The notes under the pieces were generated by a model. That model saw nothing but the letters and a program-made list of their open reading frames with translations, was not told where the DNA came from and did not search any database. From the IMG/VR virus record IMGVR_UViG_3300034104_002314, positions 1 through 62,103 of that record: a stretch of 62,103 nucleotides of DNA, one strand, 5' to 3'. The stretch comes from a virus. Lineage: Duplodnaviria; Caudoviricetes. Positions 1 to 62,103 of this stretch are shown here, in pieces. Within the stretch, counting starts at the first letter, position 1. Each line of letters begins with the position of its first letter. Position numbers and translations under genes: made by a program.

Positions 1-1
1 T

Positions 2-628
2 TGGGATCATTATGTATCTCCAGGACACACTCCTGATGGATGTGCTGGTTTAGTTCTTAACGGAGCTTATGTAGATACTAAATTCCAAAACTGTACATTC
101 CAAATCACTGACTTCTATGAAGTAGAACCAGTTAGATTGTATGTATCTGAAATGGACTTAAATGGTGATCCATGTTTGTTCAACGGAGTATGTGTAGTTA
201 AAGAATGTGAAGGAAGACAAGTAATGGGATTAGGTGAGTCAGTTGCAAGAGATGTTATTTTATCTGAGCAATACAGACAAAACTTCTTCCACTCAGACTT
301 CCGTATCCGTGAGATTACACAAGGATACAGTGTGTTTGATTTTATTAACCGTAACACTTTGTATACAAGATACTTTATCCAACACAATGTACCACGTTTC
401 AATAACCCAACTAGTACATTTGATAATGACCAATACTTGTTAGAAGTTATTACTTGTGAGGATATTCCTGCATTTGAAACTTTTGTTAATGATTGGTTAG
501 GTAATGGTTGTGGTAATGGTTGTACAGGTCTTGAAGTAGAAGGATGTGTTGAACCAGTTTGTGAACCAGTTTATAACTTCCCAGTTTTAACAACAAACTT
601 CAATCCTGACGTAACACAGTTCTGTTAA
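2..628 (+). CDS. 5'-truncated capsid-associated structural protein (probable crAss gene-75-like auxiliary capsid protein)
   Basis: Frame is open from position 2 (WDHYVSPGHTPDGCAGLVLNGAYVDTKF...), so the track start at 137 is internal. Followed by a strong terminator. Assignment rests on synteny with the crAss-like capsid module. Confidence 0.5.
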   Translation, partial: WDHYVSPGHTPDGCAGLVLNGAYVDTKFQNCTFQITDFYEVEPVRLYVSEMDLNGDPCLFNGVCVVKECEGRQVMGLGESVARDVILSEQYRQNFFHSDFRIREITQGYSVFDFINRNTLYTRYFIQHNVPRFNNPTSTFDNDQYLLEVITCEDIPAFETFVNDWLGNGCGNGCTGLEVEGCVEPVCEPVYNFPVLTTNFNPDVTQFC

Positions 629-652
629 GAATAGTATTTAAACTATAAACAT

Positions 653-690
653 AAAGGGGGAGCCGAGTGTAATACTCCTCCCCTTTTTTA
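653..690 (+). terminator. Rho-independent terminator
   Basis: GGGGGAG(CC)GAGT-GTAAT-ACTC-CTCCCC stem followed by TTTTTT. Confidence 0.85.
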
Positions 691-701
691 TTATAAACAT
701 C

Positions 702-1244
702 ATGGCAAATCATGTATTAAGCTTGGAAGTACCTACAGTTATGAACTCATGTATCATGAAGTTATTTGATACAAGTGTTTATACTAATCTACTTCCCGTA
801 ACTTGTCCAACATTAAATATCACTGTACCAGGATTTGGATATTCAGTGCAGATTGATACAACTGAAAACTTTGCAGAGACAATAACTGCATGTGACCTTC
901 AGTTGCAAACAGTAGATTGTGGAACAATAAACTATGATATACCGGACGGGATATACATTATAAAGTATAGTGTATCTCCTAATGATCAGGTATATGTAGA
1001 ATATAACCACATGAGAATTACACAAGCTTTAATAAAATACAATAAAGTTTTGTGTGATGTTGATGCTGCAGCATGTGATCCGCCAGCAGCAATCAAAAAG
1101 AAATTAGAAGCTTTAAGATTAATTAATATGTATCTTCAAGCTGCAAAAGCAAAAGTAGAATATTGTCATGAGCCACAGAAAGGAATGAGCTTATACAATT
1201 ATGCACTTAAGCTTTTAAATAAATTAACTTGTACAAATTGTTAA
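702..1244 (+). CDS. Conserved virion structural protein (probable crAss gene-74-like)
   Basis: 180 aa; Ig-like N-terminal part (LNITVPGF...IPDGIYIIKYSVSP) plus helical C-terminus; position in the crAss-like capsid module. Confidence 0.55.
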   Translation: MANHVLSLEVPTVMNSCIMKLFDTSVYTNLLPVTCPTLNITVPGFGYSVQIDTTENFAETITACDLQLQTVDCGTINYDIPDGIYIIKYSVSPNDQVYVEYNHMRITQALIKYNKVLCDVDAAACDPPAAIKKKLEALRLINMYLQAAKAKVEYCHEPQKGMSLYNYALKLLNKLTCTNC

Positions 1245-1264
1245 ACCAATAAAAAACCAACAAA

Positions 1265-1456
1265 ATGAGTAGTTGTCCTAATTGTGGTGCTAAGTTAAGT
1301 TGTGGATGTCAGAAGAGAACACTTCCAAATGGAAAACAAGGTTGCAGTAGTTGTGCTACCAAAGTAGCTAAAACTGTTGCTCCTGCAAAACCTACTGTAA
1401 ACACAAACACTTGGGGACCAAATAGATATTTAAACTTGAAAAAATTTACTAAGTAA
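1265..1456 (+). CDS. Small Cys-rich protein (possible Zn-binding virion protein)
   Basis: 63 aa; CPNC, CGC and CSSC motifs; A-rich leader; stop lies 1 nt before the next start. Confidence 0.7.
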   Translation: MSSCPNCGAKLSCGCQKRTLPNGKQGCSSCATKVAKTVAPAKPTVNTNTWGPNRYLNLKKFTK

Positions 1457-1457
1457 A

Positions 1458-3260
1458 ATGAGTACTCCTAAATTTCCTAGGGATGTAATAAGGTTCACAA
1501 GTTGTTGTGATGAAAATGACTTTCTAGAATTTATCTATGATGGTACAACAAACTATGGAACTTTAGTAGTACCTACAAATTTATATCCAGGATTTATAAA
1601 TACATGTTATAAAGTTACTATTTACTCTTCCTTAAACTGGAATACATTAACTCCAGCACCTTCTGTTGCAGCTTACTTTAATATAATAACAGAAGAACCG
1701 GAACCTGATTGTACTCAATATGAACTTTGTCCAAATTGTGCAATAAAGTGTTATATATTAGTTAATTGTGAAGGTGAAATATTCTTTTCAACTAATGAGC
1801 TTTTATATGATTACTTAAATGAGTATGTAGTAATTTCAGTAGATGGTGAACTATCAACTTGGTTTGTATTAGAGAATACAGGACCATGTAATGATCCCTT
1901 TAATAATTTTGGAATTGATGATACACTTCCAGAAAAATGTCCATGTAAATGTTATGATGTAGTTGGTAGTGCTAAATCTATTCTTAGATACTTAGACTGT
2001 GATGGTATATTACGTGAAGTAGTTGGTGGAGCTCTGCAGTTTTGTTCACAAATATATCCTATAGTAAAAGGTAATGTAAAAATAACAGATCATGGTAACT
2101 GTATTGATGGAGTATGTCCTACAGAATGTTATGCATTAACAAACTGTGATACTCAGGAAGTTATATATTCCAGACTTCAAAGTTTATCTCAATATGTAGA
2201 TACAAATACTGTAGTACAAATTGCAGGTTATGATGGATGCTGGTCAGTAGATGAGTCAAAAGAAGTGTGTGATTGTCCTGTTGATGTTATAGTACTTAGA
2301 GAGTATAAATCATGTCCTGACTGTTTACCTATAGTAGCCTACAAACTTACAAGTTGTGAGAATGAGAATGATATTAAATATACTTATCAAGACTTATCAG
2401 AATTTGTTGGACAGTATGTTAAAATAGAAGACTGTGGTTGTTTCCTTGTGGAACTTATAGATTTTCAACCAACTAGTGAAACTACTGTAGTTGTAGTAAC
2501 TTCATTTAACACATGTACTGAGTGTTTGACTCAATATTATATACTAGAAGACTGCAACGGTTTGCTTGATCCAATATATACAGGAACAGATCTTTCTGGA
2601 TATCTTGATGACATAGTTAATGTAAAAGGATGTGAAGGTTGTTGGAGTATAACAGAAGTTGAGATACCAATAAACCCAGTACCAGTTACAATTACAAATA
2701 CATATATAGGATGTCCTGAATGTGCGCCACCTCCACCATGTCTTTGTAATAGAATGACAAACTATAGTACAGAACAAAAAACATATACATATATTGATTG
2801 TAATAGTCAAGAACAAACGATTGTATTGGCTGCTGGACAGTCTACTGGAAAAATATGTTTACAGGGTTGGACTTTAGATTATCCTGAAACTGATAATCTA
2901 GAAATATTTGGAGAGTGCTCAGAAAGTAATACACCAGGTGTTTATGTATGTCCTATAGTAACTCCTAAAAGAAAAATAAAACCGGGATATTCTGTACCAA
3001 CATGTGATATAGATAAGTGGGAAAAGATAACATGTAGAGCATCAGAGATATTATATAAAGAAGTTATGAGGCTTAGATATGGTATGAGCAACTGTTGTCC
3101 TGAAGATGATGAGAAGTGGTTAATTAAAAAAGAGCTAATAGATTTAGCTGCTTTAGTTGATCCTGATTATATATGTAAACCAGTTCAGTCTTGTGGTTGT
3201 CCACCTAGCTCATGCGGGTGTGGATGTAATACTACACTTAAGACTTGTAATTCTCAATAA
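1458..3260 (+). CDS. Cys-rich repeat structural protein
   Basis: 600 aa, about 50 Cys by manual count; repeated units of about 70 aa, Y-x-L-x-x-C ... GC[WF] ... CxxC. Confidence 0.75.
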   Translation: MSTPKFPRDVIRFTSCCDENDFLEFIYDGTTNYGTLVVPTNLYPGFINTCYKVTIYSSLNWNTLTPAPSVAAYFNIITEEPEPDCTQYELCPNCAIKCYILVNCEGEIFFSTNELLYDYLNEYVVISVDGELSTWFVLENTGPCNDPFNNFGIDDTLPEKCPCKCYDVVGSAKSILRYLDCDGILREVVGGALQFCSQIYPIVKGNVKITDHGNCIDGVCPTECYALTNCDTQEVIYSRLQSLSQYVDTNTVVQIAGYDGCWSVDESKEVCDCPVDVIVLREYKSCPDCLPIVAYKLTSCENENDIKYTYQDLSEFVGQYVKIEDCGCFLVELIDFQPTSETTVVVVTSFNTCTECLTQYYILEDCNGLLDPIYTGTDLSGYLDDIVNVKGCEGCWSITEVEIPINPVPVTITNTYIGCPECAPPPPCLCNRMTNYSTEQKTYTYIDCNSQEQTIVLAAGQSTGKICLQGWTLDYPETDNLEIFGECSESNTPGVYVCPIVTPKRKIKPGYSVPTCDIDKWEKITCRASEILYKEVMRLRYGMSNCCPEDDEKWLIKKELIDLAALVDPDYICKPVQSCGCPPSSCGCGCNTTLKTCNSQ

Positions 3261-3278
3261 TAATTAGTATATTATAAT

Positions 3279-5033
3279 ATGAAACCATTAAATTTAGATA
3301 ATAGACCGTGTAGCCCAATATCAAGTAATTGTGTGATATGGCAGGGTCCAGATATTCCATGCATTAAATTATGTACAGGAGACACTGTATCTGATGTAGT
3401 ATTTAAACTAGCTACAGAACTATGTACTATAATGGACACACTTAAAATTACAAACTATGATTTATCATGTTTTAATTTAACAGCTTGTCCACCGGATGAT
3501 TTTCAAAAACTTATCCAGTTAATAATAGACAAAGTTTGTGCACTTGAAAATATTAATAATTCTGAATCAACTTCTACAGGAACTCCAAGAAGTGCAAGAG
3601 CTACATGTCCTGATTGTGTTGTAACTGTTGCTCCACCATTTGTGATGGGTACACAAACTACCATGCAATTAGTAGAGTATGTGAATGCAATTGGTGATAA
3701 AATTACATCTATTATTAATGAGATTTTAAACTTGCAAGTTCAGATTGATGGTTTAAATATTAGAGTTACAACAATTGAAAGTACAGTTCCTCCAGTATAC
3801 ACATTACCAAGTATTAGTACAGGATGTTTGCAATCCTATATTGTTGGTAATCCGGCTACAGCAGGAATTGATATTGTATTGAATGCCTTATTAAATGATG
3901 CTAATGTTGGGTACTGTGCTCTTAAAGGTGCTACAGGAGAACCAGCTGAAATTTCAGCAGCAGTTCAATCTCAACTTTTATGTATTACTGATTTAACTCA
4001 ACCATTAGCAGCACTTCCTACTATAACAACATTTAGTGCTTACTATGCTGGAACATGGGTTCAAGATGGAGATTTAAGTACAGCTGCTAATGCAATAAAT
4101 AATATATGGATTACACTATGTGACCTTTATACTTATGTATCTAACTTTAATGTTAATATTAATGTTCAGGATACAAATACAGTTAACTTAACATTTTCTT
4201 CTGGAGTGTTATCAGCAGATGTGCAAGATACAGGTTGGGTTAAACTTGTTGGTTTTGATACTTACATGAATGATACAGCTGGAACACAATATGAATATCC
4301 ACAAGTAAGAAGAATAGGAAATCTTTTACACTTTAAAGGTAATGTTGTAGTTCCACTGGCTGAAACAACAAGTGCACTAAGACCATGGTTATATACCACT
4401 ACGGTTAATAACTATGAAGAAGATCCTTCTACGGGTAATGCTACAACAATTGTAACACCATATCAAGGAACAGGTGGTGTAATTCTTAATTCATTTGGTT
4501 CTATTCAATTTAATAGAAATGGAGCAGGTAATGCTGAGTCTGTTATACCCACTGCAGTAATTCCTGCAGGTTATCAATTAGATGGTGGATATTCACATCC
4601 TTCAGGTTTTGTTCATGCTAGACGTGATATAAAAATTGGTGCAAATACAAGCACTATGCTTTCATCATTATTTAGAGTTAGTATATCCCAGACAGGTATA
4701 CTAAGTTTTAGTTTAGTTAAAAATTCTGAGGAAAGTTTTATCAACACAAGTAATGATGCATTTGACACATCACATTTAAACTATATTATTTCACATGTAG
4801 TTTCTGGAGAAAGTGTTCCACAGTTTAAAACAGGAACTAACATTGTTCACTCATTAGCTGGTGGAGGAACTTCAGATTTAAATCTTGACTTTCCAGCAGC
4901 ATATACATACCCATTTACTTGTAATGCAAATGATGAAACTGAAGTTGGTGGGTTTGTTTTATCCATCACAGGACTATCTGCATTTATAAGTCCATGTGGT
5001 ACATTAATACCAACACCTACACCATGTCCTTAA
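3279..5033 (+). CDS. Putative tail fibre / fibre-hub protein
   Basis: 584 aa; N-terminal CVIWQGPDIPCIKLCTGDTV motif, a coiled coil, then QDTGWVKL...VRRIGNLLHFKG, typical of phage fibre beta-domains. Confidence 0.6.
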   Translation: MKPLNLDNRPCSPISSNCVIWQGPDIPCIKLCTGDTVSDVVFKLATELCTIMDTLKITNYDLSCFNLTACPPDDFQKLIQLIIDKVCALENINNSESTSTGTPRSARATCPDCVVTVAPPFVMGTQTTMQLVEYVNAIGDKITSIINEILNLQVQIDGLNIRVTTIESTVPPVYTLPSISTGCLQSYIVGNPATAGIDIVLNALLNDANVGYCALKGATGEPAEISAAVQSQLLCITDLTQPLAALPTITTFSAYYAGTWVQDGDLSTAANAINNIWITLCDLYTYVSNFNVNINVQDTNTVNLTFSSGVLSADVQDTGWVKLVGFDTYMNDTAGTQYEYPQVRRIGNLLHFKGNVVVPLAETTSALRPWLYTTTVNNYEEDPSTGNATTIVTPYQGTGGVILNSFGSIQFNRNGAGNAESVIPTAVIPAGYQLDGGYSHPSGFVHARRDIKIGANTSTMLSSLFRVSISQTGILSFSLVKNSEESFINTSNDAFDTSHLNYIISHVVSGESVPQFKTGTNIVHSLAGGGTSDLNLDFPAAYTYPFTCNANDETEVGGFVLSITGLSAFISPCGTLIPTPTPCP

Positions 5034-5045
5034 AAATATAAAATA

Positions 5046-5816
5046 ATGGCAACTACAAATACAACAAATAAATGTAAGAAATGCGGATGTGAGGATAGCT
5101 TTATGCCAAGTCCTGCACCATGCCCAACACCACAAGGATGTCCTAATCCAGAACCATGTTCTGAAGTTGTGGATGCTCAGTGTGTAATATACACTGGTGA
5201 TAATATTTTATGTGATGAAGAAATTATAGTTACTACAAATGATACTGTAGCTGAAGCTATAGAAAATATAGTAGATCATTTTTGTAATGAAACATCACAA
5301 ATAATTCCTATTACATCATTTAGAGCTGTTACAGGTGCTCCTCAAAATATTAATTCTTTATCCTCTACCCTAGCAAATTCTTTTATTGGTAATGGAGCTA
5401 CAGTAACTAATCTAACTGTTAACTATCAATTAGTAAACAATGTTACAACATCCCAATATGCTTCATTAACAGGAGAGTGGACATGTCCACAAACAGGTAA
5501 GTATGATATTAATTATAACATTTATTTAAGTGCACCAAATTCAGTGACTGGTCCTGGACAAACGGGTTGGGGTGAATTTGGAGGAAGTATACAAATAGGT
5601 GTAACAACAACTAATGGTCTTACAACATATGCGGCTGATATAATTTCTTTACCAGAAAAGGTACCGTTTTTAAGAGTATATGGTACAGGAGTATTGCAAG
5701 GTGTTCAACTTACTGCAGGTACTGTACTTGTATTAAAAGTATTAAATCTATCAGGTATTAATTATACATCAGTATCAGGTGATAATATTGATTGGTCAAT
5801 AAGAAGAGTTGGCTAA
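5046..5816 (+). CDS. Fibre/spike protein with C1q/BclA-like C-terminal domain
   Basis: 256 aa; Cys-rich N-terminus with CVIYTGDNILC motif; TGEWTCPQTGKYDINY and VQLTAGTVLVLKV match the C1q-like pattern. Confidence 0.6.
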   Translation: MATTNTTNKCKKCGCEDSFMPSPAPCPTPQGCPNPEPCSEVVDAQCVIYTGDNILCDEEIIVTTNDTVAEAIENIVDHFCNETSQIIPITSFRAVTGAPQNINSLSSTLANSFIGNGATVTNLTVNYQLVNNVTTSQYASLTGEWTCPQTGKYDINYNIYLSAPNSVTGPGQTGWGEFGGSIQIGVTTTNGLTTYAADIISLPEKVPFLRVYGTGVLQGVQLTAGTVLVLKVLNLSGINYTSVSGDNIDWSIRRVG

Positions 5817-5857
5817 AAGAAGTTACAGGTTGTTGGTTTCTGTGACAACAAGGCAAT

Positions 5858-5888
5858 GACCCTCACACTTGTGGGGGTTTTGTTTTTT
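5858..5888 (+). terminator. Rho-independent terminator
   Basis: ACCCTCAC-ACTT-GTGGGGGT hairpin followed by a T-rich run. Confidence 0.75.
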
Positions 5889-5899
5889 AGTTACATTTG
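5869..5899 (+). promoter_or_regulatory. Bacteroidota sigma70-type promoter
   Basis: TTG (5869-5871), 20-nt spacer, TACATTTG (5892-5899); matches the TTG/TAnnTTTG consensus. Confidence 0.45.
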
Positions 5900-5937
5900 C
5901 TAGTCTCATTTATTTTTAGTATATTAATAGTAATAGC

Positions 5938-6519
5938 ATGAAGGAATTTAAAAAACCAGATGTTAAGGCTCCAAGGTATAGACCACAAGCTTATAACATT
6001 TTAAACAAAGAGTTCTTTGACTTATTTAGAAAGAAGTATCCAAGGTACAGTAATCTGGATAATAATAGTTTAAAAAAGATTGCCAAAACTTTTAACAAGT
6101 TAATCTATCAAACTATTATTGACACTAGAGATGGTGTACAATTACCTGAGTCATTAGGTTGGATATTTATTGGATCTTGTGATCAGAGTAAAAAAAATAA
6201 CATAGACTTTTCTAAGTCTACAAAATATGGAGTAACTGTTACTAACAGAAACTGGGAAACAGACGGTAAGTTAGCTAAGATATTTTATACAAGCTTGGCT
6301 CCTAAACACAAAATAAGAAACAGAGAATTTTGGAGTTTTAGAGCATGCAGAGAATTTAAAAGATCTGTAGCAAAAACTTATCCTGAAAACTGGAATATGT
6401 ATGTAAGGTTGGATCCTCTTTCTAAATTAGAAACTATATATAAAAAGGCTAATTATAAGGAGTACATGAAAAATGAAACTGCTAAGGCTCTTAAAACATA
6501 TAATGAATTTGACATATGA
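5938..6519 (+). CDS. IHF/HU-like DNA-binding protein of crAss-like phages
   Basis: 193 aa, basic; helical N-part followed by GVQLPESLGWIFIG (HU/IHF beta-arm pattern); syntenic position. Confidence 0.6.
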   Translation: MKEFKKPDVKAPRYRPQAYNILNKEFFDLFRKKYPRYSNLDNNSLKKIAKTFNKLIYQTIIDTRDGVQLPESLGWIFIGSCDQSKKNNIDFSKSTKYGVTVTNRNWETDGKLAKIFYTSLAPKHKIRNREFWSFRACREFKRSVAKTYPENWNMYVRLDPLSKLETIYKKANYKEYMKNETAKALKTYNEFDI

Positions 6520-7181
6520 CAACTATAGGTGAAGCAATATCAAGAGTAAGAAATGCAGTAAAAGCTGTAAAAGAAGATCCATTCTTAACTGATAGGCAAA
6601 TATATTTTGCTTTACAAAAGTATTCTCAAGCACTAATTAAGAGAGAAGACAATCAGTTTAGACTTATGAAAATAAGTTCTATCTTCAAAGTGCTTCCCTA
6701 TATTGAACTTATTGATGTAGATAAAGTAGAAGCTGGTTGTGTTGGTGTATACTCTGAGTGTTACATAAAAAGATCCAAGGATAAATTACCAACAATACTA
6801 AATGGTGTGTTTGGTCCTATTATCCGTACTACATCTTCTATAGATGGATCTATAGAAATGTTTAGAACAGATCCTGGTACTTGGGTTTCTATGACTAAGA
6901 CAACTACATTTAAATATAACAAGAGACCATACTTCTGGTATCTTAATGGATATGTATATTGTCCTAATATAGACTGGGATGCTATCAAGATGGAGGCTAT
7001 ATTTGAAGGTGAAGTAGATATATGTGATCCTAAAGTAGAATGTATGGTAAAACAAGATCAAGCACTTTCATTACCAGAATATTTATTTGCTGAAGTAGAA
7101 CAACTTGTTATTAAAGAATTAACCATGCTGATGTCAGTACCTGTAGACTCTACAGATGATGGGCAAAATATACTTAGATAA
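6516..7181 (+). CDS. Tail ring/adaptor protein (crAss gene-73-like)
   Basis: 221 aa; EDPFLTDRQIYF motif; ATGA overlap with the upstream gene; precedes the tail tubular gene. Confidence 0.6.
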   Translation: MTTIGEAISRVRNAVKAVKEDPFLTDRQIYFALQKYSQALIKREDNQFRLMKISSIFKVLPYIELIDVDKVEAGCVGVYSECYIKRSKDKLPTILNGVFGPIIRTTSSIDGSIEMFRTDPGTWVSMTKTTTFKYNKRPYFWYLNGYVYCPNIDWDAIKMEAIFEGEVDICDPKVECMVKQDQALSLPEYLFAEVEQLVIKELTMLMSVPVDSTDDGQNILR

Positions 7182-8224
7182 TGGATTTTAATTATACACT
7201 CCGTTACAGGACATTTGATCAACTACTGGAAGATGTTACAGTAGACATGCATACATTTGCTCTAGAAAATATGATAGAGCCTCAGACTTTGATTAAGTTA
7301 GTTAAAAAACTTAACTATGATTTAGGTCTAAGGATAAATCAAACTAGAGAAGTTGTACTAGAAGTTTGTCATGGTAGAGTAAAACTTCCAGATGACTTTT
7401 ATGTATTTAACTTTGCTTTGCTTTGCGGAGAGTTTGATCTTGCAACAAGCTATGGTGGACCAGCAGGAGGAACTAACATACAGGAAGTTCCATATAAAGA
7501 GTTTCCATCCACAGTAAATCAATGTGCTCCAGAGAGTGTAAACTGTAGAACATGTAATGCTAATCCATGTAATCATACAGCAGCTTGTGATCTTAATCAT
7601 CCTATAGTGGATCCAATACCAACTGCATATGATCCTAACAATCCTTATGGTGATACATGTATACCACCAAGAGTATTTATGAACTGTAAAGGAGAAAAAT
7701 ATGAGTTAGTTCAAATAATGAGCAGAACAGAAACAAGAACATACAGAAGACTGATTCCATTAAAAATGAAAACTAGTCAAAGTATAGAATGTGACTGTCC
7801 AAACCTATATATGAACAGTACATTTGAAGGATGGATAAAAGATGGTTTTCTTTTTACAAACTTTCAAACCGGGAATGTATACCTTAATTACCAAGGAGCA
7901 CTAGAAGATGAGGCTGGTAACTTACTTGTTCCAGATCATGATCTTCTTAATGAATACTATGAGTATGCATTAAAGCAAAGAATACTTGAGAACTTATTCA
8001 TGAATGGAGAAGATGTTTCTCAAAGAATGAGTATGATTGAGCAAAGACTAAGAGCTGCAAGAAATCAAGCACTTAGTTTAGTTAACACACCAAACTTTAA
8101 AGAAATGGAAAAGCTATGGTGGACAAATAGAAGAGCCCAATACAATAAGTACTATGATATGTTTAAAAGTTATAGTCCTAATGCAGCTTTTTATAGATAT
8201 TACGGAAACACTAGAGTTATATAA
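7181..8224 (+). CDS. Tail tubular protein (P22 gp4-like) with Cys-rich insertion
   Basis: 347 aa; GRVKLPDDF...FTNFQTGNVYLNY...DEAGNLLVPD pattern of crAss Ttub; TAATG coupling. Confidence 0.65.
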   Translation: MDFNYTLRYRTFDQLLEDVTVDMHTFALENMIEPQTLIKLVKKLNYDLGLRINQTREVVLEVCHGRVKLPDDFYVFNFALLCGEFDLATSYGGPAGGTNIQEVPYKEFPSTVNQCAPESVNCRTCNANPCNHTAACDLNHPIVDPIPTAYDPNNPYGDTCIPPRVFMNCKGEKYELVQIMSRTETRTYRRLIPLKMKTSQSIECDCPNLYMNSTFEGWIKDGFLFTNFQTGNVYLNYQGALEDEAGNLLVPDHDLLNEYYEYALKQRILENLFMNGEDVSQRMSMIEQRLRAARNQALSLVNTPNFKEMEKLWWTNRRAQYNKYYDMFKSYSPNAAFYRYYGNTRVI

Positions 8225-8226
8225 CT

Positions 8227-11200
8227 ATGGCAAAGATTCAAGATACGTCACAAACTAAACCTAGTAGTTTTGTAAAAGGTTTAAATAAAGATTCAGATCC
8301 TACATATATTCAAGAGGGTATGTGGACACATGCCCGAAATGTTGTAAATAATACTGTAGAAGGTGAATTAGGTTCATTATCTAATCAACCATCAAATTTT
8401 AAATGTCCTTCTGCTTTTCCTCCAGGGATTACAATGCCACAGTTTGCATCATTATTTAAAAAAATTACATCAAGATATGTTATAGGTGCAATACATTTAT
8501 TTTCTGATAAGTGGATTATATTTACTGCTGGACATAACTCTACCGGTCAACCTGCAATGTCAGAAATAGGATTACTTGAAGAAGAAAGGTGCATATATAG
8601 ACCTATTGTACAAGATGCTTGTTTAGGTTTTGATAAAAGATATTTAATATCTGGTGCTGCTAGATTAGTACAAGATTGTTCCTGGCAAGTATATTGGGCT
8701 GATGGATTGAATCCTGACAGATACTTGAATATTGGTGATCCCCAAACTTGGCCAACAGAAGATTTTATATGGGCATTAAATTCTTATGTTCCTGCACCAA
8801 ACTCTCCTACTACATCAATTACTCAAGTAATATATGATGCTAATGTAAATTATTATGTTAATGCAAATGGAGAACAAATACTTTGGCCGGGTGTACAGTG
8901 GGTAGAAAATTGTACAGAACCTGTTGATTCAGATGGTGATGGTGAGCCAGATCCATCATGTGTTTTCTGTACACAGTTTAATTCTTTAGATTGTATTCAT
9001 ACAAGACTAGCCAGAATAATAAAAACTCCATGTCTTAAGGTTAGACTTGGTGATTCAGGTGGTACCCTTAGAAATGGAACCTATTTTGCTACACTAGCAT
9101 ACAGTATTAATGGTGTAAAAGTATCAGATTATTTTTCACCAAGTAATAGCCAACCTATATGGTATGATAATGATCTTCAAGGATCATTGGTTATTGAAGT
9201 AGAAGCAGATACTGAAAACTTTGATGAGTTTATACTAGTGATTGTACAAAATATAAATCAAGGTACTGTAGCCAGACAAATTGGTATATACTCAACTAAA
9301 ACCAAAAGGATAGAGTTAGATCAAATAAAAGAAGATCTTATTTCAGTACCAGTTCAGTTCCTACCAGTAGTAACTCCAATAGTAGAAAAGTCAAATCAAA
9401 TTGGAGAAGTAAATGATTATCTACTAAGAGTAGGTACCACATCTAAATTTGATTTTAACTACCAACCTTTGGCAAATCTTATTCAAACTAGATGGGCCTC
9501 TGTTAAATATCCTGCAGATTATTATGTTAAGGGAGGAAACAAAGGTAGTTACATGAGAGATGAAGTATATGCTTTTTTTATACGCTGGGTATATGATACT
9601 GGAGACAAATCTGCTTCATATCATATTCCAGGAAGAGTTGAAAGAGATTATAAAATAAATGGTATTAACTATCCAGAAACTACGGATTGGTTAGATAGAA
9701 ATACTCTTGCCCAAAGTGATAGATTATTTGAAGTATATAATACAGCTGGTGCATTCTCAACACATCCTTTAATAGGAACTACAACTGATGATGGGGGAAC
9801 TGTTATTGCAGTAGGAGATATGGGTTATTGGGAGTCTGAGGAAAAGTATCCAGATAACAAACCTGATGTATGGAATGCAAGTGCAAATTGTTGGACTGCT
9901 GTTCCTATTGATCCTGTGTCAGGTTTACCTATATCAGATCCATCTTATGATTTATGTGGTCAACACATAAGGCATCATAAGTTTCCAGATAACTATTTAA
10001 ATGCTGATACTCTTCATTTTGAAAGTAGTGCTAATTACACCACCTTTGGTAGTAATCTCAATATAAGAATAATGGGAGTCTTTTTTGAAAACATAATTTA
10101 TCCAAAAGATAATTATGGAGAAGACATACCTGGTATTGTAGGTTATGAAATATTAAGAGGATCTAGAGAAGGTAACAAGAGTATTGTTGCTAAAGGTATG
10201 ATTAATAACTTTAGAAGTTATGAAATAAGAGGTAATGCTAAAAGAAACAAAACAGGTCTTTATGCTAACTATCCTTTTAATACAATCAAACCTTCTACTA
10301 ATTTAGGTGGTACGTGTATTTTTGGACCTTCATTATTACCTTGTCACAATAGAGGCTTTAATGATCCTTATATAAAACTTCAAGATCCAAATGATCCTGA
10401 CAAAGTTTTTGATCAAGTAGTTCCCAAAGAGATAGTATCTTTTCACTCTCCTGATACAATGTTCAGAACACCATTCTTATCATTTACAGAACTAAAAATT
10501 TATGGTCATTTACTTGGTGTATCAGATCAACAATTTAAAGAACCTGATAGACATCCAAAATGGAAATTAATATCAGATGAAGCTAAAACTATAATGTATG
10601 TCTTAGGTATTGCTGAAGCTGCTTATTCATTTCAAGGAAAGTATATTGTCAATGAACCACCAGCACAACCTGCAACTACTAATGCTCTTGCTTCAGTTGG
10701 AGCACCTGCAGCTCTTGCTGCTTATCAGGGTGCTGTTGAAGTTTATGAACAAGCAATGATAACATACTTTGCAACTGGTTTAGCACTTGTTGATAGTGTA
10801 GCAATGGCTTTTTCAGGTATCAGGCCTTTTTATGAATTTTTTATTTTTTCTGCTTATGACGCAGCTGTTGGAACTGCAGCAGCAGCAGGTATAGTTACAC
10901 CAAGCCCAACTGAATATACAAGAGAACTTCCTAAATGGGCTTATCTTGATCCCGTATCAAGAGCACTTGGTGGACTTAATCAGTTTTTATTTTACTTTAG
11001 TGAGGGTGTAGATATTGCTTTAAGAGGAATATATGCTGCAGTAAAATGGGATCAGTATGCATTACAAATGATTGCACATGGTTTCTATGGAGGCTTTGGT
11101 GCAAATAAAATTACAGATACTGTTAGATTTAGAATTGAAGATAGTACATATTTAAGAGATAACATTCTTGAATTACCAAGATATCAACTAAACAACCAAA

Positions 11201-13845
11201 CATACAATTATAGTATAAATAATCTTAAAAGATCTGACACAGCAGTATTAAGAACAAACTGTGGAGTTCAACAAAATAATCCAGATAAAGGTCCTGCATA
11301 TATAACAGCAAATAACCAAAGTATATACTTAGATCAAAGTCTTCAAACTCTTGGAACTTTGAATTCAGGTTTTGCAGAATTCCCTACTACAGCAGCATTA
11401 AACTCTATTCCAAGTTATACTGAATTTGACAGACCATTTTCAATGAGAATTGCAAGTCATTATGCTGCGGTAAAAGTAAGACTGGGTAATCAGTATGGTC
11501 AGTTACAATCTACATATCAAAGTATAAAACAAATAGTAATTACACCTTGTGAACAAAAGATTGGAATAGCAGGTAATATCTTTAATCAATATACAACAAG
11601 TGGTATATGTTATGATGAACAAGTAAAACAACGTAAACTTACAACAACACCATTATTATTTGGTGGAGACATTTTTATAAATAGATATACAGAAAAGAAT
11701 TCTATGTTCTTTTTTTATGATTGGTTATATGGACAACCTGATGGATTTGAATATAACTATGCCATAAGAAACATGATTCCTTTTGCAAGATTTTATGCAA
11801 ACTCACAAAGATTTGATTCATCTGATTTATTAGGCTTTTCTGGATCTGGGGATACAGCAGTTCCTCAAGCAACAGGAACAAGTCCCACTGACTTTTATAA
11901 CTTAGATAATGAAAATTACAGTCTAGGTACGGATGATCCAAAACCTTATCCAGGAATATTCAGACCAAAGAACTCTTATTTTTATCTAGCTAATTCTTCC
12001 GTAAGAGATTTCTTTGTAGAATCTGAAGTACTTGTAGACTTTAGGATTGACGGAGACTATGAATGGGAAAAGAGTTATAACCCATATAAGTATACAGACT
12101 TAGTATCCATGTTTAATATGGATCCTCAGATAATCACTAGAGGTAATGAATATAGATATGATTACTCTTTAAGTATCTCCAAACTATTTACTAATTACTT
12201 TTCATATGGTACTTTACAAAGTAGGTACTATGATCCTAAAGTAGCTTCACTTTGTTACACATATAATCCAAATAGAATTATATATTCCTTACAACAAGCT
12301 GATACAAGTTACAGAGGAGACAACTGGTCAATATTCTTAGCTAATAATTATAAAGACTTTATTAGTGAGGTCAGTGGTATTAAACAAGTAAATAAGAGTG
12401 GTTTATTTATTACATTTAAAAATGATAGCCCATTAATGTTCCAAGGAGTTGATCAATTACAAACTGATCTTGGTACTAAACTTACTATAGGTGACGGAGG
12501 TTTATTTAGCCAACCAGGCCAATCTGTAACTAATGCAGATAAAACTTATGAGTATGGTTCATCACAGAATAGACTTTCTGTAATATCATCTCCTGCAGGT
12601 ATTTATTATATATCCCAAAACCAAGGTAAAATATTTAGTTATGGTGATGGTATAAAAGAAATATCACAGAATGGTTTAAAATGGTGGTTTAATAATTTCC
12701 TACCATATAAGCTAACTATTGACTTCCCAGATTATCCATGGAATGACAATCCTGTAGCAGGTATTGGTTGTCAAACATTATATGATAATGAAAACTCTGT
12801 ACTATACTTTACCAAAAGAGATTATAAATTAAAAGATATTTTCAAAGGAAGGGTGGAATATGTGCCTCTTAATACTGAACCAAAAAAACCTTTTAGTTTT
12901 GGAACATTGTACAGAAGGCAAGGTGACTTTTTCCTATTAGATGGTCAATCTAAGTATCTACTTGGTGATCCTTTCTTGTTTGATGATGCTTCTTGGACAG
13001 TAAGCTTTGATCCTAAAAATGAATTCTTTATTTCATTTCATGATTGGCATCCTGATTTAACTATACCTACTAAAGTAAATTATCTTACAACCAAAACTGT
13101 AAAAGAAACATTCAATGGTACTCAACAGTTAATGGCCAACATATGGAAACATGATACTAATCCGGGTGGATCATGTGGTACTTATTGTAACTTCTATGGT
13201 GTGGACTATCCATTTGAAATAGAGATACCGGTTACAACAGGTCAAACAGTAACTACAATTAAATCTGTAGAGTATATACTAGAGTGTTATAAAAGATCTG
13301 AGTATAACTGTTTTGACCAGTATCATGTACTTGATTTTAATTTTGACAGAGCTTTAATATATAATTCAGAACAAGTTTCTGGATACTTAAACCTAAACTT
13401 ATTTCCAAAAAACAATGTAGCTTTAAGTTTACAATATCCAAGACCTAATCCATCTTTATCTGTAGATCCAACATATTTACCAGTTCCAGGATATGATATA
13501 TTATTTTCTAAAGAAGAAAATAAATATAGACTTAACCAATTCTGGGATATAACAAAAGATAGAGCTGAGTTTCCAATTGGTTCAGGTTATCCTCCACAAG
13601 GACAACTTATTCCTGGAACAACTCAACTTTTAGGCAACTATGATGAAAGACAAATATGGGAAACAGGACCTAGTGGATATAGAAGAATTCTTAATCAAGC
13701 TAACTTAGATTATGTAAAACCACTTTTACAAAGAAAGAAGTTCAGACATTATTTAAATTTCCTAAGTTTGTCAAGAATGGTATCAGGTAATGTGAATATG
13801 ATATTTAAAATATCTAATATTAAAAACCAAGTATCTTTAAGGTAA
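8227..13845 (+). CDS. Tail stabilisation / muzzle protein (P22 gp10-like)
   Basis: 1872 aa; FVKGLNKDSDP, VYWADGLNPDRYLNI, YMRDEVYAFFIRW and IRHHKFPD are hallmark motifs of crAss Tstab. Confidence 0.75.
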   Translation: MAKIQDTSQTKPSSFVKGLNKDSDPTYIQEGMWTHARNVVNNTVEGELGSLSNQPSNFKCPSAFPPGITMPQFASLFKKITSRYVIGAIHLFSDKWIIFTAGHNSTGQPAMSEIGLLEEERCIYRPIVQDACLGFDKRYLISGAARLVQDCSWQVYWADGLNPDRYLNIGDPQTWPTEDFIWALNSYVPAPNSPTTSITQVIYDANVNYYVNANGEQILWPGVQWVENCTEPVDSDGDGEPDPSCVFCTQFNSLDCIHTRLARIIKTPCLKVRLGDSGGTLRNGTYFATLAYSINGVKVSDYFSPSNSQPIWYDNDLQGSLVIEVEADTENFDEFILVIVQNINQGTVARQIGIYSTKTKRIELDQIKEDLISVPVQFLPVVTPIVEKSNQIGEVNDYLLRVGTTSKFDFNYQPLANLIQTRWASVKYPADYYVKGGNKGSYMRDEVYAFFIRWVYDTGDKSASYHIPGRVERDYKINGINYPETTDWLDRNTLAQSDRLFEVYNTAGAFSTHPLIGTTTDDGGTVIAVGDMGYWESEEKYPDNKPDVWNASANCWTAVPIDPVSGLPISDPSYDLCGQHIRHHKFPDNYLNADTLHFESSANYTTFGSNLNIRIMGVFFENIIYPKDNYGEDIPGIVGYEILRGSREGNKSIVAKGMINNFRSYEIRGNAKRNKTGLYANYPFNTIKPSTNLGGTCIFGPSLLPCHNRGFNDPYIKLQDPNDPDKVFDQVVPKEIVSFHSPDTMFRTPFLSFTELKIYGHLLGVSDQQFKEPDRHPKWKLISDEAKTIMYVLGIAEAAYSFQGKYIVNEPPAQPATTNALASVGAPAALAAYQGAVEVYEQAMITYFATGLALVDSVAMAFSGIRPFYEFFIFSAYDAAVGTAAAAGIVTPSPTEYTRELPKWAYLDPVSRALGGLNQFLFYFSEGVDIALRGIYAAVKWDQYALQMIAHGFYGGFGANKITDTVRFRIEDSTYLRDNILELPRYQLNNQTYNYSINNLKRSDTAVLRTNCGVQQNNPDKGPAYITANNQSIYLDQSLQTLGTLNSGFAEFPTTAALNSIPSYTEFDRPFSMRIASHYAAVKVRLGNQYGQLQSTYQSIKQIVITPCEQKIGIAGNIFNQYTTSGICYDEQVKQRKLTTTPLLFGGDIFINRYTEKNSMFFFYDWLYGQPDGFEYNYAIRNMIPFARFYANSQRFDSSDLLGFSGSGDTAVPQATGTSPTDFYNLDNENYSLGTDDPKPYPGIFRPKNSYFYLANSSVRDFFVESEVLVDFRIDGDYEWEKSYNPYKYTDLVSMFNMDPQIITRGNEYRYDYSLSISKLFTNYFSYGTLQSRYYDPKVASLCYTYNPNRIIYSLQQADTSYRGDNWSIFLANNYKDFISEVSGIKQVNKSGLFITFKNDSPLMFQGVDQLQTDLGTKLTIGDGGLFSQPGQSVTNADKTYEYGSSQNRLSVISSPAGIYYISQNQGKIFSYGDGIKEISQNGLKWWFNNFLPYKLTIDFPDYPWNDNPVAGIGCQTLYDNENSVLYFTKRDYKLKDIFKGRVEYVPLNTEPKKPFSFGTLYRRQGDFFLLDGQSKYLLGDPFLFDDASWTVSFDPKNEFFISFHDWHPDLTIPTKVNYLTTKTVKETFNGTQQLMANIWKHDTNPGGSCGTYCNFYGVDYPFEIEIPVTTGQTVTTIKSVEYILECYKRSEYNCFDQYHVLDFNFDRALIYNSEQVSGYLNLNLFPKNNVALSLQYPRPNPSLSVDPTYLPVPGYDILFSKEENKYRLNQFWDITKDRAEFPIGSGYPPQGQLIPGTTQLLGNYDERQIWETGPSGYRRILNQANLDYVKPLLQRKKFRHYLNFLSLSRMVSGNVNMIFKISNIKNQVSLR

Positions 13846-14396
13846 TGAAATATAAAGTAGCTAAATCTAAAATCCCAAATGCAGATAAAGGTTTATTTGC
13901 AAAGAACCCAATTAAGCAAGGTGAAAGAATAGGTCTTGCACATAAACAAGGTCAACCTGTAGGTACACTGGGTAATATGCATAATCACTCTGATGAGCCA
14001 AATATGCATAGTGTTAAAGTTGGTGATAAAAGATATGTGTATGCCAAAAGGGATATTAAACCTGGGGAAGAACTGACTACTAATTATAGAATGCAATCTG
14101 AGTTAGAACAACCTGAAGACTTTATGCGTAAGGGGGGTAGAACAAGAGGATTAGTGCAAATGCCTAAGCCAAGTAAGAAAGGTTTAGCATCTAAGAAGTA
14201 TTCTAGAAGTCTTGAAGCAACAAACAGACTGTTTACAGAAAACAGATTGTTTAAAAAACCTAAGTCTAAAAAGAATAAAGTATTTGATCCTAATGCAAGA
14301 TACTACCAAGGTGGAGGTTATGTAGACCTGGAATTAGATGCTGCTGAAATACAAAAATATATTGACGGTGGTTATGTAGTAGAAGCACTTGATTAA
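13845..14396 (+). CDS. Minimal SET-domain lysine methyltransferase with Lys-rich linker and C-terminal tag
   Basis: SKIPNADKGLFAK (motif I), NHSDEPN and AKRDIKPGEELTTNY (conserved Tyr); TAATG coupling to Tstab. Confidence 0.85.
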   Translation: MKYKVAKSKIPNADKGLFAKNPIKQGERIGLAHKQGQPVGTLGNMHNHSDEPNMHSVKVGDKRYVYAKRDIKPGEELTTNYRMQSELEQPEDFMRKGGRTRGLVQMPKPSKKGLASKKYSRSLEATNRLFTENRLFKKPKSKKNKVFDPNARYYQGGGYVDLELDAAEIQKYIDGGYVVEALD

Positions 14397-14410
14397 ACTT
14401 ATTAAGTTTA
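14394..14410. promoter_or_regulatory. Inverted repeat TAAACTT-N3-AAGTTTA (copy 1)
   Basis: Perfect 7-bp arms; a second copy lies at 21288-21304. Confidence 0.6.
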
Positions 14411-14442
14411 GTCATTAATATAAAATTTATTATATTTAATAT

Positions 14443-17400
14443 ATGAAGAAAAAAGTAAGAATTTACAAAGCTCCAGATGGTAAAGGAAAATTTGTAAACA
14501 AAACTGCAAAGTTTTTACATAAAGCACAAGAAGGTGGTCAACAAGATCAACAAGCACAGATAGCTGATTATGTTTATAAAACATTAGCTAACACTGATGA
14601 GCTTGATATGGAGATGATGAAAGATACTCTCATAGGTGAGTTAGTATCTGCTAAAATTCCTATGGATCAAGCTGAGCAAATGGTAGAAAACATTGCTGCT
14701 AATTTTGAAAGTCAAGAACCAGTTCAAGAACAGGAAGAAGAAATGGATGTCTATGATGAAGGTCTGGCAGAATTACAGCGTCAACAAGAAGAAGCTGAGG
14801 AAGAGAGATTAGCAGGCTTATCTGAAGATTATGGTTATTATGATGATACAGCTGCAGATGGTGAGGATGATGAAGATGATGATGACGATGATATACCTGA
14901 AGAAGCTTACATGCAACAAGGAGGTGATATAATTCCTGAAGATAATGCTGTAAGCTTTACTGGATACTATCCTTTTCAATATAACAGAGACAAACAAACT
15001 TCTTATCAACAAGGTGGTATTACAAAAAGAAAGTACATAGGTCAAGTAATGAAGTTACTTAAGAAACAAGCTGGAGGTGAAGAAGAGAAACCTTCTGCTG
15101 GTTTTGATCCTACTGATACCATGGATAACAAAAAGAAAAATAAAAAGGACAACTTTGTTGCAGCTCTTGCCAATTCTGCTCAAGAAGCTAAAATGAAAGA
15201 GCAAGCTGAAGCTATGTGGGAACAACAGCAACAGCAAATGATGCAGCAACAAACTCCTATGCAACAACAACAGTTTGCTCAGAACGGTGCTGAAATAGGT
15301 GGTGGAGATATTATATATGGAGCAACAGAAGAGGAAAAAGAAGAATGGAGAAGGAATAATGGGCCAAACTATTATCCAGAAATGTCAATAAGCCAAGCAA
15401 GAAGTATGAGTCCAAGAGGTTTTAGTAGAAACCAAATGAGATCATTTGCAGGTATGGTGCCACAGGGTGGATTCTTTCCAATGGGTATGAATATTATGAC
15501 ATATCCTCAAATGGTAATGCCGGAACAAAAACCTATACATGTTCAAGGCACCCTTCCAGGTATGAAGTTAGATGTAAGAAAATCACATTGGCTTACAGGA
15601 AGACCTTCTCAATATTCTATTGAGTTTGGTGGTGACTTTGCTATACCTGGATTTAACATGATGCCGGGTAAAGGTTATGGTAGTAAATCTACTCAAAGAA
15701 AAACTATAGAAGGTGTGTCTAGATTAGTAAATAAAAAAGCTGATCCTGGTAAAAACAATACTACAGTTTTAAATAATAATCCTGAGTATGATAAAGATGG
15801 TAACGGTGTTCCTGATAATGTTCAGAGTAATATAATACCATCAACTCCTGGTATACCTTCTGCATATGATAGAAACGCAAATAACATGTTGGATGTAACT
15901 GAAGTTAAAACAAATCTTCCAGCTGTAAATAAAAATCCTAATAAAGATGCCGTAGGTAAAGGAGCTAAAGTACCTACTAAAACTCAAACTAAAAAAACAG
16001 TTACAGCTACCAAATCAAAACAGGCTGGTCAAAATAAACCTGCAGCATCTTCAGCTAAAGTAACTAATAAAGGAAAAGCAACTGTTACTAGTTCTGATCT
16101 AATCAACAAACAAAAAAAATCAGGTTGGTCAAATAGTGTAACTGGACCAGGAGCAGGATCTTCAACATATGATTTTGTACCAAACTGGGTGAAAAGTGTT
16201 GTTGATAATAATCAGGCTAGAGATGCTGAAAATGAAAAACTTTTAGACTATTTTTTAAACAGTAAATCACCATTACTAAAACAACAAAGTGGAGGTTTTG
16301 TAGATAGTTCAAATCCAGATTTATATAAGTTTGTATATGGTGGAGATGATGTTATCACACAACAAGATATGAACTATTCTGATTCTAGAAATACAGGTAG
16401 CCCTTTCTTTGCTCATGGTGGTTTAGTTCATTATCAAAAAAAGGGTGAAGTAACAGAATATGATAAGGATGGTAATGGTGTACCTGATCTTGTTGAAAGA
16501 ACACCTGGTAAAAATCCTGAAGAGAAAAAAGAAGAAAAGAAAAAAGATGAGCCTAAAAAACCCGAGTTTCAAGCTATCACATCTAAAGAAGATTATGATA
16601 AGAGACTGGCTGAGGAAAGAAAAAAATGGCAAGAAGATTATACAAAACAAAATCAATCTTCAGATGATGTTGGAGGATATGACCCGTATGGAGGATATGT
16701 TCGTAGAAGTTATAGACCAAATGCTTTTGGTAGATATTTCCCAGCCAACACAGTAAGAAGATTAGGTACATGGTCTCAACAACAAGGGATGCCTTATGAT
16801 CCTAGAACAGGTGCAGGATACTTTGGAGGCTTTGGACCCAACACTAATCTTACAAAAATTGATGTAAGAAAATCTGGATGGTTATCTGGTAGACCTAAGA
16901 AGTACACTATGTACTTTAATAATTACAATGTTGATCCCAAACTAGCTGCATTTTTAGAAAGTACAAGTGGTGCTAAACCAGGTACTCAACCCTCTTCAAC
17001 ACCTAGCTATCCAAATACCTCTCCAACATCTAGTAATTCAGACACCCCTTCAAATAAAGAAACTCCTGAAAGAGAGTTTATCTTGCGGTTTAATCAAAAA
17101 AATCCTGAAACCAAAAATGAAGAAGCTAATTATGGACCTTCTGCTGAAGAAACTGCTGCAAGAGATGCTGCTACTGAAGCTAACAAAGGTGTTATAAGAA
17201 ATTTCTCTGAGGTTGAGGGTGTACAAGATGATCCATTTGGTATTGGTATGGGTGGTCCAAGTGAAGAGCCTTCAGACTTTGAAGAGTCAACACAAACATA
17301 TGATTCTCCTGAAGCTGCTAATGAATATGTTCAAGGTGAATGGGGAGATATAATGACAGATGTTTCAGAAGTTTTAGGTCCTGAGTCTCAACAAGAATTT

Positions 17401-19056
17401 GATCAATTCTTAGCAACCAATCCTAGTAAAGGGGCAATAGATGCTAAGATTGAAGACTTTATGCGTCAGAGAAATCAGGCAATAGGTAAAGATGCAGAAT
17501 CAGTTGAAAGAAATACTTTAACAGCAGATACTGAAGAAGAGATTATGAATCAAGAAGCAATGCGTAGAAATCCCATGTTCATGGGAAATTCCGGTGCTCC
17601 TGCTGCAAATCCAAACTTTGGTGCAACTCCTGAAATTGCAACTGGTAATGACTATCAACTGTCTGACAGAGAACAAGCACAGATAGACTACATGATGCAG
17701 AATAGAAGATCTGCTCCTGTAGATTTTCAACCTTATGTTTCTAGAAAGCCATCTGAAAATCTTGCTAATCTAGCCTATACTGATAGTTTACCTGCATTAC
17801 CAGCAACTCCTTTAGAAGCAGGTAATTATGAAGATATGCTTTTAAGTGGCTTTCCGCAATATACAGATGCCTTTGAAGGTGCTGCTTCTAATGATGAGCA
17901 ATATCTTCCAGGAACAATGGATGACATGAGTGAAGGTTCTGTAAGAAATAGAGAGATTGCTGCTAAACAAAAATATAATCAACAACAAGCTGCTATAAGA
18001 CAACAACAATTATTACAACAACAAGCTTCATCTGGTGCTGGAAACTCTAAAACTAATTCCGCTACAAGTAATGATGCACCAAAAGAAAAAGCATTTAATT
18101 CTAATAGACAAGCTAAACAGTCTGGTAACTGGACTGATGACTGGGATATTAAAGGTGTGATAAATAAAAACAAAAATCAATTGGAAACTTTAAAAGACTC
18201 ACCAATTGGTACTAAAACATCATATGCAATTGAAAAAAAATGGGAAAACTTATCTAATGCACAAAGAAAAAAATATAAAAACTTTAATAACTTTTTAAAA
18301 ACAGAAGGTTATGATAAATTTTATAATGCAGTAAATTCAAAACAATTCGGTGGTAATGCAAACTTAAATAGATTTGTCTATGGTGATGAAGTTACTAAAA
18401 CTTCAACAGGAACAGACAGCCCGGTATCAAATACAAACAATCCAATAAATCCTTTTCTCCGTTATGATTCTGCTGGCAAACTTGTCATACCAGGTTTTGG
18501 TGAACCTGAAGAGAACAAAAACCAAGACTTAAAGACTACATTAAACTACTATGAAGGATACGGTCAAGGTGATGAGTTTAGTGCTGCTCCTGCTGGTAGT
18601 GCATCTACTATGGATGAATCAGGAAATGAAATTGTTATGTCCCCAGATGAAGCCAGAAAAAAAATTGCTGAAAATGAATTTGCGGTAGACTTCAAAAACA
18701 AAGATACTTATGAAGTAGATGCACAAGGTATGCTATTATCAGGTAATGCTGGTGCTAGAGGTATACTTGACTTTTTTGAAAGAAGGGATGAAAAAAGAAG
18801 AAATAAAAACTTTAATGATAGATTTACTGCAGACAATCTTTATGCTTCTGATCCTAGTAGAGATCGTGGTGACTATGATACTAATACTGGTTTATACAGA
18901 CCTAATGAACAAGGTCAGATATGGAATAGCAGATCTAAACAATTAGGTGGTTTTATGCAAGAAGGTGGATATGCAGAGGGTGATGTAGTTGACATGACTC
19001 CAGAAGAACTGGAAGAATTTATTGCCAATGGTGGTGAAGTAGAAATTATAAGTTAA
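14443..19056 (+). CDS. Low-complexity internal cargo/ejection protein with xxGG motifs
   Basis: 1537 aa; Q/E/G/N-rich; no Cys seen; many [MYF]QxGG-like motifs and internal duplications. Confidence 0.7.
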   Translation: MKKKVRIYKAPDGKGKFVNKTAKFLHKAQEGGQQDQQAQIADYVYKTLANTDELDMEMMKDTLIGELVSAKIPMDQAEQMVENIAANFESQEPVQEQEEEMDVYDEGLAELQRQQEEAEEERLAGLSEDYGYYDDTAADGEDDEDDDDDDIPEEAYMQQGGDIIPEDNAVSFTGYYPFQYNRDKQTSYQQGGITKRKYIGQVMKLLKKQAGGEEEKPSAGFDPTDTMDNKKKNKKDNFVAALANSAQEAKMKEQAEAMWEQQQQQMMQQQTPMQQQQFAQNGAEIGGGDIIYGATEEEKEEWRRNNGPNYYPEMSISQARSMSPRGFSRNQMRSFAGMVPQGGFFPMGMNIMTYPQMVMPEQKPIHVQGTLPGMKLDVRKSHWLTGRPSQYSIEFGGDFAIPGFNMMPGKGYGSKSTQRKTIEGVSRLVNKKADPGKNNTTVLNNNPEYDKDGNGVPDNVQSNIIPSTPGIPSAYDRNANNMLDVTEVKTNLPAVNKNPNKDAVGKGAKVPTKTQTKKTVTATKSKQAGQNKPAASSAKVTNKGKATVTSSDLINKQKKSGWSNSVTGPGAGSSTYDFVPNWVKSVVDNNQARDAENEKLLDYFLNSKSPLLKQQSGGFVDSSNPDLYKFVYGGDDVITQQDMNYSDSRNTGSPFFAHGGLVHYQKKGEVTEYDKDGNGVPDLVERTPGKNPEEKKEEKKKDEPKKPEFQAITSKEDYDKRLAEERKKWQEDYTKQNQSSDDVGGYDPYGGYVRRSYRPNAFGRYFPANTVRRLGTWSQQQGMPYDPRTGAGYFGGFGPNTNLTKIDVRKSGWLSGRPKKYTMYFNNYNVDPKLAAFLESTSGAKPGTQPSSTPSYPNTSPTSSNSDTPSNKETPEREFILRFNQKNPETKNEEANYGPSAEETAARDAATEANKGVIRNFSEVEGVQDDPFGIGMGGPSEEPSDFEESTQTYDSPEAANEYVQGEWGDIMTDVSEVLGPESQQEFDQFLATNPSKGAIDAKIEDFMRQRNQAIGKDAESVERNTLTADTEEEIMNQEAMRRNPMFMGNSGAPAANPNFGATPEIATGNDYQLSDREQAQIDYMMQNRRSAPVDFQPYVSRKPSENLANLAYTDSLPALPATPLEAGNYEDMLLSGFPQYTDAFEGAASNDEQYLPGTMDDMSEGSVRNREIAAKQKYNQQQAAIRQQQLLQQQASSGAGNSKTNSATSNDAPKEKAFNSNRQAKQSGNWTDDWDIKGVINKNKNQLETLKDSPIGTKTSYAIEKKWENLSNAQRKKYKNFNNFLKTEGYDKFYNAVNSKQFGGNANLNRFVYGDEVTKTSTGTDSPVSNTNNPINPFLRYDSAGKLVIPGFGEPEENKNQDLKTTLNYYEGYGQGDEFSAAPAGSASTMDESGNEIVMSPDEARKKIAENEFAVDFKNKDTYEVDAQGMLLSGNAGARGILDFFERRDEKRRNKNFNDRFTADNLYASDPSRDRGDYDTNTGLYRPNEQGQIWNSRSKQLGGFMQEGGYAEGDVVDMTPEELEEFIANGGEVEIIS

Positions 19057-19061
19057 ATATA

Positions 19062-21290
19062 ATGAAAGTTAGAATTAAAAAAGTACCACAAGCCAGAACA
19101 GGTTATCAAGTACGTGGAGCTTTAGCCAATGATGTGCCAGCAATGGGTGGTGCAGACTATGATGGCTATGCATCAAAAGAAACTAAATTTAATAGAACAC
19201 TCAAAGCTGTACCAAGAGAAGAAGCTAATCTTGAAGCAGAGGGTAATGAAACAGTAATGATGAATACAGGTAACATACCTGCATTTTATACTATTAAAGG
19301 ACCAAGACATGCTCAAGGAGGTGTTCCATTAAATTTACCAGATGATAGCTTTATCTACAGTGATTTTAGAGAAATGAAAATAAAAGATCCTGATCTGTTG
19401 GCTAAGTTTGGTAAATCTGTAAAAGGAAAAACTGCATATACTCCTGCTCAGTTATCTAAACAGTATGATATAAATAAGTACAGACAGATATTGCAGAATC
19501 CAGATTCAGATGCTATAGACAGGAAGACTGCAGAGATAATGATCCGTAATTATAACATGAAGTTAGGAGCATTAGCTTTAGCACAAGAAGCTAAGAAAGG
19601 ATTTCCTCAAGGTATCCCTGCTGTAGCTAAACCATTTATGGAAGCTAATAAACTTTCTGAGGCAGATTTTATACCACAGGAAGAAGAAGCAACAGAACCT
19701 GGAATGGAAGCAGAAGGTGAAGAGATGATGGCAGAAGAAGGACAAGCTCCTGAAACAATGCCTGATGGATCTCCAGTAGCTATGCCACAAGGAGAACCTA
19801 TGCCAGAACAAGGCATGATGCAATATGGTGGATATCCAATGACCATGTATGGTATGCAAATGGGTGGTTATGCAATGCCATTCTACAATGACCCTAATCA
19901 AATGGCTTACGGTGGTGTACCAAGATTTGATAATGGTGGTAAAATTACTGGTGAAGCTTTAAAGAAGAAAGCAGCGGGTAAAAAAGCAACAACTGTTAAA
20001 GAAGTAGGAAAAGATTATGAAGACATTGGTGGTGGTAAATATGCTAAAGGTACATACTCAAAATCTGCAGGAGAAAAAAAACAATATAATAAATATACTG
20101 GAAAAGTTCAAAAACAAACACCACAACAAGTGGAAGCTTATTTAGATGGTGTTTGTAATAGAATGAAAAATGGTGATTTGCAAAATTACACTGCAGAAGA
20201 ACTAGCTGGTGAATTTTTTGATAAGTCTTATATAGAGAGAATGAGAGCCTGTGAAACAAAAACAGGTGAAGAAAAAGAAGATATTGATGTAGTTCAACTT
20301 GAAGAATCAACACCTGTTAATGAACAAGAATGTGAGTGTACATATCCAGATGGTAGTACTGAACGTATGCCTAAGAATGCTGATGGTACATGCCCTCCTT
20401 GTAAAAAAGAAGTTGAAGAGGAAGGAGAATACTATGAAGAACCAATGGTTGAACAAGATGGTTATGCTCCTTGGTGGTTACAAGATACTGTAAATACTAT
20501 GGGTGCATTTGGAGATTTAGCAAGTATTAAAAAATATATGCCGTGGGCTGCTAATGTTGATCTTGAAGAACCAAGACCTACATTCCTAGATCCTACAAGA
20601 GAGTTAGCTGCTCAATCTGAACAAGCTAATATTGCCGCTCAAGCTTCAGGAGCTTTTGCAGGCAATGCTCAACAGATGGGTGCTAGACTAGCAAATATAC
20701 AAGGGCAGGGTGCAGCAAGCGCAGCAAATACTTTATCTAACATTAATAACCAGAATGTTGGTATAGCAAATCAATTTGAAGGACAACAAGTTGGAATTAG
20801 AAATCAAGAACAACTTATGAACCAGCAAATTGCTAATGACTTATATGATAAGAATGTTATTGCTAACCAACAGTTTGACAATGCTAAAAGACAAGCTGCA
20901 CAAAATCTTAGACAACAGTATAATACTGCTGTTACTAATAGATGGAAAACAGATGCAATGAATCAATTGTATCCTGACTATGCTGTTGATCCTTCTACCG
21001 GTGGTCAAATGTACTTTAATCCTACACCAAAAACACCAAATCCAACTAGACCTGAACAGAGTGATATTGAGTATGTAAGAAGTCTAGAAGAAGCTAATAT
21101 AGACAAAGATATAATTGGTAGAATGGTATCAGCACGTATGAGAGGCTCGGGTGGTGGTGGAGGAAATGACGGACCGGATCCTAATATTGCAGCACAGATG
21201 TATGGTAATAGACAAAGAGGTGGATATGTAGGATATCTTCAGAATGGTGGTTATGTCTATGCAGATACAATCTTTCCTTTTATTATGTAA
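19062..21290 (+). CDS. Internal cargo protein (crAss cargo-protein-like)
   Basis: 742 aa; ANLEAEGNE...KGPRHAQGGV...FIYSD motif recalled from crAss-like cargo proteins; Q/N-rich coiled coil; xxGG motifs. Confidence 0.7.
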   Translation: MKVRIKKVPQARTGYQVRGALANDVPAMGGADYDGYASKETKFNRTLKAVPREEANLEAEGNETVMMNTGNIPAFYTIKGPRHAQGGVPLNLPDDSFIYSDFREMKIKDPDLLAKFGKSVKGKTAYTPAQLSKQYDINKYRQILQNPDSDAIDRKTAEIMIRNYNMKLGALALAQEAKKGFPQGIPAVAKPFMEANKLSEADFIPQEEEATEPGMEAEGEEMMAEEGQAPETMPDGSPVAMPQGEPMPEQGMMQYGGYPMTMYGMQMGGYAMPFYNDPNQMAYGGVPRFDNGGKITGEALKKKAAGKKATTVKEVGKDYEDIGGGKYAKGTYSKSAGEKKQYNKYTGKVQKQTPQQVEAYLDGVCNRMKNGDLQNYTAEELAGEFFDKSYIERMRACETKTGEEKEDIDVVQLEESTPVNEQECECTYPDGSTERMPKNADGTCPPCKKEVEEEGEYYEEPMVEQDGYAPWWLQDTVNTMGAFGDLASIKKYMPWAANVDLEEPRPTFLDPTRELAAQSEQANIAAQASGAFAGNAQQMGARLANIQGQGAASAANTLSNINNQNVGIANQFEGQQVGIRNQEQLMNQQIANDLYDKNVIANQQFDNAKRQAAQNLRQQYNTAVTNRWKTDAMNQLYPDYAVDPSTGGQMYFNPTPKTPNPTRPEQSDIEYVRSLEEANIDKDIIGRMVSARMRGSGGGGGNDGPDPNIAAQMYGNRQRGGYVGYLQNGGYVYADTIFPFIM

Positions 21291-21304
21291 ACTTAAGAAG
21301 TTTA
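21288..21304. promoter_or_regulatory. Inverted repeat TAAACTT-N3-AAGTTTA (copy 2)
   Basis: Same arms as 14394-14410; also followed by TATAAAATTT. Confidence 0.6.
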
Positions 21305-21349
21305 CTAAACTTATAAAATTTTAATAGTTTTACACAAAGATAAAATACT

Positions 21350-21844
21350 ATGGCAAAATTACTCTTTTTGGGAAATGATACATATACAGAAGTAGATGAT
21401 GAAGATTATTATTGGTTAAGTCAGTGGAACTGGAATGCTGTAGCAATTAAAAATAGATTATATGTAAAAAGAAGTAAAAAGAAAGCACTTCTTAAATCTG
21501 GTGTAAAGTATGAAATTTTTTTACACAGAGTGATAATGAAATGTACAGATCCTGGTTTAGTTGTAGATCACATAGATAATAATCCTTTAAACAACAAAAA
21601 AAATAATCTAAGGATATGCACTAAAGCACAAAATAATAGAAATACATCTTCACACAAAGACAGTAGTTCAAAATACCTAGGTGTTACATATGATAAAGCA
21701 AGAAAAAAATGGAACGCACAACTAATGGTAAATGGCAAAAGAGTACTAACAAAAAGATATCCTACTGAAATTGAAGCAGCAAAGGCTTATGATGCAGCAG
21801 CAATAGAACATGTAGGTCAATATGCAAATTTAAATTTTAAATAA
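21350..21844 (+). CDS. Free-standing HNH homing endonuclease with AP2 DNA-binding domain
   Basis: VVDHIDNNPLNNKKNNLRICT...QNNRN (HNH) and SKYLGVTYDK..KKW.A...EAAKAYD.AA (AP2). Confidence 0.9.
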   Translation: MAKLLFLGNDTYTEVDDEDYYWLSQWNWNAVAIKNRLYVKRSKKKALLKSGVKYEIFLHRVIMKCTDPGLVVDHIDNNPLNNKKNNLRICTKAQNNRNTSSHKDSSSKYLGVTYDKARKKWNAQLMVNGKRVLTKRYPTEIEAAKAYDAAAIEHVGQYANLNFK

Positions 21845-21846
21845 AT

Positions 21847-24800
21847 ATGGCAACTTATTTACAGAATGTGACTGATTATGTGCCGGAGTTGCAACCCTTC
21901 CAGCCTGATTTAAATTTCTATTCTAATGTACTACAGACTAAACAGTCTCAGTATGATAGTAACTGGAAAGCTCTTAATAAAATGTATGGACAGTATTTTT
22001 ATGCTGACCTTACAAGAGATGGTAACATAAAGAAAAAGGATGAGCTTCTAAAGAACATGGAGTTTAATCTAAAGAGAGTATCACAACTTGATTTATCTTT
22101 AGAACAAAATGTTAATCAAGCTACACAGATCTTCAAACCTTTCTATGAGGACAAAAACCTTATGAAAGATATGGCTTGGACTAAAACATATAACTCTCAA
22201 GTAGGTAAAGCACAGGCTCTACAAGGTTCAGCAGATGCAGAAAGAAGAAAGCAATTCTGGGATGCTGGTCTTAAAGAACTTCAATATAAAAAAGAAGAAT
22301 TTAAAAATGCTGATGATGCAACAGCAATGTCCTTTGGTAATGTGGCATATACACCCTATGTGAACTCTGTTGAGCTTGCACAAAAAATTGCAAAGGATGC
22401 AGGACTATCCATTGAAACAGTAGATTTTAGTCCTGATGGTAAGTGGATCATCACTCAAAAGAATGGTGAAAAACTAAGAGAGCCACTAAGTAAATTGTTT
22501 GAAGCAAGGCTTGGATCTGATCCTTCAGTACAAGCTGTATATAGAACACAAGCATATGTAAACCGTAAAGACTATGCCTATTCTAATGCTGCACAGTTTA
22601 ATGGAGATCAGAATGCTGCAGAGATGAAATATCTTGAGACTAGTTTTAATATTCTTAAAGATCAAAATGCACAGAGGTATAGAGCTGTTCAAGACAGAAG
22701 TAAGAGTTATGATGGTAAGATAAAAGAAATAGAAAAATCTATTGCTGACAAAACTGCATCACCAGGTGCTGAGAAACTATTAAATGAATACAAGCAAGCT
22801 AAGGATATTAATGATAAGATTCTTGAAAGAGTTGAAAAACAAAATACTGAGTTTAACGAAACCTCTTCTAGTACACCATCAACTTCTACAGGATTTATTA
22901 ATCCTTATGGTGATGTAAATTCATTAAGATGGAAAGTAGATGCTGGTATGGCCAGCATGCTTATGTCCAAAGATCTTAATGAAGCTGCAGAAATATTTGC
23001 GTATAAAGATGCTAAGACTAATATTAAAGAAAACCCATATAAGGTTCTTGAAGTTAAACATGCCCAATCAATGCAACAAATACATGCTAGAGGTTCTTAT
23101 AGTGTAAGAGCTGCTAGTATAAAAGCAAAAGGAGCAACTGATGCAGCCAGAATAAGAAATGCTGGTGAGATGGAAGCTGTTAAAATGGGAGAACTTGCTA
23201 AAAAAGGTCTTGTTACACCAAAAGAAGTTCCTGTATATGATAAAAATGGACAAGTAAAATTAGATCCTAATGGTAAACCACTTACTGAATTTGTTTGGGC
23301 TAAAACTGAAAATGAATACCAAGTAAAAAATGTAACCAATAATACTGGTGAGATAGATATTTTTGACTATGCTAAAAAACAAAATGAAGGAGTAGGTGGA
23401 CTTTTTTCAGCTGTAAATGCTCAGCTATCAGAATGGCTTAAGAATGGTGGTAAGTTAGGAGTTATTACAGAAGATGAGGCCGTTGGTATGTTAAATGATG
23501 AAAGAGTTCTTGGTAATAAACGTAAAGATACAAAAGGTAGATATATTGATCCTACTGCTGGTATGTTTAATAAAGATTTTACTGTAGTTGATTGGATGCA
23601 AGATTCAGGTGCAATGACAGAATATAAAGGTGTGAAAGTTGCAGATCCGGAACTTAGAAGATTTAAAGCACCAGTGGTAACAGCAGAAAATATAGGTAAA
23701 CTTACTAAAGAGGATATATATAATATTGGTAAAGCACAACAACACTCTGACAGATCAGGTCTAGGTTTTGTTAAACAAGATGTGACAAAAGTTCCCTTTA
23801 ATGAGGCTAACTATTATAAGACAACTATAGATAGAATAGAATCCTTTATAGCTGATAACTATGATGTTCCTTACATAGAATCAACAGCAACACAGATAAA
23901 AGAAGTGTTGTATCCAGCAAAAGTTGCTGCTGCACAAAACTATAATTTTGAAGACTGGAAGTATAAAGTAAAAGAAGCTGCTATTAAAGAGGATCCAGGA
24001 GCTGAAATGTTATTTGATGAAAATAATGAATTACTTCCAATTGAAGCTCTAAGACAAGTTGCTTCTAAAGCAGTATATGATGAGTATCAACAAGGTACAC
24101 AATCTAAACAAGGTTTCTTTGAGTCAGTTGCAAATACAATAGGTTTCTATGTAAAAGGTAGTGAGTTAAATCCTGAAACTGCAAAGTATTGGAAAAGTTG
24201 GGGTGAACTATTTACAGGTGCTGATCAAGCACCAAGTACATGGCTTGGTGAAAAATATGCAAAATATAGTCCTTACTTAAGAGGACCTGGTTCTTTAGCA
24301 AGACCTGGTGAGGATAATAAAGACTATGATTATGTAGTACTTAAAGATAAACTTGAAGAAACGCATGCTAAGGTTTTTGCAAACATGACTAGTTCAAAAT
24401 GGTTTGTTGACAATGATCTAGGTACTATACCTGGTGTTGCAGCACTTGGTGCAGGTGGTACAGGAATCACATCAACAATATCAGCAATTCAAGTACTACC
24501 ACAAGCTGCAGGAACTAAAGGTTTTACAGCTTGGCATAGTTTTGCAGAAGACTTTAGAAGAATTGGAAACTTTGATGGTACTCAAAATGCTATTTTGTTT
24601 GGTGATGCAGCAGGAATATCTGGAATAGAAAAAACAGCAATTGCTGACTCAGATGTAGCAGTAGCACAAACTGGAAAAGGAAGAGCTCTTATAGAGGCAA
24701 TGATTAGTGCACTTAATGATCCTAATACTGATTATAAACCATTTACACTAGAAGCATCAGGCATGGCTCTTTCTGATCCAACAAAAGCTGCTATGATCAT

Positions 24801-25254
24801 AAGACCAGATGCAAAATGGTTAGAACAATTTAAATCAACAGGTAAAGATGAAGACAATAATCTACTTACTACTGATGATTACAATGCTATTCTACAAAAT
24901 GGTATATCAGTAATATCTAATAGAGGTAATTTTAATAATCCAGCAATGGGTTCAACATACAAAACTCCATTAGAAAACATAGTTGATTATAATGGTTTTT
25001 ATGAAGAATCTATACCTGGTGCAGGAACATTTAGAATTGATAAAGGTCAAGGTCCTGCTGGAAACTATAGAGTAAGCACCAAATTTGAAATATGGGATCC
25101 ATCAACATCAAAGTTTAATGAGAATATAGTTTATGATGATCTTTTACCAAAAGATAGAAATCTTGAATTATACAGAGCAAGTGAGTTGCAACTACTTCAA
25201 GAAGCAAGATTGCATAACAAGATGTTGTATAATGGTAACTATAATTTATACTAA
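21847..25254 (+). CDS. Large internal cargo/ejection protein
   Basis: 1135 aa; helical; no Cys seen; immediately precedes the three giant proteins. Confidence 0.65.
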   Translation: MATYLQNVTDYVPELQPFQPDLNFYSNVLQTKQSQYDSNWKALNKMYGQYFYADLTRDGNIKKKDELLKNMEFNLKRVSQLDLSLEQNVNQATQIFKPFYEDKNLMKDMAWTKTYNSQVGKAQALQGSADAERRKQFWDAGLKELQYKKEEFKNADDATAMSFGNVAYTPYVNSVELAQKIAKDAGLSIETVDFSPDGKWIITQKNGEKLREPLSKLFEARLGSDPSVQAVYRTQAYVNRKDYAYSNAAQFNGDQNAAEMKYLETSFNILKDQNAQRYRAVQDRSKSYDGKIKEIEKSIADKTASPGAEKLLNEYKQAKDINDKILERVEKQNTEFNETSSSTPSTSTGFINPYGDVNSLRWKVDAGMASMLMSKDLNEAAEIFAYKDAKTNIKENPYKVLEVKHAQSMQQIHARGSYSVRAASIKAKGATDAARIRNAGEMEAVKMGELAKKGLVTPKEVPVYDKNGQVKLDPNGKPLTEFVWAKTENEYQVKNVTNNTGEIDIFDYAKKQNEGVGGLFSAVNAQLSEWLKNGGKLGVITEDEAVGMLNDERVLGNKRKDTKGRYIDPTAGMFNKDFTVVDWMQDSGAMTEYKGVKVADPELRRFKAPVVTAENIGKLTKEDIYNIGKAQQHSDRSGLGFVKQDVTKVPFNEANYYKTTIDRIESFIADNYDVPYIESTATQIKEVLYPAKVAAAQNYNFEDWKYKVKEAAIKEDPGAEMLFDENNELLPIEALRQVASKAVYDEYQQGTQSKQGFFESVANTIGFYVKGSELNPETAKYWKSWGELFTGADQAPSTWLGEKYAKYSPYLRGPGSLARPGEDNKDYDYVVLKDKLEETHAKVFANMTSSKWFVDNDLGTIPGVAALGAGGTGITSTISAIQVLPQAAGTKGFTAWHSFAEDFRRIGNFDGTQNAILFGDAAGISGIEKTAIADSDVAVAQTGKGRALIEAMISALNDPNTDYKPFTLEASGMALSDPTKAAMIIRPDAKWLEQFKSTGKDEDNNLLTTDDYNAILQNGISVISNRGNFNNPAMGSTYKTPLENIVDYNGFYEESIPGAGTFRIDKGQGPAGNYRVSTKFEIWDPSTSKFNENIVYDDLLPKDRNLELYRASELQLLQEARLHNKMLYNGNYNLY

Positions 25255-25259
25255 TAATT

Positions 25260-28200
25260 ATGGCAGAACAAGATATACCGTTTAATCCATTAGATCCATT
25301 AGGTCCTGAGTATGGAAGAGGTGATTTACCTACATTGGATACACAGGGGATATCTCCTTTTGAGGGAGATAGAATTGAACAACCCAAAATTAATTTTCCT
25401 AAAGATGAGTCACCAAAATACTTTCCTATATTACCCAGTACAGGCGGAACAATCCCACAAAAACAAGTAATAAAGAAAACAATTGGTCAACCCCCTGGGC
25501 CTGCTGGGCCTCCAAGAGGAACCTCTTCTAGAGATATACTGATGAGTCTAAGTGCTAGATCCAAAGCTAATATGAGCAGTAATCAGTCTAAGGGTACTTA
25601 TGGTGGAACATATAATTATAATGCCGGTGCATCCGGCAATGCTTACTATAATAGATACCATGCCTACGGTCAAGAAAAGTTTGACAGAATTGGTTTTAGT
25701 CCTCTTCAAGATAATGAAGCAGTATTCAATGGTCAAACAAGTAAATGGGATGACTTTAGTAGAATGATGACACATTCATTTATGCCCCTATTTGGAAATG
25801 CATTTGTGTCAGGACCAAAAAGTATGGTTAAGATGCTTCAAGGTGATTTTACATCTGTAGATGCAGAGGGTGCAAAATTATATGAAGAAGCTGCTGCTAT
25901 TGGTCAATCTACAAAAGGAGGCTTATTTGGGTTCTTTAATAATACAGCAATGTCATCTGCATATACAGCAGGTATTATATCTGAGGTTATACTAGAGGAA
26001 CTTGCAGCTGCTGCTTTTACAGGAATTACAGGAGGAGTTGGTGGAGGTGCCCTAGTAGCTACAACGGCAAAAAATGCTTCAAGAATACCCGGCATATTTA
26101 AAACACTAAGAGGTTTTGATAAAGCTGTTGATGGTACTAAGGCTATAAGAGCTACAATGGATACACTTAATGATATAAATAATACAAGATCATACTGGAA
26201 CAAATTTAAATCTGCTGTAAACACACCTCTTGGAAAATTTATTAATCCATTAGATAACACAGTTGATGCTATAGAAAGTATAGTAAGAAATGAAGATAAT
26301 CTTACAGGGCTTGCTAGAACATTGTATGGTGTAAATAAAACAGCAGGTGGTTTGTATAGAGATGTCAGAGGATTAAATATGGCTCTTTCAGAAGCAAGGC
26401 TTGAAGGAGGTTTTGTTCAGAATGAAGTATATGATAAACTATACTCAGACTTTTATCAAGATAATCAAAGAAGACCAACCAATGAAGAGCAAAGACTTCT
26501 TTATAAACAAGCTAAAGAAGCTGGTGTAGAAGCATTAGGTTGGAATGCAGCCATTATACATGCCTCTAATAAAATAATGTTTCCAAATATTCTTGGACCA
26601 AGAGGTGGTATAAATAGTTTTATAAAAGCTAAAACTAGAGATATACTTGACTTAAAAGCTGGTAAAATTATATTTGAAAATGCTGGTAAAAAAGCTGCTA
26701 AAGAAGCTGTGAAAGGAATGAAGGGTTCTTTTAGATATGTAGAGAACTCATTAATGAACTCTATTAAGGGTATTGCTAAAGATCCTGTAAAAGCAATTCC
26801 CAAAGTTCTTGGTTATGCTAAGGCAAATTTTTCTGAAGGTATCCAAGAAAACTTACAAGAAGTAATTTCTGAAACAACAAAGAACTACTATGTAGATTCA
26901 TTTAAAGATCCTTCTTTAGCAAACTATAATTATGCAAGAAGTCTTTTCAATACTTCACTCAGAGGTCAGTTTTCAGCAAAAGGTTTTGAAACCTTTGCTT
27001 CTGGTTTTGTAATGGGTATGTTTGGTGCACCATTAAATCATGTTGTACCTTTATTAAGTTATGGTAAGGCTAGACTGTTTAATAATGAGAAATACCAAGA
27101 GTATGTGAGTGCTAAACAAAAAGTTGGTACTCAAATGGTTAATCATTTAAATGAGTTAGGTGCAGATCCATCTGAGTTTTTTAACTCTAAGATAACTAAC
27201 CTTGCTGTGCAGAATAAAGCTGGACACATAATTAAAAACGGTAATACAAAAGAAGTAAATGATGCTAAGTCAGAATCATTTATCAATCAGTTAACTACTG
27301 CTTTTGAAACTAATACACTTGACTTTTTTAAAGATCATTTAAGTTCATTTAAACAATACACTCCTGAGGAGTTTGAAGAGGCACTAGGACTTGAAAAAGG
27401 AACAGGTGCTGAGTATCAGGCAAGAATAGATGATATTCTTAAACATGCTGATAACATGCAAACTACTTACAAGAATCTAAACCAAAAGTATCCAGATCAA
27501 ATTAATCTAGATGATTACAAAAAAGGTAGTGATGACTATAACAGAGCTGCTATATACAAGTCAGCTTTAGCTGAGGGTAAAAGAAATGCGGTATTCTTTA
27601 AGCACACATATGATGACACTATGTCAAGGATGTATGATATATCAAATACCTTGTTAGCTGAGAAACCATTAAAGAATATGTCTGCTTCAGAAATGCAAGC
27701 AATATTTGAACCATCTAGAATGAAGTCTGAGATGGAGATGATGAGATATGAGATTGAGACACTAAGACAATCTGGTAAGGCTGAGGATTCTGCAAAAGCT
27801 GATAAGATAGAAGGTAAGATAGGTGCTATGGAGAATTTCCTCAAAGCACTTAATTACAGAAGTAAACACTATGCTGCAGATCCAAGCAAAATTAAATCTG
27901 ATTTTATTGATACTCTTACTGATGAACAGAAAGAGCAAATAAATGAAGAAGAATTGGATGCATTACTTGACAGAGAACTTGAGGCTCAGAACATGGTTAG
28001 AAGATCTGATGAGTCTGATCTTAAAGTTGATAACCTATTTGAGAGAGCTTATAAAGACTATCTTAAAGCAGTTGCCGGTGTTACTGATGATACTTATTTT
28101 GATGAGGCAGCGGACAGTGCTTTTGAAAAGATACTTGATTATTATAATCTAGAAAAAGAATCTAGAGATATGGCCAAGTATGTTAACTTGCTTAATAATC

Positions 28201-31200
28201 CTGGAGACTTTGCAGATTTAGTTGAAAGACACTTTGAGTGGAAAAAACAACTATGGGAAAATAGAAAAGATTACTATAGGGATCAAGTTCAAGCTAGTAT
28301 GAATGCATTTGCAGATAATGCTTTGCTGAATCAGTTAGCTGATGAGAACTTTTATGTAAGCTTGGATGACTTTGCAAGATGGCAAGAGACTGGTCAAGTG
28401 CCTGATGAATTTTTTAATGATCAGAAAAATATAGTTGTAAGAGAAGGTACATCAGAGTATGATAGATTTTCTGCAATATTTGATGCAGCATACCTAGCAA
28501 GACAAGCTGGAGTACTAGATGAGAATCTTAACTATGATGAGGAACTTAAGAAAGAACTTGAAGAACTTGATGCACAAAAGAATGAAGAATTAAATGCTCT
28601 TCCTAAAACAGAAGTGATGACTGAACTTGATCCTGTTGAAGCTAGTAAGGGTTCTAAAGTTACCGCTAAAGATATAGAAGATCAAGTACAAAACACTGAG
28701 TATATAGATATCACATTCAAAACAAAAGAAGGTAAAGATGAGATCACTCTATATAGAACAGAAGATGGTGATTTTATTAATGAGGTTACAGGTGATGTTG
28801 TTGATCTTGTTGCAATGAAGTTAGATATTCTTGAGAATAAAAGATATAGAAATGATCTCCAACCAGATCCAACACAAGCTCAAGAAATTGAGAATGTTTA
28901 CAAGAATAAAAAGGCTGATATTATAAACAAGTATGCTGAGAAAAAGGCTGTACAAGCTGAGGAAGAAGAAACATCTGTTGAAAAACCTGAGGCTAAAAAA
29001 GCTGAACCAGTTACTTATAGTGCTACTGATGATTTTAGTAGTTTAGATAAAACTTTACAAGATCAATTACAAGAAGCTTTTGTTAAAAATGTTCCAGAGG
29101 CAGAAGAGTTTGATGATGAACAGTTCTTTAATGAGCTCAGAGCATTTACTAGAACTAGTGGTATTGCTAGAAGAATAATTGATGAATACAATAAAAAATC
29201 TAAACTTACTGCAGCTACTGAAGTAACAGGAGTTCCAGAAAAACTAGTAATAAAGTTATCTGGTAAAGAAGTAGATCTTACTGATCAACCGGAGTCTGTA
29301 ATTAAAAAGAACAGACAGTTACTTATGATGCAGATTAATAATATGCAGAATAAGGATAAGAGAACACCTGATGAAAACTTGATGCTAGCAGAAGCTAAGG
29401 CTGATAAAGCTAAGATAGATAGATATCTTAAATCAAGAACTACTCAAGAGATATCAGAAAAAATGCAAGAGACAATCAATAGATTACAACTTGTATTTGA
29501 TGCTCAGTCTAAGTTGGAAAAAATCAATGAGGCATATTATGTAGATAATCAGTTAATGAAAAGAGTTACCCGGGCAATTGAAGAGCTTGGTGTAACTGAG
29601 TATTCTTATTCTGATGAAACCAAAGTATTAGCTTCTGTAAATCAGACACTTGTAAAAGGTAAATCTGTAGAAGATTTTATTGCAGATCTAAGAACTAAAA
29701 AACCTAGTGGCTTTAGTGAGTATACTTACAATGAACTAGCTAAAGAACTTAAAGCATTTCTTAATGAAACTTCTGTTAGTAATGAAGCTAGTATAAAAGC
29801 TAAGAAAGCTGATATAGAAAAAGAAAGAGAAGAAAAAGTAAATGAGTTTCTTAGAAATATAAAAAATAATAGAGGAGAAAAAAGATTTGATGATCCTAAT
29901 CTTCAAGATGAGTTAGAAATTAAACAACATTCTAGAAATGTAGCTAAAGCTTTAGCTGACGGACAAACTATTACTTTTGAGTTTCTTAAAGCTAATTTAG
30001 GAGCAAAATTTACTACAAATAGTTCTAATGTAGTAACAGTTACTACAAATAGAGGTACGGGTAATATTGAGCTATCAGAAGAAGGTACCGTTAGATATAT
30101 TGCTATAGATAAAAATAACAATATTACTTATGACTTTGAGGATAGAGGAAAAGAAATAAATCTTAAACAAGCTAGAGCAATAAGTAAAGCAGAAGCAGAT
30201 TATCAAAAAGAATTAAAAAATATCAATGCTAAATATGATGCAGAACTAGCTGCTTTAGAACAACCTGTTGAAGCTAAAATTAATATTCCAAAAGATCAGG
30301 AATTACTTCAACTTAATCTAGATGCACTAAGAGAAGATCTTAAAGTAGAACAAGGTGAGTTTGGTAATCCTGAAAGAGCTCAACAAATAAAAGATCAAAT
30401 TGCTAAGCTTGAAAAACAAATTGTAAAACCATCAGGAAAATCTGCAGAGGATATTAGAAATGAAGTTATGGCAATTGTCAAGGAGAAAACATATGAAGCT
30501 TCTAGGATTGCTGGTAACTATGTGGATAACCAAATCAAAAACATATTTGACCCTAAGATAGGTAAAGCTGTGTTTGATGAGAATAGTATTACTAGGATTG
30601 CGTTTAATAACTTATTTGGTCCAGAAGGTATTGTTACAGATCTTAAAGCCAAGTTTGACAGAAATGAGATTGCAGTATACACTAAAGATATCAGAGTCTT
30701 TGACAAGGATGCAGGTATAGCTGGTGAGATAGATATCATCATAGTAGATAGAGATGGTAATGTGAAGATAGTTGATGTTAAAACAGGTGAGGCTAGTAAA
30801 TGGAATAACTTCCAAGACAAGAAAAAGTTTGGATACCAGAAACAAAAAGACTACATCCTACAGCAAACATCCTATGCTAACTTGTTATTCAACATGACAG
30901 GTCTTAATGCTTCCATAGGTATATTCCCAATTGAAATAACTAAAGATGATGAGACAGGTAAAGTATTAACTGCACAGTCTCCAAAAGTTTCTTCAGGTTT
31001 ACTTCCAGGTGCATATGAAATTCCATTAGATAAGTCTTTATACCAAGCAGAAATTGACTCTATTATACCTAGAAAAGGTGTGGCCGTTGATTCTAAAGAA
31101 TCTGCAGAGGCTGCTAATCTTGAAAGTATTCCAAGACAAGATGGTGATGATGCTCCTTCACCAGCAGTTAAAGCTCAAGAGACTCTTGAAGAAAAACCTA

Positions 31201-31796
31201 TTGGTGTTGGAAAAGGTAATGCTGATCTGGCTGCACAACTTGCAATGAAGATCAGACTTGCTAAATCTAAAGATTCTATTAAAGCAGCACAAGCTAGCTT
31301 AAATAAAGCTGTTAACAAACTTAGTGCGGCAGAAGTTGTTGAATTATCTAATCAGTTGCAGGAAAAACTTGATTCATTATCTGAAGGAATTTTACAATTA
31401 AATAAAGAAAATCTTAAAGAAAATGACAAACTTATTGTAAAAAACCCTATATTTATAAAAGGGGCTAAGTGGGCTATTTTTGGAAACACTCTAGTCATAA
31501 CTGATGTAAGTGACACAGGAGTTACTGTAAGAAAAGCTAGAGGTAAAAAGACAGAAACCCTTACATTTGCACAAGTAAATGCATTAACAACTTTAAAAGA
31601 TAGTCTTGAAGACATGAAACCTACAACAGAAAAACCTTTAACTAAAAAAGAACAAGATATAGTTGCTAAGTCTAAAGCAAACATTGATGACTTTGTAAAA
31701 GACTTTAATAGATTAGATGCTATTGAAGCTGAGGCAGACTCAATGAGTATTGAAGACTTAGAAGAAAGATTATTTAACCAAAATATTTGTGAGTAA
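25260..31796 (+). CDS. Giant virion protein with C-proximal PD-(D/E)xK nuclease domain
   Basis: 2178 aa; Gly/Ala-rich hydrophobic helices in the N-terminal part; GIAGEIDIIIVD...KIVDVKTG...Q.SY RecB-like motif at about 30714-30900. Confidence 0.8.
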   Translation: MAEQDIPFNPLDPLGPEYGRGDLPTLDTQGISPFEGDRIEQPKINFPKDESPKYFPILPSTGGTIPQKQVIKKTIGQPPGPAGPPRGTSSRDILMSLSARSKANMSSNQSKGTYGGTYNYNAGASGNAYYNRYHAYGQEKFDRIGFSPLQDNEAVFNGQTSKWDDFSRMMTHSFMPLFGNAFVSGPKSMVKMLQGDFTSVDAEGAKLYEEAAAIGQSTKGGLFGFFNNTAMSSAYTAGIISEVILEELAAAAFTGITGGVGGGALVATTAKNASRIPGIFKTLRGFDKAVDGTKAIRATMDTLNDINNTRSYWNKFKSAVNTPLGKFINPLDNTVDAIESIVRNEDNLTGLARTLYGVNKTAGGLYRDVRGLNMALSEARLEGGFVQNEVYDKLYSDFYQDNQRRPTNEEQRLLYKQAKEAGVEALGWNAAIIHASNKIMFPNILGPRGGINSFIKAKTRDILDLKAGKIIFENAGKKAAKEAVKGMKGSFRYVENSLMNSIKGIAKDPVKAIPKVLGYAKANFSEGIQENLQEVISETTKNYYVDSFKDPSLANYNYARSLFNTSLRGQFSAKGFETFASGFVMGMFGAPLNHVVPLLSYGKARLFNNEKYQEYVSAKQKVGTQMVNHLNELGADPSEFFNSKITNLAVQNKAGHIIKNGNTKEVNDAKSESFINQLTTAFETNTLDFFKDHLSSFKQYTPEEFEEALGLEKGTGAEYQARIDDILKHADNMQTTYKNLNQKYPDQINLDDYKKGSDDYNRAAIYKSALAEGKRNAVFFKHTYDDTMSRMYDISNTLLAEKPLKNMSASEMQAIFEPSRMKSEMEMMRYEIETLRQSGKAEDSAKADKIEGKIGAMENFLKALNYRSKHYAADPSKIKSDFIDTLTDEQKEQINEEELDALLDRELEAQNMVRRSDESDLKVDNLFERAYKDYLKAVAGVTDDTYFDEAADSAFEKILDYYNLEKESRDMAKYVNLLNNPGDFADLVERHFEWKKQLWENRKDYYRDQVQASMNAFADNALLNQLADENFYVSLDDFARWQETGQVPDEFFNDQKNIVVREGTSEYDRFSAIFDAAYLARQAGVLDENLNYDEELKKELEELDAQKNEELNALPKTEVMTELDPVEASKGSKVTAKDIEDQVQNTEYIDITFKTKEGKDEITLYRTEDGDFINEVTGDVVDLVAMKLDILENKRYRNDLQPDPTQAQEIENVYKNKKADIINKYAEKKAVQAEEEETSVEKPEAKKAEPVTYSATDDFSSLDKTLQDQLQEAFVKNVPEAEEFDDEQFFNELRAFTRTSGIARRIIDEYNKKSKLTAATEVTGVPEKLVIKLSGKEVDLTDQPESVIKKNRQLLMMQINNMQNKDKRTPDENLMLAEAKADKAKIDRYLKSRTTQEISEKMQETINRLQLVFDAQSKLEKINEAYYVDNQLMKRVTRAIEELGVTEYSYSDETKVLASVNQTLVKGKSVEDFIADLRTKKPSGFSEYTYNELAKELKAFLNETSVSNEASIKAKKADIEKEREEKVNEFLRNIKNNRGEKRFDDPNLQDELEIKQHSRNVAKALADGQTITFEFLKANLGAKFTTNSSNVVTVTTNRGTGNIELSEEGTVRYIAIDKNNNITYDFEDRGKEINLKQARAISKAEADYQKELKNINAKYDAELAALEQPVEAKINIPKDQELLQLNLDALREDLKVEQGEFGNPERAQQIKDQIAKLEKQIVKPSGKSAEDIRNEVMAIVKEKTYEASRIAGNYVDNQIKNIFDPKIGKAVFDENSITRIAFNNLFGPEGIVTDLKAKFDRNEIAVYTKDIRVFDKDAGIAGEIDIIIVDRDGNVKIVDVKTGEASKWNNFQDKKKFGYQKQKDYILQQTSYANLLFNMTGLNASIGIFPIEITKDDETGKVLTAQSPKVSSGLLPGAYEIPLDKSLYQAEIDSIIPRKGVAVDSKESAEAANLESIPRQDGDDAPSPAVKAQETLEEKPIGVGKGNADLAAQLAMKIRLAKSKDSIKAAQASLNKAVNKLSAAEVVELSNQLQEKLDSLSEGILQLNKENLKENDKLIVKNPIFIKGAKWAIFGNTLVITDVSDTGVTVRKARGKKTETLTFAQVNALTTLKDSLEDMKPTTEKPLTKKEQDIVAKSKANIDDFVKDFNRLDAIEAEADSMSIEDLEERLFNQNICE

Positions 31797-34700
31797 TGGC
31801 TATTACATGTACACTGGGAAACCAGCAGTTGGAGGTATTATATGCTGTAGTTTATAAAAACATGCAAAATGTTCCAGAGGGAACACCATTTGATGTTAGA
31901 ACTTTAATGTCTAGACTATATGAGCAACTTAAAGAAAGACAGGGTGAAGGTCCTGCTGTTGAGTATGTTCAAGCAATCCCATATCTTGCTGGTATATTAA
32001 GTTATAGACTAGATGATGTTGAGATAAGTCCAGAGACTGATCTTAGAAATCTAGCTAGAACCTTGATGAACCCAGAGACAGGCTATGCAGAAACTCTTAA
32101 ACTTGTTGGTGGAGGTCTAACACCAGAACAACTTAGTATTATAGCTGAGGCAGAAGAAGAGGTTAGTGAAGATGAAGAACCTGCACCGGTTAAACCAAGA
32201 CCAGAGTTTAAAGATACTAATGACTATAAAGCAGATGATGCTTTTACTTCTACATTTGAAGAGTATCTTACAGTAAACCCTAATGAAAAACCTGAAAGCT
32301 TTGCAGAACAAATAGATCCAGATAAATCATATATCTATGCTACTCTTAGAAAGATAAATGATGAAATGAAAAGAGATCTAGATAGAGATCTTAATACTGA
32401 TTTTGTTTTCCAGGGTAAAACTTTGAAACTAAAAACAATATTATTATCTAAGCTTTCAGTAAATGATAGAACTGAATATAGTAACAACTTTGTTAAAAGA
32501 GCTAATAGTATTCAAAATCCGGATCCTAAAGTAAAAAAACCAAATGAGATTGTTGCTTTAGTAGTTACTGATGAGAAAGGAAACTATATTTACTTTGATA
32601 ATAATGGTAATGTATCCACTAAAGAAAAAGGTGGTAGAGTAGTTTACCAAATGATGCGTGATGCTAGAAAAGAAGGTAACAAATATAGAGTTACTGATAT
32701 CTATGGTAGAACAGATCAAATTCAAACTCCTGAACAGATTGCTGAGAACATGATGAACTTCATGGGTTATAAAGACAAAGCTGCATTTGAAGAGGGTGAA
32801 AAAATTTCATTTACAGACTTTGTAAAAGATCTTGCTGAAGAACAACAAAAACAATTCAAAGCTCTATATGAGTTAAGAAACTCTATTGTAGAAGGAGGTA
32901 AATCAAAGTTACTTAGATTAAGTAGTATCTCAAGTGGTGTTAGAATCAAAACAGATCCTAACCAAAAAGTAACCTTGCAAAACCTTGCTGGACAATTTCC
33001 TATGAATAGTAATGAGATATTAAGCAGTATGCTTGTACTCAATACTCCGTCAAAAGGATTTGAAGCTGGTGCTGCAGTAGTTAACATTGAAGGTGAAACT
33101 TATAAGGTAGATAGATCAGATATAACAGAAGACTTGGCAAGAAAGATAGCTAAAGCTCTTACGTCTAGCTTATCTGATGAAGATAAAAATAAATACTATT
33201 CTCAGTTCTTTATAGACAAAGGTTTCTTTGGTACTAAAAGACACTATGCGGCATTTAAAAAAGGGCAGTTCTTGTTTACATATGACACATATACTGAACA
33301 AGAAATGAAATTAGATAAAGCCAAAGCTCAGTCTAATCAAAGAAATGCAATTGATCTAAAATCACCTACAGCTGAAGAAGATATCTATAAAATACTTATG
33401 TCAGGTAAATCTAGTACTAGTGGTACAAGGTTTCCGGCCAAGATCAGATATGATGATACAGCACTAGATCAAGAAGTATATCTTGACTTTCAAGATGGCA
33501 AACTGGTGCCTGCTAACTACTTAGATTTTTTAACTACTCTTCCTGCTCAGATATTTATAAATGGTGCTAAGGTTGTACCTTTTTATAACTCATATATGAG
33601 ATTTAGAGTTCCAACAGAACTTAGTGAAAAGATTGATACTGCTGCTGAAAAAGTTAAAGAGAATGCTGAAAAGAAATCCGCTATAAGAACTAACAAAGAT
33701 GCTCTTGCTGATGCTATCAAAGCTTCATCTACAAAAAGCATAATTACCACAACTATGGGTATGACTGCTTCAGGTATTACACCTGACGGAAAACCTTATG
33801 CTAATTTTAAAATTGCTAATCCTATCAAAGAAGGTCAAGCTGTTAAGATATATCTAGAGCAGAAACAGGAGTCTGAGAACTTTAAATTTCCAAAGCATGG
33901 GCAGAAAGTTCTTCTTGAAGTTGCTACTATAACTGTAGATAATAAAGTTATACCAGATGTAGTACAAGTATTTGATTATACAGGAGATAAGAAGGGTGTA
34001 TTACTTGGGCAAGCAGCTGAGACTGACTATGCAAATGATGAGGCTGAAAGAGATTACACTGCAGAACCAGGAGATATAGTTGAAGAAAAAGTAGAACCAA
34101 AAACTTCAGTTGAGGAACAAATTAATAAAGTAATAAACAACCCTAATGTTTCTCAACCTTCAGATAAAGGTAGCGGTATTAGTGGTTTATTTAGTCTTGA
34201 TAGAAAGACTGCTTTACCACAAGGTGTTACAGCTAAAAAAATAGATGATGATAAAAAATGGTGGAGTAAATCCCCACTAAATAAATTTATTGAGTTAGAT
34301 CACTTAGCAAACATAGTAAACTCTGATGCCTATGCTAGATTTATAGTTGACGGTAATACTCTTGCTAATGGAGGCAAACTAGCTAGGATAGAATTATACA
34401 AGTCAGGTTCATTTGCTGATGTATATCATGAAGCATGGCATGGATTCTCTCAGTTATATTTAACCAGAGATGAAAAGATTAAGCTCTATAATGAAGTTAT
34501 TGCTAATGATCCTAAGTTAAAGAATGCTTCCTTCTTTGAGATAGAAGAGAAACTTGCAGAAGACTTTAGAACATATGCACTAAACCAAAAAACTAAGAAA
34601 GGGTCTCCAGTTAGAAATACACTATTTAGAAAAATCTGGAACTTCCTTAAAGAACTATTTGGCATACCTGGAGTACAAGATATGTCTCCTAACCTAGTAG

Positions 34701-37700
34701 AACAGAATAATACAGTTACTGAACTGTTTAACAAGCTCTACATGGCTAGTGAGAACCCAAGTTTATTAAATAGCTATACTCCACTTGTAGATAATGTAAT
34801 GTTTGATATACTTAATAGAGGTATCAATAATGTCAATCAACCTAAGGAGGATTCATTAAACAAACAAGATGCAGTAGTAGTTTCTGAGTCTATAGATTCT
34901 GTCATATCAGAAGTAGTTGATGAGGTAAATAATGACCCATCCAATAACTATGGTAAATCTGCTACTCTAAAGCTCCTAACTAAATCTCAGAATAAAGTCC
35001 AGTTATATCAGCTTGTAAGACAAAGATTTCAAGAAAGACTTAAAAACATACAAGATAGTTTAACATATAAACCAGAAAAACCTTTTAATAGTTTCCAAGA
35101 TGTTGATGCATTAGAAAAAAATGCTGCAGCTATTATTAGAGACAAAGATGGTAATCATCAATATGTGTTCTTAAGATCTCAGATTGATGATTATAATAAC
35201 TTAGAGTTAGATACAAAAGCGGGAACCAGACAGAAGGGTGATTTATATAAAGAAACCATAGAGATAATCTCAGATTTCTATAAGCACAATGCTGTTAATA
35301 ATGCTAACAATGAACCAGCTGATATATTAGTAGTTACTGACATTGAAGAAGCTAGGAACCAATATGATAACTATGTCAAAGGTAAAGATGAAACTATTAC
35401 TGAGTTTGTTGAAAATGAAGATGTAGTAAATACATTACCAGAAGTAACTTATGAGCAAAGTCAGGAACTAGATAATGTAAGGATTCTGCAGACTGCTTTA
35501 AACAACTGGGGTGATCCAACTAGCGGTGTTGTAAAATATCATATTGAGAACAGCAGATTTGATCTTATCAGACAAAAGATTACTGATATAGATTCTGAAA
35601 AAGATGCAACTGGTGATGCAACAGCTAGTGAAAAGTTTGAGAAAAAAGCCGGTGAAATGTCTCTATTAGAGATGGCTGACCAAGAGATAGTTTATATCCT
35701 AAAGAGTTTGTTTAAACAAACTAAGAAAGGTACTAAGTTTGTAACTACTACTAATAAATTAGGCTTCAAAGACCTAGGTAACTTTAGCCAAAACTGGAAG
35801 AATACCGTAAGAACTTTGAATGGTATTACTGATCCAAAGCAAATGTATACTGCAATTGTTGAGGCATCTAAAATATATCCTGAGTTTGAACAGTTATTAA
35901 ATAAGATACCTGACCCATCATTACCTACTACACCTGCAGAGAATGATATTATTACTTCTATGTGGCAAACATTCCAGAAACCTGCAGCTACATTGCTACA
36001 GTTAACCGGATTCAAACAAGATGATGGAAGTATCATAACTGAACTTACAAATGCTGCAGTAGATGTAGCAAATACTATTAGAGAATTTGGTAACAGATTT
36101 AAAGCTGATACTAGAGATGCATACATAGAAAGAATAGATAATCAATCTATGTTAAATGTAACAGCATTGATAAGAAACTTTTCAGATTCTAATGGTAATT
36201 TAGACCCAGATAAAGCTTTTAAGTTTTTAAATGCAATGGGCTTTTATCTTGATGACCTGAAGGTTATAAAGGATGAGCTTAATAGCATACAAGGTGTAAA
36301 AAAATATGGTGTTGATTATATATTCAATACAATAAAAGCTATAAGTTATAGTGAGAATGCTCAAACTGTAAGTAAGGCAGCTGCTGATGTTATCTCTGAG
36401 TTTAAGAAAGATCCTTTAGCTACATTGGTAAAAGGTATTCAGCCTCAAATTATTGGGTCAACATCTAGTTTTGTATATACTAAAGGTTCTAAACAGAAAA
36501 ACTTTGTTGAGAAGATAGCTGGATTACAAGTTAAGTATGGTGTTGATGCTTCTAACTTTACAGCACTTAACCCAGAAAGAAACTTAGTAAACAAACATAT
36601 AGAGCACAGCAGTGCTAGTATGATTATTAATGGTTTTAATCAAGCTACCAAGCTTGAAGACTTCTGGAAAAAAGATGAGTTAAAATATATGAGCTCATTC
36701 AATCCTGCAGTAAATCCTTTTGTTGAAGACTTACAAATTACTAAATCCTTATTTGATTTAAGTAAGCCTGAGAAAGCAAGAAGAACAAGCAGATCTCTTG
36801 ACTTAATACTTGACATGGGTACTCAAATTGCTGAGTTCACTGTTGAAGATGAAGATGGTAATAAAATTACTAAGTCTATTGGTACTAATACTACTGCATT
36901 AGATCAGTATAGTAAATTCCTACAAGAGTTTCATACGTTCTTTAAAGGAGGTTTGCAAGAGTTCCTAAGAGCTGGATCTAAGTCTACTTCTATGGCTTTG
37001 AGAATAGAGGGTGGTATTATGTCTGAGATTGGTGACAGAAAAGATCCAAGATACTATGTTGATTTAGATAAGTTTCTACCAGAAGGTAATGGTGAATCAT
37101 TTGCATTTGACAATATTATTCTACCTTATATATCTGCAGAGACTGAAAGAATCAACAGATTTAAGAACTCTTCTATAGCCAAAAACTATACTGGGTATAA
37201 CAGGGAGTTTAAGAATGGTAAAATGTATGGAGAGTCATATGTATATTTTGATTCCATACTTGATAAAGATTTACAAGATGATATTTTAGCTGTGGTTAAT
37301 AAACCTGGTATGAAGTTAAAGGACTATGTTAAAAATGATCCTAAACTTTATGACAGAATAAAACAAAGAGTAAATAAATACTTCAATAATGGTGCGGAAG
37401 AAGTTTATCAATACTTACAGAAAGCTAAGTATATAGATAAAACTGTCATAGATAGATTAAATATACCTACTGTATCTACAGCGGACAGAGAAAGAATACT
37501 TGCTAAAGCTTATATGTATAATGCATGGATTCATAACTTTGAAGTTTCTCAAGTTATCTTTGGAGATATTGCACAATTCAATCATAAGAAAGAGGAGTTT
37601 CATAAAAGAACTTCAGGAGCTATTTCCGGTGGTCCAAAAATTAGAACTGACAAAGCATTTAGAGATTTCATAAATGATGTCAACAGTAAAGAAACTGGAT

Positions 37701-40700
37701 TTACATGGGATAGAAATGCTTATGCTAAAACTCTAGGTAGTCCTGACTATATTAAGTTTACTTACAATGGTACTGTTAATACTGCTATTATGCAAGATGC
37801 AGATAGAGATAGTATTTATAAACCAATGATTGAAAAAGCTATCAGAGAGGATTATGAAAAAAGATATGCTGGTAAACCTAATGCTGCAGAGGAAGTAGAG
37901 AAAAGGGTTAAGATTGAAGCTGATAAGTACTTGAAAATGACTGAGGCTGATGGTCAAGGTTATATTACAATTGATGCATACCGTACACTTAAGAAGGGTA
38001 TGAATAAGTGGAGTGATCAGCAAGAAGCCCTTTATCAAAAAGTAGTATCTGGTCAAGAAATCACAGCAGCAGATGTTGTAAATTTTTTCCCAGTATTCAA
38101 GTTACAGAACTATGGTAACTTGGCAGGTACAGTGTTGCCAGTAACAGCAATGCATAAGTTTGCTCTTATGCCTTTAATACCATCTGTAATTAAAGGATCT
38201 GACTTAGAGACTCTACATCATGAAATGTTGAGAAACAATATTCAGTATGCAACATTTGCCAGTGGATCTAAAGTTGGTGGTGTTACTGCTGACGGGAAAC
38301 CAGATAACATTTTTGCTGACAAAGAGCAAAAGATTATAAAGGATAAGTTAACTCTTACTCCTAATACTGTATATGTAGAGTATCTTAAAGAATCAGCTAG
38401 TGTTCCAGATTATTCTAAAGGTAAAGTTGTATTCTCTACTCAGTTGAGAAAGCTATTACTTAATGGTTTGTACCAAGATGGTAAGATTATAAATACTGAG
38501 TATGAACCTGTTGCTAACAGATATAAGACCGCAGTAGATAACTATACTAATCTATTAAAGCTTGAGCTCCTTGATGAGATCAACTTTAAGAAAGTGGGTG
38601 ATACTTATAAAGGTAACATTGAAAACTTACTTAAATTAATCCAAAGAGAGCTAAGAAGAAAAGACATGCCTGAGCATTTAGTTGAGGCTATTGGTCTTAA
38701 TGAAGATGGTACCTTAAAGAATGACTTGTCAATACATCTTGATGCCCAGACAATTGAGAAGACCATAATGTCAATTGTAGAGAAAAGATTTGTTAAGCAA
38801 AAACTTTATGGTGAAGCACTAGTTCAAGTATCAAGCACACTTACTAGAGGTATGTGGTCTAGTGGTATTAAGTTTACTGAAGGTACTGAAGCTGAGAGAG
38901 AAAAATTACTAGGTAGTAATACTCTTCCTTTCTATGAGCCCGGAAAAGATGGTAATACAAATGCCATGAAAGTTTCCATTGGTCTTCAAGGTGAGTTCAA
39001 TAACTTACTTAATAAAGAATGGAAGGGTGAGAAGATAGGTACTATCCAAAGACTTAATGAACTTATCAAAGATGAAGAGTGGCTTAATACTGATGATAAC
39101 AGAAAGTCAATTACATTAAGTGCTGTTAGGATTCCAGTTCAGGGTCTTAACTCTATGGAGTTTATGGAAGTTTATCACTTCATGGATCCTAGTGCTGATA
39201 ACATGATCTTTGTTCCATCTGAACTTGTTGCTAAGTCTGGTGGTGACTTTGACGTTGATAAGTTAACTACATTCTTTCCACACATAGCTTCTGATGGTAC
39301 GTATGTTACTAGTAAAGAAAGCACTGGAGACTTTATCAATAAGATAAATACAGAAAGAGAAAAGACCAATAAAAGTTTTGCTGGTCAGATTAAAGCACAG
39401 AAGAAAGCTGCAGAGAATGAGTTACTTGAGTCAATTAAAGGGGTACTTGAGTTACCAGATAACTACGTAAACCTTGTGAGACCAAATGATACATATATCT
39501 TACAGGATATTTCTGAAGAACTTGAGAACATAGTAAGTGACTATAATAGATTTGTAGGTGGTGATAAAGATGCAAAACAAATTACTCCATCAATTACACT
39601 TCATCCACTATACAATGTACATAAGCATGGTGTAAACATGGAAGGTAAAGATGTACTTGGTATTGCAGCTAATGAAAATGCTATTAGTCCAGTCTTTGAT
39701 TCTGTTGGTGCGGCAATGCCTGCAAGTTATTATCAAACTCAATTTAGTAAAAAACTAGGAAGGGATATTGAACTTAAATCTGCTCCTAAGTTAGCAATGA
39801 GATTGTTTTTACCACATAATAAAACAGATGATGGTAGAATATCACTTTCAAAAATCTATGATGTTGAAGGGGTGAACAGTGTGGCTGAATTATTTTCACA
39901 AGCTATTAATGGTACTGTGGATGTTGAGAAAAATCCGTGGATATTCTTTATTCAAGGTAACATGGAAGTTGCTACAACACTGTTCTATTTATTTAAAGCA
40001 GGGGTTCCAGTAAGAGATGCTATCTTCTTTGTTTCCAATCCTTTAGTTAGAGATTATGTTAACAATCAGAAAAGGTTAAAAAGTGCTTATGGTGAGTTTA
40101 CTGGAGATGCTCCAAAAAGTCCAAACTTTGTTAAGTATAACTCAGCTGTTTTAACACTAAGTAATATCATACCTGATATGATTGAGAATGGTCTAAAAGA
40201 TTATAATGGTGAAATGTTTATTACCACTCAGTCAAGATATGAAAAACCTCAAGTACAAAGAATAACAACTGAAGTATTTAAAGAGGAACTAAGAAAAGGT
40301 AATATACCTGTAGATGATATAATGACTCTTGAAAAAGTTAAGGGCAGTCCACTCACAAAAATACTTTATACCAAACCTCAAATTACAGGAAAGACTTATT
40401 TTAAGACTGTAACTAACTATGTAAACAAACCAAATGTTCTTAAAAATGGAACATTTAGTTTAGCTGACATGGAGAAACTGGTAAAAGAACCTGGTCAAGA
40501 AAGCTCTAACTTAGCTGTGTCCATGTTCCTACATTTTCTGGAAATAGAAAAACAACTTAAGGGTCTTGGTGCTCTCAAGAGAAGTTCAAAACCGGATACT
40601 CAGACATTTAAAAGCCCACAAGAAATTTTATATAGAGATGTAAATATTGATCTTCTTACTGAAAATTCCAAAGTGGATAGTAATTTAATGACCTTATTAC

Positions 40701-42445
40701 AGACTGATTCAGTTTTAAGCTCATTGTTTGATAAGAGTATTATCATGTCTATGCTTAACCCATTATTTAAGTTAAGGGATAATACTAAACTCAATGACTT
40801 TATACTTTCTAAAATAAGACTCAATGCTGATATTATTAAAAATAATTTTGGTCAAGGTAAAGAAGGAGCTTCTAGATTCATAGATGAGTATAAAAATGGA
40901 ATGATTAATTTTATCTATCAGAATTACATGTCTAATATTATAGACTCTAATGGTAAGATAACAAATACCCCAGATGACTATAGAGGATATAAAGTTACTA
41001 CTAATAACTCCCAGGAGAAAGATGTAGTTATAAATAAAGATTCAGAAGGAAAAATAACAAGTATATCTGTTAACTACAACCTAATTGAATCTGACTATGA
41101 TAATAATCTATATCTTGGTAAGAATAATGCAGTAGATAACTCTTACTTTAAGAGAGGGTTAAAAACATTTAGACAAGCTGATGCCTTATTCCCGGATAAA
41201 ACAAGCTTTTTAAAATATGTTTTAGAAAGAGAATATTTAAGAGAAACTTATAAAGATATTATTCCAGCTCAATCTCTAGAAACATATCTTGCAGATAAAG
41301 CTCTTATGCATACATTTAATAGAGCTGTAATTATGCGGGATAATGAACATTCATACACTGATAAAGTGATGAACATTGTTAAAAACTTTCCTTCATTAAA
41401 GACACAGTTTCCTATACTAGAACAAATATCAAGAGTACCAAGTAAGACTGGAGATAATATATTAACTCTTAATGACCGTAGAATACTTTCTGCAGCTGAG
41501 TCTGAAATATATGTTCAGAATATAAAACAACTTGCTGATCCTAATATAAGAAAAGTAGAAGACCCTTTCACTAACAAAGCAATTAGTGATGTCTTTGGTT
41601 TATTCCCACAGATAATGGTATACCAGCATGGTGTAGGTAAATCTAAATATGGATTTAACATGGCTCTTCCTGTAGATAAGTACAACACTATAATGAAGTA
41701 TGCATCTAAAGTGTTCTCAGATAACTACATGAATGCTAAAACATTTGAAATTATCTTTGATAGACTTACAGCAGTTAAGACTCCATTTAAGTCTTATATG
41801 ATTGATGCTACTAAGTTTGAAGAATTTGCTCCGGCTAAACCTGTTGAAGTTACTGAAGAAGAACTACTAGAATCTGATCCAGAAGAAGAACAAGCACCCG
41901 TTGTTAAACCTGAAATTAAAACAGAAGAAATTGAGGAAAGTATAGTACCAGAAATAGTTACACTTGACAGTTTGTCTAAAAACTCTACATTTCAAAACAT
42001 GACAATTGAATTTGTTAATGAGATTGTGACTGATAAAGCTATACCAGTTGCAATGCGTAATATAAATAAAGGTGAAAAGATACTGATTGTATCTGAACTA
42101 ATGAAACAGAAATACAATGAGAAAGCCTGGTTATCACCTGCTCAACAAAGGGATGGATCTTTTGCAACACCATTAAGAGAAAATTCATTTAATAGTTTTA
42201 ATGAATTTCTAACCTTTGCACTTTTACATGAAGCTGCTCATAATTATATTTTAAAATTAGAGACAGAAACTATTGGAGAGTATGAGGATAGAATTAATCA
42301 AGAAGCATTATCTAAACTTTCATTATTAGTAACTCAACCAAAAGTTGAGGAAGATTTAACTACCTTTACGGAGACAAAAGATACTGAGGAGGATGACTCT
42401 GATGATATAGATAATAATTGTAGCAATCCATTTTTAGGAGAATAA
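31796..42445 (+). CDS. Virion-packaged single-chain two-barrel RNA polymerase with zincin-like domains
   Basis: 3549 aa; ADGQGYIT, RIPVQG and catalytic GGDFDVDK (39245-39259; DFDID in phi14:2 gp66); HEAWH at 34427 and HEAAH at 42227. Confidence 0.9.
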   Translation: MAITCTLGNQQLEVLYAVVYKNMQNVPEGTPFDVRTLMSRLYEQLKERQGEGPAVEYVQAIPYLAGILSYRLDDVEISPETDLRNLARTLMNPETGYAETLKLVGGGLTPEQLSIIAEAEEEVSEDEEPAPVKPRPEFKDTNDYKADDAFTSTFEEYLTVNPNEKPESFAEQIDPDKSYIYATLRKINDEMKRDLDRDLNTDFVFQGKTLKLKTILLSKLSVNDRTEYSNNFVKRANSIQNPDPKVKKPNEIVALVVTDEKGNYIYFDNNGNVSTKEKGGRVVYQMMRDARKEGNKYRVTDIYGRTDQIQTPEQIAENMMNFMGYKDKAAFEEGEKISFTDFVKDLAEEQQKQFKALYELRNSIVEGGKSKLLRLSSISSGVRIKTDPNQKVTLQNLAGQFPMNSNEILSSMLVLNTPSKGFEAGAAVVNIEGETYKVDRSDITEDLARKIAKALTSSLSDEDKNKYYSQFFIDKGFFGTKRHYAAFKKGQFLFTYDTYTEQEMKLDKAKAQSNQRNAIDLKSPTAEEDIYKILMSGKSSTSGTRFPAKIRYDDTALDQEVYLDFQDGKLVPANYLDFLTTLPAQIFINGAKVVPFYNSYMRFRVPTELSEKIDTAAEKVKENAEKKSAIRTNKDALADAIKASSTKSIITTTMGMTASGITPDGKPYANFKIANPIKEGQAVKIYLEQKQESENFKFPKHGQKVLLEVATITVDNKVIPDVVQVFDYTGDKKGVLLGQAAETDYANDEAERDYTAEPGDIVEEKVEPKTSVEEQINKVINNPNVSQPSDKGSGISGLFSLDRKTALPQGVTAKKIDDDKKWWSKSPLNKFIELDHLANIVNSDAYARFIVDGNTLANGGKLARIELYKSGSFADVYHEAWHGFSQLYLTRDEKIKLYNEVIANDPKLKNASFFEIEEKLAEDFRTYALNQKTKKGSPVRNTLFRKIWNFLKELFGIPGVQDMSPNLVEQNNTVTELFNKLYMASENPSLLNSYTPLVDNVMFDILNRGINNVNQPKEDSLNKQDAVVVSESIDSVISEVVDEVNNDPSNNYGKSATLKLLTKSQNKVQLYQLVRQRFQERLKNIQDSLTYKPEKPFNSFQDVDALEKNAAAIIRDKDGNHQYVFLRSQIDDYNNLELDTKAGTRQKGDLYKETIEIISDFYKHNAVNNANNEPADILVVTDIEEARNQYDNYVKGKDETITEFVENEDVVNTLPEVTYEQSQELDNVRILQTALNNWGDPTSGVVKYHIENSRFDLIRQKITDIDSEKDATGDATASEKFEKKAGEMSLLEMADQEIVYILKSLFKQTKKGTKFVTTTNKLGFKDLGNFSQNWKNTVRTLNGITDPKQMYTAIVEASKIYPEFEQLLNKIPDPSLPTTPAENDIITSMWQTFQKPAATLLQLTGFKQDDGSIITELTNAAVDVANTIREFGNRFKADTRDAYIERIDNQSMLNVTALIRNFSDSNGNLDPDKAFKFLNAMGFYLDDLKVIKDELNSIQGVKKYGVDYIFNTIKAISYSENAQTVSKAAADVISEFKKDPLATLVKGIQPQIIGSTSSFVYTKGSKQKNFVEKIAGLQVKYGVDASNFTALNPERNLVNKHIEHSSASMIINGFNQATKLEDFWKKDELKYMSSFNPAVNPFVEDLQITKSLFDLSKPEKARRTSRSLDLILDMGTQIAEFTVEDEDGNKITKSIGTNTTALDQYSKFLQEFHTFFKGGLQEFLRAGSKSTSMALRIEGGIMSEIGDRKDPRYYVDLDKFLPEGNGESFAFDNIILPYISAETERINRFKNSSIAKNYTGYNREFKNGKMYGESYVYFDSILDKDLQDDILAVVNKPGMKLKDYVKNDPKLYDRIKQRVNKYFNNGAEEVYQYLQKAKYIDKTVIDRLNIPTVSTADRERILAKAYMYNAWIHNFEVSQVIFGDIAQFNHKKEEFHKRTSGAISGGPKIRTDKAFRDFINDVNSKETGFTWDRNAYAKTLGSPDYIKFTYNGTVNTAIMQDADRDSIYKPMIEKAIREDYEKRYAGKPNAAEEVEKRVKIEADKYLKMTEADGQGYITIDAYRTLKKGMNKWSDQQEALYQKVVSGQEITAADVVNFFPVFKLQNYGNLAGTVLPVTAMHKFALMPLIPSVIKGSDLETLHHEMLRNNIQYATFASGSKVGGVTADGKPDNIFADKEQKIIKDKLTLTPNTVYVEYLKESASVPDYSKGKVVFSTQLRKLLLNGLYQDGKIINTEYEPVANRYKTAVDNYTNLLKLELLDEINFKKVGDTYKGNIENLLKLIQRELRRKDMPEHLVEAIGLNEDGTLKNDLSIHLDAQTIEKTIMSIVEKRFVKQKLYGEALVQVSSTLTRGMWSSGIKFTEGTEAEREKLLGSNTLPFYEPGKDGNTNAMKVSIGLQGEFNNLLNKEWKGEKIGTIQRLNELIKDEEWLNTDDNRKSITLSAVRIPVQGLNSMEFMEVYHFMDPSADNMIFVPSELVAKSGGDFDVDKLTTFFPHIASDGTYVTSKESTGDFINKINTEREKTNKSFAGQIKAQKKAAENELLESIKGVLELPDNYVNLVRPNDTYILQDISEELENIVSDYNRFVGGDKDAKQITPSITLHPLYNVHKHGVNMEGKDVLGIAANENAISPVFDSVGAAMPASYYQTQFSKKLGRDIELKSAPKLAMRLFLPHNKTDDGRISLSKIYDVEGVNSVAELFSQAINGTVDVEKNPWIFFIQGNMEVATTLFYLFKAGVPVRDAIFFVSNPLVRDYVNNQKRLKSAYGEFTGDAPKSPNFVKYNSAVLTLSNIIPDMIENGLKDYNGEMFITTQSRYEKPQVQRITTEVFKEELRKGNIPVDDIMTLEKVKGSPLTKILYTKPQITGKTYFKTVTNYVNKPNVLKNGTFSLADMEKLVKEPGQESSNLAVSMFLHFLEIEKQLKGLGALKRSSKPDTQTFKSPQEILYRDVNIDLLTENSKVDSNLMTLLQTDSVLSSLFDKSIIMSMLNPLFKLRDNTKLNDFILSKIRLNADIIKNNFGQGKEGASRFIDEYKNGMINFIYQNYMSNIIDSNGKITNTPDDYRGYKVTTNNSQEKDVVINKDSEGKITSISVNYNLIESDYDNNLYLGKNNAVDNSYFKRGLKTFRQADALFPDKTSFLKYVLEREYLRETYKDIIPAQSLETYLADKALMHTFNRAVIMRDNEHSYTDKVMNIVKNFPSLKTQFPILEQISRVPSKTGDNILTLNDRRILSAAESEIYVQNIKQLADPNIRKVEDPFTNKAISDVFGLFPQIMVYQHGVGKSKYGFNMALPVDKYNTIMKYASKVFSDNYMNAKTFEIIFDRLTAVKTPFKSYMIDATKFEEFAPAKPVEVTEEELLESDPEEEQAPVVKPEIKTEEIEESIVPEIVTLDSLSKNSTFQNMTIEFVNEIVTDKAIPVAMRNINKGEKILIVSELMKQKYNEKAWLSPAQQRDGSFATPLRENSFNSFNEFLTFALLHEAAHNYILKLETETIGEYEDRINQEALSKLSLLVTQPKVEEDLTTFTETKDTEEDDSDDIDNNCSNPFLGE

Positions 42446-42455
42446 TTTATATGAT

Positions 42456-45400
42456 ATGGCAAGATCTGCATGTACAAACAAGAATTTAAGATTTAAGTCC
42501 TCTGAAGCTTCAACCAAAGCTAACATGAGATCATTAGGAATTGTAGATAAATATCTCAATATCCAGGACTATAAAAAGTTCCTGGATTATAACTCTAAGT
42601 GGTCAAAGTATGCTAATGAAAAATATGGTATTGAAGGTCGGTTATTTACTTCAGAGTTTGGTGGAACCAGAGCTTTACCTAACAAAGAAATGTTTCATCA
42701 GATAGATGCTTTCAAAGGTATTTTTTATAAAGAGAATGCATATCTTAGACCAGATTATTTACCAGAAAGATCTAAACCAGATATTGTTCCATTTGAATTT
42801 AATAAAGAAGATGTAAGTCAGGAGAGAGCAGAAAGAGTTCTCAACTCTCTTGGTGAAAAGTTAATGCTAACTCTAGGAGTTCCTTACCAATATATCACAG
42901 AACAAGAGGCTATTGATACTCTTGCCGGAACAAGTACACCATATAAAAATCAACCAGGGTTTTACTATGGTAATATGGTATATTTAGTTAAAGGTAAAGC
43001 AAACATGAACACAATGATTCATGAGTTTGGTCATCCGTTAATTAAAGGTATTGCAATCCAAAACAATAAGTTATTTAATAATCTATATAATAAAGCCAAG
43101 CTTACAGCTACCGGCCAAAGTATTATTGAGCAAGTGAAGGCTCTATATCCTAATTTACAGTTTGAGTCTGATAGATTTATGGAAGAGGTTCTTGTTAGGT
43201 CTCTTGAGAGAGATGCTGAGAATAAAATTAATAAGCTTCAGCAACAGGATCCAGAGTTCAATAACTTTATCAGCATGCTTGTATATGCTATAAAAGAACT
43301 CTTCAGAAAAATATCCAAAGTTATTTCTGTAAAAGAACTTAAGTCAGATACAACTATAGACCAGCTTACAGACATGTTATTATTTGAGGACATTAAGATA
43401 GCTAATCTTAAGTTTGATGAGACAGACTATGCTGAAATGAAGAATGAGTTTGATGATTTAGTTGATGCACTTCAGAATGTAAGCACTAAAAACTTGCAGA
43501 ATGCTATCAATGAAACATATGCTGAGGCTAAGTATCAAATTCAAGTATTAAAAAGCTCTGGGAAACTAAAGAAAGAACTTGTTGGTGAAGGTGGTCTTGC
43601 TATACTCAGTAATCTTAAAGGTTTCCTAGCTAGATATCAGAATGTTGATGTAAAAGATATTCCTGTTGAAGATGTGGCAGAAGCATTACAAGCTCAACAA
43701 GAAGAATTTAGAGTAAGAGCCACTGCACTTGTTGAAAGTTTGTCCCAGGTAAAGGTGTTTACCACTAAGATAGAGAATATCTTAAATGAAATGGAAGATA
43801 ACAACAGCTACCTTACTGATGATGGTATATCAAAAGTCTCATACTTTAATGACTTCTTAGCTAGACAGGATAGATTTCTAAAAGCAATAAAGAAAACAGT
43901 AGGTTTATCTAGAACCAATGAGTTTGTTAAAGAAGTATCTGATATATCTGATATAGTTTCTGTTGCCAGAGATAAAGTTAAAGAACTTAGAAAAGAATAT
44001 GCTCTTCAGTTTATGCAAGATAACACTGCATTTATGCAAGATGAACTTGAACAAAGACTGAAAGAAAGAATAAACACTTATCTTAAATTAGATAAAATAC
44101 CACAAGCACAGATAGATGAACTCATAGAAAAGATTATATCTAATCCTGATGGTAAGACACTGACTGTAAAAGAACTAGGTCCTGGAATTAATCCGGCCAG
44201 AGGTGCTGAACTTGTTAGAGAAGTAGGTGAATATTATCAAAAAAGACTTACTAGAGATTCATTAAATAGTTGGATTGAAGGTACTGCAGAAGACATTGGC
44301 TTTCTTGAGTCCATGTTAAATCCTTATATGTCTATTGATGATCCTCTTGGTAGCTTTGTTAGATACATGAAGACCAAGTTATCTGATGCCGAGCAAGTTA
44401 GTCTAAGAGAAGAAACAGATATGCTTGAAACTCTTATACCATTAATGCAGGCAGCTGGTTTAAACCCAACTAATATTGAAAGATCTGGTGAGGCTTTGCT
44501 TTCTATTGATAAAGTAGGAAGCACAAATGAAAAAGGAGAGTTTGAAGAGTTTGAGGTCTACAAAATTAAAAGCAAGTTTGGTAATGGTTGGAGAGCTGAC
44601 AGAGACAGATTTGAATATGAATTTCAACAAGCACAAGAAAAAGGTGACAAAGTTGCAATGAAAGATGTTCTTACCAGAAAATGGGAGTGGGAAAAGAAAT
44701 ATATGCATCAGGAAAAAGTTCCTGAGTACTATGCTGTACAGGAAATCTGGAAGCAAGAAAATAAGATAAGAAATCCATTTACAAAAGAAATGGAAACTAT
44801 ACCAGCTACTATAGCTACTGAGGCTTATCTTGAAAGACAAAAAGCTCTTGGTGAAATGATTGTATATAAAAGCCGTGACTTTACAACCATGGATGATATA
44901 TACACCTTTACTGAGGCTGATGAAGCACAGAAAAGATATAATGAGTTGTTTCAAATATATGACAGCAAAGGTCAACCTAAGACTGGTGAAGAGCTTCAGA
45001 AAGTTTTAGTTAGGTTAGAATATAGAAGACAGTCTAGTAAGTTCTATGAGTACATTCCTAATGAAGAGAAAGTACAAACTGACTTGGATGCTTTTGTTCA
45101 GGATCTAGCGGCCAGAAAAATTACAATGGAATCCAATCCTGAAGAGTTTCAGAAGGCTTTAGAAAAGTTTGAAGAAAGAAACTTTAGAATTGCATACACT
45201 CCAGATTATTATGAGAGTAGAGATCAGATAATGACTGAGATAAAAACTCTTACAAGTAAAAGTAAAAAGTCTGCTATTGCTACTGAACTAGCTGATCTTT
45301 ACCGTCAAAGATTTGCATTATCTAATTTGGTTACTGATAGAAATGGTCAGACAAATGCTTTGGAATATAAGCCTGAGCAGTTTAAACTAATGAAAGATAT

Positions 45401-48287
45401 TGAAGAAAGGATAACTGAATTAGAAGGTAAGATAGATACAAAGTCTGGTTTACTTGCTGAGGAAGCTGATAGAGTAAAAACTTATGAAGAAAGACTTGCT
45501 GCTGGATATGATTTATCTGATACAGAACAGACTGATTATGATGAACTTACAGCAAGAAGAAATGAACTAGGTTTATCAGAAGCAGAGTTTAAAAAACTTA
45601 AACAGTTGTTTGCAGACTTAAGAGGTTTGACTCAAAAAACTCCTACTGAATATTACTACATAGCATTTAATAACATGCTAGGTGATACAGAAGTTCCTCA
45701 CATAACATTAGAAAATGCTGATGATTGGATAAACTCTGAAGATTTATATACAGCAATGGAGCTTAATCCAGAATTTGCAGAGTGGTTTGAGAATAACCAT
45801 TACAAAAAGAAAGTATGGAATAATAGTACTAAACAAAAAGAAGATAAATGGTTTAGAACTAGAATGTGGACTTCAGTAAAACCTGTAGATGAAAAACATT
45901 ATAAGAAAACTACTTTAGTACACCCCGTTACTAAACAACCATTAGTAATTAATGGAGTTCCGGGACCTAAGTATTCATACCAAAGAGTCAAAGAACAATT
46001 CTTTACAGTACCTTTTGATTCTGAGGCCAAGAAAAAATATGTTGGTACTATTATAGATAATGATGGTAACTACCTTCCTAAAGAATACAAACCAGGTGAT
46101 CCTAACAGTGCTTATGATGACAAGTACATGGATAAAGAATATGCTCAAGCTATTACTAATCCTGCTATGAAAAGTTTACTTGATAAAGTAACTGAGTACA
46201 TGTTAAAAATGCAGGAGAATAGACCAGGTTCAGCTAAGCTCTATCTTGACTTACCAAGAAGAAGAAAGGCTAGTAATCTAGAGTTGCTTAAGTCAGGCAA
46301 AGCTATGTCTGATGCTAAAGAAAAAGGTAGTGCTGCATGGGAAGCTGTTAAAGCTCCTTTTGCAAAAAGAAAAGATGATTATCAAAACTTTGGTATAAAC
46401 TTTAATCCTGATACATTATTAGTATCAACTGATCTAGAAGGACAACCTATAGCAAGAATACCGGTTGATGGTTTATATAAAATGGAGCTTAAAGAAGTTT
46501 CTACAGATGTATTAAGTGCTATGTTTATGTATAACTATTCACTTAACAAACAAGCAGTATTAATAAAGGAAAAAGCTAAAGGTGAAACATTAAGATCTGT
46601 TCTTAATGATCCAGACAATGCTATTAAAGATCTTAATAGAGCCAGTAAGCAGATAGCTAAAAACAAAGGAGTTCTTGCATTTTTAAATACTGGAGATAAT
46701 AGAAGAGCTGCAGCTCTGGATTATTTTATAGAAAAAACATTCTATGGTCAGAAAAACAGTGCTTGGGAGTCTGAGTATCCAGGATGGATTAAGTTTGCTA
46801 ATACTTTAATGGGTAATGCAAGTAGATCATTTATTGCATTTGACTTGGTGTCTGCAGTAAAAAACAGATTTGGTATGATAGTTCAGAACTCCATTGAAGC
46901 TGCTGCTGGTAATTTTTACAATCCAATATCATTTGCCTCAGGTAGGATGTGGGCATATCAATCAGCCATTGAGCTTGCAGGTTTTACCGGAGGAGGTATT
47001 TATAAGAAAGGAGCTAAGTCACTTAACCTACAAATGATAGATATATTTGATCCTGTCATAGGTAAAGCAGAAAAAGACTATGGTAAATCAGCTACCAGAA
47101 GTTTTATTAGAGATATGTTTGACGTAACTTGGGCATATGATGCTAGAAAACTAATGGAGGTTGAAGGTGCTTTCCAAGTTATGGGTGGTATGATGTATCA
47201 TAAGGAGATAGAACAGATACAACCAGATGATTCTGTAAAAAAGATTAAGTATATTGATGCATGGGAACTTAATGATAAAAAAGAAATAGTTCTTAAACAA
47301 GGAATCAATCCTGAATGGAGTAATAGATACATTGATCATACTGTTGCAGCTAATGAAACTTTAGAGTCTATAGCTAAAAAATACAGTATGTCTGTTGAAG
47401 AGCTTGCTGCCAAAAACAAAATTAAACCTACAGCTAAACTTGCAGAAGGACAAGAGCTTGTTATATCTAGAAACACAAAGTTTAATGATTATAAACTCAA
47501 GATCCACTATGTACAGAAAAGACTTAATGGTGCTATGGATGAATTAGATTCACCACAAGGTGAGAAATTTATCCTATATAGACTATTTACTTTCTACAAG
47601 AAGTTTGCTACCGGTATGTTCTTAAATAGATTTCAAACAGACTTATCTAAAAATAACCGCTGGGGTCATGTATATAACTGGGAAGCTGGGTCTCCTGTGA
47701 AAGGATATTATATAGCTGGTGTTCAAGCTATGTACAAAACATTAAGATCAGGTGGTGCTTACTGGAATGTAATGTCAAAAGAAGAAAAAGCTGCTTATAG
47801 GAAAATGGTTACTGAAGGTATGACACTTGCATTAATGGCAATAGCTATAACTCTTATATTTGGTTGGGATCCACAAGATGAAGATAGATTCCAGAAACTA
47901 GCCAAGAGAGAAGAAGATTACGGGTACTTTGGTTGGTTAGGTAATCACATGTTATATCAGTTGATCGCAACTAAAAGAGAGAACCAGTCTTTCATTCCGT
48001 TACCATGGGTTGGTGGACTAGAAGAATGGTATAAATATGGTGATGCTACATCAATTGCATTTGGTCCTACTATTGGTCTTTACTTAAAAATACTTGCAGA
48101 TTTAGGTTACATGGCAACAGGTAGTGAGAAAGCAGTTTACCGTCAGGAAGCTGGTCCATATCCATGGCAAGAGGAAGGTGACTATAAATTATGGAATCAC
48201 ATATTAAGCATCTATGGTATTAAAGGTAAGAACCTATCTCCTATATGGGCATTAAGAAGAGATGAACAATTCCAAAATCTTAAATAA
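42456..48287 (+). CDS. Giant virion protein with zincin-like, LysM and hydrophobic segments
   Basis: 1943 aa; IHEFGH...EEVLV at about 43020; LysM-like HTVAANETLESIAKKY...EELAAKNKI...LAEGQELVI at about 47338-47466; hydrophobic MTLALMAIAITLIFGW. Confidence 0.8.
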   Translation: MARSACTNKNLRFKSSEASTKANMRSLGIVDKYLNIQDYKKFLDYNSKWSKYANEKYGIEGRLFTSEFGGTRALPNKEMFHQIDAFKGIFYKENAYLRPDYLPERSKPDIVPFEFNKEDVSQERAERVLNSLGEKLMLTLGVPYQYITEQEAIDTLAGTSTPYKNQPGFYYGNMVYLVKGKANMNTMIHEFGHPLIKGIAIQNNKLFNNLYNKAKLTATGQSIIEQVKALYPNLQFESDRFMEEVLVRSLERDAENKINKLQQQDPEFNNFISMLVYAIKELFRKISKVISVKELKSDTTIDQLTDMLLFEDIKIANLKFDETDYAEMKNEFDDLVDALQNVSTKNLQNAINETYAEAKYQIQVLKSSGKLKKELVGEGGLAILSNLKGFLARYQNVDVKDIPVEDVAEALQAQQEEFRVRATALVESLSQVKVFTTKIENILNEMEDNNSYLTDDGISKVSYFNDFLARQDRFLKAIKKTVGLSRTNEFVKEVSDISDIVSVARDKVKELRKEYALQFMQDNTAFMQDELEQRLKERINTYLKLDKIPQAQIDELIEKIISNPDGKTLTVKELGPGINPARGAELVREVGEYYQKRLTRDSLNSWIEGTAEDIGFLESMLNPYMSIDDPLGSFVRYMKTKLSDAEQVSLREETDMLETLIPLMQAAGLNPTNIERSGEALLSIDKVGSTNEKGEFEEFEVYKIKSKFGNGWRADRDRFEYEFQQAQEKGDKVAMKDVLTRKWEWEKKYMHQEKVPEYYAVQEIWKQENKIRNPFTKEMETIPATIATEAYLERQKALGEMIVYKSRDFTTMDDIYTFTEADEAQKRYNELFQIYDSKGQPKTGEELQKVLVRLEYRRQSSKFYEYIPNEEKVQTDLDAFVQDLAARKITMESNPEEFQKALEKFEERNFRIAYTPDYYESRDQIMTEIKTLTSKSKKSAIATELADLYRQRFALSNLVTDRNGQTNALEYKPEQFKLMKDIEERITELEGKIDTKSGLLAEEADRVKTYEERLAAGYDLSDTEQTDYDELTARRNELGLSEAEFKKLKQLFADLRGLTQKTPTEYYYIAFNNMLGDTEVPHITLENADDWINSEDLYTAMELNPEFAEWFENNHYKKKVWNNSTKQKEDKWFRTRMWTSVKPVDEKHYKKTTLVHPVTKQPLVINGVPGPKYSYQRVKEQFFTVPFDSEAKKKYVGTIIDNDGNYLPKEYKPGDPNSAYDDKYMDKEYAQAITNPAMKSLLDKVTEYMLKMQENRPGSAKLYLDLPRRRKASNLELLKSGKAMSDAKEKGSAAWEAVKAPFAKRKDDYQNFGINFNPDTLLVSTDLEGQPIARIPVDGLYKMELKEVSTDVLSAMFMYNYSLNKQAVLIKEKAKGETLRSVLNDPDNAIKDLNRASKQIAKNKGVLAFLNTGDNRRAAALDYFIEKTFYGQKNSAWESEYPGWIKFANTLMGNASRSFIAFDLVSAVKNRFGMIVQNSIEAAAGNFYNPISFASGRMWAYQSAIELAGFTGGGIYKKGAKSLNLQMIDIFDPVIGKAEKDYGKSATRSFIRDMFDVTWAYDARKLMEVEGAFQVMGGMMYHKEIEQIQPDDSVKKIKYIDAWELNDKKEIVLKQGINPEWSNRYIDHTVAANETLESIAKKYSMSVEELAAKNKIKPTAKLAEGQELVISRNTKFNDYKLKIHYVQKRLNGAMDELDSPQGEKFILYRLFTFYKKFATGMFLNRFQTDLSKNNRWGHVYNWEAGSPVKGYYIAGVQAMYKTLRSGGAYWNVMSKEEKAAYRKMVTEGMTLALMAIAITLIFGWDPQDEDRFQKLAKREEDYGYFGWLGNHMLYQLIATKRENQSFIPLPWVGGLEEWYKYGDATSIAFGPTIGLYLKILADLGYMATGSEKAVYRQEAGPYPWQEEGDYKLWNHILSIYGIKGKNLSPIWALRRDEQFQNLK

Positions 48288-48294
48288 ATAAACA

Positions 48295-48435
48295 ATGGCA
48301 AAGGCAACAACAGCAACAGTAAAAGCATACATCAAGCCTAAAGTTTCTAGACCTGGTGTTCATGCAAAAACCAAATCATCTAAGTCTAAGAATAGTAAGC
48401 TATACAAAAAAGCTTACCGTGCTCAAGGCCGATGA
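48295..48435 (+). CDS. 46-aa very basic small protein (absent from the ORF track)
   Basis: MAKATTATVKAYIKPKVSRPGVHAKTKSSKSKNSKLYKKAYRAQGR; A-rich leader AATAAACA; fills the gap before the terminator. Confidence 0.75.
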   Translation: MAKATTATVKAYIKPKVSRPGVHAKTKSSKSKNSKLYKKAYRAQGR

Positions 48436-48436
48436 G

Positions 48437-48480
48437 AAAAAAAAAGGGGAGAACCTTTTACAGCTCTCCCCCTTCATTTT
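48437..48480. terminator. Probable bidirectional terminator at the strand convergence
   Basis: A9 run, GGGGAGA...TCTCCCC stem, then TTCATTTT. Confidence 0.7.
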
Positions 48481-48709
48481 CATAGAAGTCTAGGACTTCA
48501 TATTTGTCTTTAAAGTGTATTACTTTAAAAATATTTTCTTCAAAATTATATCTTACAACAGACAGTGTATCAAGTGCCTTGTGAAAAGAACATGCTTTAC
48601 ACACTATACACTTACCTTTAGCACTTTTTATTTGATATTTTCTAGTGTTATCCTTAAATTTTTCTAATGGCTTTTCTATACCACAATTAAAGCATCTAAG
48701 AGTCTCCAT
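48458..48709 (-). CDS. Zinc-ribbon protein (CxxC...CxxC)
   Basis: Likely start METLRCFNC (83 aa); CFNC and CIVCKAC motifs; the longer track start overlaps the upstream gene. Confidence 0.6.
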   Translation of the reverse strand: METLRCFNCGIEKPLEKFKDNTRKYQIKSAKGKCIVCKACSFHKALDTLSVVRYNFEENIFKVIHFKDKYEVLDFYENEGGEL

Positions 48710-48890
48710 CTTCATCATCTTCACAACAGTCACATTCTTCTGACTCTTGTTGTCCATACTCATTATCAAACCAATCTCTAGCATCTTTTTTGTTAGGTTC
48801 ATCTATATCCCCTGATGCCATGGCTTCTGCTCCCGCAAGATAAGCCTCAATCATTGCTTTCCTAAATGTCACTGGATGCATCTGTGTCAA
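48696..48890 (-). CDS. Small acidic hypothetical protein
   Basis: 64 aa; overlaps both neighbours in operon fashion. Confidence 0.6.
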   Translation of the reverse strand: MTQMHPVTFRKAMIEAYLAGAEAMASGDIDEPNKKDARDWFDNEYGQQESEECDCCEDDEDGDS

Positions 48891-49269
48891 CTTTAATAAA
48901 CTTACTCAAATCTGGTCTAAAGTATCCAGGACCTTTAAGTATTTTTCCATCTTCTCTCAATACAGGTTTACCGTCATCACCTAACTTACTCATATTACTT
49001 TCTTGTATTTCATCAAATACCTCTTCTATAATATGCTGCATACCATGTTTAAGGATTGTACCACATAAAATATACAACTGGTCTCCTAAAGCATCTGCTA
49101 TTTCTACTAATGAGTTTTTGTCACATGCATCAAGATACTCATTATTTTCTTCAGCCATGAGTTTATGTCTAAGCACTACTTCATCTGGTCCTAAATTTTG
49201 TGGCCATGTTCCATTTTCCTGTCCAAAAGCTTCATGAAACTTTTTTACAGCTTGTAATTGTTTTTCCAT
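48862..49269 (-). CDS. MazG-like / all-alpha NTP pyrophosphohydrolase
   Basis: EENNEY...EIADALGDQLY...SNMSK...REDGKILKG. Confidence 0.9.
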   Translation of the reverse strand: MEKQLQAVKKFHEAFGQENGTWPQNLGPDEVVLRHKLMAEENNEYLDACDKNSLVEIADALGDQLYILCGTILKHGMQHIIEEVFDEIQESNMSKLGDDGKPVLREDGKILKGPGYFRPDLSKFIKVDTDASSDI

Positions 49270-49284
49270 AATGTAAAGATAAAG

Positions 49285-49313
49285 AAAAAAAGGGGATACA
49301 TTTCTGCATCCCC
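49285..49313 (-). terminator. Rho-independent terminator
   Basis: GGGGATGCA-GAAA-TGTATCCCC followed by T7 on the - strand. Confidence 0.85.
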
Positions 49314-49348
49314 GATTGATTATTAACCCTGTTTAACAAAACAGGCTC

Positions 49349-50608
49349 CTAGAAAAAGTCAGGGGTGTTATCCTCTTCTTCTTCAATTTCATTAAAGTCA
49401 AGATCAAAATTATCTTCTTCAGCAAAAGCACCATCTAAGTTTTCTTCTACTATTACTGCTTGTTTAGTGGTTTCATTAAGATCAACTATGTCAAGTCTAA
49501 CTTCTTTACCCCATACTAAATCTTCAGCTTCAGTCTCAAACTTTTGACTTATAGCTTCAGTAACTTCCTCAGTAAATGTTTTATTTACTATAGGAGCTTC
49601 AAAAGTATTACCGGCTGGATCAGTATAGTTAACTATACCTTCTGCTTCAAATTGAATATGATCTTCTTCAGTTGGTTCAAGACTTAATACATCTTCCTCA
49701 GCTTCAGTAATATCTAGGATGATTTCCTCTGACTGGTGCAAATCATCTGCACAAATAGCCTCATCTTGCACCACTTCTTCTGAATTCTCTATTTCAGCAA
49801 TCTGATCAAGAATATTAGTTTGATTTGGATCTTCATATAAAGGATCTACAACTGGAATAAGAGGTATTTGTGTAACAACTGGTTGAACTGGTTGACTAAA
49901 GTCACAAATTGTCCCTATAAAGTAATGCAAGATTCTTTGGTCTTCCATCCAAGTTTTAGGATGTGATGACTGAAGTGCATTAGTTACAAAGTTATAGAAA
50001 GCCCATAAGCTATCAGTATTCTTAAATACTTGTTGTGGTCTCTTCATTTGATCCCTAATCATACTAGCTTGCTCAGTTGTAAGAATCTCATACTCAGCAA
50101 ATAACACACCCAAAAGCTGAGACTGTTTTCTTCTATTTAGAGTAACTAATTCCATAGCAACTTTATCAGCACATAGCTGATTATAATACATATATGCATT
50201 GGTGATATAATCATCAATAGTCTGTTTTACTTCTGTATCTGCAGTACCTGTGTGTTTTCTAACCCAGCTACCTACTTCTCCAGAAATCATAACAGAACCA
50301 CTGTTGTTGATATAAGCACCAACTACACATTTAAACTTTACTTGTTTATTATAACTGTTTGTCCATGCAAACATCATTGACAACTCAGGGTCATTATTAA
50401 AATGTAATTTATAAATTCCCTGGGCAATTTGTCCATCAGCAGTACATCTGTACTCCTCTTCTACAATTCCAAACCCTGCATTAGCAAGGGCTTGATAAGC
50501 ATAATCAATAACAAACTGGTGACTAATCACCGTATAAGTGGTACCATGATTTGGTAGTGGTACACTTATTAAGTTTGTTTTTGTTGTGTTTTGTATTTTC
50601 TTTGGCAT
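49349..50608 (-). CDS. DUF932-like protein with long acidic tail
   Basis: 419 aa; TYTVISH...NSYNK...RKHTG pattern; E/D-rich C-terminus ending PDFF. Confidence 0.55.
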   Translation of the reverse strand: MPKKIQNTTKTNLISVPLPNHGTTYTVISHQFVIDYAYQALANAGFGIVEEEYRCTADGQIAQGIYKLHFNNDPELSMMFAWTNSYNKQVKFKCVVGAYINNSGSVMISGEVGSWVRKHTGTADTEVKQTIDDYITNAYMYYNQLCADKVAMELVTLNRRKQSQLLGVLFAEYEILTTEQASMIRDQMKRPQQVFKNTDSLWAFYNFVTNALQSSHPKTWMEDQRILHYFIGTICDFSQPVQPVVTQIPLIPVVDPLYEDPNQTNILDQIAEIENSEEVVQDEAICADDLHQSEEIILDITEAEEDVLSLEPTEEDHIQFEAEGIVNYTDPAGNTFEAPIVNKTFTEEVTEAISQKFETEAEDLVWGKEVRLDIVDLNETTKQAVIVEENLDGAFAEEDNFDLDFNEIEEEEDNTPDFF

Positions 50609-52522
50609 TTAAAATAAACTTAATTGATTTACATTTGGTTCTAAACCTTCTATTTCTTTCTTAATATTCTCAAGATAGTACTTGTAATTAACCTCATACT
50701 CATCAAAATCCATATCATCTATGTGGTTAATATAAATTTGCTGAAGCCATTTACCAGCCTCAATATTTATCTCTCTACCATCAGACTTATTAATCTTCAT
50801 GATCTTAGATCCCGTATTACATACATAATATCTTAGGGTGTGTTGTAATTCTTTTTCAGTATACACACCATTCTTAATACATCTCTCTACATATTTCCAA
50901 TCACCCTTAATCTTCTTGCCTCCACAGTAATCAAAGATATTTCTGTTGGATTTAAGATAGTCTTCAGGCTGGATACCTTCTACAAAATATGCATGTAAAG
51001 CTTTAGGTATAACTAAAAAACTCTTGTTTTTATGCAGAGCCAAGTCAGCATACTCAAATCTACCTTTACATTTAGACTTACCATCCTCAGTAACAGCAAT
51101 ATAATTATTTACATCACCTAGTACTAGTTTACTGTATGTATCATGCTCTAGTTGAAGATTAGTCATCCTCTCCCATATCTTACAGATTTCCATATATTTA
51201 TCCATCTGGTCTCTTGGAATCATTGTTTCCAAACCATCTGTATTTTGCATTAGAGGAATAGATCCGGGGATACCTTCACAAATCATCTCATACAACATAG
51301 TAAGACTAAGCTGACCATTGATAGTAATCTTCATAGTAAACTCTGGGTCATATAGGAAACTATTCTCATCATTGCTGAGACCATATGTAGAATTCAAGAT
51401 AATCTTATATACATAATTTTTTGGGTCCTTTTTAGGTATGATTGTTCTTTCATCAAAGAACCATTCATACTGAGTACAGAATTCCTCTTGTGGTAAATGT
51501 GCCGGAGCCCATCTGTTTCTAATAGCTAGATTAGGATAAAAACTTGTAACATCTGAAGTCATTATAACCATATCTTCATTAGAGTTATATACCTTACTTG
51601 TTCTAGCACCATGAATACCACCCAGACCATAATCTGTTTTAACTCCCTTATATTGTACAGAATACTTAAATCCACCTTTTGTTTCTCCAGTATTGATTAC
51701 TACATCCTGGAACTTTTTCAGAAGATGCTGGAATGTTGCTGTCTCAAAACTTATGTAAGGTAGTATGATATCTTTTACAACAATCTGCTCCCTCTTAGTT
51801 CTCATCTGACGGAGATCATATTTCTTGATACCAGTTTGTTTACTAAGGAAATGTAGAAACAACTCTTTAGCTATCCTTGGCTCAGAGGCTGAGAACAAAT
51901 CTATACCATATTCCATAGTTAGTGCTCTTCTCAATTCTATCTGACCCTTACTTAAACTCATTATTTGTTTAGTAGACCGGACATCATTAATACAGTAGTT
52001 TACTATAGATGCTATTTGACCTTCTGTAACTTCAGCATAGTGTGGAATTGGCATGTCTTTTATGTTCTTCCAATCCATTGTATACTGAATCCACTTCAGG
52101 CTTGATCTTTTAGCAGCATTATCCCAGTGATTTAGTTTAAATACATCTATCTGTCTAATACTTAACTCTCTAGAACCAAATTCAGCAAACTCACCATTAT
52201 TACTTCTTTGAATAGTAGCTTGTGCTTTCTGATAAATAAATCTAGCAATAGTCTCACCATCTTGTTCCAGTAACTGTTCTTTATTCCGGAGAATATGTTC
52301 AGTAATCTGGCTGTCAAATGCAAGACCATTAAAGCTAACATGCCACTCATCAAGAGTTATATTTCTCTCAAGGAATGTTACTAGTTCTAGTATATCATTT
52401 TGTGATTTGTGACAGATAAAAACTTCTCTGTGCTCAGACTTTACATCTTCAAAGACTCCCAAAAAACAATTGGATAAAGTCTCCCAGTCCATGACCCAAT
52501 GGGTTCTATTTACATTTTTCAT
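50609..52522 (-). CDS. polB: Family B DNA polymerase
   Basis: Exonuclease motifs DWE, FNGLAFD, YCINDV; polymerase motifs DVTSFYPN, KIILNSTYG, NTDG; C-terminal QLSLF. Confidence 0.92.
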   Translation of the reverse strand: MKNVNRTHWVMDWETLSNCFLGVFEDVKSEHREVFICHKSQNDILELVTFLERNITLDEWHVSFNGLAFDSQITEHILRNKEQLLEQDGETIARFIYQKAQATIQRSNNGEFAEFGSRELSIRQIDVFKLNHWDNAAKRSSLKWIQYTMDWKNIKDMPIPHYAEVTEGQIASIVNYCINDVRSTKQIMSLSKGQIELRRALTMEYGIDLFSASEPRIAKELFLHFLSKQTGIKKYDLRQMRTKREQIVVKDIILPYISFETATFQHLLKKFQDVVINTGETKGGFKYSVQYKGVKTDYGLGGIHGARTSKVYNSNEDMVIMTSDVTSFYPNLAIRNRWAPAHLPQEEFCTQYEWFFDERTIIPKKDPKNYVYKIILNSTYGLSNDENSFLYDPEFTMKITINGQLSLTMLYEMICEGIPGSIPLMQNTDGLETMIPRDQMDKYMEICKIWERMTNLQLEHDTYSKLVLGDVNNYIAVTEDGKSKCKGRFEYADLALHKNKSFLVIPKALHAYFVEGIQPEDYLKSNRNIFDYCGGKKIKGDWKYVERCIKNGVYTEKELQHTLRYYVCNTGSKIMKINKSDGREINIEAGKWLQQIYINHIDDMDFDEYEVNYKYYLENIKKEIEGLEPNVNQLSLF

Positions 52523-52561
52523 ATTTTAGTTCAGTTAAGCTGTTCCCCCGTTTAATTAAAT

Positions 52562-52594
52562 AAAAAAAGAGGATGCTTGGTACACACCCTCTTT
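52562..52594 (-). terminator. Rho-independent terminator
   Basis: AAAGAGGGTG...CATCCTCTTT stem followed by a T run on the - strand. Confidence 0.7.
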
Positions 52595-52612
52595 CTAGGT
52601 TTTTGGAGTTGT

Positions 52613-52963
52613 TTAAGCTTGCTCAGCCATAAACTTCTTGTAATTAAACTTTGTATTTACTGCAAACAGTTTAATTAATTCCTCTATTGCATTTTTATCT
52701 TCTAGATAGAACTCTTGAAATACTTCAATCTTGTGTCTCTCTTGTTTCATACCTTTTGTACCAGCTACCGGTTGACCATAGTCATCTACTTTTGGTAACA
52801 TATGTAATGACACTTTTCTAATCTTAGAAATCACTACAAATACCTTAGTATCTGGATCAAAAATACATTCTACATAAGGACAAGATTCAGTAATAGGAAT
52901 CATTCTAAAAGTTTGCTTATCATTCCATGTGGATTGTACAAGCATCATTGTGTTTTCACTCAT
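52613..52963 (-). CDS. Hypothetical protein
   Basis: 116 aa ORF with AAAACCAACTAACA leader. Confidence 0.7.
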   Translation of the reverse strand: MSENTMMLVQSTWNDKQTFRMIPITESCPYVECIFDPDTKVFVVISKIRKVSLHMLPKVDDYGQPVAGTKGMKQERHKIEVFQEFYLEDKNAIEELIKLFAVNTKFNYKKFMAEQA

Positions 52964-52982
52964 TGTTAGTTGGTTTTAATTT

Positions 52983-53555
52983 TTACAAATTTACTGTTTT
53001 TTCTATACTTTCCAAGTTTGCAAGTTCTAATACTAAATTTTCCCTTTCAAAATTTGGTTTGTCACATAGCTCACCTACTGACTTTACCAGTTCAACAGGT
53101 ACATCCAGCAACTCCGCATATAACTTAAAATGAGGAATAGGAAATAAATAACTATTTACATAATAATAATTACCACTATTGCTATCAAAGAAATCCAGTA
53201 TTCTACGCTTTATTTTTATATCCATTTTGCTATACCTACCATTTATAAAATGGTCCCAATCATCACTCAAATCAGAAAAATCAAATGTGAATACACTTGT
53301 CACAGCATCAGCCTTAACATAATCACAAAGTCTAGAGTGTCTCAATAAGACATTCTTTTCAAAGTTAATATACTCAGCATCAGTGCGGCTGTGATAAACA
53401 CATATTAATTTCATATCCTCAGTGGTAAGTGTATTCCCCCAAGAAACATAAGTTTCCTTTGGTACTACACTTGTGCCCCTTTTAATGTCCAAGAGCGGAT
53501 ATAAAAATATCTTGGACTTCTGAAAGTACTTCTTATAAAGCGTGCTAATAACCAT
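52983..53555 (-). CDS. Hypothetical protein
   Basis: 190 aa ORF within the replication operon. Confidence 0.7.
   Translation of the reverse strand: MVISTLYKKYFQKSKIFLYPLLDIKRGTSVVPKETYVSWGNTLTTEDMKLICVYHSRTDAEYINFEKNVLLRHSRLCDYVKADAVTSVFTFDFSDLSDDWDHFINGRYSKMDIKIKRRILDFFDSNSGNYYYVNSYLFPIPHFKLYAELLDVPVELVKSVGELCDKPNFERENLVLELANLESIEKTVNL
52986..53015 (-). promoter_or_regulatory. Bacteroidota sigma70-type promoter inside the 3' end of the upstream gene
   Basis: TTG-N19-TAAATTTG on the - strand, ending 22 nt before the ATG at 52963. Confidence 0.4.
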
Positions 53556-53558
53556 AAA

Positions 53559-54572
53559 CTACAATTTAATATTACCTACTGCTAAGTCATATGGTAGGTC
53601 ATATCTCTTCTGTACATAGTGCCATTTTGCTATTTCCAATACAGATCTGAAGTCACCTTTCCATTGACTCATTGTTTCATGTGAGACTTGGAAAGGATAA
53701 ACTAAATTGTATTTGTCAATTACAATAAAGGTTACTTGAACTTGCCAGTCTTTACTATCTGGTTTGTCTTTCAAGAATTTATCTGAAGCTAGAATAGTAT
53801 AGATAACTGCTTGTATCCAATACTTGTAGTATTCAACAGATTCAGGAAAATCTTGTACAGACTTACCAGTTGTTTTGAGGTCATTGATAAAAATTATCCT
53901 TGCCTCGTTGTCAACAACAACATTGTCAAGTACTCCGTGTAAACCAAAAGGTAATTTGTCATGGTCAACCTTAATATACAACTCATTATAGGTTTCAATG
54001 TGGGTGTCTTCCTCATTCTTGTCTAGTGCTAATAAAGTTCTTATATCTTTATTACTCTTTAGTGTTTCTACCTGTGCTTTGCAGCCATCCAAAGTAGGTT
54101 GATCTACTATTGATTTGTCTAGACTATTCTTAAGGAATTCAAAATACTCTTTGTGTTCATCAGTGAGAATCTTGTCAAGTCTTTGCTGATCTGTCTTAAG
54201 ATTCTGATAAAGATTTGCTGTAAGTAGCTGTGTGAGTATATCTGTTGAGTAGTCTTCCAAAAGTAATGAATTATTTGCAACTGACAAGTGAATTCTAAAA
54301 ATATTATCAATAATTTTCTTTGGGTTATCACTTGGTAGTTTACCTGGCATACTAAGAAATTTATCATCATAGGTCTCAGGTTCAAACAGTAAACAGTGCA
54401 GGACACTCCCCCCTATGAGGTGAGCATCCTTACTGTCTTCTCTCTGGTTGAGCACATAATGATTGTAAAAAGCAGCGGGAGAATAAAGTAACTTATTCAA
54501 CCCACTGTAGCTAAAATAAAATTTCTTCTGATAGAATCTTTCCATTTCATCAGAACCATTCAAAGTCATCAT
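53559..54572 (-). CDS. PD-(D/E)xK exonuclease (RecE/DUF3799-like)
   Basis: FSYSGL...GSVLHCLLFEP...HGVLDN...INDLKTT...YWIQAVIY. Confidence 0.85.
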   Translation of the reverse strand: MMTLNGSDEMERFYQKKFYFSYSGLNKLLYSPAAFYNHYVLNQREDSKDAHLIGGSVLHCLLFEPETYDDKFLSMPGKLPSDNPKKIIDNIFRIHLSVANNSLLLEDYSTDILTQLLTANLYQNLKTDQQRLDKILTDEHKEYFEFLKNSLDKSIVDQPTLDGCKAQVETLKSNKDIRTLLALDKNEEDTHIETYNELYIKVDHDKLPFGLHGVLDNVVVDNEARIIFINDLKTTGKSVQDFPESVEYYKYWIQAVIYTILASDKFLKDKPDSKDWQVQVTFIVIDKYNLVYPFQVSHETMSQWKGDFRSVLEIAKWHYVQKRYDLPYDLAVGNIKL

Positions 54573-55884
54573 CTTTAGTTTGTGTTGTTGGATTAATATC
54601 TATTTCTTCTTCAGGTTCCTGGCTTTCCTCTTCTAATGCTATTAACTCTGACTTGAGTTCATTTCTAACAATATTAGTAAATGCATCTTCTATGTCTTCA
54701 TCAGCTAGTTCTTCCTCCTGTGCAGGCTCATTGCACACATCAGCAACGCCAGCCACCCCTGGAGACAAAGTGTTAAGATCAGCAAGGTCTCCATGAAATT
54801 CAGCTATCTCTACACCACCCTCTGGAACAAAATCTGGGAGCTCTTCATAAACATAGTTAGTATTAAGTAACTGCAGAGTTTCTTCATTAACAGTTACACT
54901 TTTTACTTTGAAAAATGTACTGTTTCCTCTTCTACCAAGTTCATCAGAATAATGCTTCATAAGAACATCTATTTTATCTGTATCAAGGACATCTTTGTTA
55001 ATAAGAGCCTTCATGATATCATCTACACTGGTATCCATGTTGCTTTTACTTTTACCTAGATAACTAAGTAAAGACTTGAAATTCACATGGTTCTTAGTAT
55101 GACAGTTGTACATTTTGCCAGCATGATCCTTAAATAACATTTCAAGATACAACAAACTATCTATATAATTACAATTAGCCATAATCTCCATTGCAAGTAC
55201 ATGATTGTCTGAATCTGAGCTCTTAAACATGTCAGAAATCTGTTGGAACATAGTTGCATCTATAGTAGCAGCATCATCACCATTAATGTGTTTAATCAAC
55301 TTACTCTCATCATAAATATCCAGGGTTAAGATATCTGGAAACAAATCTGTGTGATCACTGTCTACTGAATAATATACACTAGAGTGTCTAGAAATACTAT
55401 TATAAGTGTATCTTTTTACAGCTGCTAATTCTGAATTTCTTAACTGACCAGCTGCAGAATAATCTATAATAACTACATCTTCAGTATAAAACTCTAAAGC
55501 TTGTGTAAGATTTTCTTTATAATAATCATCTATTACAAGTTCAGGGTCTAGAAGAATAGCTCTAACAGCTGAAGTTTGTATAGAATAATACCAAGCTCCA
55601 CTTGTAATCTTATCTTTAGTATTCTTACCAGCAAAGATATGTGTAGCATCATTTATATTTCTGACAGTTTTAATACCATGTTGCAAAGATAAGTCTTTTA
55701 GTTTTACTCTAGGTATATTAACCCCCGGTAGAAAATAAAGCTTATCTCCTTTTGACGGGGTGTAATCCTTATCAGTTGCAGTTACTATGTTTGTACTACT
55801 ATCAGCACAATATAAAGGTTCAACCTTTATGATTAGCTCATTGGACATTGCATCTACTTCATAAATATGTAAGTATGTTTTCAT
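54550..55884 (-). CDS. Hypothetical protein with possible BRCT-like N-domain and acidic tail
   Basis: 444 aa; LYFLPG...GIKTVRNINDATHIFAG resembles BRCT; C-terminus DDDFEWF. Confidence 0.6.
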   Translation of the reverse strand: MKTYLHIYEVDAMSNELIIKVEPLYCADSSTNIVTATDKDYTPSKGDKLYFLPGVNIPRVKLKDLSLQHGIKTVRNINDATHIFAGKNTKDKITSGAWYYSIQTSAVRAILLDPELVIDDYYKENLTQALEFYTEDVVIIDYSAAGQLRNSELAAVKRYTYNSISRHSSVYYSVDSDHTDLFPDILTLDIYDESKLIKHINGDDAATIDATMFQQISDMFKSSDSDNHVLAMEIMANCNYIDSLLYLEMLFKDHAGKMYNCHTKNHVNFKSLLSYLGKSKSNMDTSVDDIMKALINKDVLDTDKIDVLMKHYSDELGRRGNSTFFKVKSVTVNEETLQLLNTNYVYEELPDFVPEGGVEIAEFHGDLADLNTLSPGVAGVADVCNEPAQEEELADEDIEDAFTNIVRNELKSELIALEEESQEPEEEIDINPTTQTKDDDFEWF

Positions 55885-55979
55885 TCTTTTAAGTTTAATA
55901 AGGGGAGTTTTATCTCCCCCTATGTTTGTTTTAATTAAATTCTAAGTTCCTTTTGGTGGGGAACTGCTTGATGTTTGCT

Positions 55980-58234
55980 TTACTTGACAGCCATCTTCAC
56001 CACGTCCTGATTCATCATGAGCTGAGAAAACTTAACTTTGTTACCATTAACAATCTCTTTGACCATATAATATCTAAGGTCATCAGTGAATGCTTCACAG
56101 TCAGTAGTAAGTTTAGCTATCCTGTCAATGATTGGTTTACCTACTGAACCTTTGTCAGCTAAAGTAAGAGAATAGTTAATCACCCTGGTAGCAATAACAC
56201 TAGATATGTCAGCCCGGAAATCATCATCCTTGCCTACTGCATTGGTTAAGCTATTCATTACATACTGCTCATCTTTAGTCAGAATGTCTACTGGAGAAAT
56301 AATCCTATCTAGCTTATTATTAATAAACATAGTAAACATTGAACTAAAGTCTACACCAACAGAACCCTCACCAATCATTTGGATTAGAGGCAGGTCTGCT
56401 TCAAACTTCTCAATAGAACTAATAGCATTAAAGAAAGTAGTAATAGCTCTTGGATTAACTCTTTGAGTTACCAATTCTGGGTGCATCAACATGAAGTTAA
56501 TACATCTACCATCTATGTTTGCTTTCTCTGCCCACTTAGCCCATACATCAGAATCATACTTTAACTCAACAGAGATAAATCTAGTCTTCTGAGCAACATC
56601 TAGACTGGTTACATTATAATCACCATTGTCTGGATTAGTAGTCAAGATTACATGCCAGTTCTTTGGTAGCTTCCAAGATACATATTCTTGTCTGTCTAAT
56701 ATCTCCATGGTTGCTTGCATAAATCTTGCATCAGCTCTGGTATAATCATCAAGAATCAAGAAACCACCTTCACCTTTACCCTGAATCCATTCAGGAGCAG
56801 CATGTGACATTCTCTTTCCTACAACTTTATAACCTTTAGCACTTGCTGCAGATATTTGAGATTCATTAATCCATCTTGTCTGACCTTCAGCATTTGCAAT
56901 TTGAAATTCTTTTACAGGAAACCCAACCAAGTCACCCAATTCTTCTAACTGAGATAAATTAAGCTTTACAACTTCCATTTGCAATTCTTTACCCAACTGC
57001 ATGATTGCAGAAGTTTTACCACATTTTGTTATCACAAGGCTCTTTATCCTTGTTTCTATAGCTTTCACTATAGTTCAGACTATATCTTCACTATTTCTAG
57101 TGTTGGGCACTCTTGGGTATATTATATTCTATATTTCTATAGTTTCAATACCTAGTCGTTGAACCTTTCCAGACCATTTAAGTCTAGACTTGGCTGCTGA
57201 TTATCCATTAGGACATCTTTGTTATTTTCAAGCATTCACACTTACCGTTTCCAGTTATGTTGTAGCTAACAAAGCTTTAGGAACTCCCAGCAATTCACCC
57301 AATTTTTACCCTGGACCTGGGTAAAATGTATATCTTAAACCATCATAGTAATTACCTTTCTTAATTCTTATTGACATTGCAGAGTGACTAATGCCTAGAT
57401 TACTAGCTACATTAGAAACTCTTTGCCATTCTTGAACTAAAGTGTTGTTTTCATCAAATACATAAACTTTCTTTGTCTTATCTGGTTTAATAGAAGACTC
57501 CTCTAGTTTATCTTTCAATTCATAACTCCATCTATAATTCTTACAAGAAAAACCTTTTCCTGAAGCAACTCTTGAAACTTTACCTTTTGGTAGGTTTAAT
57601 TGTTTTTCTGCTTCAGCACAAGATTCATAAGATTTAAGGTAAAAACCATTTATGTTATACTGATGAACAGTTTTGGATATAGGATTCTTTATTCTTTTAG
57701 AAGCATAAGCTTCTTTTAATGTTGTAGAAATTTTAAGTAATGTTTCATTACTATGTATAACTGCAACAGGATCTTGAATAAAGTTCAAATCTGGAGTCAT
57801 AGACTGTATATAATAAGCTTCAGTTTTAACTAAAACTGCTTTACTACACTCTTCTATAACTTCAAACTCAAAACTATCCTTTCCATATTTATTAAAAGCA
57901 TTTTGCATATACTTGTTTGCATGTTTGTTTTTTAGCAAATCAGATATATGTCTTTTCAGCCTATAATAAATATTAATACTACTTCCAATATAACTGTGAT
58001 CATTACAAGTAATTCTGTAAATACCACACTTTTGGTTTAAGTCTTTGTGTAAACACTCTGAAATTAATTTCTTCATGTTACAAAGATATACATTTATTTT
58101 GAATTAAGCCCAGCATCACCCTCAATATTTACAGCTACAGGTACTTTACCTTCAGCTTGGATATGTTGGTTATTACTAACCATATGTTTAATAAAATCCT
58201 TTAACTCATTTACATTTAATTGTACTTGATTCAT
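55980..58234 (-). CDS. MoxR-like AAA+ ATPase, spliced: exon 1 58234-58107, exon 2 57021-55980 (389 aa)
   Basis: Joining GGG CT|T GGT AAA ACT restores Walker A GDAGLGKTS; Walker B LILDDY, sensor TTNP and Arg finger KTRF are present. Confidence 0.9.
57022..58106 (-). ncRNA. Group I self-splicing intron (1085 nt)
   Basis: Exon ends in U and intron ends in G; core elements P AATTGCTGGGA, Q AATCAGCAG, R GTTCAACGACTA, S AAGATATAGTC; guide GGUCCAG pairs with exon CUGGGCU. Confidence 0.93.
57306..58076 (-). CDS. Intron-encoded GIY-YIG homing endonuclease with NUMOD1-like repeats
   Basis: CGIYRIT...YIGSS...R...H; two C-terminal repeats (KTVHQYNING..., KKVYVFDENN...). Confidence 0.9.
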   Translation of the reverse strand: MKKLISECLHKDLNQKCGIYRITCNDHSYIGSSINIYYRLKRHISDLLKNKHANKYMQNAFNKYGKDSFEFEVIEECSKAVLVKTEAYYIQSMTPDLNFIQDPVAVIHSNETLLKISTTLKEAYASKRIKNPISKTVHQYNINGFYLKSYESCAEAEKQLNLPKGKVSRVASGKGFSCKNYRWSYELKDKLEESSIKPDKTKKVYVFDENNTLVQEWQRVSNVASNLGISHSAMSIRIKKGNYYDGLRYTFYPGPG

Positions 58235-58246
58235 AATCTTTAATTT

Positions 58247-59431
58247 TTATAATTCTAATTTAATAACTTTACCTGGTAACTCTGTATTCATATAAGACCT
58301 TTCTGACAAAACCCATAGAGTGTTACCTCTAGGTTTTACAGAATAACCACATTCACCGTCAGTAAAATACACCAGGCTTGTATATTTTTTAGTGTTGGCA
58401 TTAAAATATTCTAGGACAGGGTCAAACTCAGTTCCACCTCTACCTTGCACAGCCATTTCAAATTTACCTTTGTAAGGTTCAATAGATCTAATAACAGTAT
58501 CACATTGCACTACAGTAATATCCACACCACATTTATAGATGTGATATATCTCACTCATGAATTCTTGTAACTCAGAATCACTCACTGAACCTGAAGTATC
58601 AATAGCTAGCAACATATGCTGTCTCATTTTTACCTTCAGACCAGGATTAGCATCAAATCTGCGGTTCTCCTTTCTTCTAATTTTCTTAGTAAATACCTTA
58701 GTACTTACTCCTGTAAATCTTCTAATATACCCCCGCCAATTAAACTTAGGCTTGACAACTTCTTCAATGATAATTACCCCCTCAATCTCTCCAGGAACAG
58801 TACCCCTCTTCTTGATGGTTTGTTCTTTAGCATCACCAAGCACTTTTTGTAATTGTTTATCAATTAACTTCTGTTCTGCCTCAGTCATGTCTTCAAACTC
58901 TTCCCAGGTAGCATGTTCATCAAGTTCACCATTTGCCATAGCATCTAGTAACTGATCCATAGGTTCATTACCACAAGTACCATTCTTTTCTTTCTCATCT
59001 TGTAGATCCTTCAGTTTGTCATAATAATATCTACAACCAGCTTTTCTATCAAGATTAAGATCAGCATAATTATCTATATCAATACCACCTTCCGGTAGCC
59101 AGTCTTTAGATATATACTGATTAATCTCCATGTCCATTGCAACATTTGCAAGTCTCTTATTACTAAACTTAAAGAAAGTAGTAAGATGTCCAAATGCAAT
59201 ATGCAATAATTCATGTTTCAATAATCCAAGTCTGTGGTTATCACTAAGAGATTCCCAGAACTCAGGATTAATAGCAAGTTGATAATTAATATTATTCTTG
59301 CTTACACCTGCAGTTGGAACTCTTCTAGCATCCCAAACTTTGTTTAGAGCAATAAGAAAGAACCCATAGAAGGGCTCTTTCAGCATCAGCTCTTTACCAA
59401 TTTTACTAAGACTCTGTTGTCTGTCCATCAT
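58247..59431 (-). CDS. DUF2201-type metallopeptidase plus vWA domain protein (MoxR partner)
   Basis: LLKHELLH...NVAMDMEIN, MIDAS motif IDTSGS, GRGGTEF, YFTDGE; likely start MMDRQQ. Confidence 0.88.
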   Translation of the reverse strand: MMDRQQSLSKIGKELMLKEPFYGFFLIALNKVWDARRVPTAGVSKNNINYQLAINPEFWESLSDNHRLGLLKHELLHIAFGHLTTFFKFSNKRLANVAMDMEINQYISKDWLPEGGIDIDNYADLNLDRKAGCRYYYDKLKDLQDEKEKNGTCGNEPMDQLLDAMANGELDEHATWEEFEDMTEAEQKLIDKQLQKVLGDAKEQTIKKRGTVPGEIEGVIIIEEVVKPKFNWRGYIRRFTGVSTKVFTKKIRRKENRRFDANPGLKVKMRQHMLLAIDTSGSVSDSELQEFMSEIYHIYKCGVDITVVQCDTVIRSIEPYKGKFEMAVQGRGGTEFDPVLEYFNANTKKYTSLVYFTDGECGYSVKPRGNTLWVLSERSYMNTELPGKVIKLEL

Positions 59432-59825
59432 CTTTAAATTTAATATCAATTTCAAATTTATCTGTAGGATAGCCAATGGACTCTAACATCCTTGACATAT
59501 CTCTAATAAAGAATTCCATAAATAGCTCAACCGAAGCTTTGGAACCTCTGTGTTTTGTAATCAGACTTAGTGTTTTAGGACTACTAAGTGGTACTTCACT
59601 TACAAATGTATTTTGGAGCCTCATTGCTATTTTATTACAATTTGCTAACCAATTATCCATAGCATGTCCACCATACTTATAGAGAACTAATAGTTCTCCT
59701 ATATACTTCTCAAAATCAACATTCTTTAGAGACTCAAATGCTATAAGATGATTATCTGCATCTTCAGATTGTAACATCATAAGTAAATTCCTTGTTTCTT
59801 CTTTACTAAAAATCATTTTTGCCAT
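59406..59825 (-). CDS. Hypothetical helical protein
   Basis: 139 aa; shares an M.xS.D.DNH..A.E motif with the 444-aa ORF. Confidence 0.7.
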   Translation of the reverse strand: MAKMIFSKEETRNLLMMLQSEDADNHLIAFESLKNVDFEKYIGELLVLYKYGGHAMDNWLANCNKIAMRLQNTFVSEVPLSSPKTLSLITKHRGSKASVELFMEFFIRDMSRMLESIGYPTDKFEIDIKFKDDGQTTES

Positions 59826-60172
59826 CAGTCTTCAATTTTTAAAGTTTTTATTGCCCATTTTTCAGGCTTACCAGATTCAATCATATCAACCCATTCTTTT
59901 GCAGTAGGAATGTAATTGTTGCAATCTTCCTTGACATGCTGCTCACCAACATATCTTACATATACATCTTTACCGTCAGAGTTGGTAATTACCATACCAA
60001 ATCTTTGCTCACATTCAAATATACCTTCACTATGATGTCTAAACATTCTATGCATACTATGACCTACCCAGGCCTTAGTTTCATCAAACCACTCCTCAAT
60101 TGCTATGTAATCTTCCCATTTTCCACCAAACCTCTTCGCGGCTGACTTGGCATGCTGTATTGGATGTGCCAT
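59825..60172 (-). CDS. DUF6915-like protein
   Basis: HPIQHAKS..KRFGG..EDY...WFDETK...HRMFRHHSEGIF...EQHVKED. Confidence 0.75.
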   Translation of the reverse strand: MAHPIQHAKSAAKRFGGKWEDYIAIEEWFDETKAWVGHSMHRMFRHHSEGIFECEQRFGMVITNSDGKDVYVRYVGEQHVKEDCNNYIPTAKEWVDMIESGKPEKWAIKTLKIED

Positions 60173-60354
60173 TACATATTATATGTTATGTGATTAATAA
60201 TTTCATGTTTTGCCTCACCATAACCTTGAGCATAACCCTCATCATAAGCATCTTGATGTAAATCTTGAGCTTTTTGAAGTATCTCACTTTTTAGTTCATC
60301 TGTTAATGTTTGAGTCTCCAACTCATCTATTAACCATCTTTCAAAATCTTCCAT
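60172..60354 (-). CDS. Small acidic hypothetical protein
   Basis: 60 aa; TAATG overlaps with both neighbours. Confidence 0.65.
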   Translation of the reverse strand: MEDFERWLIDELETQTLTDELKSEILQKAQDLHQDAYDEGYAQGYGEAKHEIINHITYNM

Positions 60355-60761
60355 TAGTCTTCTTCTGCTTTATCTAGAATACTACCTTCATGATTAAATG
60401 TTTCATGATCAGTAACTCTAATGTTGTTAGTAATTTCATATTTACCTGAAGGAACACAAATGCATAACTCTCCCCAACCACCTTCATTATTCCACCAATC
60501 TTCTATATCATCAAGAAGTTTGTTTTCTGCAAATGTTTCAAGCTCCATAAAAAGATCATGATCAATATTTAACAACTTTGAATCATCTTCCCAATCTTCT
60601 ATATTATCATTTACATCTTCTGGAGTTTCACAAGGTTTTTTTGTATAACCTATCCATTCTATAGCTCCTGAGTCTCCTCCACCATCATATTTTACTTTAA
60701 CACCTGTAATACCAAAATCAGCCAACCTAAATAGGAGGCTTGTCAATTCTAATTCTGTCAT
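60354..60761 (-). CDS. DUF6878-like protein
   Basis: GITGVKVKYDGGGDSGAIE...DWWNNEGGWG. Confidence 0.7.
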   Translation of the reverse strand: MTELELTSLLFRLADFGITGVKVKYDGGGDSGAIEWIGYTKKPCETPEDVNDNIEDWEDDSKLLNIDHDLFMELETFAENKLLDDIEDWWNNEGGWGELCICVPSGKYEITNNIRVTDHETFNHEGSILDKAEED

Positions 60762-60949
60762 AATCCTGCTTTTTGAATAAAATGTTTTGCTACTTCAGGA
60801 ATGTGTTTCTTATAATAAGGCTGTTCAGACTTACACCAGTTTTTAACTTCTTCCTTTGTAGTAAATTTTTGGTACGGAAATGTTATTTCCAACTCATTGA
60901 TAAAATCTTGTACAGTCCAACCTTCCCAGATGTGCCTGTCATTACTCAT
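60758..60949 (-). CDS. Small hypothetical protein
   Basis: 63 aa; ATGA overlap with the downstream gene. Confidence 0.65.
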   Translation of the reverse strand: MSNDRHIWEGWTVQDFINELEITFPYQKFTTKEEVKNWCKSEQPYYKKHIPEVAKHFIQKAGL

Positions 60950-60950
60950 A

Positions 60951-61376
60951 TTATTTGATTTTATAAAATCTACCTAGTATGTTTCCATTTAGGTATTCTT
61001 CTTTTTCAAGAACCTCTCTTAAAAACTGATACTTAGTTTCAAAATATGTAAGTTCCATTTTGGAAAAACATATCTTGACCATATATCTTTTAATTGGTAT
61101 ACCAGCTTTGTGAGCTTCTTTAAGAACTGCATTACTACTGTAGTAGTTCTGATAACTAGTTTTAGAAACAGTCTCATATTTCTTGTTTCTCTTATCTGTC
61201 ATCTTAGCAACAGCTCTTTTACCAAACTTCTTTTTTGTAGTAGAATAAAAATTCTTCTTACCTACATACCTTACAGACTTACCGTCAATAATGGCTTCCA
61301 TCTCATACACAAATCCTACAGCTCCTTCAGGAATCATATTGTTAGTAAATTCTCTACCTTGATATATCCAGCTCAT
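60951..61376 (-). CDS. GIY-YIG-like small endonuclease
   Basis: Likely start MSWIYQG; GFVY...YVGKK...YYSS...Y.E...YLNGNI pattern. Confidence 0.65.
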   Translation of the reverse strand: MSWIYQGREFTNNMIPEGAVGFVYEMEAIIDGKSVRYVGKKNFYSTTKKKFGKRAVAKMTDKRNKKYETVSKTSYQNYYSSNAVLKEAHKAGIPIKRYMVKICFSKMELTYFETKYQFLREVLEKEEYLNGNILGRFYKIK

Positions 61377-61528
61377 TTGTGTTTGTATCTTTTCATGTTC
61401 CAATCTGCTACAGTATTTACCATAGTAGCTAATATACTTGTTGCTTCTTGCATAGATCTTGCTTCAAAACTTAATCTAGCTTTTGTTATTTTATGTCTAA
61501 AAACATAATCATACATCGGGTCTTTCAT
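61373..61528 (-). CDS. 51-aa hypothetical protein (absent from the ORF track)
   Basis: MKDPMYDYVFRHKITKARLSFEARSMQEATSILATMVNTVADWNMKRYKHK; ATGA overlaps at both ends. Confidence 0.65.
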   Translation of the reverse strand: MKDPMYDYVFRHKITKARLSFEARSMQEATSILATMVNTVADWNMKRYKHK

Positions 61529-62103
61529 AATGCTTGTTTTAATAGTGGAAATAATACTTTTCTTACTTTATCTATACCATGTACTTTGACTGAATCTGAA
61601 AGATCTTTTTCCATTGGTAGCAATATATAGCTAAATCCATACATGTCAGAGTATCTTTGAGCAGCTTTAACACCAGGGTCATCATTGTCAAATAAGACAA
61701 CAATCTTCTGATACTTTAGCTTTAGCTCTACAATAGCTCTTTCTCCAATCATAGTATTCTCACTGTCCGGTGCTATAGCTTCAATATTACTAATACCTAG
61801 TTTATTGAATGCCATAAGATCCTTTAGTGAAGATGTGATAATAAGATATTTACAATCATACTTTAACTGATCTGTGCCCTGGATATAATTCTCAACCTTG
61901 ATGAATTTCTTCTGTGTACTCTTAGGCATGTAGATTTTATACAAACTACCATCATTCCTAAAATACCCATAAGTATGTGACTTTCTAAATGTATGTGAAG
62001 TTATACTACCATCCTGTTCAGTTTTGCTCATGGTAAAGAAAGCTAAAGGAACTACATTATATCTATCAAGCATTCCAGATCCAATCTTGAAACCCATCCA
62101 ATA
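61525..62103 (-). CDS. DNA primase TOPRIM domain (5'-truncated)
   Basis: LIITSSLKD...APDSE...VLFDNDDPG...KDLSD; frame open to the window edge. Confidence 0.85.
   Translation of the reverse strand, partial: YWMGFKIGSGMLDRYNVVPLAFFTMSKTEQDGSITSHTFRKSHTYGYFRNDGSLYKIYMPKSTQKKFIKVENYIQGTDQLKYDCKYLIITSSLKDLMAFNKLGISNIEAIAPDSENTMIGERAIVELKLKYQKIVVLFDNDDPGVKAAQRYSDMYGFSYILLPMEKDLSDSVKVHGIDKVRKVLFPLLKQAL

Follow-up and report, generated by a model that had tools for sequence, protein, structure and literature searches.

A minimal SET-domain protein with a linker-tag chassis is encoded directly downstream of the muzzle gene in a crAss-like phage locus

The window analyzed here is a stretch of 62,103 nt from a virus of the Caudoviricetes (IMGVR_UViG_3300034104_002314). 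In its late region, the genes for two tail ring proteins (R2, R1) and the muzzle protein are followed by a small gene coding for a SET module, a basic linker module (LNK) and an acidic C-terminal module (TAG), and then by genes for giant proteins including an RNA polymerase homologue.

6516..7181, plus strand: tail ring protein R2 gene (Pfam CrAss_Ring_2, E 3e-22)
7181..8224, plus strand: tail ring protein R1 gene (Pfam CrAss_Ring_1, E 4.1e-12)
8227..13845, plus strand: muzzle protein gene, 1872 aa (Pfam crAss_MUZ, E 1.9e-27; phrog_37948, virion structural protein, E 4.4e-45)
13845..14396, plus strand: SET-LNK-TAG gene, 183 aa, coordinates including the stop codon
14443..19056, plus strand: next gene in cargo position, 1537-aa protein with a TAG-like C-terminus at nt 18991-19053
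19062..21290, plus strand: gene for a GG-rich 742-aa protein, which has an N-terminal MK(K)VRI.K motif in common with the 1537-aa protein
31796..42445, plus strand: gene for a 3549-aa protein homologous to virion RNA polymerases of the crAss-like type (DFDVD at aa 2484)
58247-59473, minus strand: DUF2201_N metallopeptidase gene, separate from the block above

The 183-aa ORF was present as described in the initial annotation, and the setting in a virion cargo cluster which was claimed there agrees with its position inside a block of crAss-type ring, muzzle, cargo and RNA polymerase genes. A tblastn search with aa 2100-2899 of the 3549-aa protein matched 68 crAss-like phage records, some of them annotated as putative RNA polymerase. 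The neighboring giant proteins contain 9-10% lysine. For the 1537-aa protein no match was obtained in Pfam, PHROGs or the PDB. Likewise, PDB sequence searches with the 2178-aa and 3549-aa neighbors gave no match, and PHROGs and Pfam yielded nothing useful for the 742-aa, 1135-aa and 2178-aa proteins.

The stop codon of the muzzle gene (TAA) and the ATG of the SET gene have one base in common (TAATG), which is also the case in 12 of 12 related loci. Translational coupling of the gene to the muzzle gene had been proposed. The overlap was seen and coupling is plausible, but it is not special to the SET gene, since 1- or 4-base overlaps are found at three further junctions of the same operon. A terminator scan around the SET gene found none, and the promoter scan gave promoter-like sites there at chance level only.

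The encoded protein is divided as follows.

13845..14123, plus strand: SET module, aa 1-93
13887-13901, plus strand: KGLFA, the G-x-G-like motif, aa 15-19
13983-14003, plus strand: NHSDEPN motif, aa 47-53
14064-14087, plus strand: GEELTTNY motif, aa 74-81
14124..14138, plus strand: MRKGG, border between SET and LNK, aa 94-98
14139..14315, plus strand: LNK, basic linker module, aa 99-157
14316..14393, plus strand: TAG, acidic C-terminal module, aa 158-183

The search against the Pfam SET model PF00856, which the initial annotation had suggested, gave a match for the window protein with 48.3 bits (E 1.5e-12; cut-off 22.4), aligning aa 37-81 to the C-terminal half of the model only (positions 56-104 of 105). 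In a six-frame search of the window the score was 40.1 bits. Each of the motifs named for a compact SET core (KGLFA, NHS..PN and GEELTTNY) was found in the translation; NHSDEPN aligns with INHCCDPN and EELTTNY with EELTYDY of the yeast Set1 chain 6bx3_E. They correspond to the NH(S/C)xxPN cofactor motif of SET domains and to the ELxxxY motif, whose Tyr is catalytic. The core is followed by a conserved tail (QxELEQPEDF), and the module is cysteine-free and lacks the zinc clusters of pre- and post-SET regions. A SET fold in structure prediction, on which the assignment had been made to depend, was seen in the AF2 model with a pLDDT of 86-93 for aa 1-85. With this model, Foldseek matched 175 PDB chains at E<=1e-3. 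SET and PR domains, including MLL1, chlorovirus vSET, PRDM and SET7/9, occupy the best of the matches listed, and structure comparison of the SET model also matched 25 viral SET models.

Eleven residues (S8, I10, G16, I29, G30, H33, N47, H48, E76, Y81, and L87) are invariant in all 143 SET modules aligned. The dN/dS ratio is 0.06-0.14, and for the SET part it amounts to 0.059 against L001, 0.068 against L002 and 0.085 against L009. The window ORF codes for a true SET domain of minimal size, whose catalytic motifs are intact and which is under purifying selection.

The G-x-G motif is the N-terminal cofactor motif of SET domains. In the window protein this site reads D14-K15-G16; position 14 is occupied by Gly in 122, Asn in 11, and Asp in 10 of the 143 modules, so that the Asp at the first Gly represents a minority state. 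This residue would fit a SET fold which is structural and non-catalytic, used for plugging, spacing or docking at the N-terminus of the first post-muzzle protein. Such a module would be interchangeable with NDX, a 65-aa beta domain with which this protein begins in other lineages and which takes the N-terminal place in 19 of 20 post-muzzle proteins of the wider locus set. A mere spacer, however, would not be expected to keep G16, N47, H48, E76, and Y81 invariant, and the two domains occur together in 15 proteins and are therefore not simple alternatives, which makes a purely structural role very improbable. NDX itself has no Pfam match, and PDB fold comparison gave 0 chains at E<=1e-3.

The Lys-rich linker that had been described downstream of the SET core proved to be a discrete and very conserved module with a pI of 11.2 (computed over aa 94-157, with 19 Lys and Arg in 64 aa). 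Near-invariant residues in LNK are P107, T126, N127, P149, and Y154, and a helix is predicted at aa 123-132 with low pLDDT. The TAG module (pI 4.05; profile E 9.7e-14) is predicted as strand-helix-strand; the AF2 model of the whole LNK-TAG part is a low-confidence fold with a pLDDT of 41-68. The two strings MRKGG and YQGGG (aa 154-158), noted before, are both present in the translation and are the Gly-Gly module borders of a modular family. G97 and G98 are conserved in 144 of 151 aligned linkers, and GG stands directly before LNK in 149 of 153 cases. In total, 212 copies of TAG were found in 139 of 173 family proteins, with the final copy located at most 6 aa from the C-terminus in 76.

The interpretation of TAG as a leader of the double-glycine type, which C39 peptidases cleave, was dropped, because the internal GG is often replaced by NG, QG or KG. 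The spacing of hydrophobic residues in the C39 leader consensus also differs by one from that of TAG. An adenain- or Ulp-like peptidase for cleavage at the Gly-Gly borders was not found in the window, whose record is about 52% complete. For aa 99-183, the ESM Atlas look-up gave nothing but unnamed viral clusters, with values (0.83-0.84) at the chance level. When LNK-TAG (aa 95-183) was predicted in complex with R1, R2 and aa 1-220 of the muzzle protein, the score was 0.00 (mark 0.32), which speaks neither for nor against an interaction.

A C-terminal tag common to the SET protein and the next cargo protein had also been claimed, and within the window this was borne out in part only, as the TAG profile matches the extreme C-terminus of the 1537-aa ORF with E 0.066, which ranks second among the 414 frames. 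Among orthologues of the 1537-aa protein, the motif ..MT[DP]EE[IL]E.F[IL]ANGG.[VL]E.. is C-terminal in 4 of 4 examined, and the L020/21/22/38 orthologue is matched by the profile at E<=1e-3.

Rather than being a free-standing oddity, the window protein represents the smallest member of a large family of modular proteins. At E<=1e-30 this family comprises 258 clusters (50% identity). Relatives of 600-2400 aa carry additional amidase, lysozyme, SLT, YkuD, and ART-PolyVal modules together with a repeated tag. Examples are L011, which joins SET to Amidase_2 in one chain (E 1.6e-16), and P0092, which joins it to YkuD and ART-PolyVal (E 9e-13). Among 35 diverse members, ART-PolyVal was detected in three, Amidase_2 in two, and SLT, Phage_lysozyme2, Phage_lysozyme, CBM_14, and YkuD in one each. 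The modular gene begins at the muzzle stop codon in 12 of 12 related loci, and in the wider set a muzzle homologue is located immediately upstream in 20 of 27. Within one lineage of environmental crAss-like phages, the first post-muzzle protein is marked by the LNK-TAG chassis. From their position and fusions, it is probable that virions contain the giant multi-enzyme relatives and introduce them into the host cell.

When 50,697 GenBank phage records were searched at the nucleotide and protein level, the SET gene and the 12 kb around it gave no match, and no cultured phage with the module was detected. No description of a SET domain in Crassvirales was found in the literature searched. A scan of genome collections gave one match. 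The contig concerned, of 4.4 kb, had been binned with a Phycisphaerales MAG and is too short to serve as host evidence.

In L012-L014, a 446-aa protein ends in a related SET module, and the surrounding genes have no recognizable virion function. Such an occurrence outside a recognizable virion gene block, along with the intact SET motifs, would suit an enzyme which is expressed late but not packaged. It would remain in the cytoplasm of the infected cell and methylate proteins of the host at a late stage, with LNK and TAG used for localization or oligomerization. Against this stand the strictly conserved post-muzzle position, the TAG-like end common to the next large protein, and the peptidoglycan hydrolases of the relatives, which are sensible only when they meet the cell wall from outside or at entry. 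We consider an unpackaged enzyme to be quite unlikely.

The basic module adjoining the enzyme could also be read as a substrate. SET would then methylate the phage's own Lys-rich virion proteins in the producing cell, before or during packaging. Candidates are the LNK of the same chain, the neighboring proteins of 1537 and 742 aa, and the giant proteins. This could give protection from proteases or tune DNA binding, whether or not the enzyme ends up in the particle. The late-operon position with its overlap with the muzzle gene, the conservation and charge of LNK, and the lysine content of the giant neighbors are in line with this, and so is the cofactor, since SAM is present in the producing cell and absent from the virion and the periplasm. 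However, 34 of 173 family proteins possess the chassis without SET, which makes LNK independent of SET. Moreover, the other enzymes that the chassis carries (ART-PolyVal, amidase, lysozyme, SLT) all point to host targets, and SET is missing from PhiCrAss001 and other crAss-like phages, which do possess cargo proteins. Modification of the phage's own proteins during assembly therefore seems unlikely, though less so than an enzyme which is never packaged.

In PhiCrAss001, the products gp45, gp46, gp47, gp49, and gp50 of genes after the muzzle gene were detected in virions by mass spectrometry (PMC10172136). Part of gp45 (C1) was located in the tail barrel, ready to be ejected, and gp46 is C2 (Bayfield et al., 2023; PMC10172136). 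The C1 and C2 genes occupy the same place as the window gene, between the muzzle gene and the RNA polymerase-related giants; no enzymatic domain is reported for gp45 and gp46. Phmmer scores against gp45 and gp46 were near zero, and no module matched in L018. It is by position that the SET-LNK-TAG protein would be counted among the cargo proteins, because the 1537-aa and 742-aa neighbors have no detectable sequence similarity to gp45 or gp46, and neither PhiCrAss001 nor Cellulophaga phage phi17:2 has SET, LNK or TAG. In phi17:2, the muzzle homologue is followed by four genes, of which three carry the annotation virion structural or structural, and the first is annotated as a tail protein.

The family agrees with the class of polyvalent proteins, effectors known from phages and conjugative elements (Iyer et al., 2017; PMC5512222). 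Those of phages whose genes lie beside virion genes are predicted to be packaged and injected (PMC5512222). In common with this class, the SET family is encoded among late or virion genes, and its relatives of 600-2400 aa combine unrelated enzymatic modules in one chain. Two or more unrelated effector domains are found in P0092 and L011, whereas the window protein has a single catalytic domain, which counts against polyvalent delivery in its own case. A zincin-like metallopeptidase, typical of the class, was not detected among 35 members at E<=1e-4; the sole trace is a DUF6782 match in P0067 with 20.3 bits, which is below the 27-bit cut-off. The phrase 'SET domain' is absent from the main text of the paper on polyvalent proteins, and its passages on these proteins do not describe an LNK/TAG chassis or Gly-Gly borders (PMC5512222). 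A further parallel is Alt of phage T4, a head-packaged ADP-ribosyltransferase, which is injected with the DNA and modifies host proteins (PMC5512222). It follows the same logic as the delivery proposed here, and family members also join an ART module to SET, but Alt differs in fold, chemistry (ADP-ribosylation instead of lysine methylation), phage group, and packaging route. In T4 a capsid-targeting sequence is known.

With moderate confidence, we propose that the window gene encodes a SAM-dependent SET lysine methyltransferase of about 93 residues on an LNK-TAG chassis, the smallest of the modular polyvalent virion proteins, which is delivered at infection. Delivery into the host is favored because the same polypeptide carries peptidoglycan hydrolases and ART-PolyVal in relatives, as expected of proteins delivered at infection. 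Since the hydrolase modules work in the periplasm, where SAM is absent, the modules must reach different compartments. According to its gene position and overlap, the protein would be synthesized late together with the muzzle protein, and LNK and/or TAG may load it into the tail or the capsid cargo space. At infection it would be extruded into the cell ahead of or with the DNA, by analogy with the cargo proteins of PhiCrAss001, and would refold in the cytoplasm, where SAM is available. There, lysines of a host protein would be methylated, which could help takeover or blunt a defense. Nucleoid-associated proteins and the transcription machinery would be the likeliest kinds of target, by analogy with vSET, cpnSET and Hc1, Go1-SET and MC1-alpha, and T4 Alt.

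A bolder version, offered only tentatively, is that the post-muzzle gene is a plug-and-play delivery system. LNK and TAG would be loading or docking signals, the Gly-Gly borders would be processing or hinge sites at which one chain is cleaved or unfolded into individually tagged warheads, and SET would be the first known phage-injected lysine methyltransferase, acting within minutes on a nucleoid, transcription or defense protein. Cargo-loading peptides of encapsulins, whose shell has the HK97 fold, follow a logic comparable to the one supposed here.

The SET protein as the minimal form of a modular LNK/TAG family is new here. To our knowledge, protein lysine methylation is not an established bacteriophage weapon. 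If SET is delivered with the DNA, it would add a new chemistry to the virion-borne host-modifying enzymes, such as T4 Alt and the virion RNA polymerases of N4 and crAss-like phages, and would give a direct handle on bacterial proteins controlled by lysine methylation. The uniform chassis with its interchangeable enzymes forms a natural catalog of candidate injected effectors in Crassvirales-like phages and may supply a portable signal by which foreign proteins could be brought into phage particles. By means of these two short conserved modules, cargo selection and ordering in crAss-like phages become testable.

The delivered enzyme would also be a bacterial counterpart of chlorovirus vSET (A612L; PDB 3kma / 1n3j), which PBCV-1 encodes and packages in its particle (PMC7019647). 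Like the window protein, vSET has a viral SET domain of minimal size that lacks flanking zinc clusters, and it is the second-best PDB structural match listed for the window protein (TM 0.61 on the target, E 9.9e-6), whereas sequence similarity is marginal (phmmer E 0.2). The SET core of the window protein, at about 93 aa, is the shorter of the two and is joined to LNK and TAG. In contrast, vSET is a stand-alone protein of 119 aa from a eukaryotic virus and acts on K27 of histone H3; the bacterial host of the window phage has no histones. Basic chromatin proteins of prokaryotes are also methylated by SET enzymes, namely Hc1 by cpnSET and MC1-alpha by Go1-SET (PMC3980110). Both enzymes are cellular and neither viral nor modular, but they offer a plausible substrate class for the SET domain in the window.

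The initial annotation had assigned the protein encoded at 13845..14396 to the SET-domain methyltransferases, and this identity was borne out by profile and fold searches. The Pfam SET model (PF00856) matched with 48.3 bits against a cut-off of 22.4 (E 1.5e-12), aa 37-81 being aligned to the C-terminal half of the model. An AlphaFold2 model based on a 20-sequence alignment showed pLDDT values of 86-93 for aa 1-85, dropping under 60 from aa 88 onwards, and the SET fold was recovered from it by Foldseek. At E<=1e-3, 175 PDB chains were found, the top rows among the matches listed being SET or PR domains, led by the MLL1 SET domain (6u9m) and chlorovirus vSET (3kma, TM 0.61 normalised to the target). 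Among predicted viral structures, 25 models were found at the same threshold, the best of them being a 971-aa SET protein (34% identity) from an 'uncultured virus' and SET proteins from uncultured Caudovirales. There is hardly any doubt that the protein has a SET fold.

In a HMMER alignment to yeast Set1, NHSDEPN is placed opposite INHCCDPN, and EELTTNY opposite EELTYDY. The alignment of 143 SET modules, comprising that of the window and 142 modules of 139 family proteins, revealed S8, I10, G16, I29, G30, H33, N47, H48, E76, Y81 and L87 as invariant in all 143; of the 137 modules having a residue at position 93, 136 carry Phe (F93). Position 14 is Asp in the window, and Gly (122), Asn (11) or Asp (10) among the 143 modules. 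The SET part contains no cysteines, and is therefore devoid of zinc-cluster pre- or post-SET regions. Compared with the related locus L001, dN/dS is 0.059 for the SET part and 0.141 for the basic linker module (LNK, aa 99-157) and the acidic C-terminal module (TAG); compared with L002 it is 0.068 over 157 codons. The profile and fold matches, the conserved catalytic residues and the low dN/dS argue for a domain under selection, which is probably an active methyltransferase, as predicted from these features. With the same residues kept, a purely structural SET head devoid of catalysis is very improbable.

The SET gene belongs to a tightly packed block with overlaps of one or four bases at four junctions, and a scan around the gene found no terminator-like site. 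The block comprises the following genes:

Before the muzzle gene, + strand: tail ring genes R2 and R1 (CrAss_Ring_2, E 3e-22; CrAss_Ring_1, E 4.1e-12)
Directly upstream of the SET gene, + strand: gene of the crAss-type tail muzzle, 1872 aa (Pfam crAss_MUZ, E 1.9e-27; phrog_37948 'virion structural protein', E 4.4e-45)
13845..14396, + strand: SET-LNK-TAG gene, 183 aa, whose ATG overlaps the muzzle stop TAA by one base (TAATG)
3′ of the SET gene, in this order: ORFs of 1537, 742, 164 (HNH-AP2), 1135, 2178, 3549 and 1943 aa

The 3549-aa protein contains DFDVD at aa 2484, and its residues 2100-2899 match 68 crAss-like phage records, several of which carry the label putative RNA polymerase. Given R2, R1, the muzzle and the downstream giant proteins including this RNA polymerase homologue, the gene order corresponds to the muzzle, cargo and RNA polymerase block (gp44 to gp50) of the crAss-like reference phage PhiCrAss001. 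The equivalent regions of PhiCrAss001 and Cellulophaga phage phi17:2 gave no match to SET, LNK or TAG. The best cultured relatives of the muzzle, including Leptolyngbya, Cellulophaga, Flavobacterium and gut crAss-like phages, are only 24-30% identical. Going by these distant relatives, Bacteroidota of freshwater or marine habitats may tentatively be proposed as hosts.

A survey of the locus in related phages, as proposed in the initial annotation, revealed that the position is kept, that its heads are SET or an alternative N-terminal beta domain (NDX) and that variable enzymes follow. In 12 of 12 crAss-like loci (L001-L011 and L015, with L004-L008 nearly identical to one another) the modular gene begins at the muzzle stop with the identical TAATG. 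As far as the contigs permit, it is preceded by a 193-aa gene, R2, R1 and the muzzle gene. On its other side are genes for proteins homologous to those of 1537 and 742 aa. Among 27 loci recovered with the long family protein P0092, a muzzle homologue (25-56% identical) is located directly upstream of the modular gene in 20, the head being NDX in 19 and SET in one; no muzzle homologue was found in the remaining seven. This constant placement indicates that the gene position directly after the muzzle is a conserved slot, filled by a modular protein that varies, and SET, which has a fixed place heading this protein, is one of its N-terminal heads, occurring in the lineage of the window.

Several loci deviate in arrangement. 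In the more distant lineage L023-L030 the muzzle homologue is apparently split into ORFs of ~1550-1630 aa and 288 aa, and the NDX-headed modular gene starts directly 3′ of the 288-aa piece. L001 and L009 are opposite ends of one 118-kb IMG/VR contig, which has the post-muzzle gene in two distinct forms, a SET-LNK-TAG frame reaching the contig end and a 932-aa SET protein with an additional insert separating SET from LNK; it may represent a concatemer, or a chimera formed from two related phages. In L012-L014 (L012 ORF 1870-3207) the C-terminus of a 446-aa protein is formed by a related SET module with 71% identity over aa 5-98, and the N-terminal half of this protein matches phrog_36119 (unknown function). 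As its gene neighbours are small and without recognisable virion function, the SET module is not confined to the crAss-type slot. L019, a 4.4-kb contig in a Phycisphaerales MAG bin, encodes a SET-LNK stretch with 92% identity; rather than indicating a host, it most likely stems from a phage whose contig ended up in this bin.

The window protein is a minimal member of a modular family. A word-indexed search gave 30 relatives out of 142 candidates, including P0001 with 183 aa, 89% identity and identical architecture. When 1.84 billion cluster representatives were searched with a profile, 1639 proteins passed E<=1e-3, of which 687 reached E<=1e-10 and 258 E<=1e-30, with lengths mostly of 400-2479 aa among the 150 listed. 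SET, LNK and TAG profiles were applied to 173 family proteins, a sample that is biased because the query contained all three modules. SET was identified in 139 of them, starting within the first 12 residues in 79. TAG was likewise found in 139, in 212 copies, and in 76 proteins the last copy is no more than 6 aa away from the C-terminus.

Module architectures among the 173 family proteins (number of proteins)
SET-LNK-TAG(n): 85
NDX-LNK-TAG(n): 29
SET-LNK: 21
NDX-SET-LNK-TAG(n): 9
Rarer module orders: 29

Two SET modules per chain occur in P0031, P0095, P0097 and P0099. NDX is a beta domain of ~65 aa (pLDDT ~89) without a match in Pfam or a fold match in the PDB.

The conserved chassis consists of the basic LNK (pI 11.2; near-invariant P107, T126, N127, P149 and Y154) and the acidic TAG (pI 4.05). 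Near-invariant Gly-Gly pairs flank LNK, with GG preceding it in 149 of 153 cases, and GG follows an internal TAG within 22 aa in 109 of 134 (background: 18% of 22-aa windows). The sequences MRKGG and YQGGG, pointed out in the initial annotation, are thus module borders of the family. Within the window, the SET protein (4 vs. 1.6), the 1537-aa protein (19 vs. 11.2) and the 742-aa protein (15 vs. 7.2) contain about twice the expected number of GG dipeptides, and no enrichment was found in the muzzle or giant proteins. The only peptidase-like gene seen within the window encodes a 408-aa protein (58247-59476, - strand) with a DUF2201_N putative metallopeptidase domain, a VWA-like DUF2201 and a weak PhageMetallopep match; it is a candidate processor of Gly-Gly-delimited modular proteins.

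The tag had also been described as common to the SET protein and the next cargo protein. A search of 414 frames of the window with the TAG profile detected the SET protein (E 9.7e-14) and, with only E 0.066, the extreme C-terminus of the 1537-aa protein. The motif terminates four of four inspected orthologues of the latter, and it was detected at E<=1e-3 in the orthologue of L020/21/22/38. We take the common tag as real but divergent. A similar N-terminal motif was observed in the 1537-aa protein (14443-14540, MKKKVRIYKAPDGKG..) and the 742-aa protein (19062-19150, MKVRIKKVPQARTG..). It is kept in the orthologues of L002, L003, L004, L009 and L011 and may be a second shared signal of cargo-position proteins.

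Relatives on the same chassis are fused to cell-wall hydrolases and ADP-ribosyltransferase. Behind the N-terminal SET, the long relative in L011 carries Amidase_2 (E 1.6e-16) and that in L004 a lysozyme-like stretch (21.3 bits, just below the 22.3-bit cut-off). A Pfam survey (E<=1e-4) covered 35 members picked for diversity, plus a few others of the 173. Among the 35, SET was found in 21, ART-PolyVal in 3, Amidase_2 in 2, and SLT, CBM_14, Phage_lysozyme2, YkuD and Phage_lysozyme in one each. In P0114, Phage_lysozyme matched with 23.3 bits. P0092 combines SET, LNK, YkuD (aa 289-443) and ART-PolyVal (aa 1352-1502) in a single chain of 2377 aa. With several enzymes per chain, these relatives resemble in make-up the polyvalent proteins, a class of multi-enzyme proteins whose genes lie next to virion genes and for which packaging and injection are predicted (Iyer et al., 2017; PMC5512222). 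The phrase 'SET domain' does not occur in the main text of that paper.

The window protein is likely virion-associated. Packaging of vSET by PBCV-1 is described in PMC7019647, and T4 Alt is described as injected and modifying host RNA polymerase (PMC5512222). LNK and/or TAG would load the window protein into the particle; it would exit early via the tail, refold and use host SAM to methylate a host protein. For this chain as a whole the chances are about even. Methylation by SET enzymes is described for Hc1 and MC1-alpha (PMC3980110); that the window enzyme methylates the phage's own lysine-rich proteins during assembly is unlikely, and a late enzyme that is never packaged is still less probable.

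In the literature searched, no description of a SET domain in crAss or Crassvirales phages was found, the sole Crassvirales match being the phrase 'C2-set domains', and a search for phage virion SET-domain lysine methyltransferases gave unrelated papers only. A broader search returned only isolated one-word SET mentions in the text covered of phage genome papers. Since SET-domain labels are already attached to some proteins of uncultured phages in databases, the annotation as such is not novel. Three aspects appear to be new: SET serving as a head module in the polyvalent protein that crAss-like phages encode after the muzzle, the chassis of LNK and TAG with its Gly-Gly borders, and the family size.

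The window is a complete IMG/VR record (62,103 bp, linear, G+C 33.5%) and, with ~52% completeness by CheckV, a fragment from which portal and capsid genes are absent; a portal gene would be expected on longer relatives, for instance the contigs of L004 and L020. The 1943-aa giant following the RNA polymerase homologue (42456-48287, + strand) contains a LysM peptidoglycan-binding domain at aa 1628-1670 (E 1.7e-9), which suggests that part of the block meets the cell wall. The cargo block is interrupted, after the 742-aa gene and before the 1135-aa gene, by the 164-aa HNH endonuclease with AP2 (21350-21844, + strand; HNH_3 E 3.5e-7, AP2 E 3.1e-9), probably a homing endonuclease. Finally, two GIY-YIG endonuclease genes (GIY-YIG with NUMOD1; SegE-like) were identified in the replication-side block at 57306-58076 (- strand) and 60951-61403 (- strand), close to a PD-(D/E)XK nuclease (53559-54572) and a Toprim protein at the window end.

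Follow-up and report, generated by a model that had tools for sequence, protein, structure and literature searches.

The window, by which we mean the whole 62,103-nucleotide stretch of viral DNA that was analysed, carries three giant genes, designated A, B and C here (Table 1). The sequence-only reading had named the product of B as an RNA polymerase, correctly so: tblastn with B residues 1900-2900 matched 74 Crassvirales records, among them phi14:2 g066 (annotated as 'Catalytic RNA polymerase subunit') and crAss001 gp50, and local jackhmmer searches recovered the same two proteins with E-values of 6e-200 and 4e-161, respectively. By the same jackhmmer approach A is related to crAss001 gp47 (E 1.5e-80), and C to gp49 (E 1.9e-140) and g065 (E 1.8e-103). 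Phi14:2 g067 was not detected with A at E<=1e-5 in jackhmmer, so that these two are related by position only, and sequence searches of A against Pfam, PHROG and PDB gave no match. Residues D2484, F2485, D2486 and D2488 of B are invariant in alignment A1, and the DFDVD motif to which they belong has been assigned a catalytic role (bioRxiv 10.1101/2020.03.07.982082). Within C, an HEFGH motif occurs at residue 189; residues 1628-1670 form a LysM domain, and 1788-1804 are hydrophobic. The features of the Crassvirales virion RNA polymerase module are therefore found in the window, namely a giant DFDxD protein flanked by homologs of gp47 and gp49/gp65. Mass spectrometry has placed crAss001 gp47, gp49 and gp50 in virions, for which partial unfolding of the cargo proteins on ejection was proposed (PMC10172136), and the phi14:2 record annotates the module products as virion proteins; by homology, A, B and C are probably packaged as well.

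Table 1. Positions of the genes, cysteine codons and other features of the window
Feature	Position	Strand	Remarks
Cys-free ORF, 183 aa	13845-14396	+	structural block; PHROG match to one family, function unknown
Cys-free ORF, 1537 aa	14443-19056	+	structural block; no match in PHROG search
Cys-free ORF, 1135 aa	21847-25254	+	directly upstream of A
Gene A	25260-31796	+	2178 aa; homolog of crAss001 gp47 (RNAP-associated virion cargo); putative first chain link; sole Cys is residue 2177
A tail, residues 2126-2178	31635-31793	+	predicted to dock on B head; includes Cys 2177
A Cys 2177 codon (TGT)	31788-31790	+	penultimate residue; A ends ...NQNICE
Gene B, virion RNA polymerase	31796-42445	+	3549 aa; putative middle link; Cys only at 5 and 3542
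B head, residues 3-97	31802-32086	+	predicted docking surface for A tail; includes Cys 5
B Cys 5 codon (TGT)	31808-31810	+	B starts MAITC...
DFDVD catalytic motif, B residues 2484-2488	39245-39259	+	alignment A1
B Cys 3542 codon (TGT)	42419-42421	+	eighth residue from B end; acidic run precedes
Gene C	42456-48287	+	1943 aa; crAss001 gp49 / phi14:2 gp65 homolog; putative last link
C Cys 6 codon (TGT)	42471-42473	+	only Cys of C; starts MARSAC...

The earlier count of four cysteines in the trio is exact: the ORF translations hold A-2177, B-5, B-3542 and C-6 in 7670 residues, and a check for internal cysteines overlooked by eye in A, B and C revealed none. The N-terminus of A and the C-terminus of C, which form the outer ends of the trio, are devoid of cysteine, and both C-terminal cysteines (in A and B) follow acidic stretches, as had been described. 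At the cysteine content of the other 20 ORFs of the window (1.5%), ~115 cysteines would be expected in 7670 residues, and four are observed (Poisson P(<=4) ~1e-43). For proteins with 1, 2 and 1 cysteines, the chance of finding every one of them in the four facing segments formed by the last or first 8 residues is ~1.5e-10. Chance is thus excluded as the source of the pattern. Table 1 also lists three Cys-free ORFs a short way upstream of the trio, which the sequence-only reading had overlooked. That of 1135 aa is likely to encode a further cargo protein; its homologs lie directly upstream of A and have no cysteine in most loci. Being without a terminal cysteine, it would stand outside the cysteine chain discussed below.

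Conservation of the facing cysteines

The cysteines were followed through 96 related IMG/VR loci together with the window, a junction being the rule-defined boundary between consecutive proteins of the module. Both sides carry a cysteine within 12 residues of the end at 182 of the 186 junctions, the four misses being artefacts of the chain rule, and with the loci dereplicated at 70% B-core identity (60 clusters) such two-sided cysteines remain at 111 of 115. The expectation that the terminal cysteines would be kept and paired in homologs is thereby borne out. Outer termini rarely possess one (3/75 N-termini and 1/81 C-termini), and internal cysteines number 32 in 681,656 residues. In the other plus-strand ORFs of the surveyed loci the cysteine content is 0.37%, with a cysteine near the N-terminus in 9 of 102 and near the C-terminus in 13 of 102. 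Cysteine is nearly absent from the module relative to the rest of the proteome; since named gut phages contain ~1.1 internal cysteines per 1000 aa, this purge is not absolute.

A library of 1.84 billion proteins, with gene calls independent of ours, gave the same picture: 146 of 150 representatives of the vRNAP head have a cysteine in their first 12 residues, and of the 82 members of this set with 2900 aa or more, 81 have one in their last 12. Among the four exceptions at the N-terminus, P0032 has a cysteine at position three from where an internal match begins, P0107 appears to be N-terminally truncated, and P0127 and P0129 have no N-terminal cysteine; P0066 is without a C-terminal one. In 17 named Crassvirales the rule is kept at 23 of 24 junctions, and in cr273_1 the C-terminal cysteine exceptionally lies 50 residues from the end. 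The cysteine is otherwise found 0-9 residues before the C-terminus and at positions 3-6 from the N-terminus. While the tail and head alignments have a mean column identity of 18-19%, cysteine is the sole invariant column in 49 A tails, and C5 the only column of at least 90% in 49 B heads. C5 is also invariant in alignment A1, as are the columns of B Cys 3542 in alignments A1 and A2 and of C Cys 6 in alignment A3.

The cultured crassviruses crAss001 (gp47/gp50/gp49) and phi14:2 (gp67/gp66/gp65) carry the homologous module with the same terminal-cysteine pattern, although the B protein of the window is much larger than its cultured counterparts (3549 aa versus 2180-2412 aa). The word 'cysteine' does not occur in the available text of PMC10172136, nor do 'cysteine' or 'disulfide' in that of the phi14:2 preprint (bioRxiv 10.1101/2020.03.07.982082); a connection joining the three proteins is likewise absent from these texts, and our searches found no published description of a terminal-cysteine chain in crassvirus cargo proteins. 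General cysteine depletion of ejected phage proteins has already been published for the Schitoviridae (PMC11445570).

Chain breaks and gene fusions

Across the relatives the module is split into two to five proteins, and the cysteine pairs track the chain breaks one-to-one. Extra intermediate proteins of 165-782 aa (loci L019, L042, L055, L068, L069, L074, L076, L086, L087, L094 and L095) have exactly two cysteines, one per extreme, and a 506-aa link in L092 is built likewise, so that new cysteine pairs are indeed seen where genes are split. The four-member architecture requires at least eight state changes on the B-core tree. In loci of the L030 type, where B comprises 4455 aa and C 1138 aa, a cysteine pair marks the shifted boundary, and the interior of B is free of cysteine. 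It had been anticipated that terminal cysteines would vanish where genes are fused, and this is the case in eight A+B fusions, which have no cysteine at the former junction (L085, L093, cr1_1, cr10_1, cr118_1, cr108_1, cr50_1 and cr125_1). Where a lineage has a single junction, the facing pair of that junction is all that it retains (six named Suoliviridae and three named Intestiviridae), a finding that excludes pairing of the A tail with the C head, or of the B head with the B tail, as a general rule. Fusion of all three module proteins in some crass-like phages is described in the phi14:2 preprint, where proteolytic cleavage of the fused forms was assumed rather than linkage of separate proteins (bioRxiv 10.1101/2020.03.07.982082). 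Such fused forms combine the domains of the module, in unchanged order, in a single polypeptide, with a peptide bond in place of the junction and no cysteine pair.

A putative link between chain ends

Complex prediction was applied to the A|B junction, using B residues 1-170 and the last 90 residues of A with custom-built alignments. The earlier proposal that these pieces could be modelled together yielded a predicted contact, with a docking score of 0.76 against 0.00 for the best of three controls. Solved complexes attain this mark in 58 of 80 cases and mismatched pairs in 2 of 110, a calibration that is rough on account of the custom alignments. At least 80% of contacts are common to the runs, the partner pLDDT is at least 68, and the predicted interface extends from B 3-18 through 96-97 and over residues 38-90 of the 90-residue A piece. 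Both cysteine-bearing segments (B 3-18 and A-piece 82-90) lie within it; the output gives no Cys-Cys distance. The model supports contact between the A tail and the B head.

Taken together, we favor a head-to-tail link between the three proteins, most likely one disulfide per junction, which would make of A, B and C a pseudo-polyprotein; we assign a probability of roughly 0.58 to this reading. All the computational checks that had been named as able to overturn the earlier proposal were carried out, and it withstood each of them. The tail of each protein would dock on the head of the next, whereupon the two lone thiols at each junction may form one intermolecular disulfide, uniting the separately translated proteins in one linear chain of ~7670 residues. 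The linked joint would thread the tail channel like a continuous chain, and reduction in the host cytoplasm would release the parts. What the analysis shows is the cysteine pattern, its conservation, its correspondence to the chain breaks and the predicted contact of A tail and B head; we infer a disulfide that would form in the particle, would fix either the stoichiometry at 1:1:1 or the order of ejection, and would be reduced in the host cytoplasm. The single cysteine of each end member would define the length of the chain, and the internal purge would avoid mispairing. Because the cysteines lie near the extreme ends, only short stubs would project from a cross-linked joint, which could allow it to thread the tail channel. 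Particle assembly takes place in the reducing cytoplasm, and gut crassviruses inhabit anoxic habitats, which we count against a disulfide. A search of this record, of which the completeness is only 52%, gave no match to a thioredoxin fold, and a search for Erv1/Alr had a control that gave signal in no genome. There is a precedent in the intersubunit disulfides described for the tail and portal vertex of the crAss001 virion (PMC10172136). Recombinant phi14:2 gp66 is reported to be active alone (bioRxiv 10.1101/2020.03.07.982082), and the link is therefore unnecessary for catalysis.

The cysteine codons might instead be a nucleic-acid or translational signal, either for coupling or as take-off and landing codons of a ribosome bypass that makes a true polyprotein. 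In programmed bypass of the T4 gene 60 type, such codons lie a fixed, short distance apart within a single mRNA. In keeping with such a signal, both codons are usually TGT, with a match at 98 of 111 junction pairs against ~90 expected from codon usage, and at 38 of the 111 junctions the stop codon directly follows that of the C-terminal cysteine; the dominance of TGT, however, reflects AT-rich codon usage. Moreover, A lies on the strand opposite to B and C in crAss001, cr128_1, DAC15, cr85_1 and IAS virus and yet retains its C-terminal cysteine, homing-endonuclease genes of 524-647 nt separate the partner genes in L069, L085 and L092, and the paired codons are spaced by 8-70 nt in all three frame offsets (548-662 nt with an endonuclease gene between). 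The spacer of the crAss002 junction contains a terminator-like hairpin. The opposite-strand A, the intervening genes and the variable spacing contradict a bypass or other translational signal and place the cysteine feature outside the nucleotide level, and we consider this explanation extremely improbable. The same arrangement modifies the earlier suggestion that the trio is joined tail-to-head in gene order: the facing cysteine pairs stand, but gene order is not the rule, given the opposite strand of A in crAss001-like phages. Very little credence is likewise given to the cysteines as handles for protein trans-splicing, or for a reaction akin to native chemical ligation, that would create a real peptide bond. 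Nucleophilic cysteines do occur at both ends of each break, and the same modules are fused as one protein in some crassviruses, as seen here and in the phi14:2 preprint (bioRxiv 10.1101/2020.03.07.982082). Yet 0-9 residues follow the C-terminal cysteine and 2-5 precede the N-terminal one, which leaves no room for split-intein half-domains; the N-terminal cysteine is never at position 2, hence there is no alpha-amino cysteine, and no intein family was matched in Pfam.

Two further explanations accept an association of the chain ends. In one, which we regard as unlikely, docking is non-covalent and the cysteines serve other thiol chemistry, for example by sensing redox state or by forming short-lived mixed disulfides with oxidoreductases of the host or the periplasm during entry, without a standing cross-link in the particle. 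The docking model indeed requires no covalent bond, the assembly compartment is reducing, and the reason published for cysteine loss in ejected proteins is the avoidance of periplasmic disulfide catalysts (PMC11445570). However, cysteine is the sole invariant residue while the docking residues vary, and pairing is strict, each new break independently gaining a cysteine on both sides, as a Cys-Cys partnership predicts. In the other, which seems to us rather improbable, a real link exists, formed by a metal bridge in place of a disulfide: the facing thiolates would share a metal ion, such as a soft two-coordinate metal or zinc with outside ligands, or a terminal cysteine would cap the zinc of a neighbouring zincin-like HExxH motif (a 'cysteine switch'), so that the proteins are tethered and a protease stays latent. 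Such a bridge could form in the reducing cytoplasm. HExxH motifs are present in the module at B 878, B 3478 and C 189, H878 and E879 of B are nearly invariant in alignment A1, and the gp65 family has been called zincin-like (bioRxiv 10.1101/2020.03.07.982082). The HEAAH at 3478 is, however, unconserved in B tails, two-member chains retain the pair whatever zincin domains are nearby, and a cysteine switch needs one cysteine per junction, whereas nearly all junctions have one on both sides. In no class of terminal cysteine is there a conserved His, Asp, Glu or second Cys within 8 residues on either side, and the CxxC or Cys/His clusters of zinc hooks and zinc ribbons are replaced here by one cysteine per terminus; with no conserved His or second Cys nearby, a simple S-S bond fits better than a classic zinc site.

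The disulfide-linked chain may be extended, tentatively and with somewhat less than even odds, to a view in which a terminal disulfide can stand in for a peptide bond, and vice versa, between the modules of one giant Crassvirales ejection machine. Ends cut by gene fission, endonuclease insertion or strand relocation would gain a docking tail or head and one cysteine each, the particle thus keeping a single redox-cleavable chain of 5,000-8,000 residues. The whole chain would pass through the tail as a single string, in the manner of the N4 polymerase with its one chain, and the reducing cytoplasm of the host would cut it into its parts; the moment at which the infection's first RNA polymerase is released or activated would be set in this way.

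In diphtheria and clostridial neurotoxins, a single interchain disulfide holds the chains, which are parted by cytosolic reduction after translocation. If the disulfide reading is true, the two systems would be alike without homology, in that reduction follows the passage of an unfolded chain through a narrow channel; the toxin chains, however, stem from a nicked single precursor, whereas those described here are the products of up to five separate genes and would be joined end to end. End-to-end disulfide concatenation through terminal regions is known from von Willebrand factor and the gel-forming mucins. These are homopolymers with Cys-rich terminal domains made in the eukaryotic secretory pathway, whereas the crassvirus proteins would form a defined heteromeric chain, otherwise Cys-free, with a single cysteine per end. 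The ejection operon of the Schitoviridae (N4 gp50-52; DEV gp71-73) likewise encodes a giant virion RNA polymerase and co-ejected proteins that are nearly Cys-free, a suppression explained as an adaptation to envelope passage (PMC11445570). Their vRNAP is a single chain, of which the homologs are essentially without cysteine (0.00075%) and have no terminal cysteine reported; the window differs from this single-chain form of ~3500 aa without cysteines at its termini. Here, the module is split, a cysteine pair occurs at each break, and the polymerase is of the DFDxD type known from crAss-like phages (bioRxiv 10.1101/2020.03.07.982082).

Cysteines of the giant cargo proteins

A script count found four cysteines in the 7670 residues of the three giant cargo proteins of the window, A, B (the virion RNA polymerase) and C, and these are the four, at the same coordinates, that the sequence-only reading had reported. 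All are encoded by TGT and lie at facing termini, that is, at the ends that meet at a junction between consecutive proteins. Since the remaining ORFs of the window contain 1.5% cysteine, approximately 115 would be expected in the trio. The depletion corresponds to a Poisson P(≤4) of ~1e-43, and the chance of all four residues falling in the four facing eight-residue end segments is ~1.5e-10. Three more ORFs upstream of the trio (183, 1537 and 1135 aa) are also free of cysteine.

Coordinates of the cargo genes and of other features in the window and in loci of relatives (L-numbers)
Sequence	Feature	Positions	Strand	Details
Window	Gene A	25260-31796	+	2178 aa; sole Cys at 2177 (penultimate residue)
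Window	Gene B	31796-42445	+	3549 aa; Cys 5 and Cys 3542 (eighth from end)
Window	Gene C	42456-48287	+	1943 aa; sole Cys at 6
Window	600-aa ORF	1458-3260	+	50 Cys (8.3%)
Window	Neighbour of 600-aa ORF	3279-5033		Cys clustered N-terminally
Window	Neighbour of 600-aa ORF	5046-5816		Cys clustered N-terminally
Window	742-aa ORF	19062-21290	+	six Cys, all within residues 365-447
Window	HNH gene	21350-21844	+	wedged amid structural/cargo genes
Window	GIY-YIG gene	57306-58076	-	
Window	HNH gene	58247-59476	-	
L069	GIY-YIG-like gene	21937-22545		exactly between module genes; adjoins a gene split
L080	GIY-YIG-like gene	12361-13050		exactly between module genes
L085	GIY-YIG-like gene	18261-18809		exactly between module genes
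L092	GIY-YIG-like gene	10024-10641		exactly between module genes
L043	B homolog	7386-26531		6381 aa; Cys only at 5 and -1
L025	Break in gene C	20332-21144		begins MAC...; frame breaks after 128 codons, resumes ~180 nt later
L029 (cr108_1)	Break in fused A+B gene	21806-22097		stops within DFDxD, resumes ~290 nt later as second CDS
L120 (crAss002)	gp33 start	12762-13030		annotated start upstream of conserved MSC start

In the record, a virus fragment of 62,103 bases (52% complete), the trio lies amid a structural block of crass-like type, after which comes a replication block encoded on the opposite strand. Sequence searches of Pfam, PHROGs and the PDB returned no match for A or B, and a LysM domain in C. 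A tblastn search with residues 1900-2900 of B matched 74 phage records, all of them crass-like, including phi14:2 g066 ('Catalytic RNA polymerase subunit') and crAss001 gp50, and the motif DFDVD at B 2484-2488 is invariant in an alignment of 10 sequences. Local jackhmmer searches related A to crAss001 gp47 (1.5e-80), linked B to g066 and gp50, and related C to gp49 (1.9e-140) and g065 (1.8e-103); no similarity between A and phi14:2 g067 was detected in this way. Crassviruses are described as the phages of highest abundance in the human gut, and gp47, gp49 and gp50 of crAss001 as virion cargo thought to exit through the tail partly unfolded (PMC10172136).

The window also contains very cysteine-rich proteins of the particle module (1458-5816), which adjoin the cysteine-free cargo block: a 600-aa ORF and its two neighbours, all three lacking a PHROG match. 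A 742-aa ORF flanked by cysteine-free ORFs, likewise with no PHROG match, has a cysteine cluster with spacings that include C-x-C and C-x-x-C, and this cluster may be a metal site. Three homing-endonuclease-like genes are present in the window.

Facing pairs among relatives

From 435 IMG/VR relatives in all, 96 loci obtained in two scans were taken into the count, four of them ~90% identical and the rest 24-45%. Junctions were counted in loci numbered below L100 by walking along the module (A, B, C and their relatives) under a fixed rule, which excluded the named-phage loci L027-L029, ORFs of <100 aa, nested ORFs, ORFs with a GIY-YIG-like pattern and ORFs beyond the last ORF of ≥900 aa; gene C of L085 was added by rule and placed after the endonuclease gene. 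At 182 of 186 junctions, each facing terminus carries a cysteine within 12 residues, which bears out the proposal that terminal cysteines would be conserved and paired in homologous trios. The four misses, in L080 and L090, are non-chain ORFs admitted by the walking rule. Outer N-termini have a cysteine in 3 of 75 cases (B is the first gene in two of these loci, and the start of the third is over-long) and outer C-termini in 1 of 81, a broken gene. Internal cysteines number 32 per 681,656 residues. As a control, other plus-strand ORFs in the same loci contain 0.37% cysteine; of 102 such ORFs, 9 have one close to the N-terminus and 13 have one close to the C-terminus.

Dereplication at 70% identity across a B core of 700 aa gave 60 clusters (13 at 40%), and in the 60-cluster set the pair is present at 111 of 115 junctions. 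The C-terminal cysteine is the final residue at 38 of these 111 and lies no more than four residues from the end at 100, while the N-terminal one occupies positions 3-6 and never position 2. In 49-row alignments of A tails (C-terminal ends) and B heads (N-terminal ends), where mean column identity is 18-19%, the cysteine is the sole invariant or ≥90% column.

Several further features were seen in these loci. The N-terminus of the last chain member (e.g. L053, L054, L068, L093) is often a conserved Cys-Pro-Asn...Ser-x-Glu-Trp-Lys, and proline directly follows the N-terminal cysteine at 27 of 62 junctions following B. In the giant B homolog of L043, DFDxD is found at residue 5680, which implies ~3000 extra residues ahead of the catalytic motif. 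An intron, a frameshift or an error of assembly may account for the break in gene C of L025.

An independent set was obtained by searching a B-head profile against 1.84 billion representative proteins. Among the best 150 of 472 matches, 146 have a cysteine within the first 12 residues, and 81 of the 82 proteins of ≥2900 aa in that set have one within the last 12; these 82 contain 24 internal cysteines per 294,879 residues. The four exceptions at the N-terminus are representatives P0032, whose match begins at residue 301 with a cysteine at 303, P0107, whose match begins at profile position 21, and the short P0127 (210 aa) and P0129 (145 aa), which truly lack an N-terminal cysteine. In a relative of P0129 (67% identity), the start is the usual MAC, and the partner protein carries a terminal cysteine.

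The named phages, 17 in number, belong to the Steigviridae, Suoliviridae and Intestiviridae (phi14:2, crAss001, cr108_1, cr1_1, cr128_1, cr10_1, DAC15, cr118_1, cr11_1, cr50_1, cr85_1, cr125_1, cr126_1, cr273_1, LMMB, crAss002 and IAS virus). Both cysteines are within 12 residues of the termini at 23 of 24 of their junctions, a figure that for crAss002 places the start at an internal MSC lying 32 codons after the annotated one; in the exception, cr273_1, the upstream cysteine is 50 residues from the end. The cleanest case is phi14:2, in which g067 has one cysteine (its last residue), g066 has just two, at 3 and -2, and the sole cysteine of g065 is at 3. Internal cysteines amount to ~1.1 (1.08) per 1000 aa in the named gut phages and 0.05 (0.047) in the IMG/VR relatives, a ~20-fold difference, and the purge of cysteine may be less strict in certain lineages or habitats. 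The modules of the marine phi14:2 have zero internal cysteines. IAS virus has a crAss001-like layout, with runs of N interrupting B, and no three-protein fusion. All loci returned by a scan with cr11_1 gp66 were 94-97% identical. The fused A+B gene of cr108_1 is broken at its catalytic motif by what looks like an intron or other insertion.

Splits, fusions and rival readings

An additional protein of 165-782 aa separates B from the last protein in 12 loci (L019, L042, L055, L068, L069, L074, L076, L086, L087, L092, L094 and L095), and each of these proteins has exactly two cysteines, at positions 3-5 and among the last three residues. When mapped on a tree built from 59 B cores, this split architecture requires at least eight state changes; the remaining representative of the 60 clusters, with a core of <600 aa, was omitted. 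The link protein of L069 carries the head domain of C, and that of L055 has no detectable similarity to B or C of the sister locus L066. In loci of the L030 type, B is ~900 aa longer and C is shorter to match, and the cysteine pair is found at the new boundary. Conversely, A and B are fused in L085, L093, cr1_1, cr10_1, cr50_1, cr118_1, cr125_1 and cr108_1, and all eight fusions lack both an N-terminal cysteine and any cysteine at the former junction; the pair thus vanishes on gene fusion, as had been anticipated from the window. The data show that a cysteine pair marks every break in the module and is lost where fusion heals the break. GIY-YIG-like endonuclease ORFs between module genes, which serve as a control, have internal rather than terminal cysteines. 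The arrangement at L069 suggests endonuclease invasion as one route to module fission.

Pairing of the A tail with the C head, or of the B head with the B tail, is ruled out as a general rule because lineages with a single junction (Suoliviridae, Intestiviridae) retain exactly one facing pair. A different reading holds that the cysteine codons serve translational bypass or coupling, or form a nucleotide signal at the junction. In crAss001, cr128_1, DAC15, cr85_1 and IAS virus, however, gene A is encoded on the strand opposite to that of B and C, yet its C-terminal cysteine is kept. The spacing between the two codons varies from 8 to 70 nt in all three frame offsets and reaches 548-662 nt across intervening endonuclease genes, and the codons match at 98 of 111 junctions, barely over the ~90 expected from TGT dominance. 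Such signals are therefore rejected. Split inteins or ligation do not fit either, since just 0-9 residues follow the C-terminal cysteine.

A metal might also join the termini. The composition of the termini, with no conserved histidine or second cysteine within eight residues of any terminal cysteine, argues against their forming a zinc site of the classic kind; a metal site with ligands from elsewhere is possible. The module does contain HExxH motifs (B 878, B 3478 and C 189) at which a 'cysteine switch' might operate, but this would require one cysteine per junction, and a strict pair is observed.

A candidate disulfide-linked chain

With one thiol per side and proteins otherwise free of cysteine, the simplest chemistry would be one intermolecular disulfide at each junction. 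Such bonds, presumably formed inside the particle, would yield a linear chain of set length, with joints slim enough to thread through the tail; they might set stoichiometry or ejection order, and reduction in the cytoplasm could release or activate the polymerase. We assign this disulfide chain a probability of roughly 0.58, and regard some junction-specific, cysteine-mediated link, whatever its chemistry, as highly probable. Searches for the Erv1/Alr and thioredoxin families found no match in the record, which is 52% complete, and the Erv1 control matched in no genome, so that the negative carries no weight.

Modelling of the C-terminal/N-terminal pair at the A/B junction supports binding, in line with the sequence-only reading. 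The complex was predicted from residues 1-170 of B and the last 90 residues of A, each supplied as a 49-row alignment, and scored 0.76 (runs of 0.77, 0.76 and 0.74), as compared to 0.00 for the best of three controls. Of 80 solved complexes, 58 attain this mark, as do 2 of 110 mismatched pairs; these counts apply only approximately, since self-built alignments were used. At least 80% of contacts agree between runs, with a partner pLDDT of ≥68. The A tail is thus predicted to dock on the B head, and the modelled interface takes in B 3-18 and residues 82-90 of the A piece, i.e. both cysteine-bearing segments. A sequence search of the PDB returned no similar complex.

In the crAss001 atlas, disulfides between subunits are reported for the tail and the portal vertex, but the word 'cysteine' does not occur (PMC10172136). 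The phi14:2 preprint, which uses neither 'cysteine' nor 'disulfide', mentions phages in which the three proteins form a fusion. Suppression of cysteine in ejected proteins has been described for the Schitoviridae, where it is attributed to passage through the periplasm (PMC11445570). Searches for the idea of such a chain in the main texts of freely accessible papers led to the atlas paper or to no match, and we found no description of it.

The rule of one cysteine per end provides a concrete hypothesis for the giant cargo proteins. If true, the chain would explain an equal stoichiometry of the trio and the freedom with which the module is split, fused and moved within the genome, and would bring a redox step into phage infection. 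It would also connect the crass trio with the N4 polymerase, a single polypeptide; the correspondence between the NTD, core and CTD of that enzyme and the three proteins of crass phages is raised as a question in a 2026 paper on N4 (PMC13434306). The rule is useful for annotation as well, since it marks true gene starts and ends. It suggests that gp33 of crAss002 is annotated with a start 32 codons too early; a terminator-like arrangement, a hairpin and then a T-run, is present in the 170-nt spacer behind gp32 of the same phage.

Follow-up and report, generated by a model that had tools for sequence, protein, structure and literature searches.

The window, that is, the whole stretch of 62,103 nt that we analysed, comes from a lake-water phage lineage that carries an ATPase gene and for which we found 569 related stretches in IMG/VR. 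All coordinates given here are read on the minus strand of the window. The ATPase gene is split by a group I intron, which in turn contains the gene of a homing endonuclease:

58107..58234, minus strand: exon 1 of the phage ATPase gene, with its ATG at 58234 and the 3'-end ...GGU GAU GCU GGG CU
58094..58096, minus strand: UAA stop of the exon-1 frame (ORF 58094..58234), four codons inside the intron
57022..58106, minus strand: group I intron of 1085 nt, from its first nucleotide U58106 to the terminal G57022 (omega-G)
57306..58076, minus strand: GIY-YIG / NUMOD1 homing endonuclease ORF (256 aa, 771 nt), which fills the loop closed by helix P1a
55980..57021, minus strand: exon 2 of the ATPase gene, where U57021 finishes a Leu codon and is followed by GGU AAA ACU (G-K-T)

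The intron interrupts the Walker A codons of the ATPase gene. Exon 1 could be aligned end to end with intron-less alleles, and the full-length protein of one of these (L001) matched PHROG 1297, 'ATPase', with an E value of 3.3e-32. The best 80 related ATPase loci comprised 78 in which the intron is absent and exon 1 directly abuts exon 2 at 58107/57021, and 2 that carry the intron. Therefore, the splice junction that an earlier note on this DNA had proposed is exact, and joining 58107 to 57021 restores both the reading frame and the Walker A motif G-D-A-G-L-G-K-T. The group I assignment made at the same time also holds, as Rfam RF00028 matched 57348..57056 at E 1e-17, with a score of 76.7 bits (cut-off 50) and with model positions 1-253 all matched. 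We found the intron in 29 contigs, the window counted. The patchy distribution among the 80 ATPase loci, together with the exon codon differences beside the junction, would fit homing.

The ribozyme core could be laid out as follows:

57022..57302, minus strand: ribozyme core, P3 to P9, from the Rfam alignment, with helix coordinates set by inspection
57302..57296 with 57109..57103, minus strand: P3, by inspection
within 57022..57302, minus strand: P4, P5, P6 and P6a, by inspection
57157..57153 with 57082..57078, minus strand: P7, by inspection
57152..57116, minus strand: P7.1/P7.2 insert of 37 nt, closed by GGUAU/AUACC, an insertion in the Rfam alignment whose helix was set by inspection
57102..57089, minus strand: P8, by inspection
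57073..57056, minus strand: P9, by inspection
57052..57035, minus strand: a further hairpin, by inspection
57303..57310, minus strand: joiner GGUAAAAA between P1 and P3, which contains the endonuclease stop UAA (57308..57306)

The core is of the IA type. Regarding the traits of IA2-like phage introns, the P7.1/P7.2 insert is present and P2, expected between guide and P3, is absent: guide and P3 are no more than 8 nt apart (57310..57303), and the P2 positions of the Rfam model are deleted in the window copy. In relatives with the same P3-P4 sequence the order is guide, P2 hairpin with a GNRA loop, UAAAAAUU and GGGUG, and the joiner of our intron corresponds to the A-rich J2/3 of these P2-containing relatives. 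Compensated changes are visible in the alignment in P6a (C57187-G57169 to G-C) and in P8.

Two helices whose strands lie far apart serve the 5' splice site:

58106..58113, minus strand: 5' strand of P1, CUGGGCU plus U, that is, the last 7 exon nucleotides and the first intron nucleotide
57311..57318, minus strand: internal guide sequence AGGUCCAG, the 3' strand of P1, inside the endonuclease codons P-G-P-G
58083..58095, minus strand: 5' strand of P1a, AAAUGUAUAUCUU, whose 3'-end lies 6 nt upstream of the endonuclease AUG
57324..57336, minus strand: 3' strand of P1a, AAGAUAUACAUUU, inside the endonuclease codons L-R-Y-T-F

In P1, all seven positions of GGUCCAG (57317..57311) are paired with CUGGGCU (58113..58107), the end of the exon; U58107·G57317 is the pair at the splice site, and 790 nt separate the two sites. 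With the intron nucleotide U58106 included the helix has 8 pairs, and 100% of its cells are paired in the alignment. All 25 copies in which both strands are visible keep the 7/7 pairing, although neither strand is constant: the exon/guide combinations are CUGGGCU/GGUCCAG (n=21), CAGGGCU/GGUCCUG (n=2) and CGGGGCU/GGUUCCG (n=2), and the sister lineage L164 has CUGGGAU/GUUCCAG. Thus pair -6 (alignment pair 10-810) is U-A in 13 cases, A-U in 2 and G-C in L146 and L141, where pair -4 has also changed from G-C to G·U, and pair -2 is C-G within the family and A-U in L164. This covariation of exon and guide settles the P1 assignment, and the compensatory changes in sister copies bear out the earlier note, which had placed the guide in the last endonuclease codons and predicted the U·G pair. 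Furthermore, the CGGGGCU/GGUUCCG variant turns the protein tail PGPG into PGSG, so that in these field variants the protein shifts and P1 stays paired. When the intron was shuffled 2000 times, a 7-nt guide candidate arose anywhere in 442 shuffles and within the 60 nt ahead of P3 in 21. The real intron has two such candidates, the second of which (57175) lies inside P6 and requires four G·U pairs.

Two other placements of P1 were discarded. The one given by Rfam (57344..57322) has six non-canonical marks and ignores the exon. The register of the minimum free energy fold, which pairs exon CUGGG with CCCAG (57321..57317), was rejected because A57318 is invariant while its supposed partner becomes A or G.

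P1 is extended past a small internal loop by P1a, which consists of 13 perfect Watson-Crick pairs (58095..58083 with 57336..57324), a number reached by only 1 of 2000 shuffles. Free folding of the 5' and 3' pieces as two strands yields both P1 and P1a, at -26.0 kcal/mol. Across 22 sequences (15 distinct rows), 96.5% of the cells of P1 and P1a are paired, against 13.7-58.7% when the partner strand is slid by 1-3 columns. The covariation score of the two helices, 0.076 against 0.040 in shuffles and matched by 1 of 500 of them, comes from few independent substitution events in closely related copies. Within P1a one pair varies between UA and AU, and another between AU, GU and GC. The helix is complete (13/13) in 10 of 25 copies, has 12/13 pairs in 12 and 11/13 in 3; the pairs that open are 32-793 (4 of 15 distinct rows) and 37-788 (5 of 15). 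L164 keeps the helix with compensated changes, as AAUUUGUAU/AUACAAAUU. P1a brings both ends of the 771-nt endonuclease gene together, and the gene in its entirety thereby becomes the terminal loop of an extended P1. That the ORF sits in the P1 loop had already been proposed; P1a, which was overlooked at the time, is what closes it into that loop. The first two pairs of P1a overlap the UAA of the exon-1 frame, which precedes the endonuclease AUG by 18 nt.

The endonuclease ORF ends in ...F Y P G P G, with the stop UAA at 57308..57306. Its product contains GIY-YIG (PF01541, 40.5 bits, cut-off 22.6) and NUMOD1 (PF07453, 32.8 bits, cut-off 22.8) domains and matches PHROG 314, 'homing endonuclease', with an E value of 2.2e-20; the frame is intact in all 22 complete copies. 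The ORF extends over the 3' strand of P1a, the P10 guide and the guide sequence; its stop falls 4 nt short of P3, in the A-rich joiner. In the ORF region, the final 38 columns (6/38 variable) resemble in their variability the ribozyme (22/164 and 4/110) and not the ORF body (252/738; Fisher p = 0.02 for 6/38 against the body). In L164 the stop is a UAG located 1 nt into the guide, and its G pairs with the splice-site U. Tails among the protein relatives read ...KYEFF, ...YQVPG or ...PG[PS]G, the form ...YQVPG being that of protein clusters P0026, P0027 and P0030. The endonuclease frame has thus been extended into the splicing helices, the pattern called 'core creep': the end of the ORF feeds these helices and the length of the extension differs among relatives. 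The same RNA stretch encodes protein, guides the splice site and guides the 3' exon, which makes it a clean natural example of such multiple use.

Regarding the 3'-exon guide, two further elements share the end of the ORF:

57320..57326, minus strand: UUUUACC, both P10 guide and 5' arm in the local hairpin; its part 57326..57324 also belongs to P1a
57304..57326, minus strand: local hairpin (8-bp stem, 7-nt loop), which competes with P1, with P10 and with the three final pairs of P1a

UUUUACC (57326..57320) pairs with GGUAAAA of exon 2 (57020..57014) at 7/7 positions in the window copy, as had been pointed out, but this 7-bp P10 is weakly supported and belongs to a minority subclade: among the 27 copies with exon 2 visible it is complete in just 9, with 6/7 pairs in 9 and 5/7 in 9, and we found no covariation of the 7-bp P10 within the family. 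A57318, C57319 and C57320 can pair contiguously with UGG of exon 2 (3/3) in all 27 copies.

The local hairpin is formed by UUUUACCC (57326..57319), the loop AGGUCCA (57318..57312) and GGGUAAAA (57311..57304). It is a perfect 8-bp hairpin over the YPGPG codons and the stop, exactly as first described, and its loop is the internal guide sequence of the intron, lying over the end codons of the endonuclease. P1a also competes with it, for its outer three pairs. The earlier note regarded the hairpin as mutually exclusive with P10 and part of P1 and suggested that ribosomes terminating on the ORF could melt it or block P1, which would couple ATPase splicing to endonuclease translation. In this model the hairpin would be a selected switch that hides the guide and the P10 guide, and endonuclease translation would time ATPase splicing. 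The exclusion stands, since it follows from topology, but the perfect hairpin is confined to a minority subclade: 9 of 29 copies have 8/8 pairs and the other 20 an uncompensated A·A mismatch. Local stability is -8.6 kcal/mol in the 9 perfect copies, and in the 20 mismatched ones -4.8 (n=16), -5.5 (n=2) or, through a different hairpin, -8.1 kcal/mol (n=2). Even the perfect form lies within the range of shuffled sequences (z = -0.61, equalled or bettered by 49 of 200). Covariation of the hairpin was absent within the family, where 10 of 15 distinct rows lack the pair U57323-A57307 and the stem positions drift, the codon 57323..57321 encoding Y, N, I, T or D across the protein clusters.

A switch would be favoured by the diverged L164, in which a hairpin of 7 bp keeps the loop size of 7 nt and shows a compensated change at one pair (C57321-G57309 to U-A); this comparison between lineages amounts to one sequence, because a pattern scan for further members of the L164 lineage recovered L164's own contig alone. 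The mutual partners C57321 and G57309 are moreover third-codon positions without variation in 22/22 aligned copies, but taken together the third positions of the tail (3/10 variable) do not differ significantly from those of the body (124/246; binomial p = 0.17). A different hairpin of 6 bp sequesters the guide in L031 and L083, at -8.1 kcal/mol. In whole-precursor folds of the window copy the hairpin-containing structure (-287.6 kcal/mol) is slightly favoured over those containing P1 (-285.6 and -282.2), and the full-length centroid fold has P1a plus a 5-bp local hairpin; in L085, however, the P1 fold (-294.5) beats the hairpin fold (-289.5). Such folds cannot decide between P1 and hairpin, because the gaps are a few kcal/mol and the answer varies by copy. 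Competition for P1 has a precedent in the Tetrahymena pre-rRNA, where the alternative hairpin P(-1) modulates self-splicing. P(-1) is built from 5' exon sequence, whereas the competing hairpin would here be on the guide side.

We therefore regard the switch as weakly supported and unlikely; the hairpin is a real alternative fold in the window copy, but most probably a by-product. P10 would require the 5' arm to match GGUAAAA of exon 2, and this stretch resembles the GG of the guide end followed by the UAAAA of the joiner. The perfect and mismatched hairpins and the three guide variants put an allelic series at hand for the study of ORF translation versus ribozyme folding.

The expected clash between ribosome and ribozyme is independent of the hairpin, which is a further point against the switch. 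A ribosome spans roughly 30 nt of mRNA. At the endonuclease stop it would cover about 57326..57296, that is, the P10 guide, the guide sequence and the 5' strand of P3, and therefore translation of the ORF end and splicing should be mutually exclusive on one transcript, hairpin or not. At the other end of the gene, a formed P1a would bury positions -19 to -7 relative to the endonuclease AUG. No Shine-Dalgarno-like 4-mer was found ahead of any of the 14 minus-strand ORFs of at least 120 aa; since the phage shows no such motifs, burial of this start region by P1a should hold endonuclease translation down.

These elements could be combined into a three-state device of P1a, P1 and local hairpin that orders the events on each transcript. 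During transcription P1a would be unformed and the endonuclease start open, so that a first ribosome, perhaps re-initiating from the exon-1 frame with its stop 18 nt upstream, translates the ORF. Its termination on the guide would strip the hairpin and pass the guide to the 5' exon, held near by P1a, and the folded P1-P1a would then stop further endonuclease translation. If this were true, each transcript would give a small dose of endonuclease, followed by ATPase splicing. We consider such a device quite improbable.

Regarding the activity of the intron, one metatranscriptome contig joins G57022 to 58091 (intron nucleotide 16), which corresponds to an intron circle minus 15 nt, and this junction occurred in none of the 288 DNA sequences searched. 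The circle junction is a hint of ribozyme activity in nature. Four metatranscriptome runs contained exon-exon joints (57020 to 58110, 4 letters in between), but these were rejected as evidence of splicing, because they derive from the common intron-less allele, at about 88% identity, and are not a ligated product. Ligated exons of the window allele were not seen in the RNA-library contigs. Intron-bearing RNA contigs end at 58067, 58073 and 57052 to 57086, short of both exons, and were not counted as evidence.

It is very improbable that the intron is a decaying, non-splicing relic with leftover pairings: splicing of the window allele is, it is true, a prediction from sequence, and P1a has mismatches in 15 of 25 copies, but the changes in P1, P1a, P6a and P8 are compensated, the ribozyme is better conserved than the ORF, the ORF itself is intact throughout, the circle junction is present in an RNA library, and the conserved host gene is split inside Walker A and would therefore be dead without splicing. 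Hardly more credible is the reading of the hairpin as the P2 of the intron with a guide located elsewhere, since, although relatives have a 7 to 8-bp hairpin of similar stem length directly 5' of UAAAAAUU-GGGUG, their P2 comes after the guide and is capped by GNRA loops, while in our intron the joiner itself forms the 3' arm, the loop covaries with the 5' exon at two positions in four exon/guide combinations, the sole other 7-nt guide candidate is the one within P6, and Rfam deletes the P2 positions. We thus judge it probable that the 23 nt flagged at the outset serve a mobile group I intron as its guide region, with P1 extended by P1a, an overlapping endonuclease ORF, and the hairpin as a by-product.

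The system reveals no new principle. The overlap of ORF and core ('core creep') and a splicing defect due to ribosome occupancy of the T4 td intron were already described in PMC3073962. According to the same source, td resembles our intron in that the 3'-end of a GIY-YIG endonuclease gene (I-TevI) provides nucleotides to helices essential for splicing, in that an in-frame stop lies shortly inside the intron, and in that RNA structure sequesters the ribosome-binding site of the endonuclease and ribosome occupancy impairs splicing. However, the td ORF is in the P6 loop, with a 20-nt overlap with P6a, P6.0 and P7 (PMC3073962), whereas our ORF occupies the P1 loop and runs over the 3' strand of P1a, the P10 guide and even the splice-site guide, in an intron with neither P2 nor a Shine-Dalgarno motif.

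An ORF in P1 is also listed, in Table 1 of PMC3073962, for two other introns. The tRNA-fMet intron of Synechocystis PCC 6803, here compared by its table row only, has a 61-nt overlap with P1/P2, an overlap of the class seen in our intron, but its endonuclease is of the PD-(D/E)-XK type and its host is a bacterial tRNA gene. The LSU rDNA intron of Physarum polycephalum differs, as far as that source goes, by a 0-nt overlap, nuclear rDNA, a His-Cys box endonuclease and another expression route. A search of the freely accessible literature showed, among the papers listed, no phage GIY-YIG case with the ORF in P1. Our analysis describes a phage group I intron that lacks P2 and in which a long-range helix keeps the endonuclease gene within an extended P1.

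A further comparison is offered by related IMG/VR phage introns, which share the identical P3-P4 sequence and the A-rich joiner before P3 but retain P2. L188, L180, L215 and L216 carry an HNH ORF whose end lies anywhere from 6 nt before P3 to 6 nt inside it, and therefore ORF ends that abut the core are common in this intron family. The 5' splice region of L188 differs from ours: on inspection, and with the splice site unmapped, a local P1 appears to be formed there ahead of the ORF. Duplex predictions for these HNH-bearing relatives (ORF in 4 of 7, none in 3) were set aside, as they are not interpretable without mapped splice sites. For the insert of L031, ARAGORN reported no tRNA and Rfam gave a tRNA match. 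The sister lineage L164 scored 79.6 bits against Rfam RF00028.

The group I intron core lies directly downstream of the flagged hairpin (57348..57056; 76.7 bits, Rfam cut-off 50) and is the single Rfam group I match in this 62-kb virus record of 33.5% G+C. We searched IMG/VR with the exon-2 protein, obtained 569 related stretches and kept the best 80. In 78 of these 80 loci the exon-1 match abuts the exon-2 match without a gap and therefore the intron is 58106..57022, preceded by exon U58107 and ending in G57022. The intron is present in the other two, being identical to the window over 1085 nt in L006 and around 92% identical in L031. Further scans brought the intron-bearing contigs to 29, window included (hereafter copies), and the diverged sister lineage L164 carries an intron at the identical site in an ATPase gene that is more distantly related. 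Removal of the intron restores GGU GAU GCU GGG CU|U GGU AAA ACU (the bar marks the junction), which encodes the Walker A motif G-D-A-G-L-G-K-T. The full-length intron-less protein matches PHROG 1297 'ATPase' (E 3.3e-32), and its Pfam matches to AAA_5 and AAA_3 are sub-threshold only. The DNA runs containing this region are lake-water metagenomes. The features discussed are the following:

58234..58107, minus strand: exon 1
58095..58083, minus strand: 5' strand of helix P1a
58076..57306, minus strand: endonuclease ORF
57336..57324, minus strand: 3' strand of P1a
57326..57304, minus strand: flagged hairpin
57317..57311, minus strand: guide sequence
57310..57303, minus strand: A-rich joiner between guide and P3
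last 38 columns of the ORF region, minus strand: P1a 3' strand, guide and joiner
57021..55980, minus strand: exon 2

Regarding P1, the guide GGUCCAG, which sits in the loop of the flagged hairpin, forms 7/7 pairs with the exon end CUGGGCU (58113..58107), with U58107·G57317 at the splice site, and the first intron nucleotide is also paired, with A57318. There is one other 7-nt guide candidate in the intron, located inside P6 and requiring four G·U pairs, and a candidate within the 60-nt window ahead of P3 appeared in 21 of 2000 shuffles. All seven pairs are kept in the 25 copies with both strands visible, through the combinations CUGGGCU/GGUCCAG (21 copies), CAGGGCU/GGUCCUG (2) and CGGGGCU/GGUUCCG (2), the last of which turns the PGPG of the protein tail into PGSG. 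L164 pairs CUGGGAU with GUUCCAG, a second compensated P1 position. Thus, the guide and the P1 with its U·G pair proposed in the earlier note are borne out by compensatory changes. Because CCCAG and UCCAG form a near-repeat (57321..57311, minus strand), exon CUGGG can pair in two registers, and the whole-precursor MFE fold picks the non-productive one, without the U·G pair. This alternative register, CUGGG with CCCAG, is inconsistent with the exon/guide changes among copies.

The structural reading of the earlier note was right but incomplete, since a 13-bp helix had been overlooked. AAAUGUAUAUCUU (58095..58083) is fully complementary to AAGAUAUACAUUU (57336..57324), and when the two 60-nt pieces were shuffled, 1 of 2000 trials matched the 13 Watson-Crick pairs of this helix, P1a. 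The free two-strand fold of the 5' and 3' pieces gives P1 plus P1a at -26.0 kcal/mol, and P1a is also found in the full-length fold. Among 22 aligned copies (15 distinct rows), 96.5% of the P1 and P1a cells were paired, against 13.7 to 58.7% with slid partners, and the covariation score was 0.076 versus 0.040 in shuffles, a value reached by 1 of 500. One P1a pair alternates UA/AU and another AU/GU/GC. P1a is imperfect in some copies, with 13/13 pairs in 10, 12/13 in 12 and 11/13 in 3 of 25. In L164 both strands are changed to match (AAUUUGUAU/AUACAAAUU). P1, an internal loop and P1a are followed by a 746-nt loop, and therefore the endonuclease gene is the terminal loop of an extended P1. Relatives with identical P3-P4 sequence have the guide, a P2 hairpin with a GNRA loop, an A-rich joiner and P3, whereas the window intron has no P2: the guide-to-P3 spacing is just 8 nt and the P2 positions are deleted in the Rfam alignment.

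The 256-aa ORF shows GIY-YIG (40.5 bits, cut-off 22.6) and NUMOD1 (32.8 bits, cut-off 22.8) domains, also matches phage homing-endonuclease families and is intact in all 22 complete copies. Both its final codons, F-Y-P-G-P-G, and its UAA stop (57308..57306) fall within the hairpin. Variable columns amount to 252 of 738 in the ORF body and 6 in the last 38, and to 22/164 and 4/110 in the core; tail and body differ (Fisher p = 0.02), so the evolution of the endonuclease tail resembles that of RNA structure. L164 ends its ORF with UAG, the G of which pairs with the U at the splice site, and the tails of more distant endonuclease relatives read ...KYEFF or ...YQVPG. This overlap of ORF and ribozyme follows the core creep pattern described by Edgell, Chalamcharla and Belfort (PMC3073962), and the arrangement is an instructive new case of a documented class. 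In Table 1 of their review the endonuclease ORF lies in P1 in the Synechocystis tRNA-fMet intron, with a 61-nt P1/P2 overlap, and in the Physarum intron, without overlap. The review also describes the I-TevI ORF as overlapping P6a/P7 by 20 nt, its ribosome-binding site as hidden by a hairpin and ribosome occupancy of its intron as leading to a splicing defect (PMC3073962). The introns of loci L188, L180, L215 and L216, with P3-P4 sequence identical to that of the window, carry HNH-type ORFs (tails e.g. ...CPKCHFARHH) whose ends range from 6 nt upstream of P3 to 6 nt within it, and thus ORFs in this intron family frequently end right against the core.

The junction, P1, P1a and the ORF overlap are established above, and we infer how translation would most likely interfere with splicing. 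A ribosome of usual footprint size with the UAA in its A site would span roughly 57326..57296 and so mask the guides for P1 and P10 together with the P3 5' strand (57302..57296); any ribosome reading 57336..57306 would also have to open P1a. Therefore, endonuclease translation and splicing would be mutually exclusive per transcript, hairpin or not. The endonuclease AUG lies 6 nt downstream of the P1a 5' strand. A Shine-Dalgarno-like 4-mer at -20 to -5 was found in none of the 14 minus-strand ORFs of at least 120 aa in the window, so initiation is likely to require an open leader, and folded P1-P1a would hold endonuclease initiation down. Minus-strand leaders in the window are A/U-rich. The stop of the exon-1 frame, at 58096..58094, falls on the first P1a pairs, 18 nt before the endonuclease AUG, where ribosomes might re-initiate.

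The earlier note had proposed that ribosomes terminating on the endonuclease ORF could melt the hairpin or block P1, as a switch coupling ATPase splicing to endonuclease translation. As it had described, the minus strand at 57326..57304 reads UUUUACCC-AGGUCCA-GGGUAAAA, a perfect 8-bp stem with a 7-nt loop, and its observation as a whole is confirmed. The variation among copies gives no support to the regulatory interpretation. The isolated fold (-8.6 kcal/mol, z = -0.61) is unremarkable, being equalled or bettered by 49 of 200 shuffles; all 8 pairs occur in only 9 of 29 copies, and the remaining 20 have UUUAACCC, with an uncompensated A·A mismatch. Predicted local stability is -8.6 kcal/mol in 9 copies, -4.8 in 16, -5.5 in 2 and -8.1 in 2, the last being L031 and L083, which form a different 6-bp hairpin (ACCCAG/CUGGGU). 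The stem shows no covariation in the intron family alignment, and the codon supplying two stem positions encodes Y, N, I, T or D among protein clusters. Calculated over the whole precursor, folds with the hairpin come out 2 to 5 kcal/mol more stable in the window copy, which is not the case in L085. The switch is kept alive, at low probability, by L164, where UUUAUCU-AGUUCCA-GGAUAAA retains 7 pairs and equal loop size with one C-G compensated to U-A. We consider the hairpin mostly a side effect: its 5' arm would be constrained to match exon-2 GGUAAAA, and the guide end GG plus joiner UAAAA would by chance spell nearly that same sequence. The 7-bp P10 of the earlier note (57326..57320 with 57020..57014) can pair fully here but is complete in only 9 of 27 copies; another 9 have a single mismatch and the remaining 9 have two neighbouring ones. 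In L164 the register is unchanged, with six pairs that include two wobbles. A short pairing contiguous with P1 (A57318, C57319 and C57320 with UGG) is possible and invariant in 27/27 copies.

Four riverine metatranscriptome runs (Logan contigs) provided RNA evidence. Their exon-exon contigs were rejected as evidence of splicing, as they represent the common intron-less allele. One contig (run X15, 980 nt, depth 6.9) joins G57022 to 58091, intron nucleotide 16, and with a second contig closes an intron circle without the first 15 nt, cut after U58092 inside the P1a 5' strand. The circle-junction copy has a 110-nt insert at 57131/57140, and the junction occurs in none of 288 DNA sequences. Group I introns circularise via terminal-G attack. 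As this is one contig from one run, we take the circle as a hint of intron activity only.

The gene upstream of the ATPase (58250..59476, minus strand) is labelled 'HNH endonuclease' by PHROG 1314 (E 3.7e-66), a name that looks misleading given its Pfam DUF2201 metallopeptidase-like N-terminal and VWA-like domains. The junction in the 78 intron-less loci is mostly GGU UU|G GGU or GGU CU|U GGU, and intron-bearing alleles have GGG CU|U GGU (window 58113..58107, 57021..57014); GGGCU|UGGUAAAAC occurs in only 1 of the 78. This difference looks like flanking-codon co-conversion, or a target polymorphism affecting homing. Two related phage contigs, L129 (738-845, 6555-6674, 13898-13958) and L122 (3362-3481, 9191-9298), contain further stretches that share 72 to 86% identity with portions of the window ribozyme core, suggesting that each genome has several related group I introns. 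The L031 intron has a 137-nt insert (3753-3881; equivalent to window ~57135, P7.1/P7.2 loop) that folds with z = -2.83 and scores 33.7 bits against the Rfam tRNA model (cut-off 29); the match has 73 additional nucleotides at the anticodon region, and ARAGORN called no tRNA in the insert. In L083, L154 and L085/L087/L092 the same loop holds other, unrelated inserts (66 to 133 nt).
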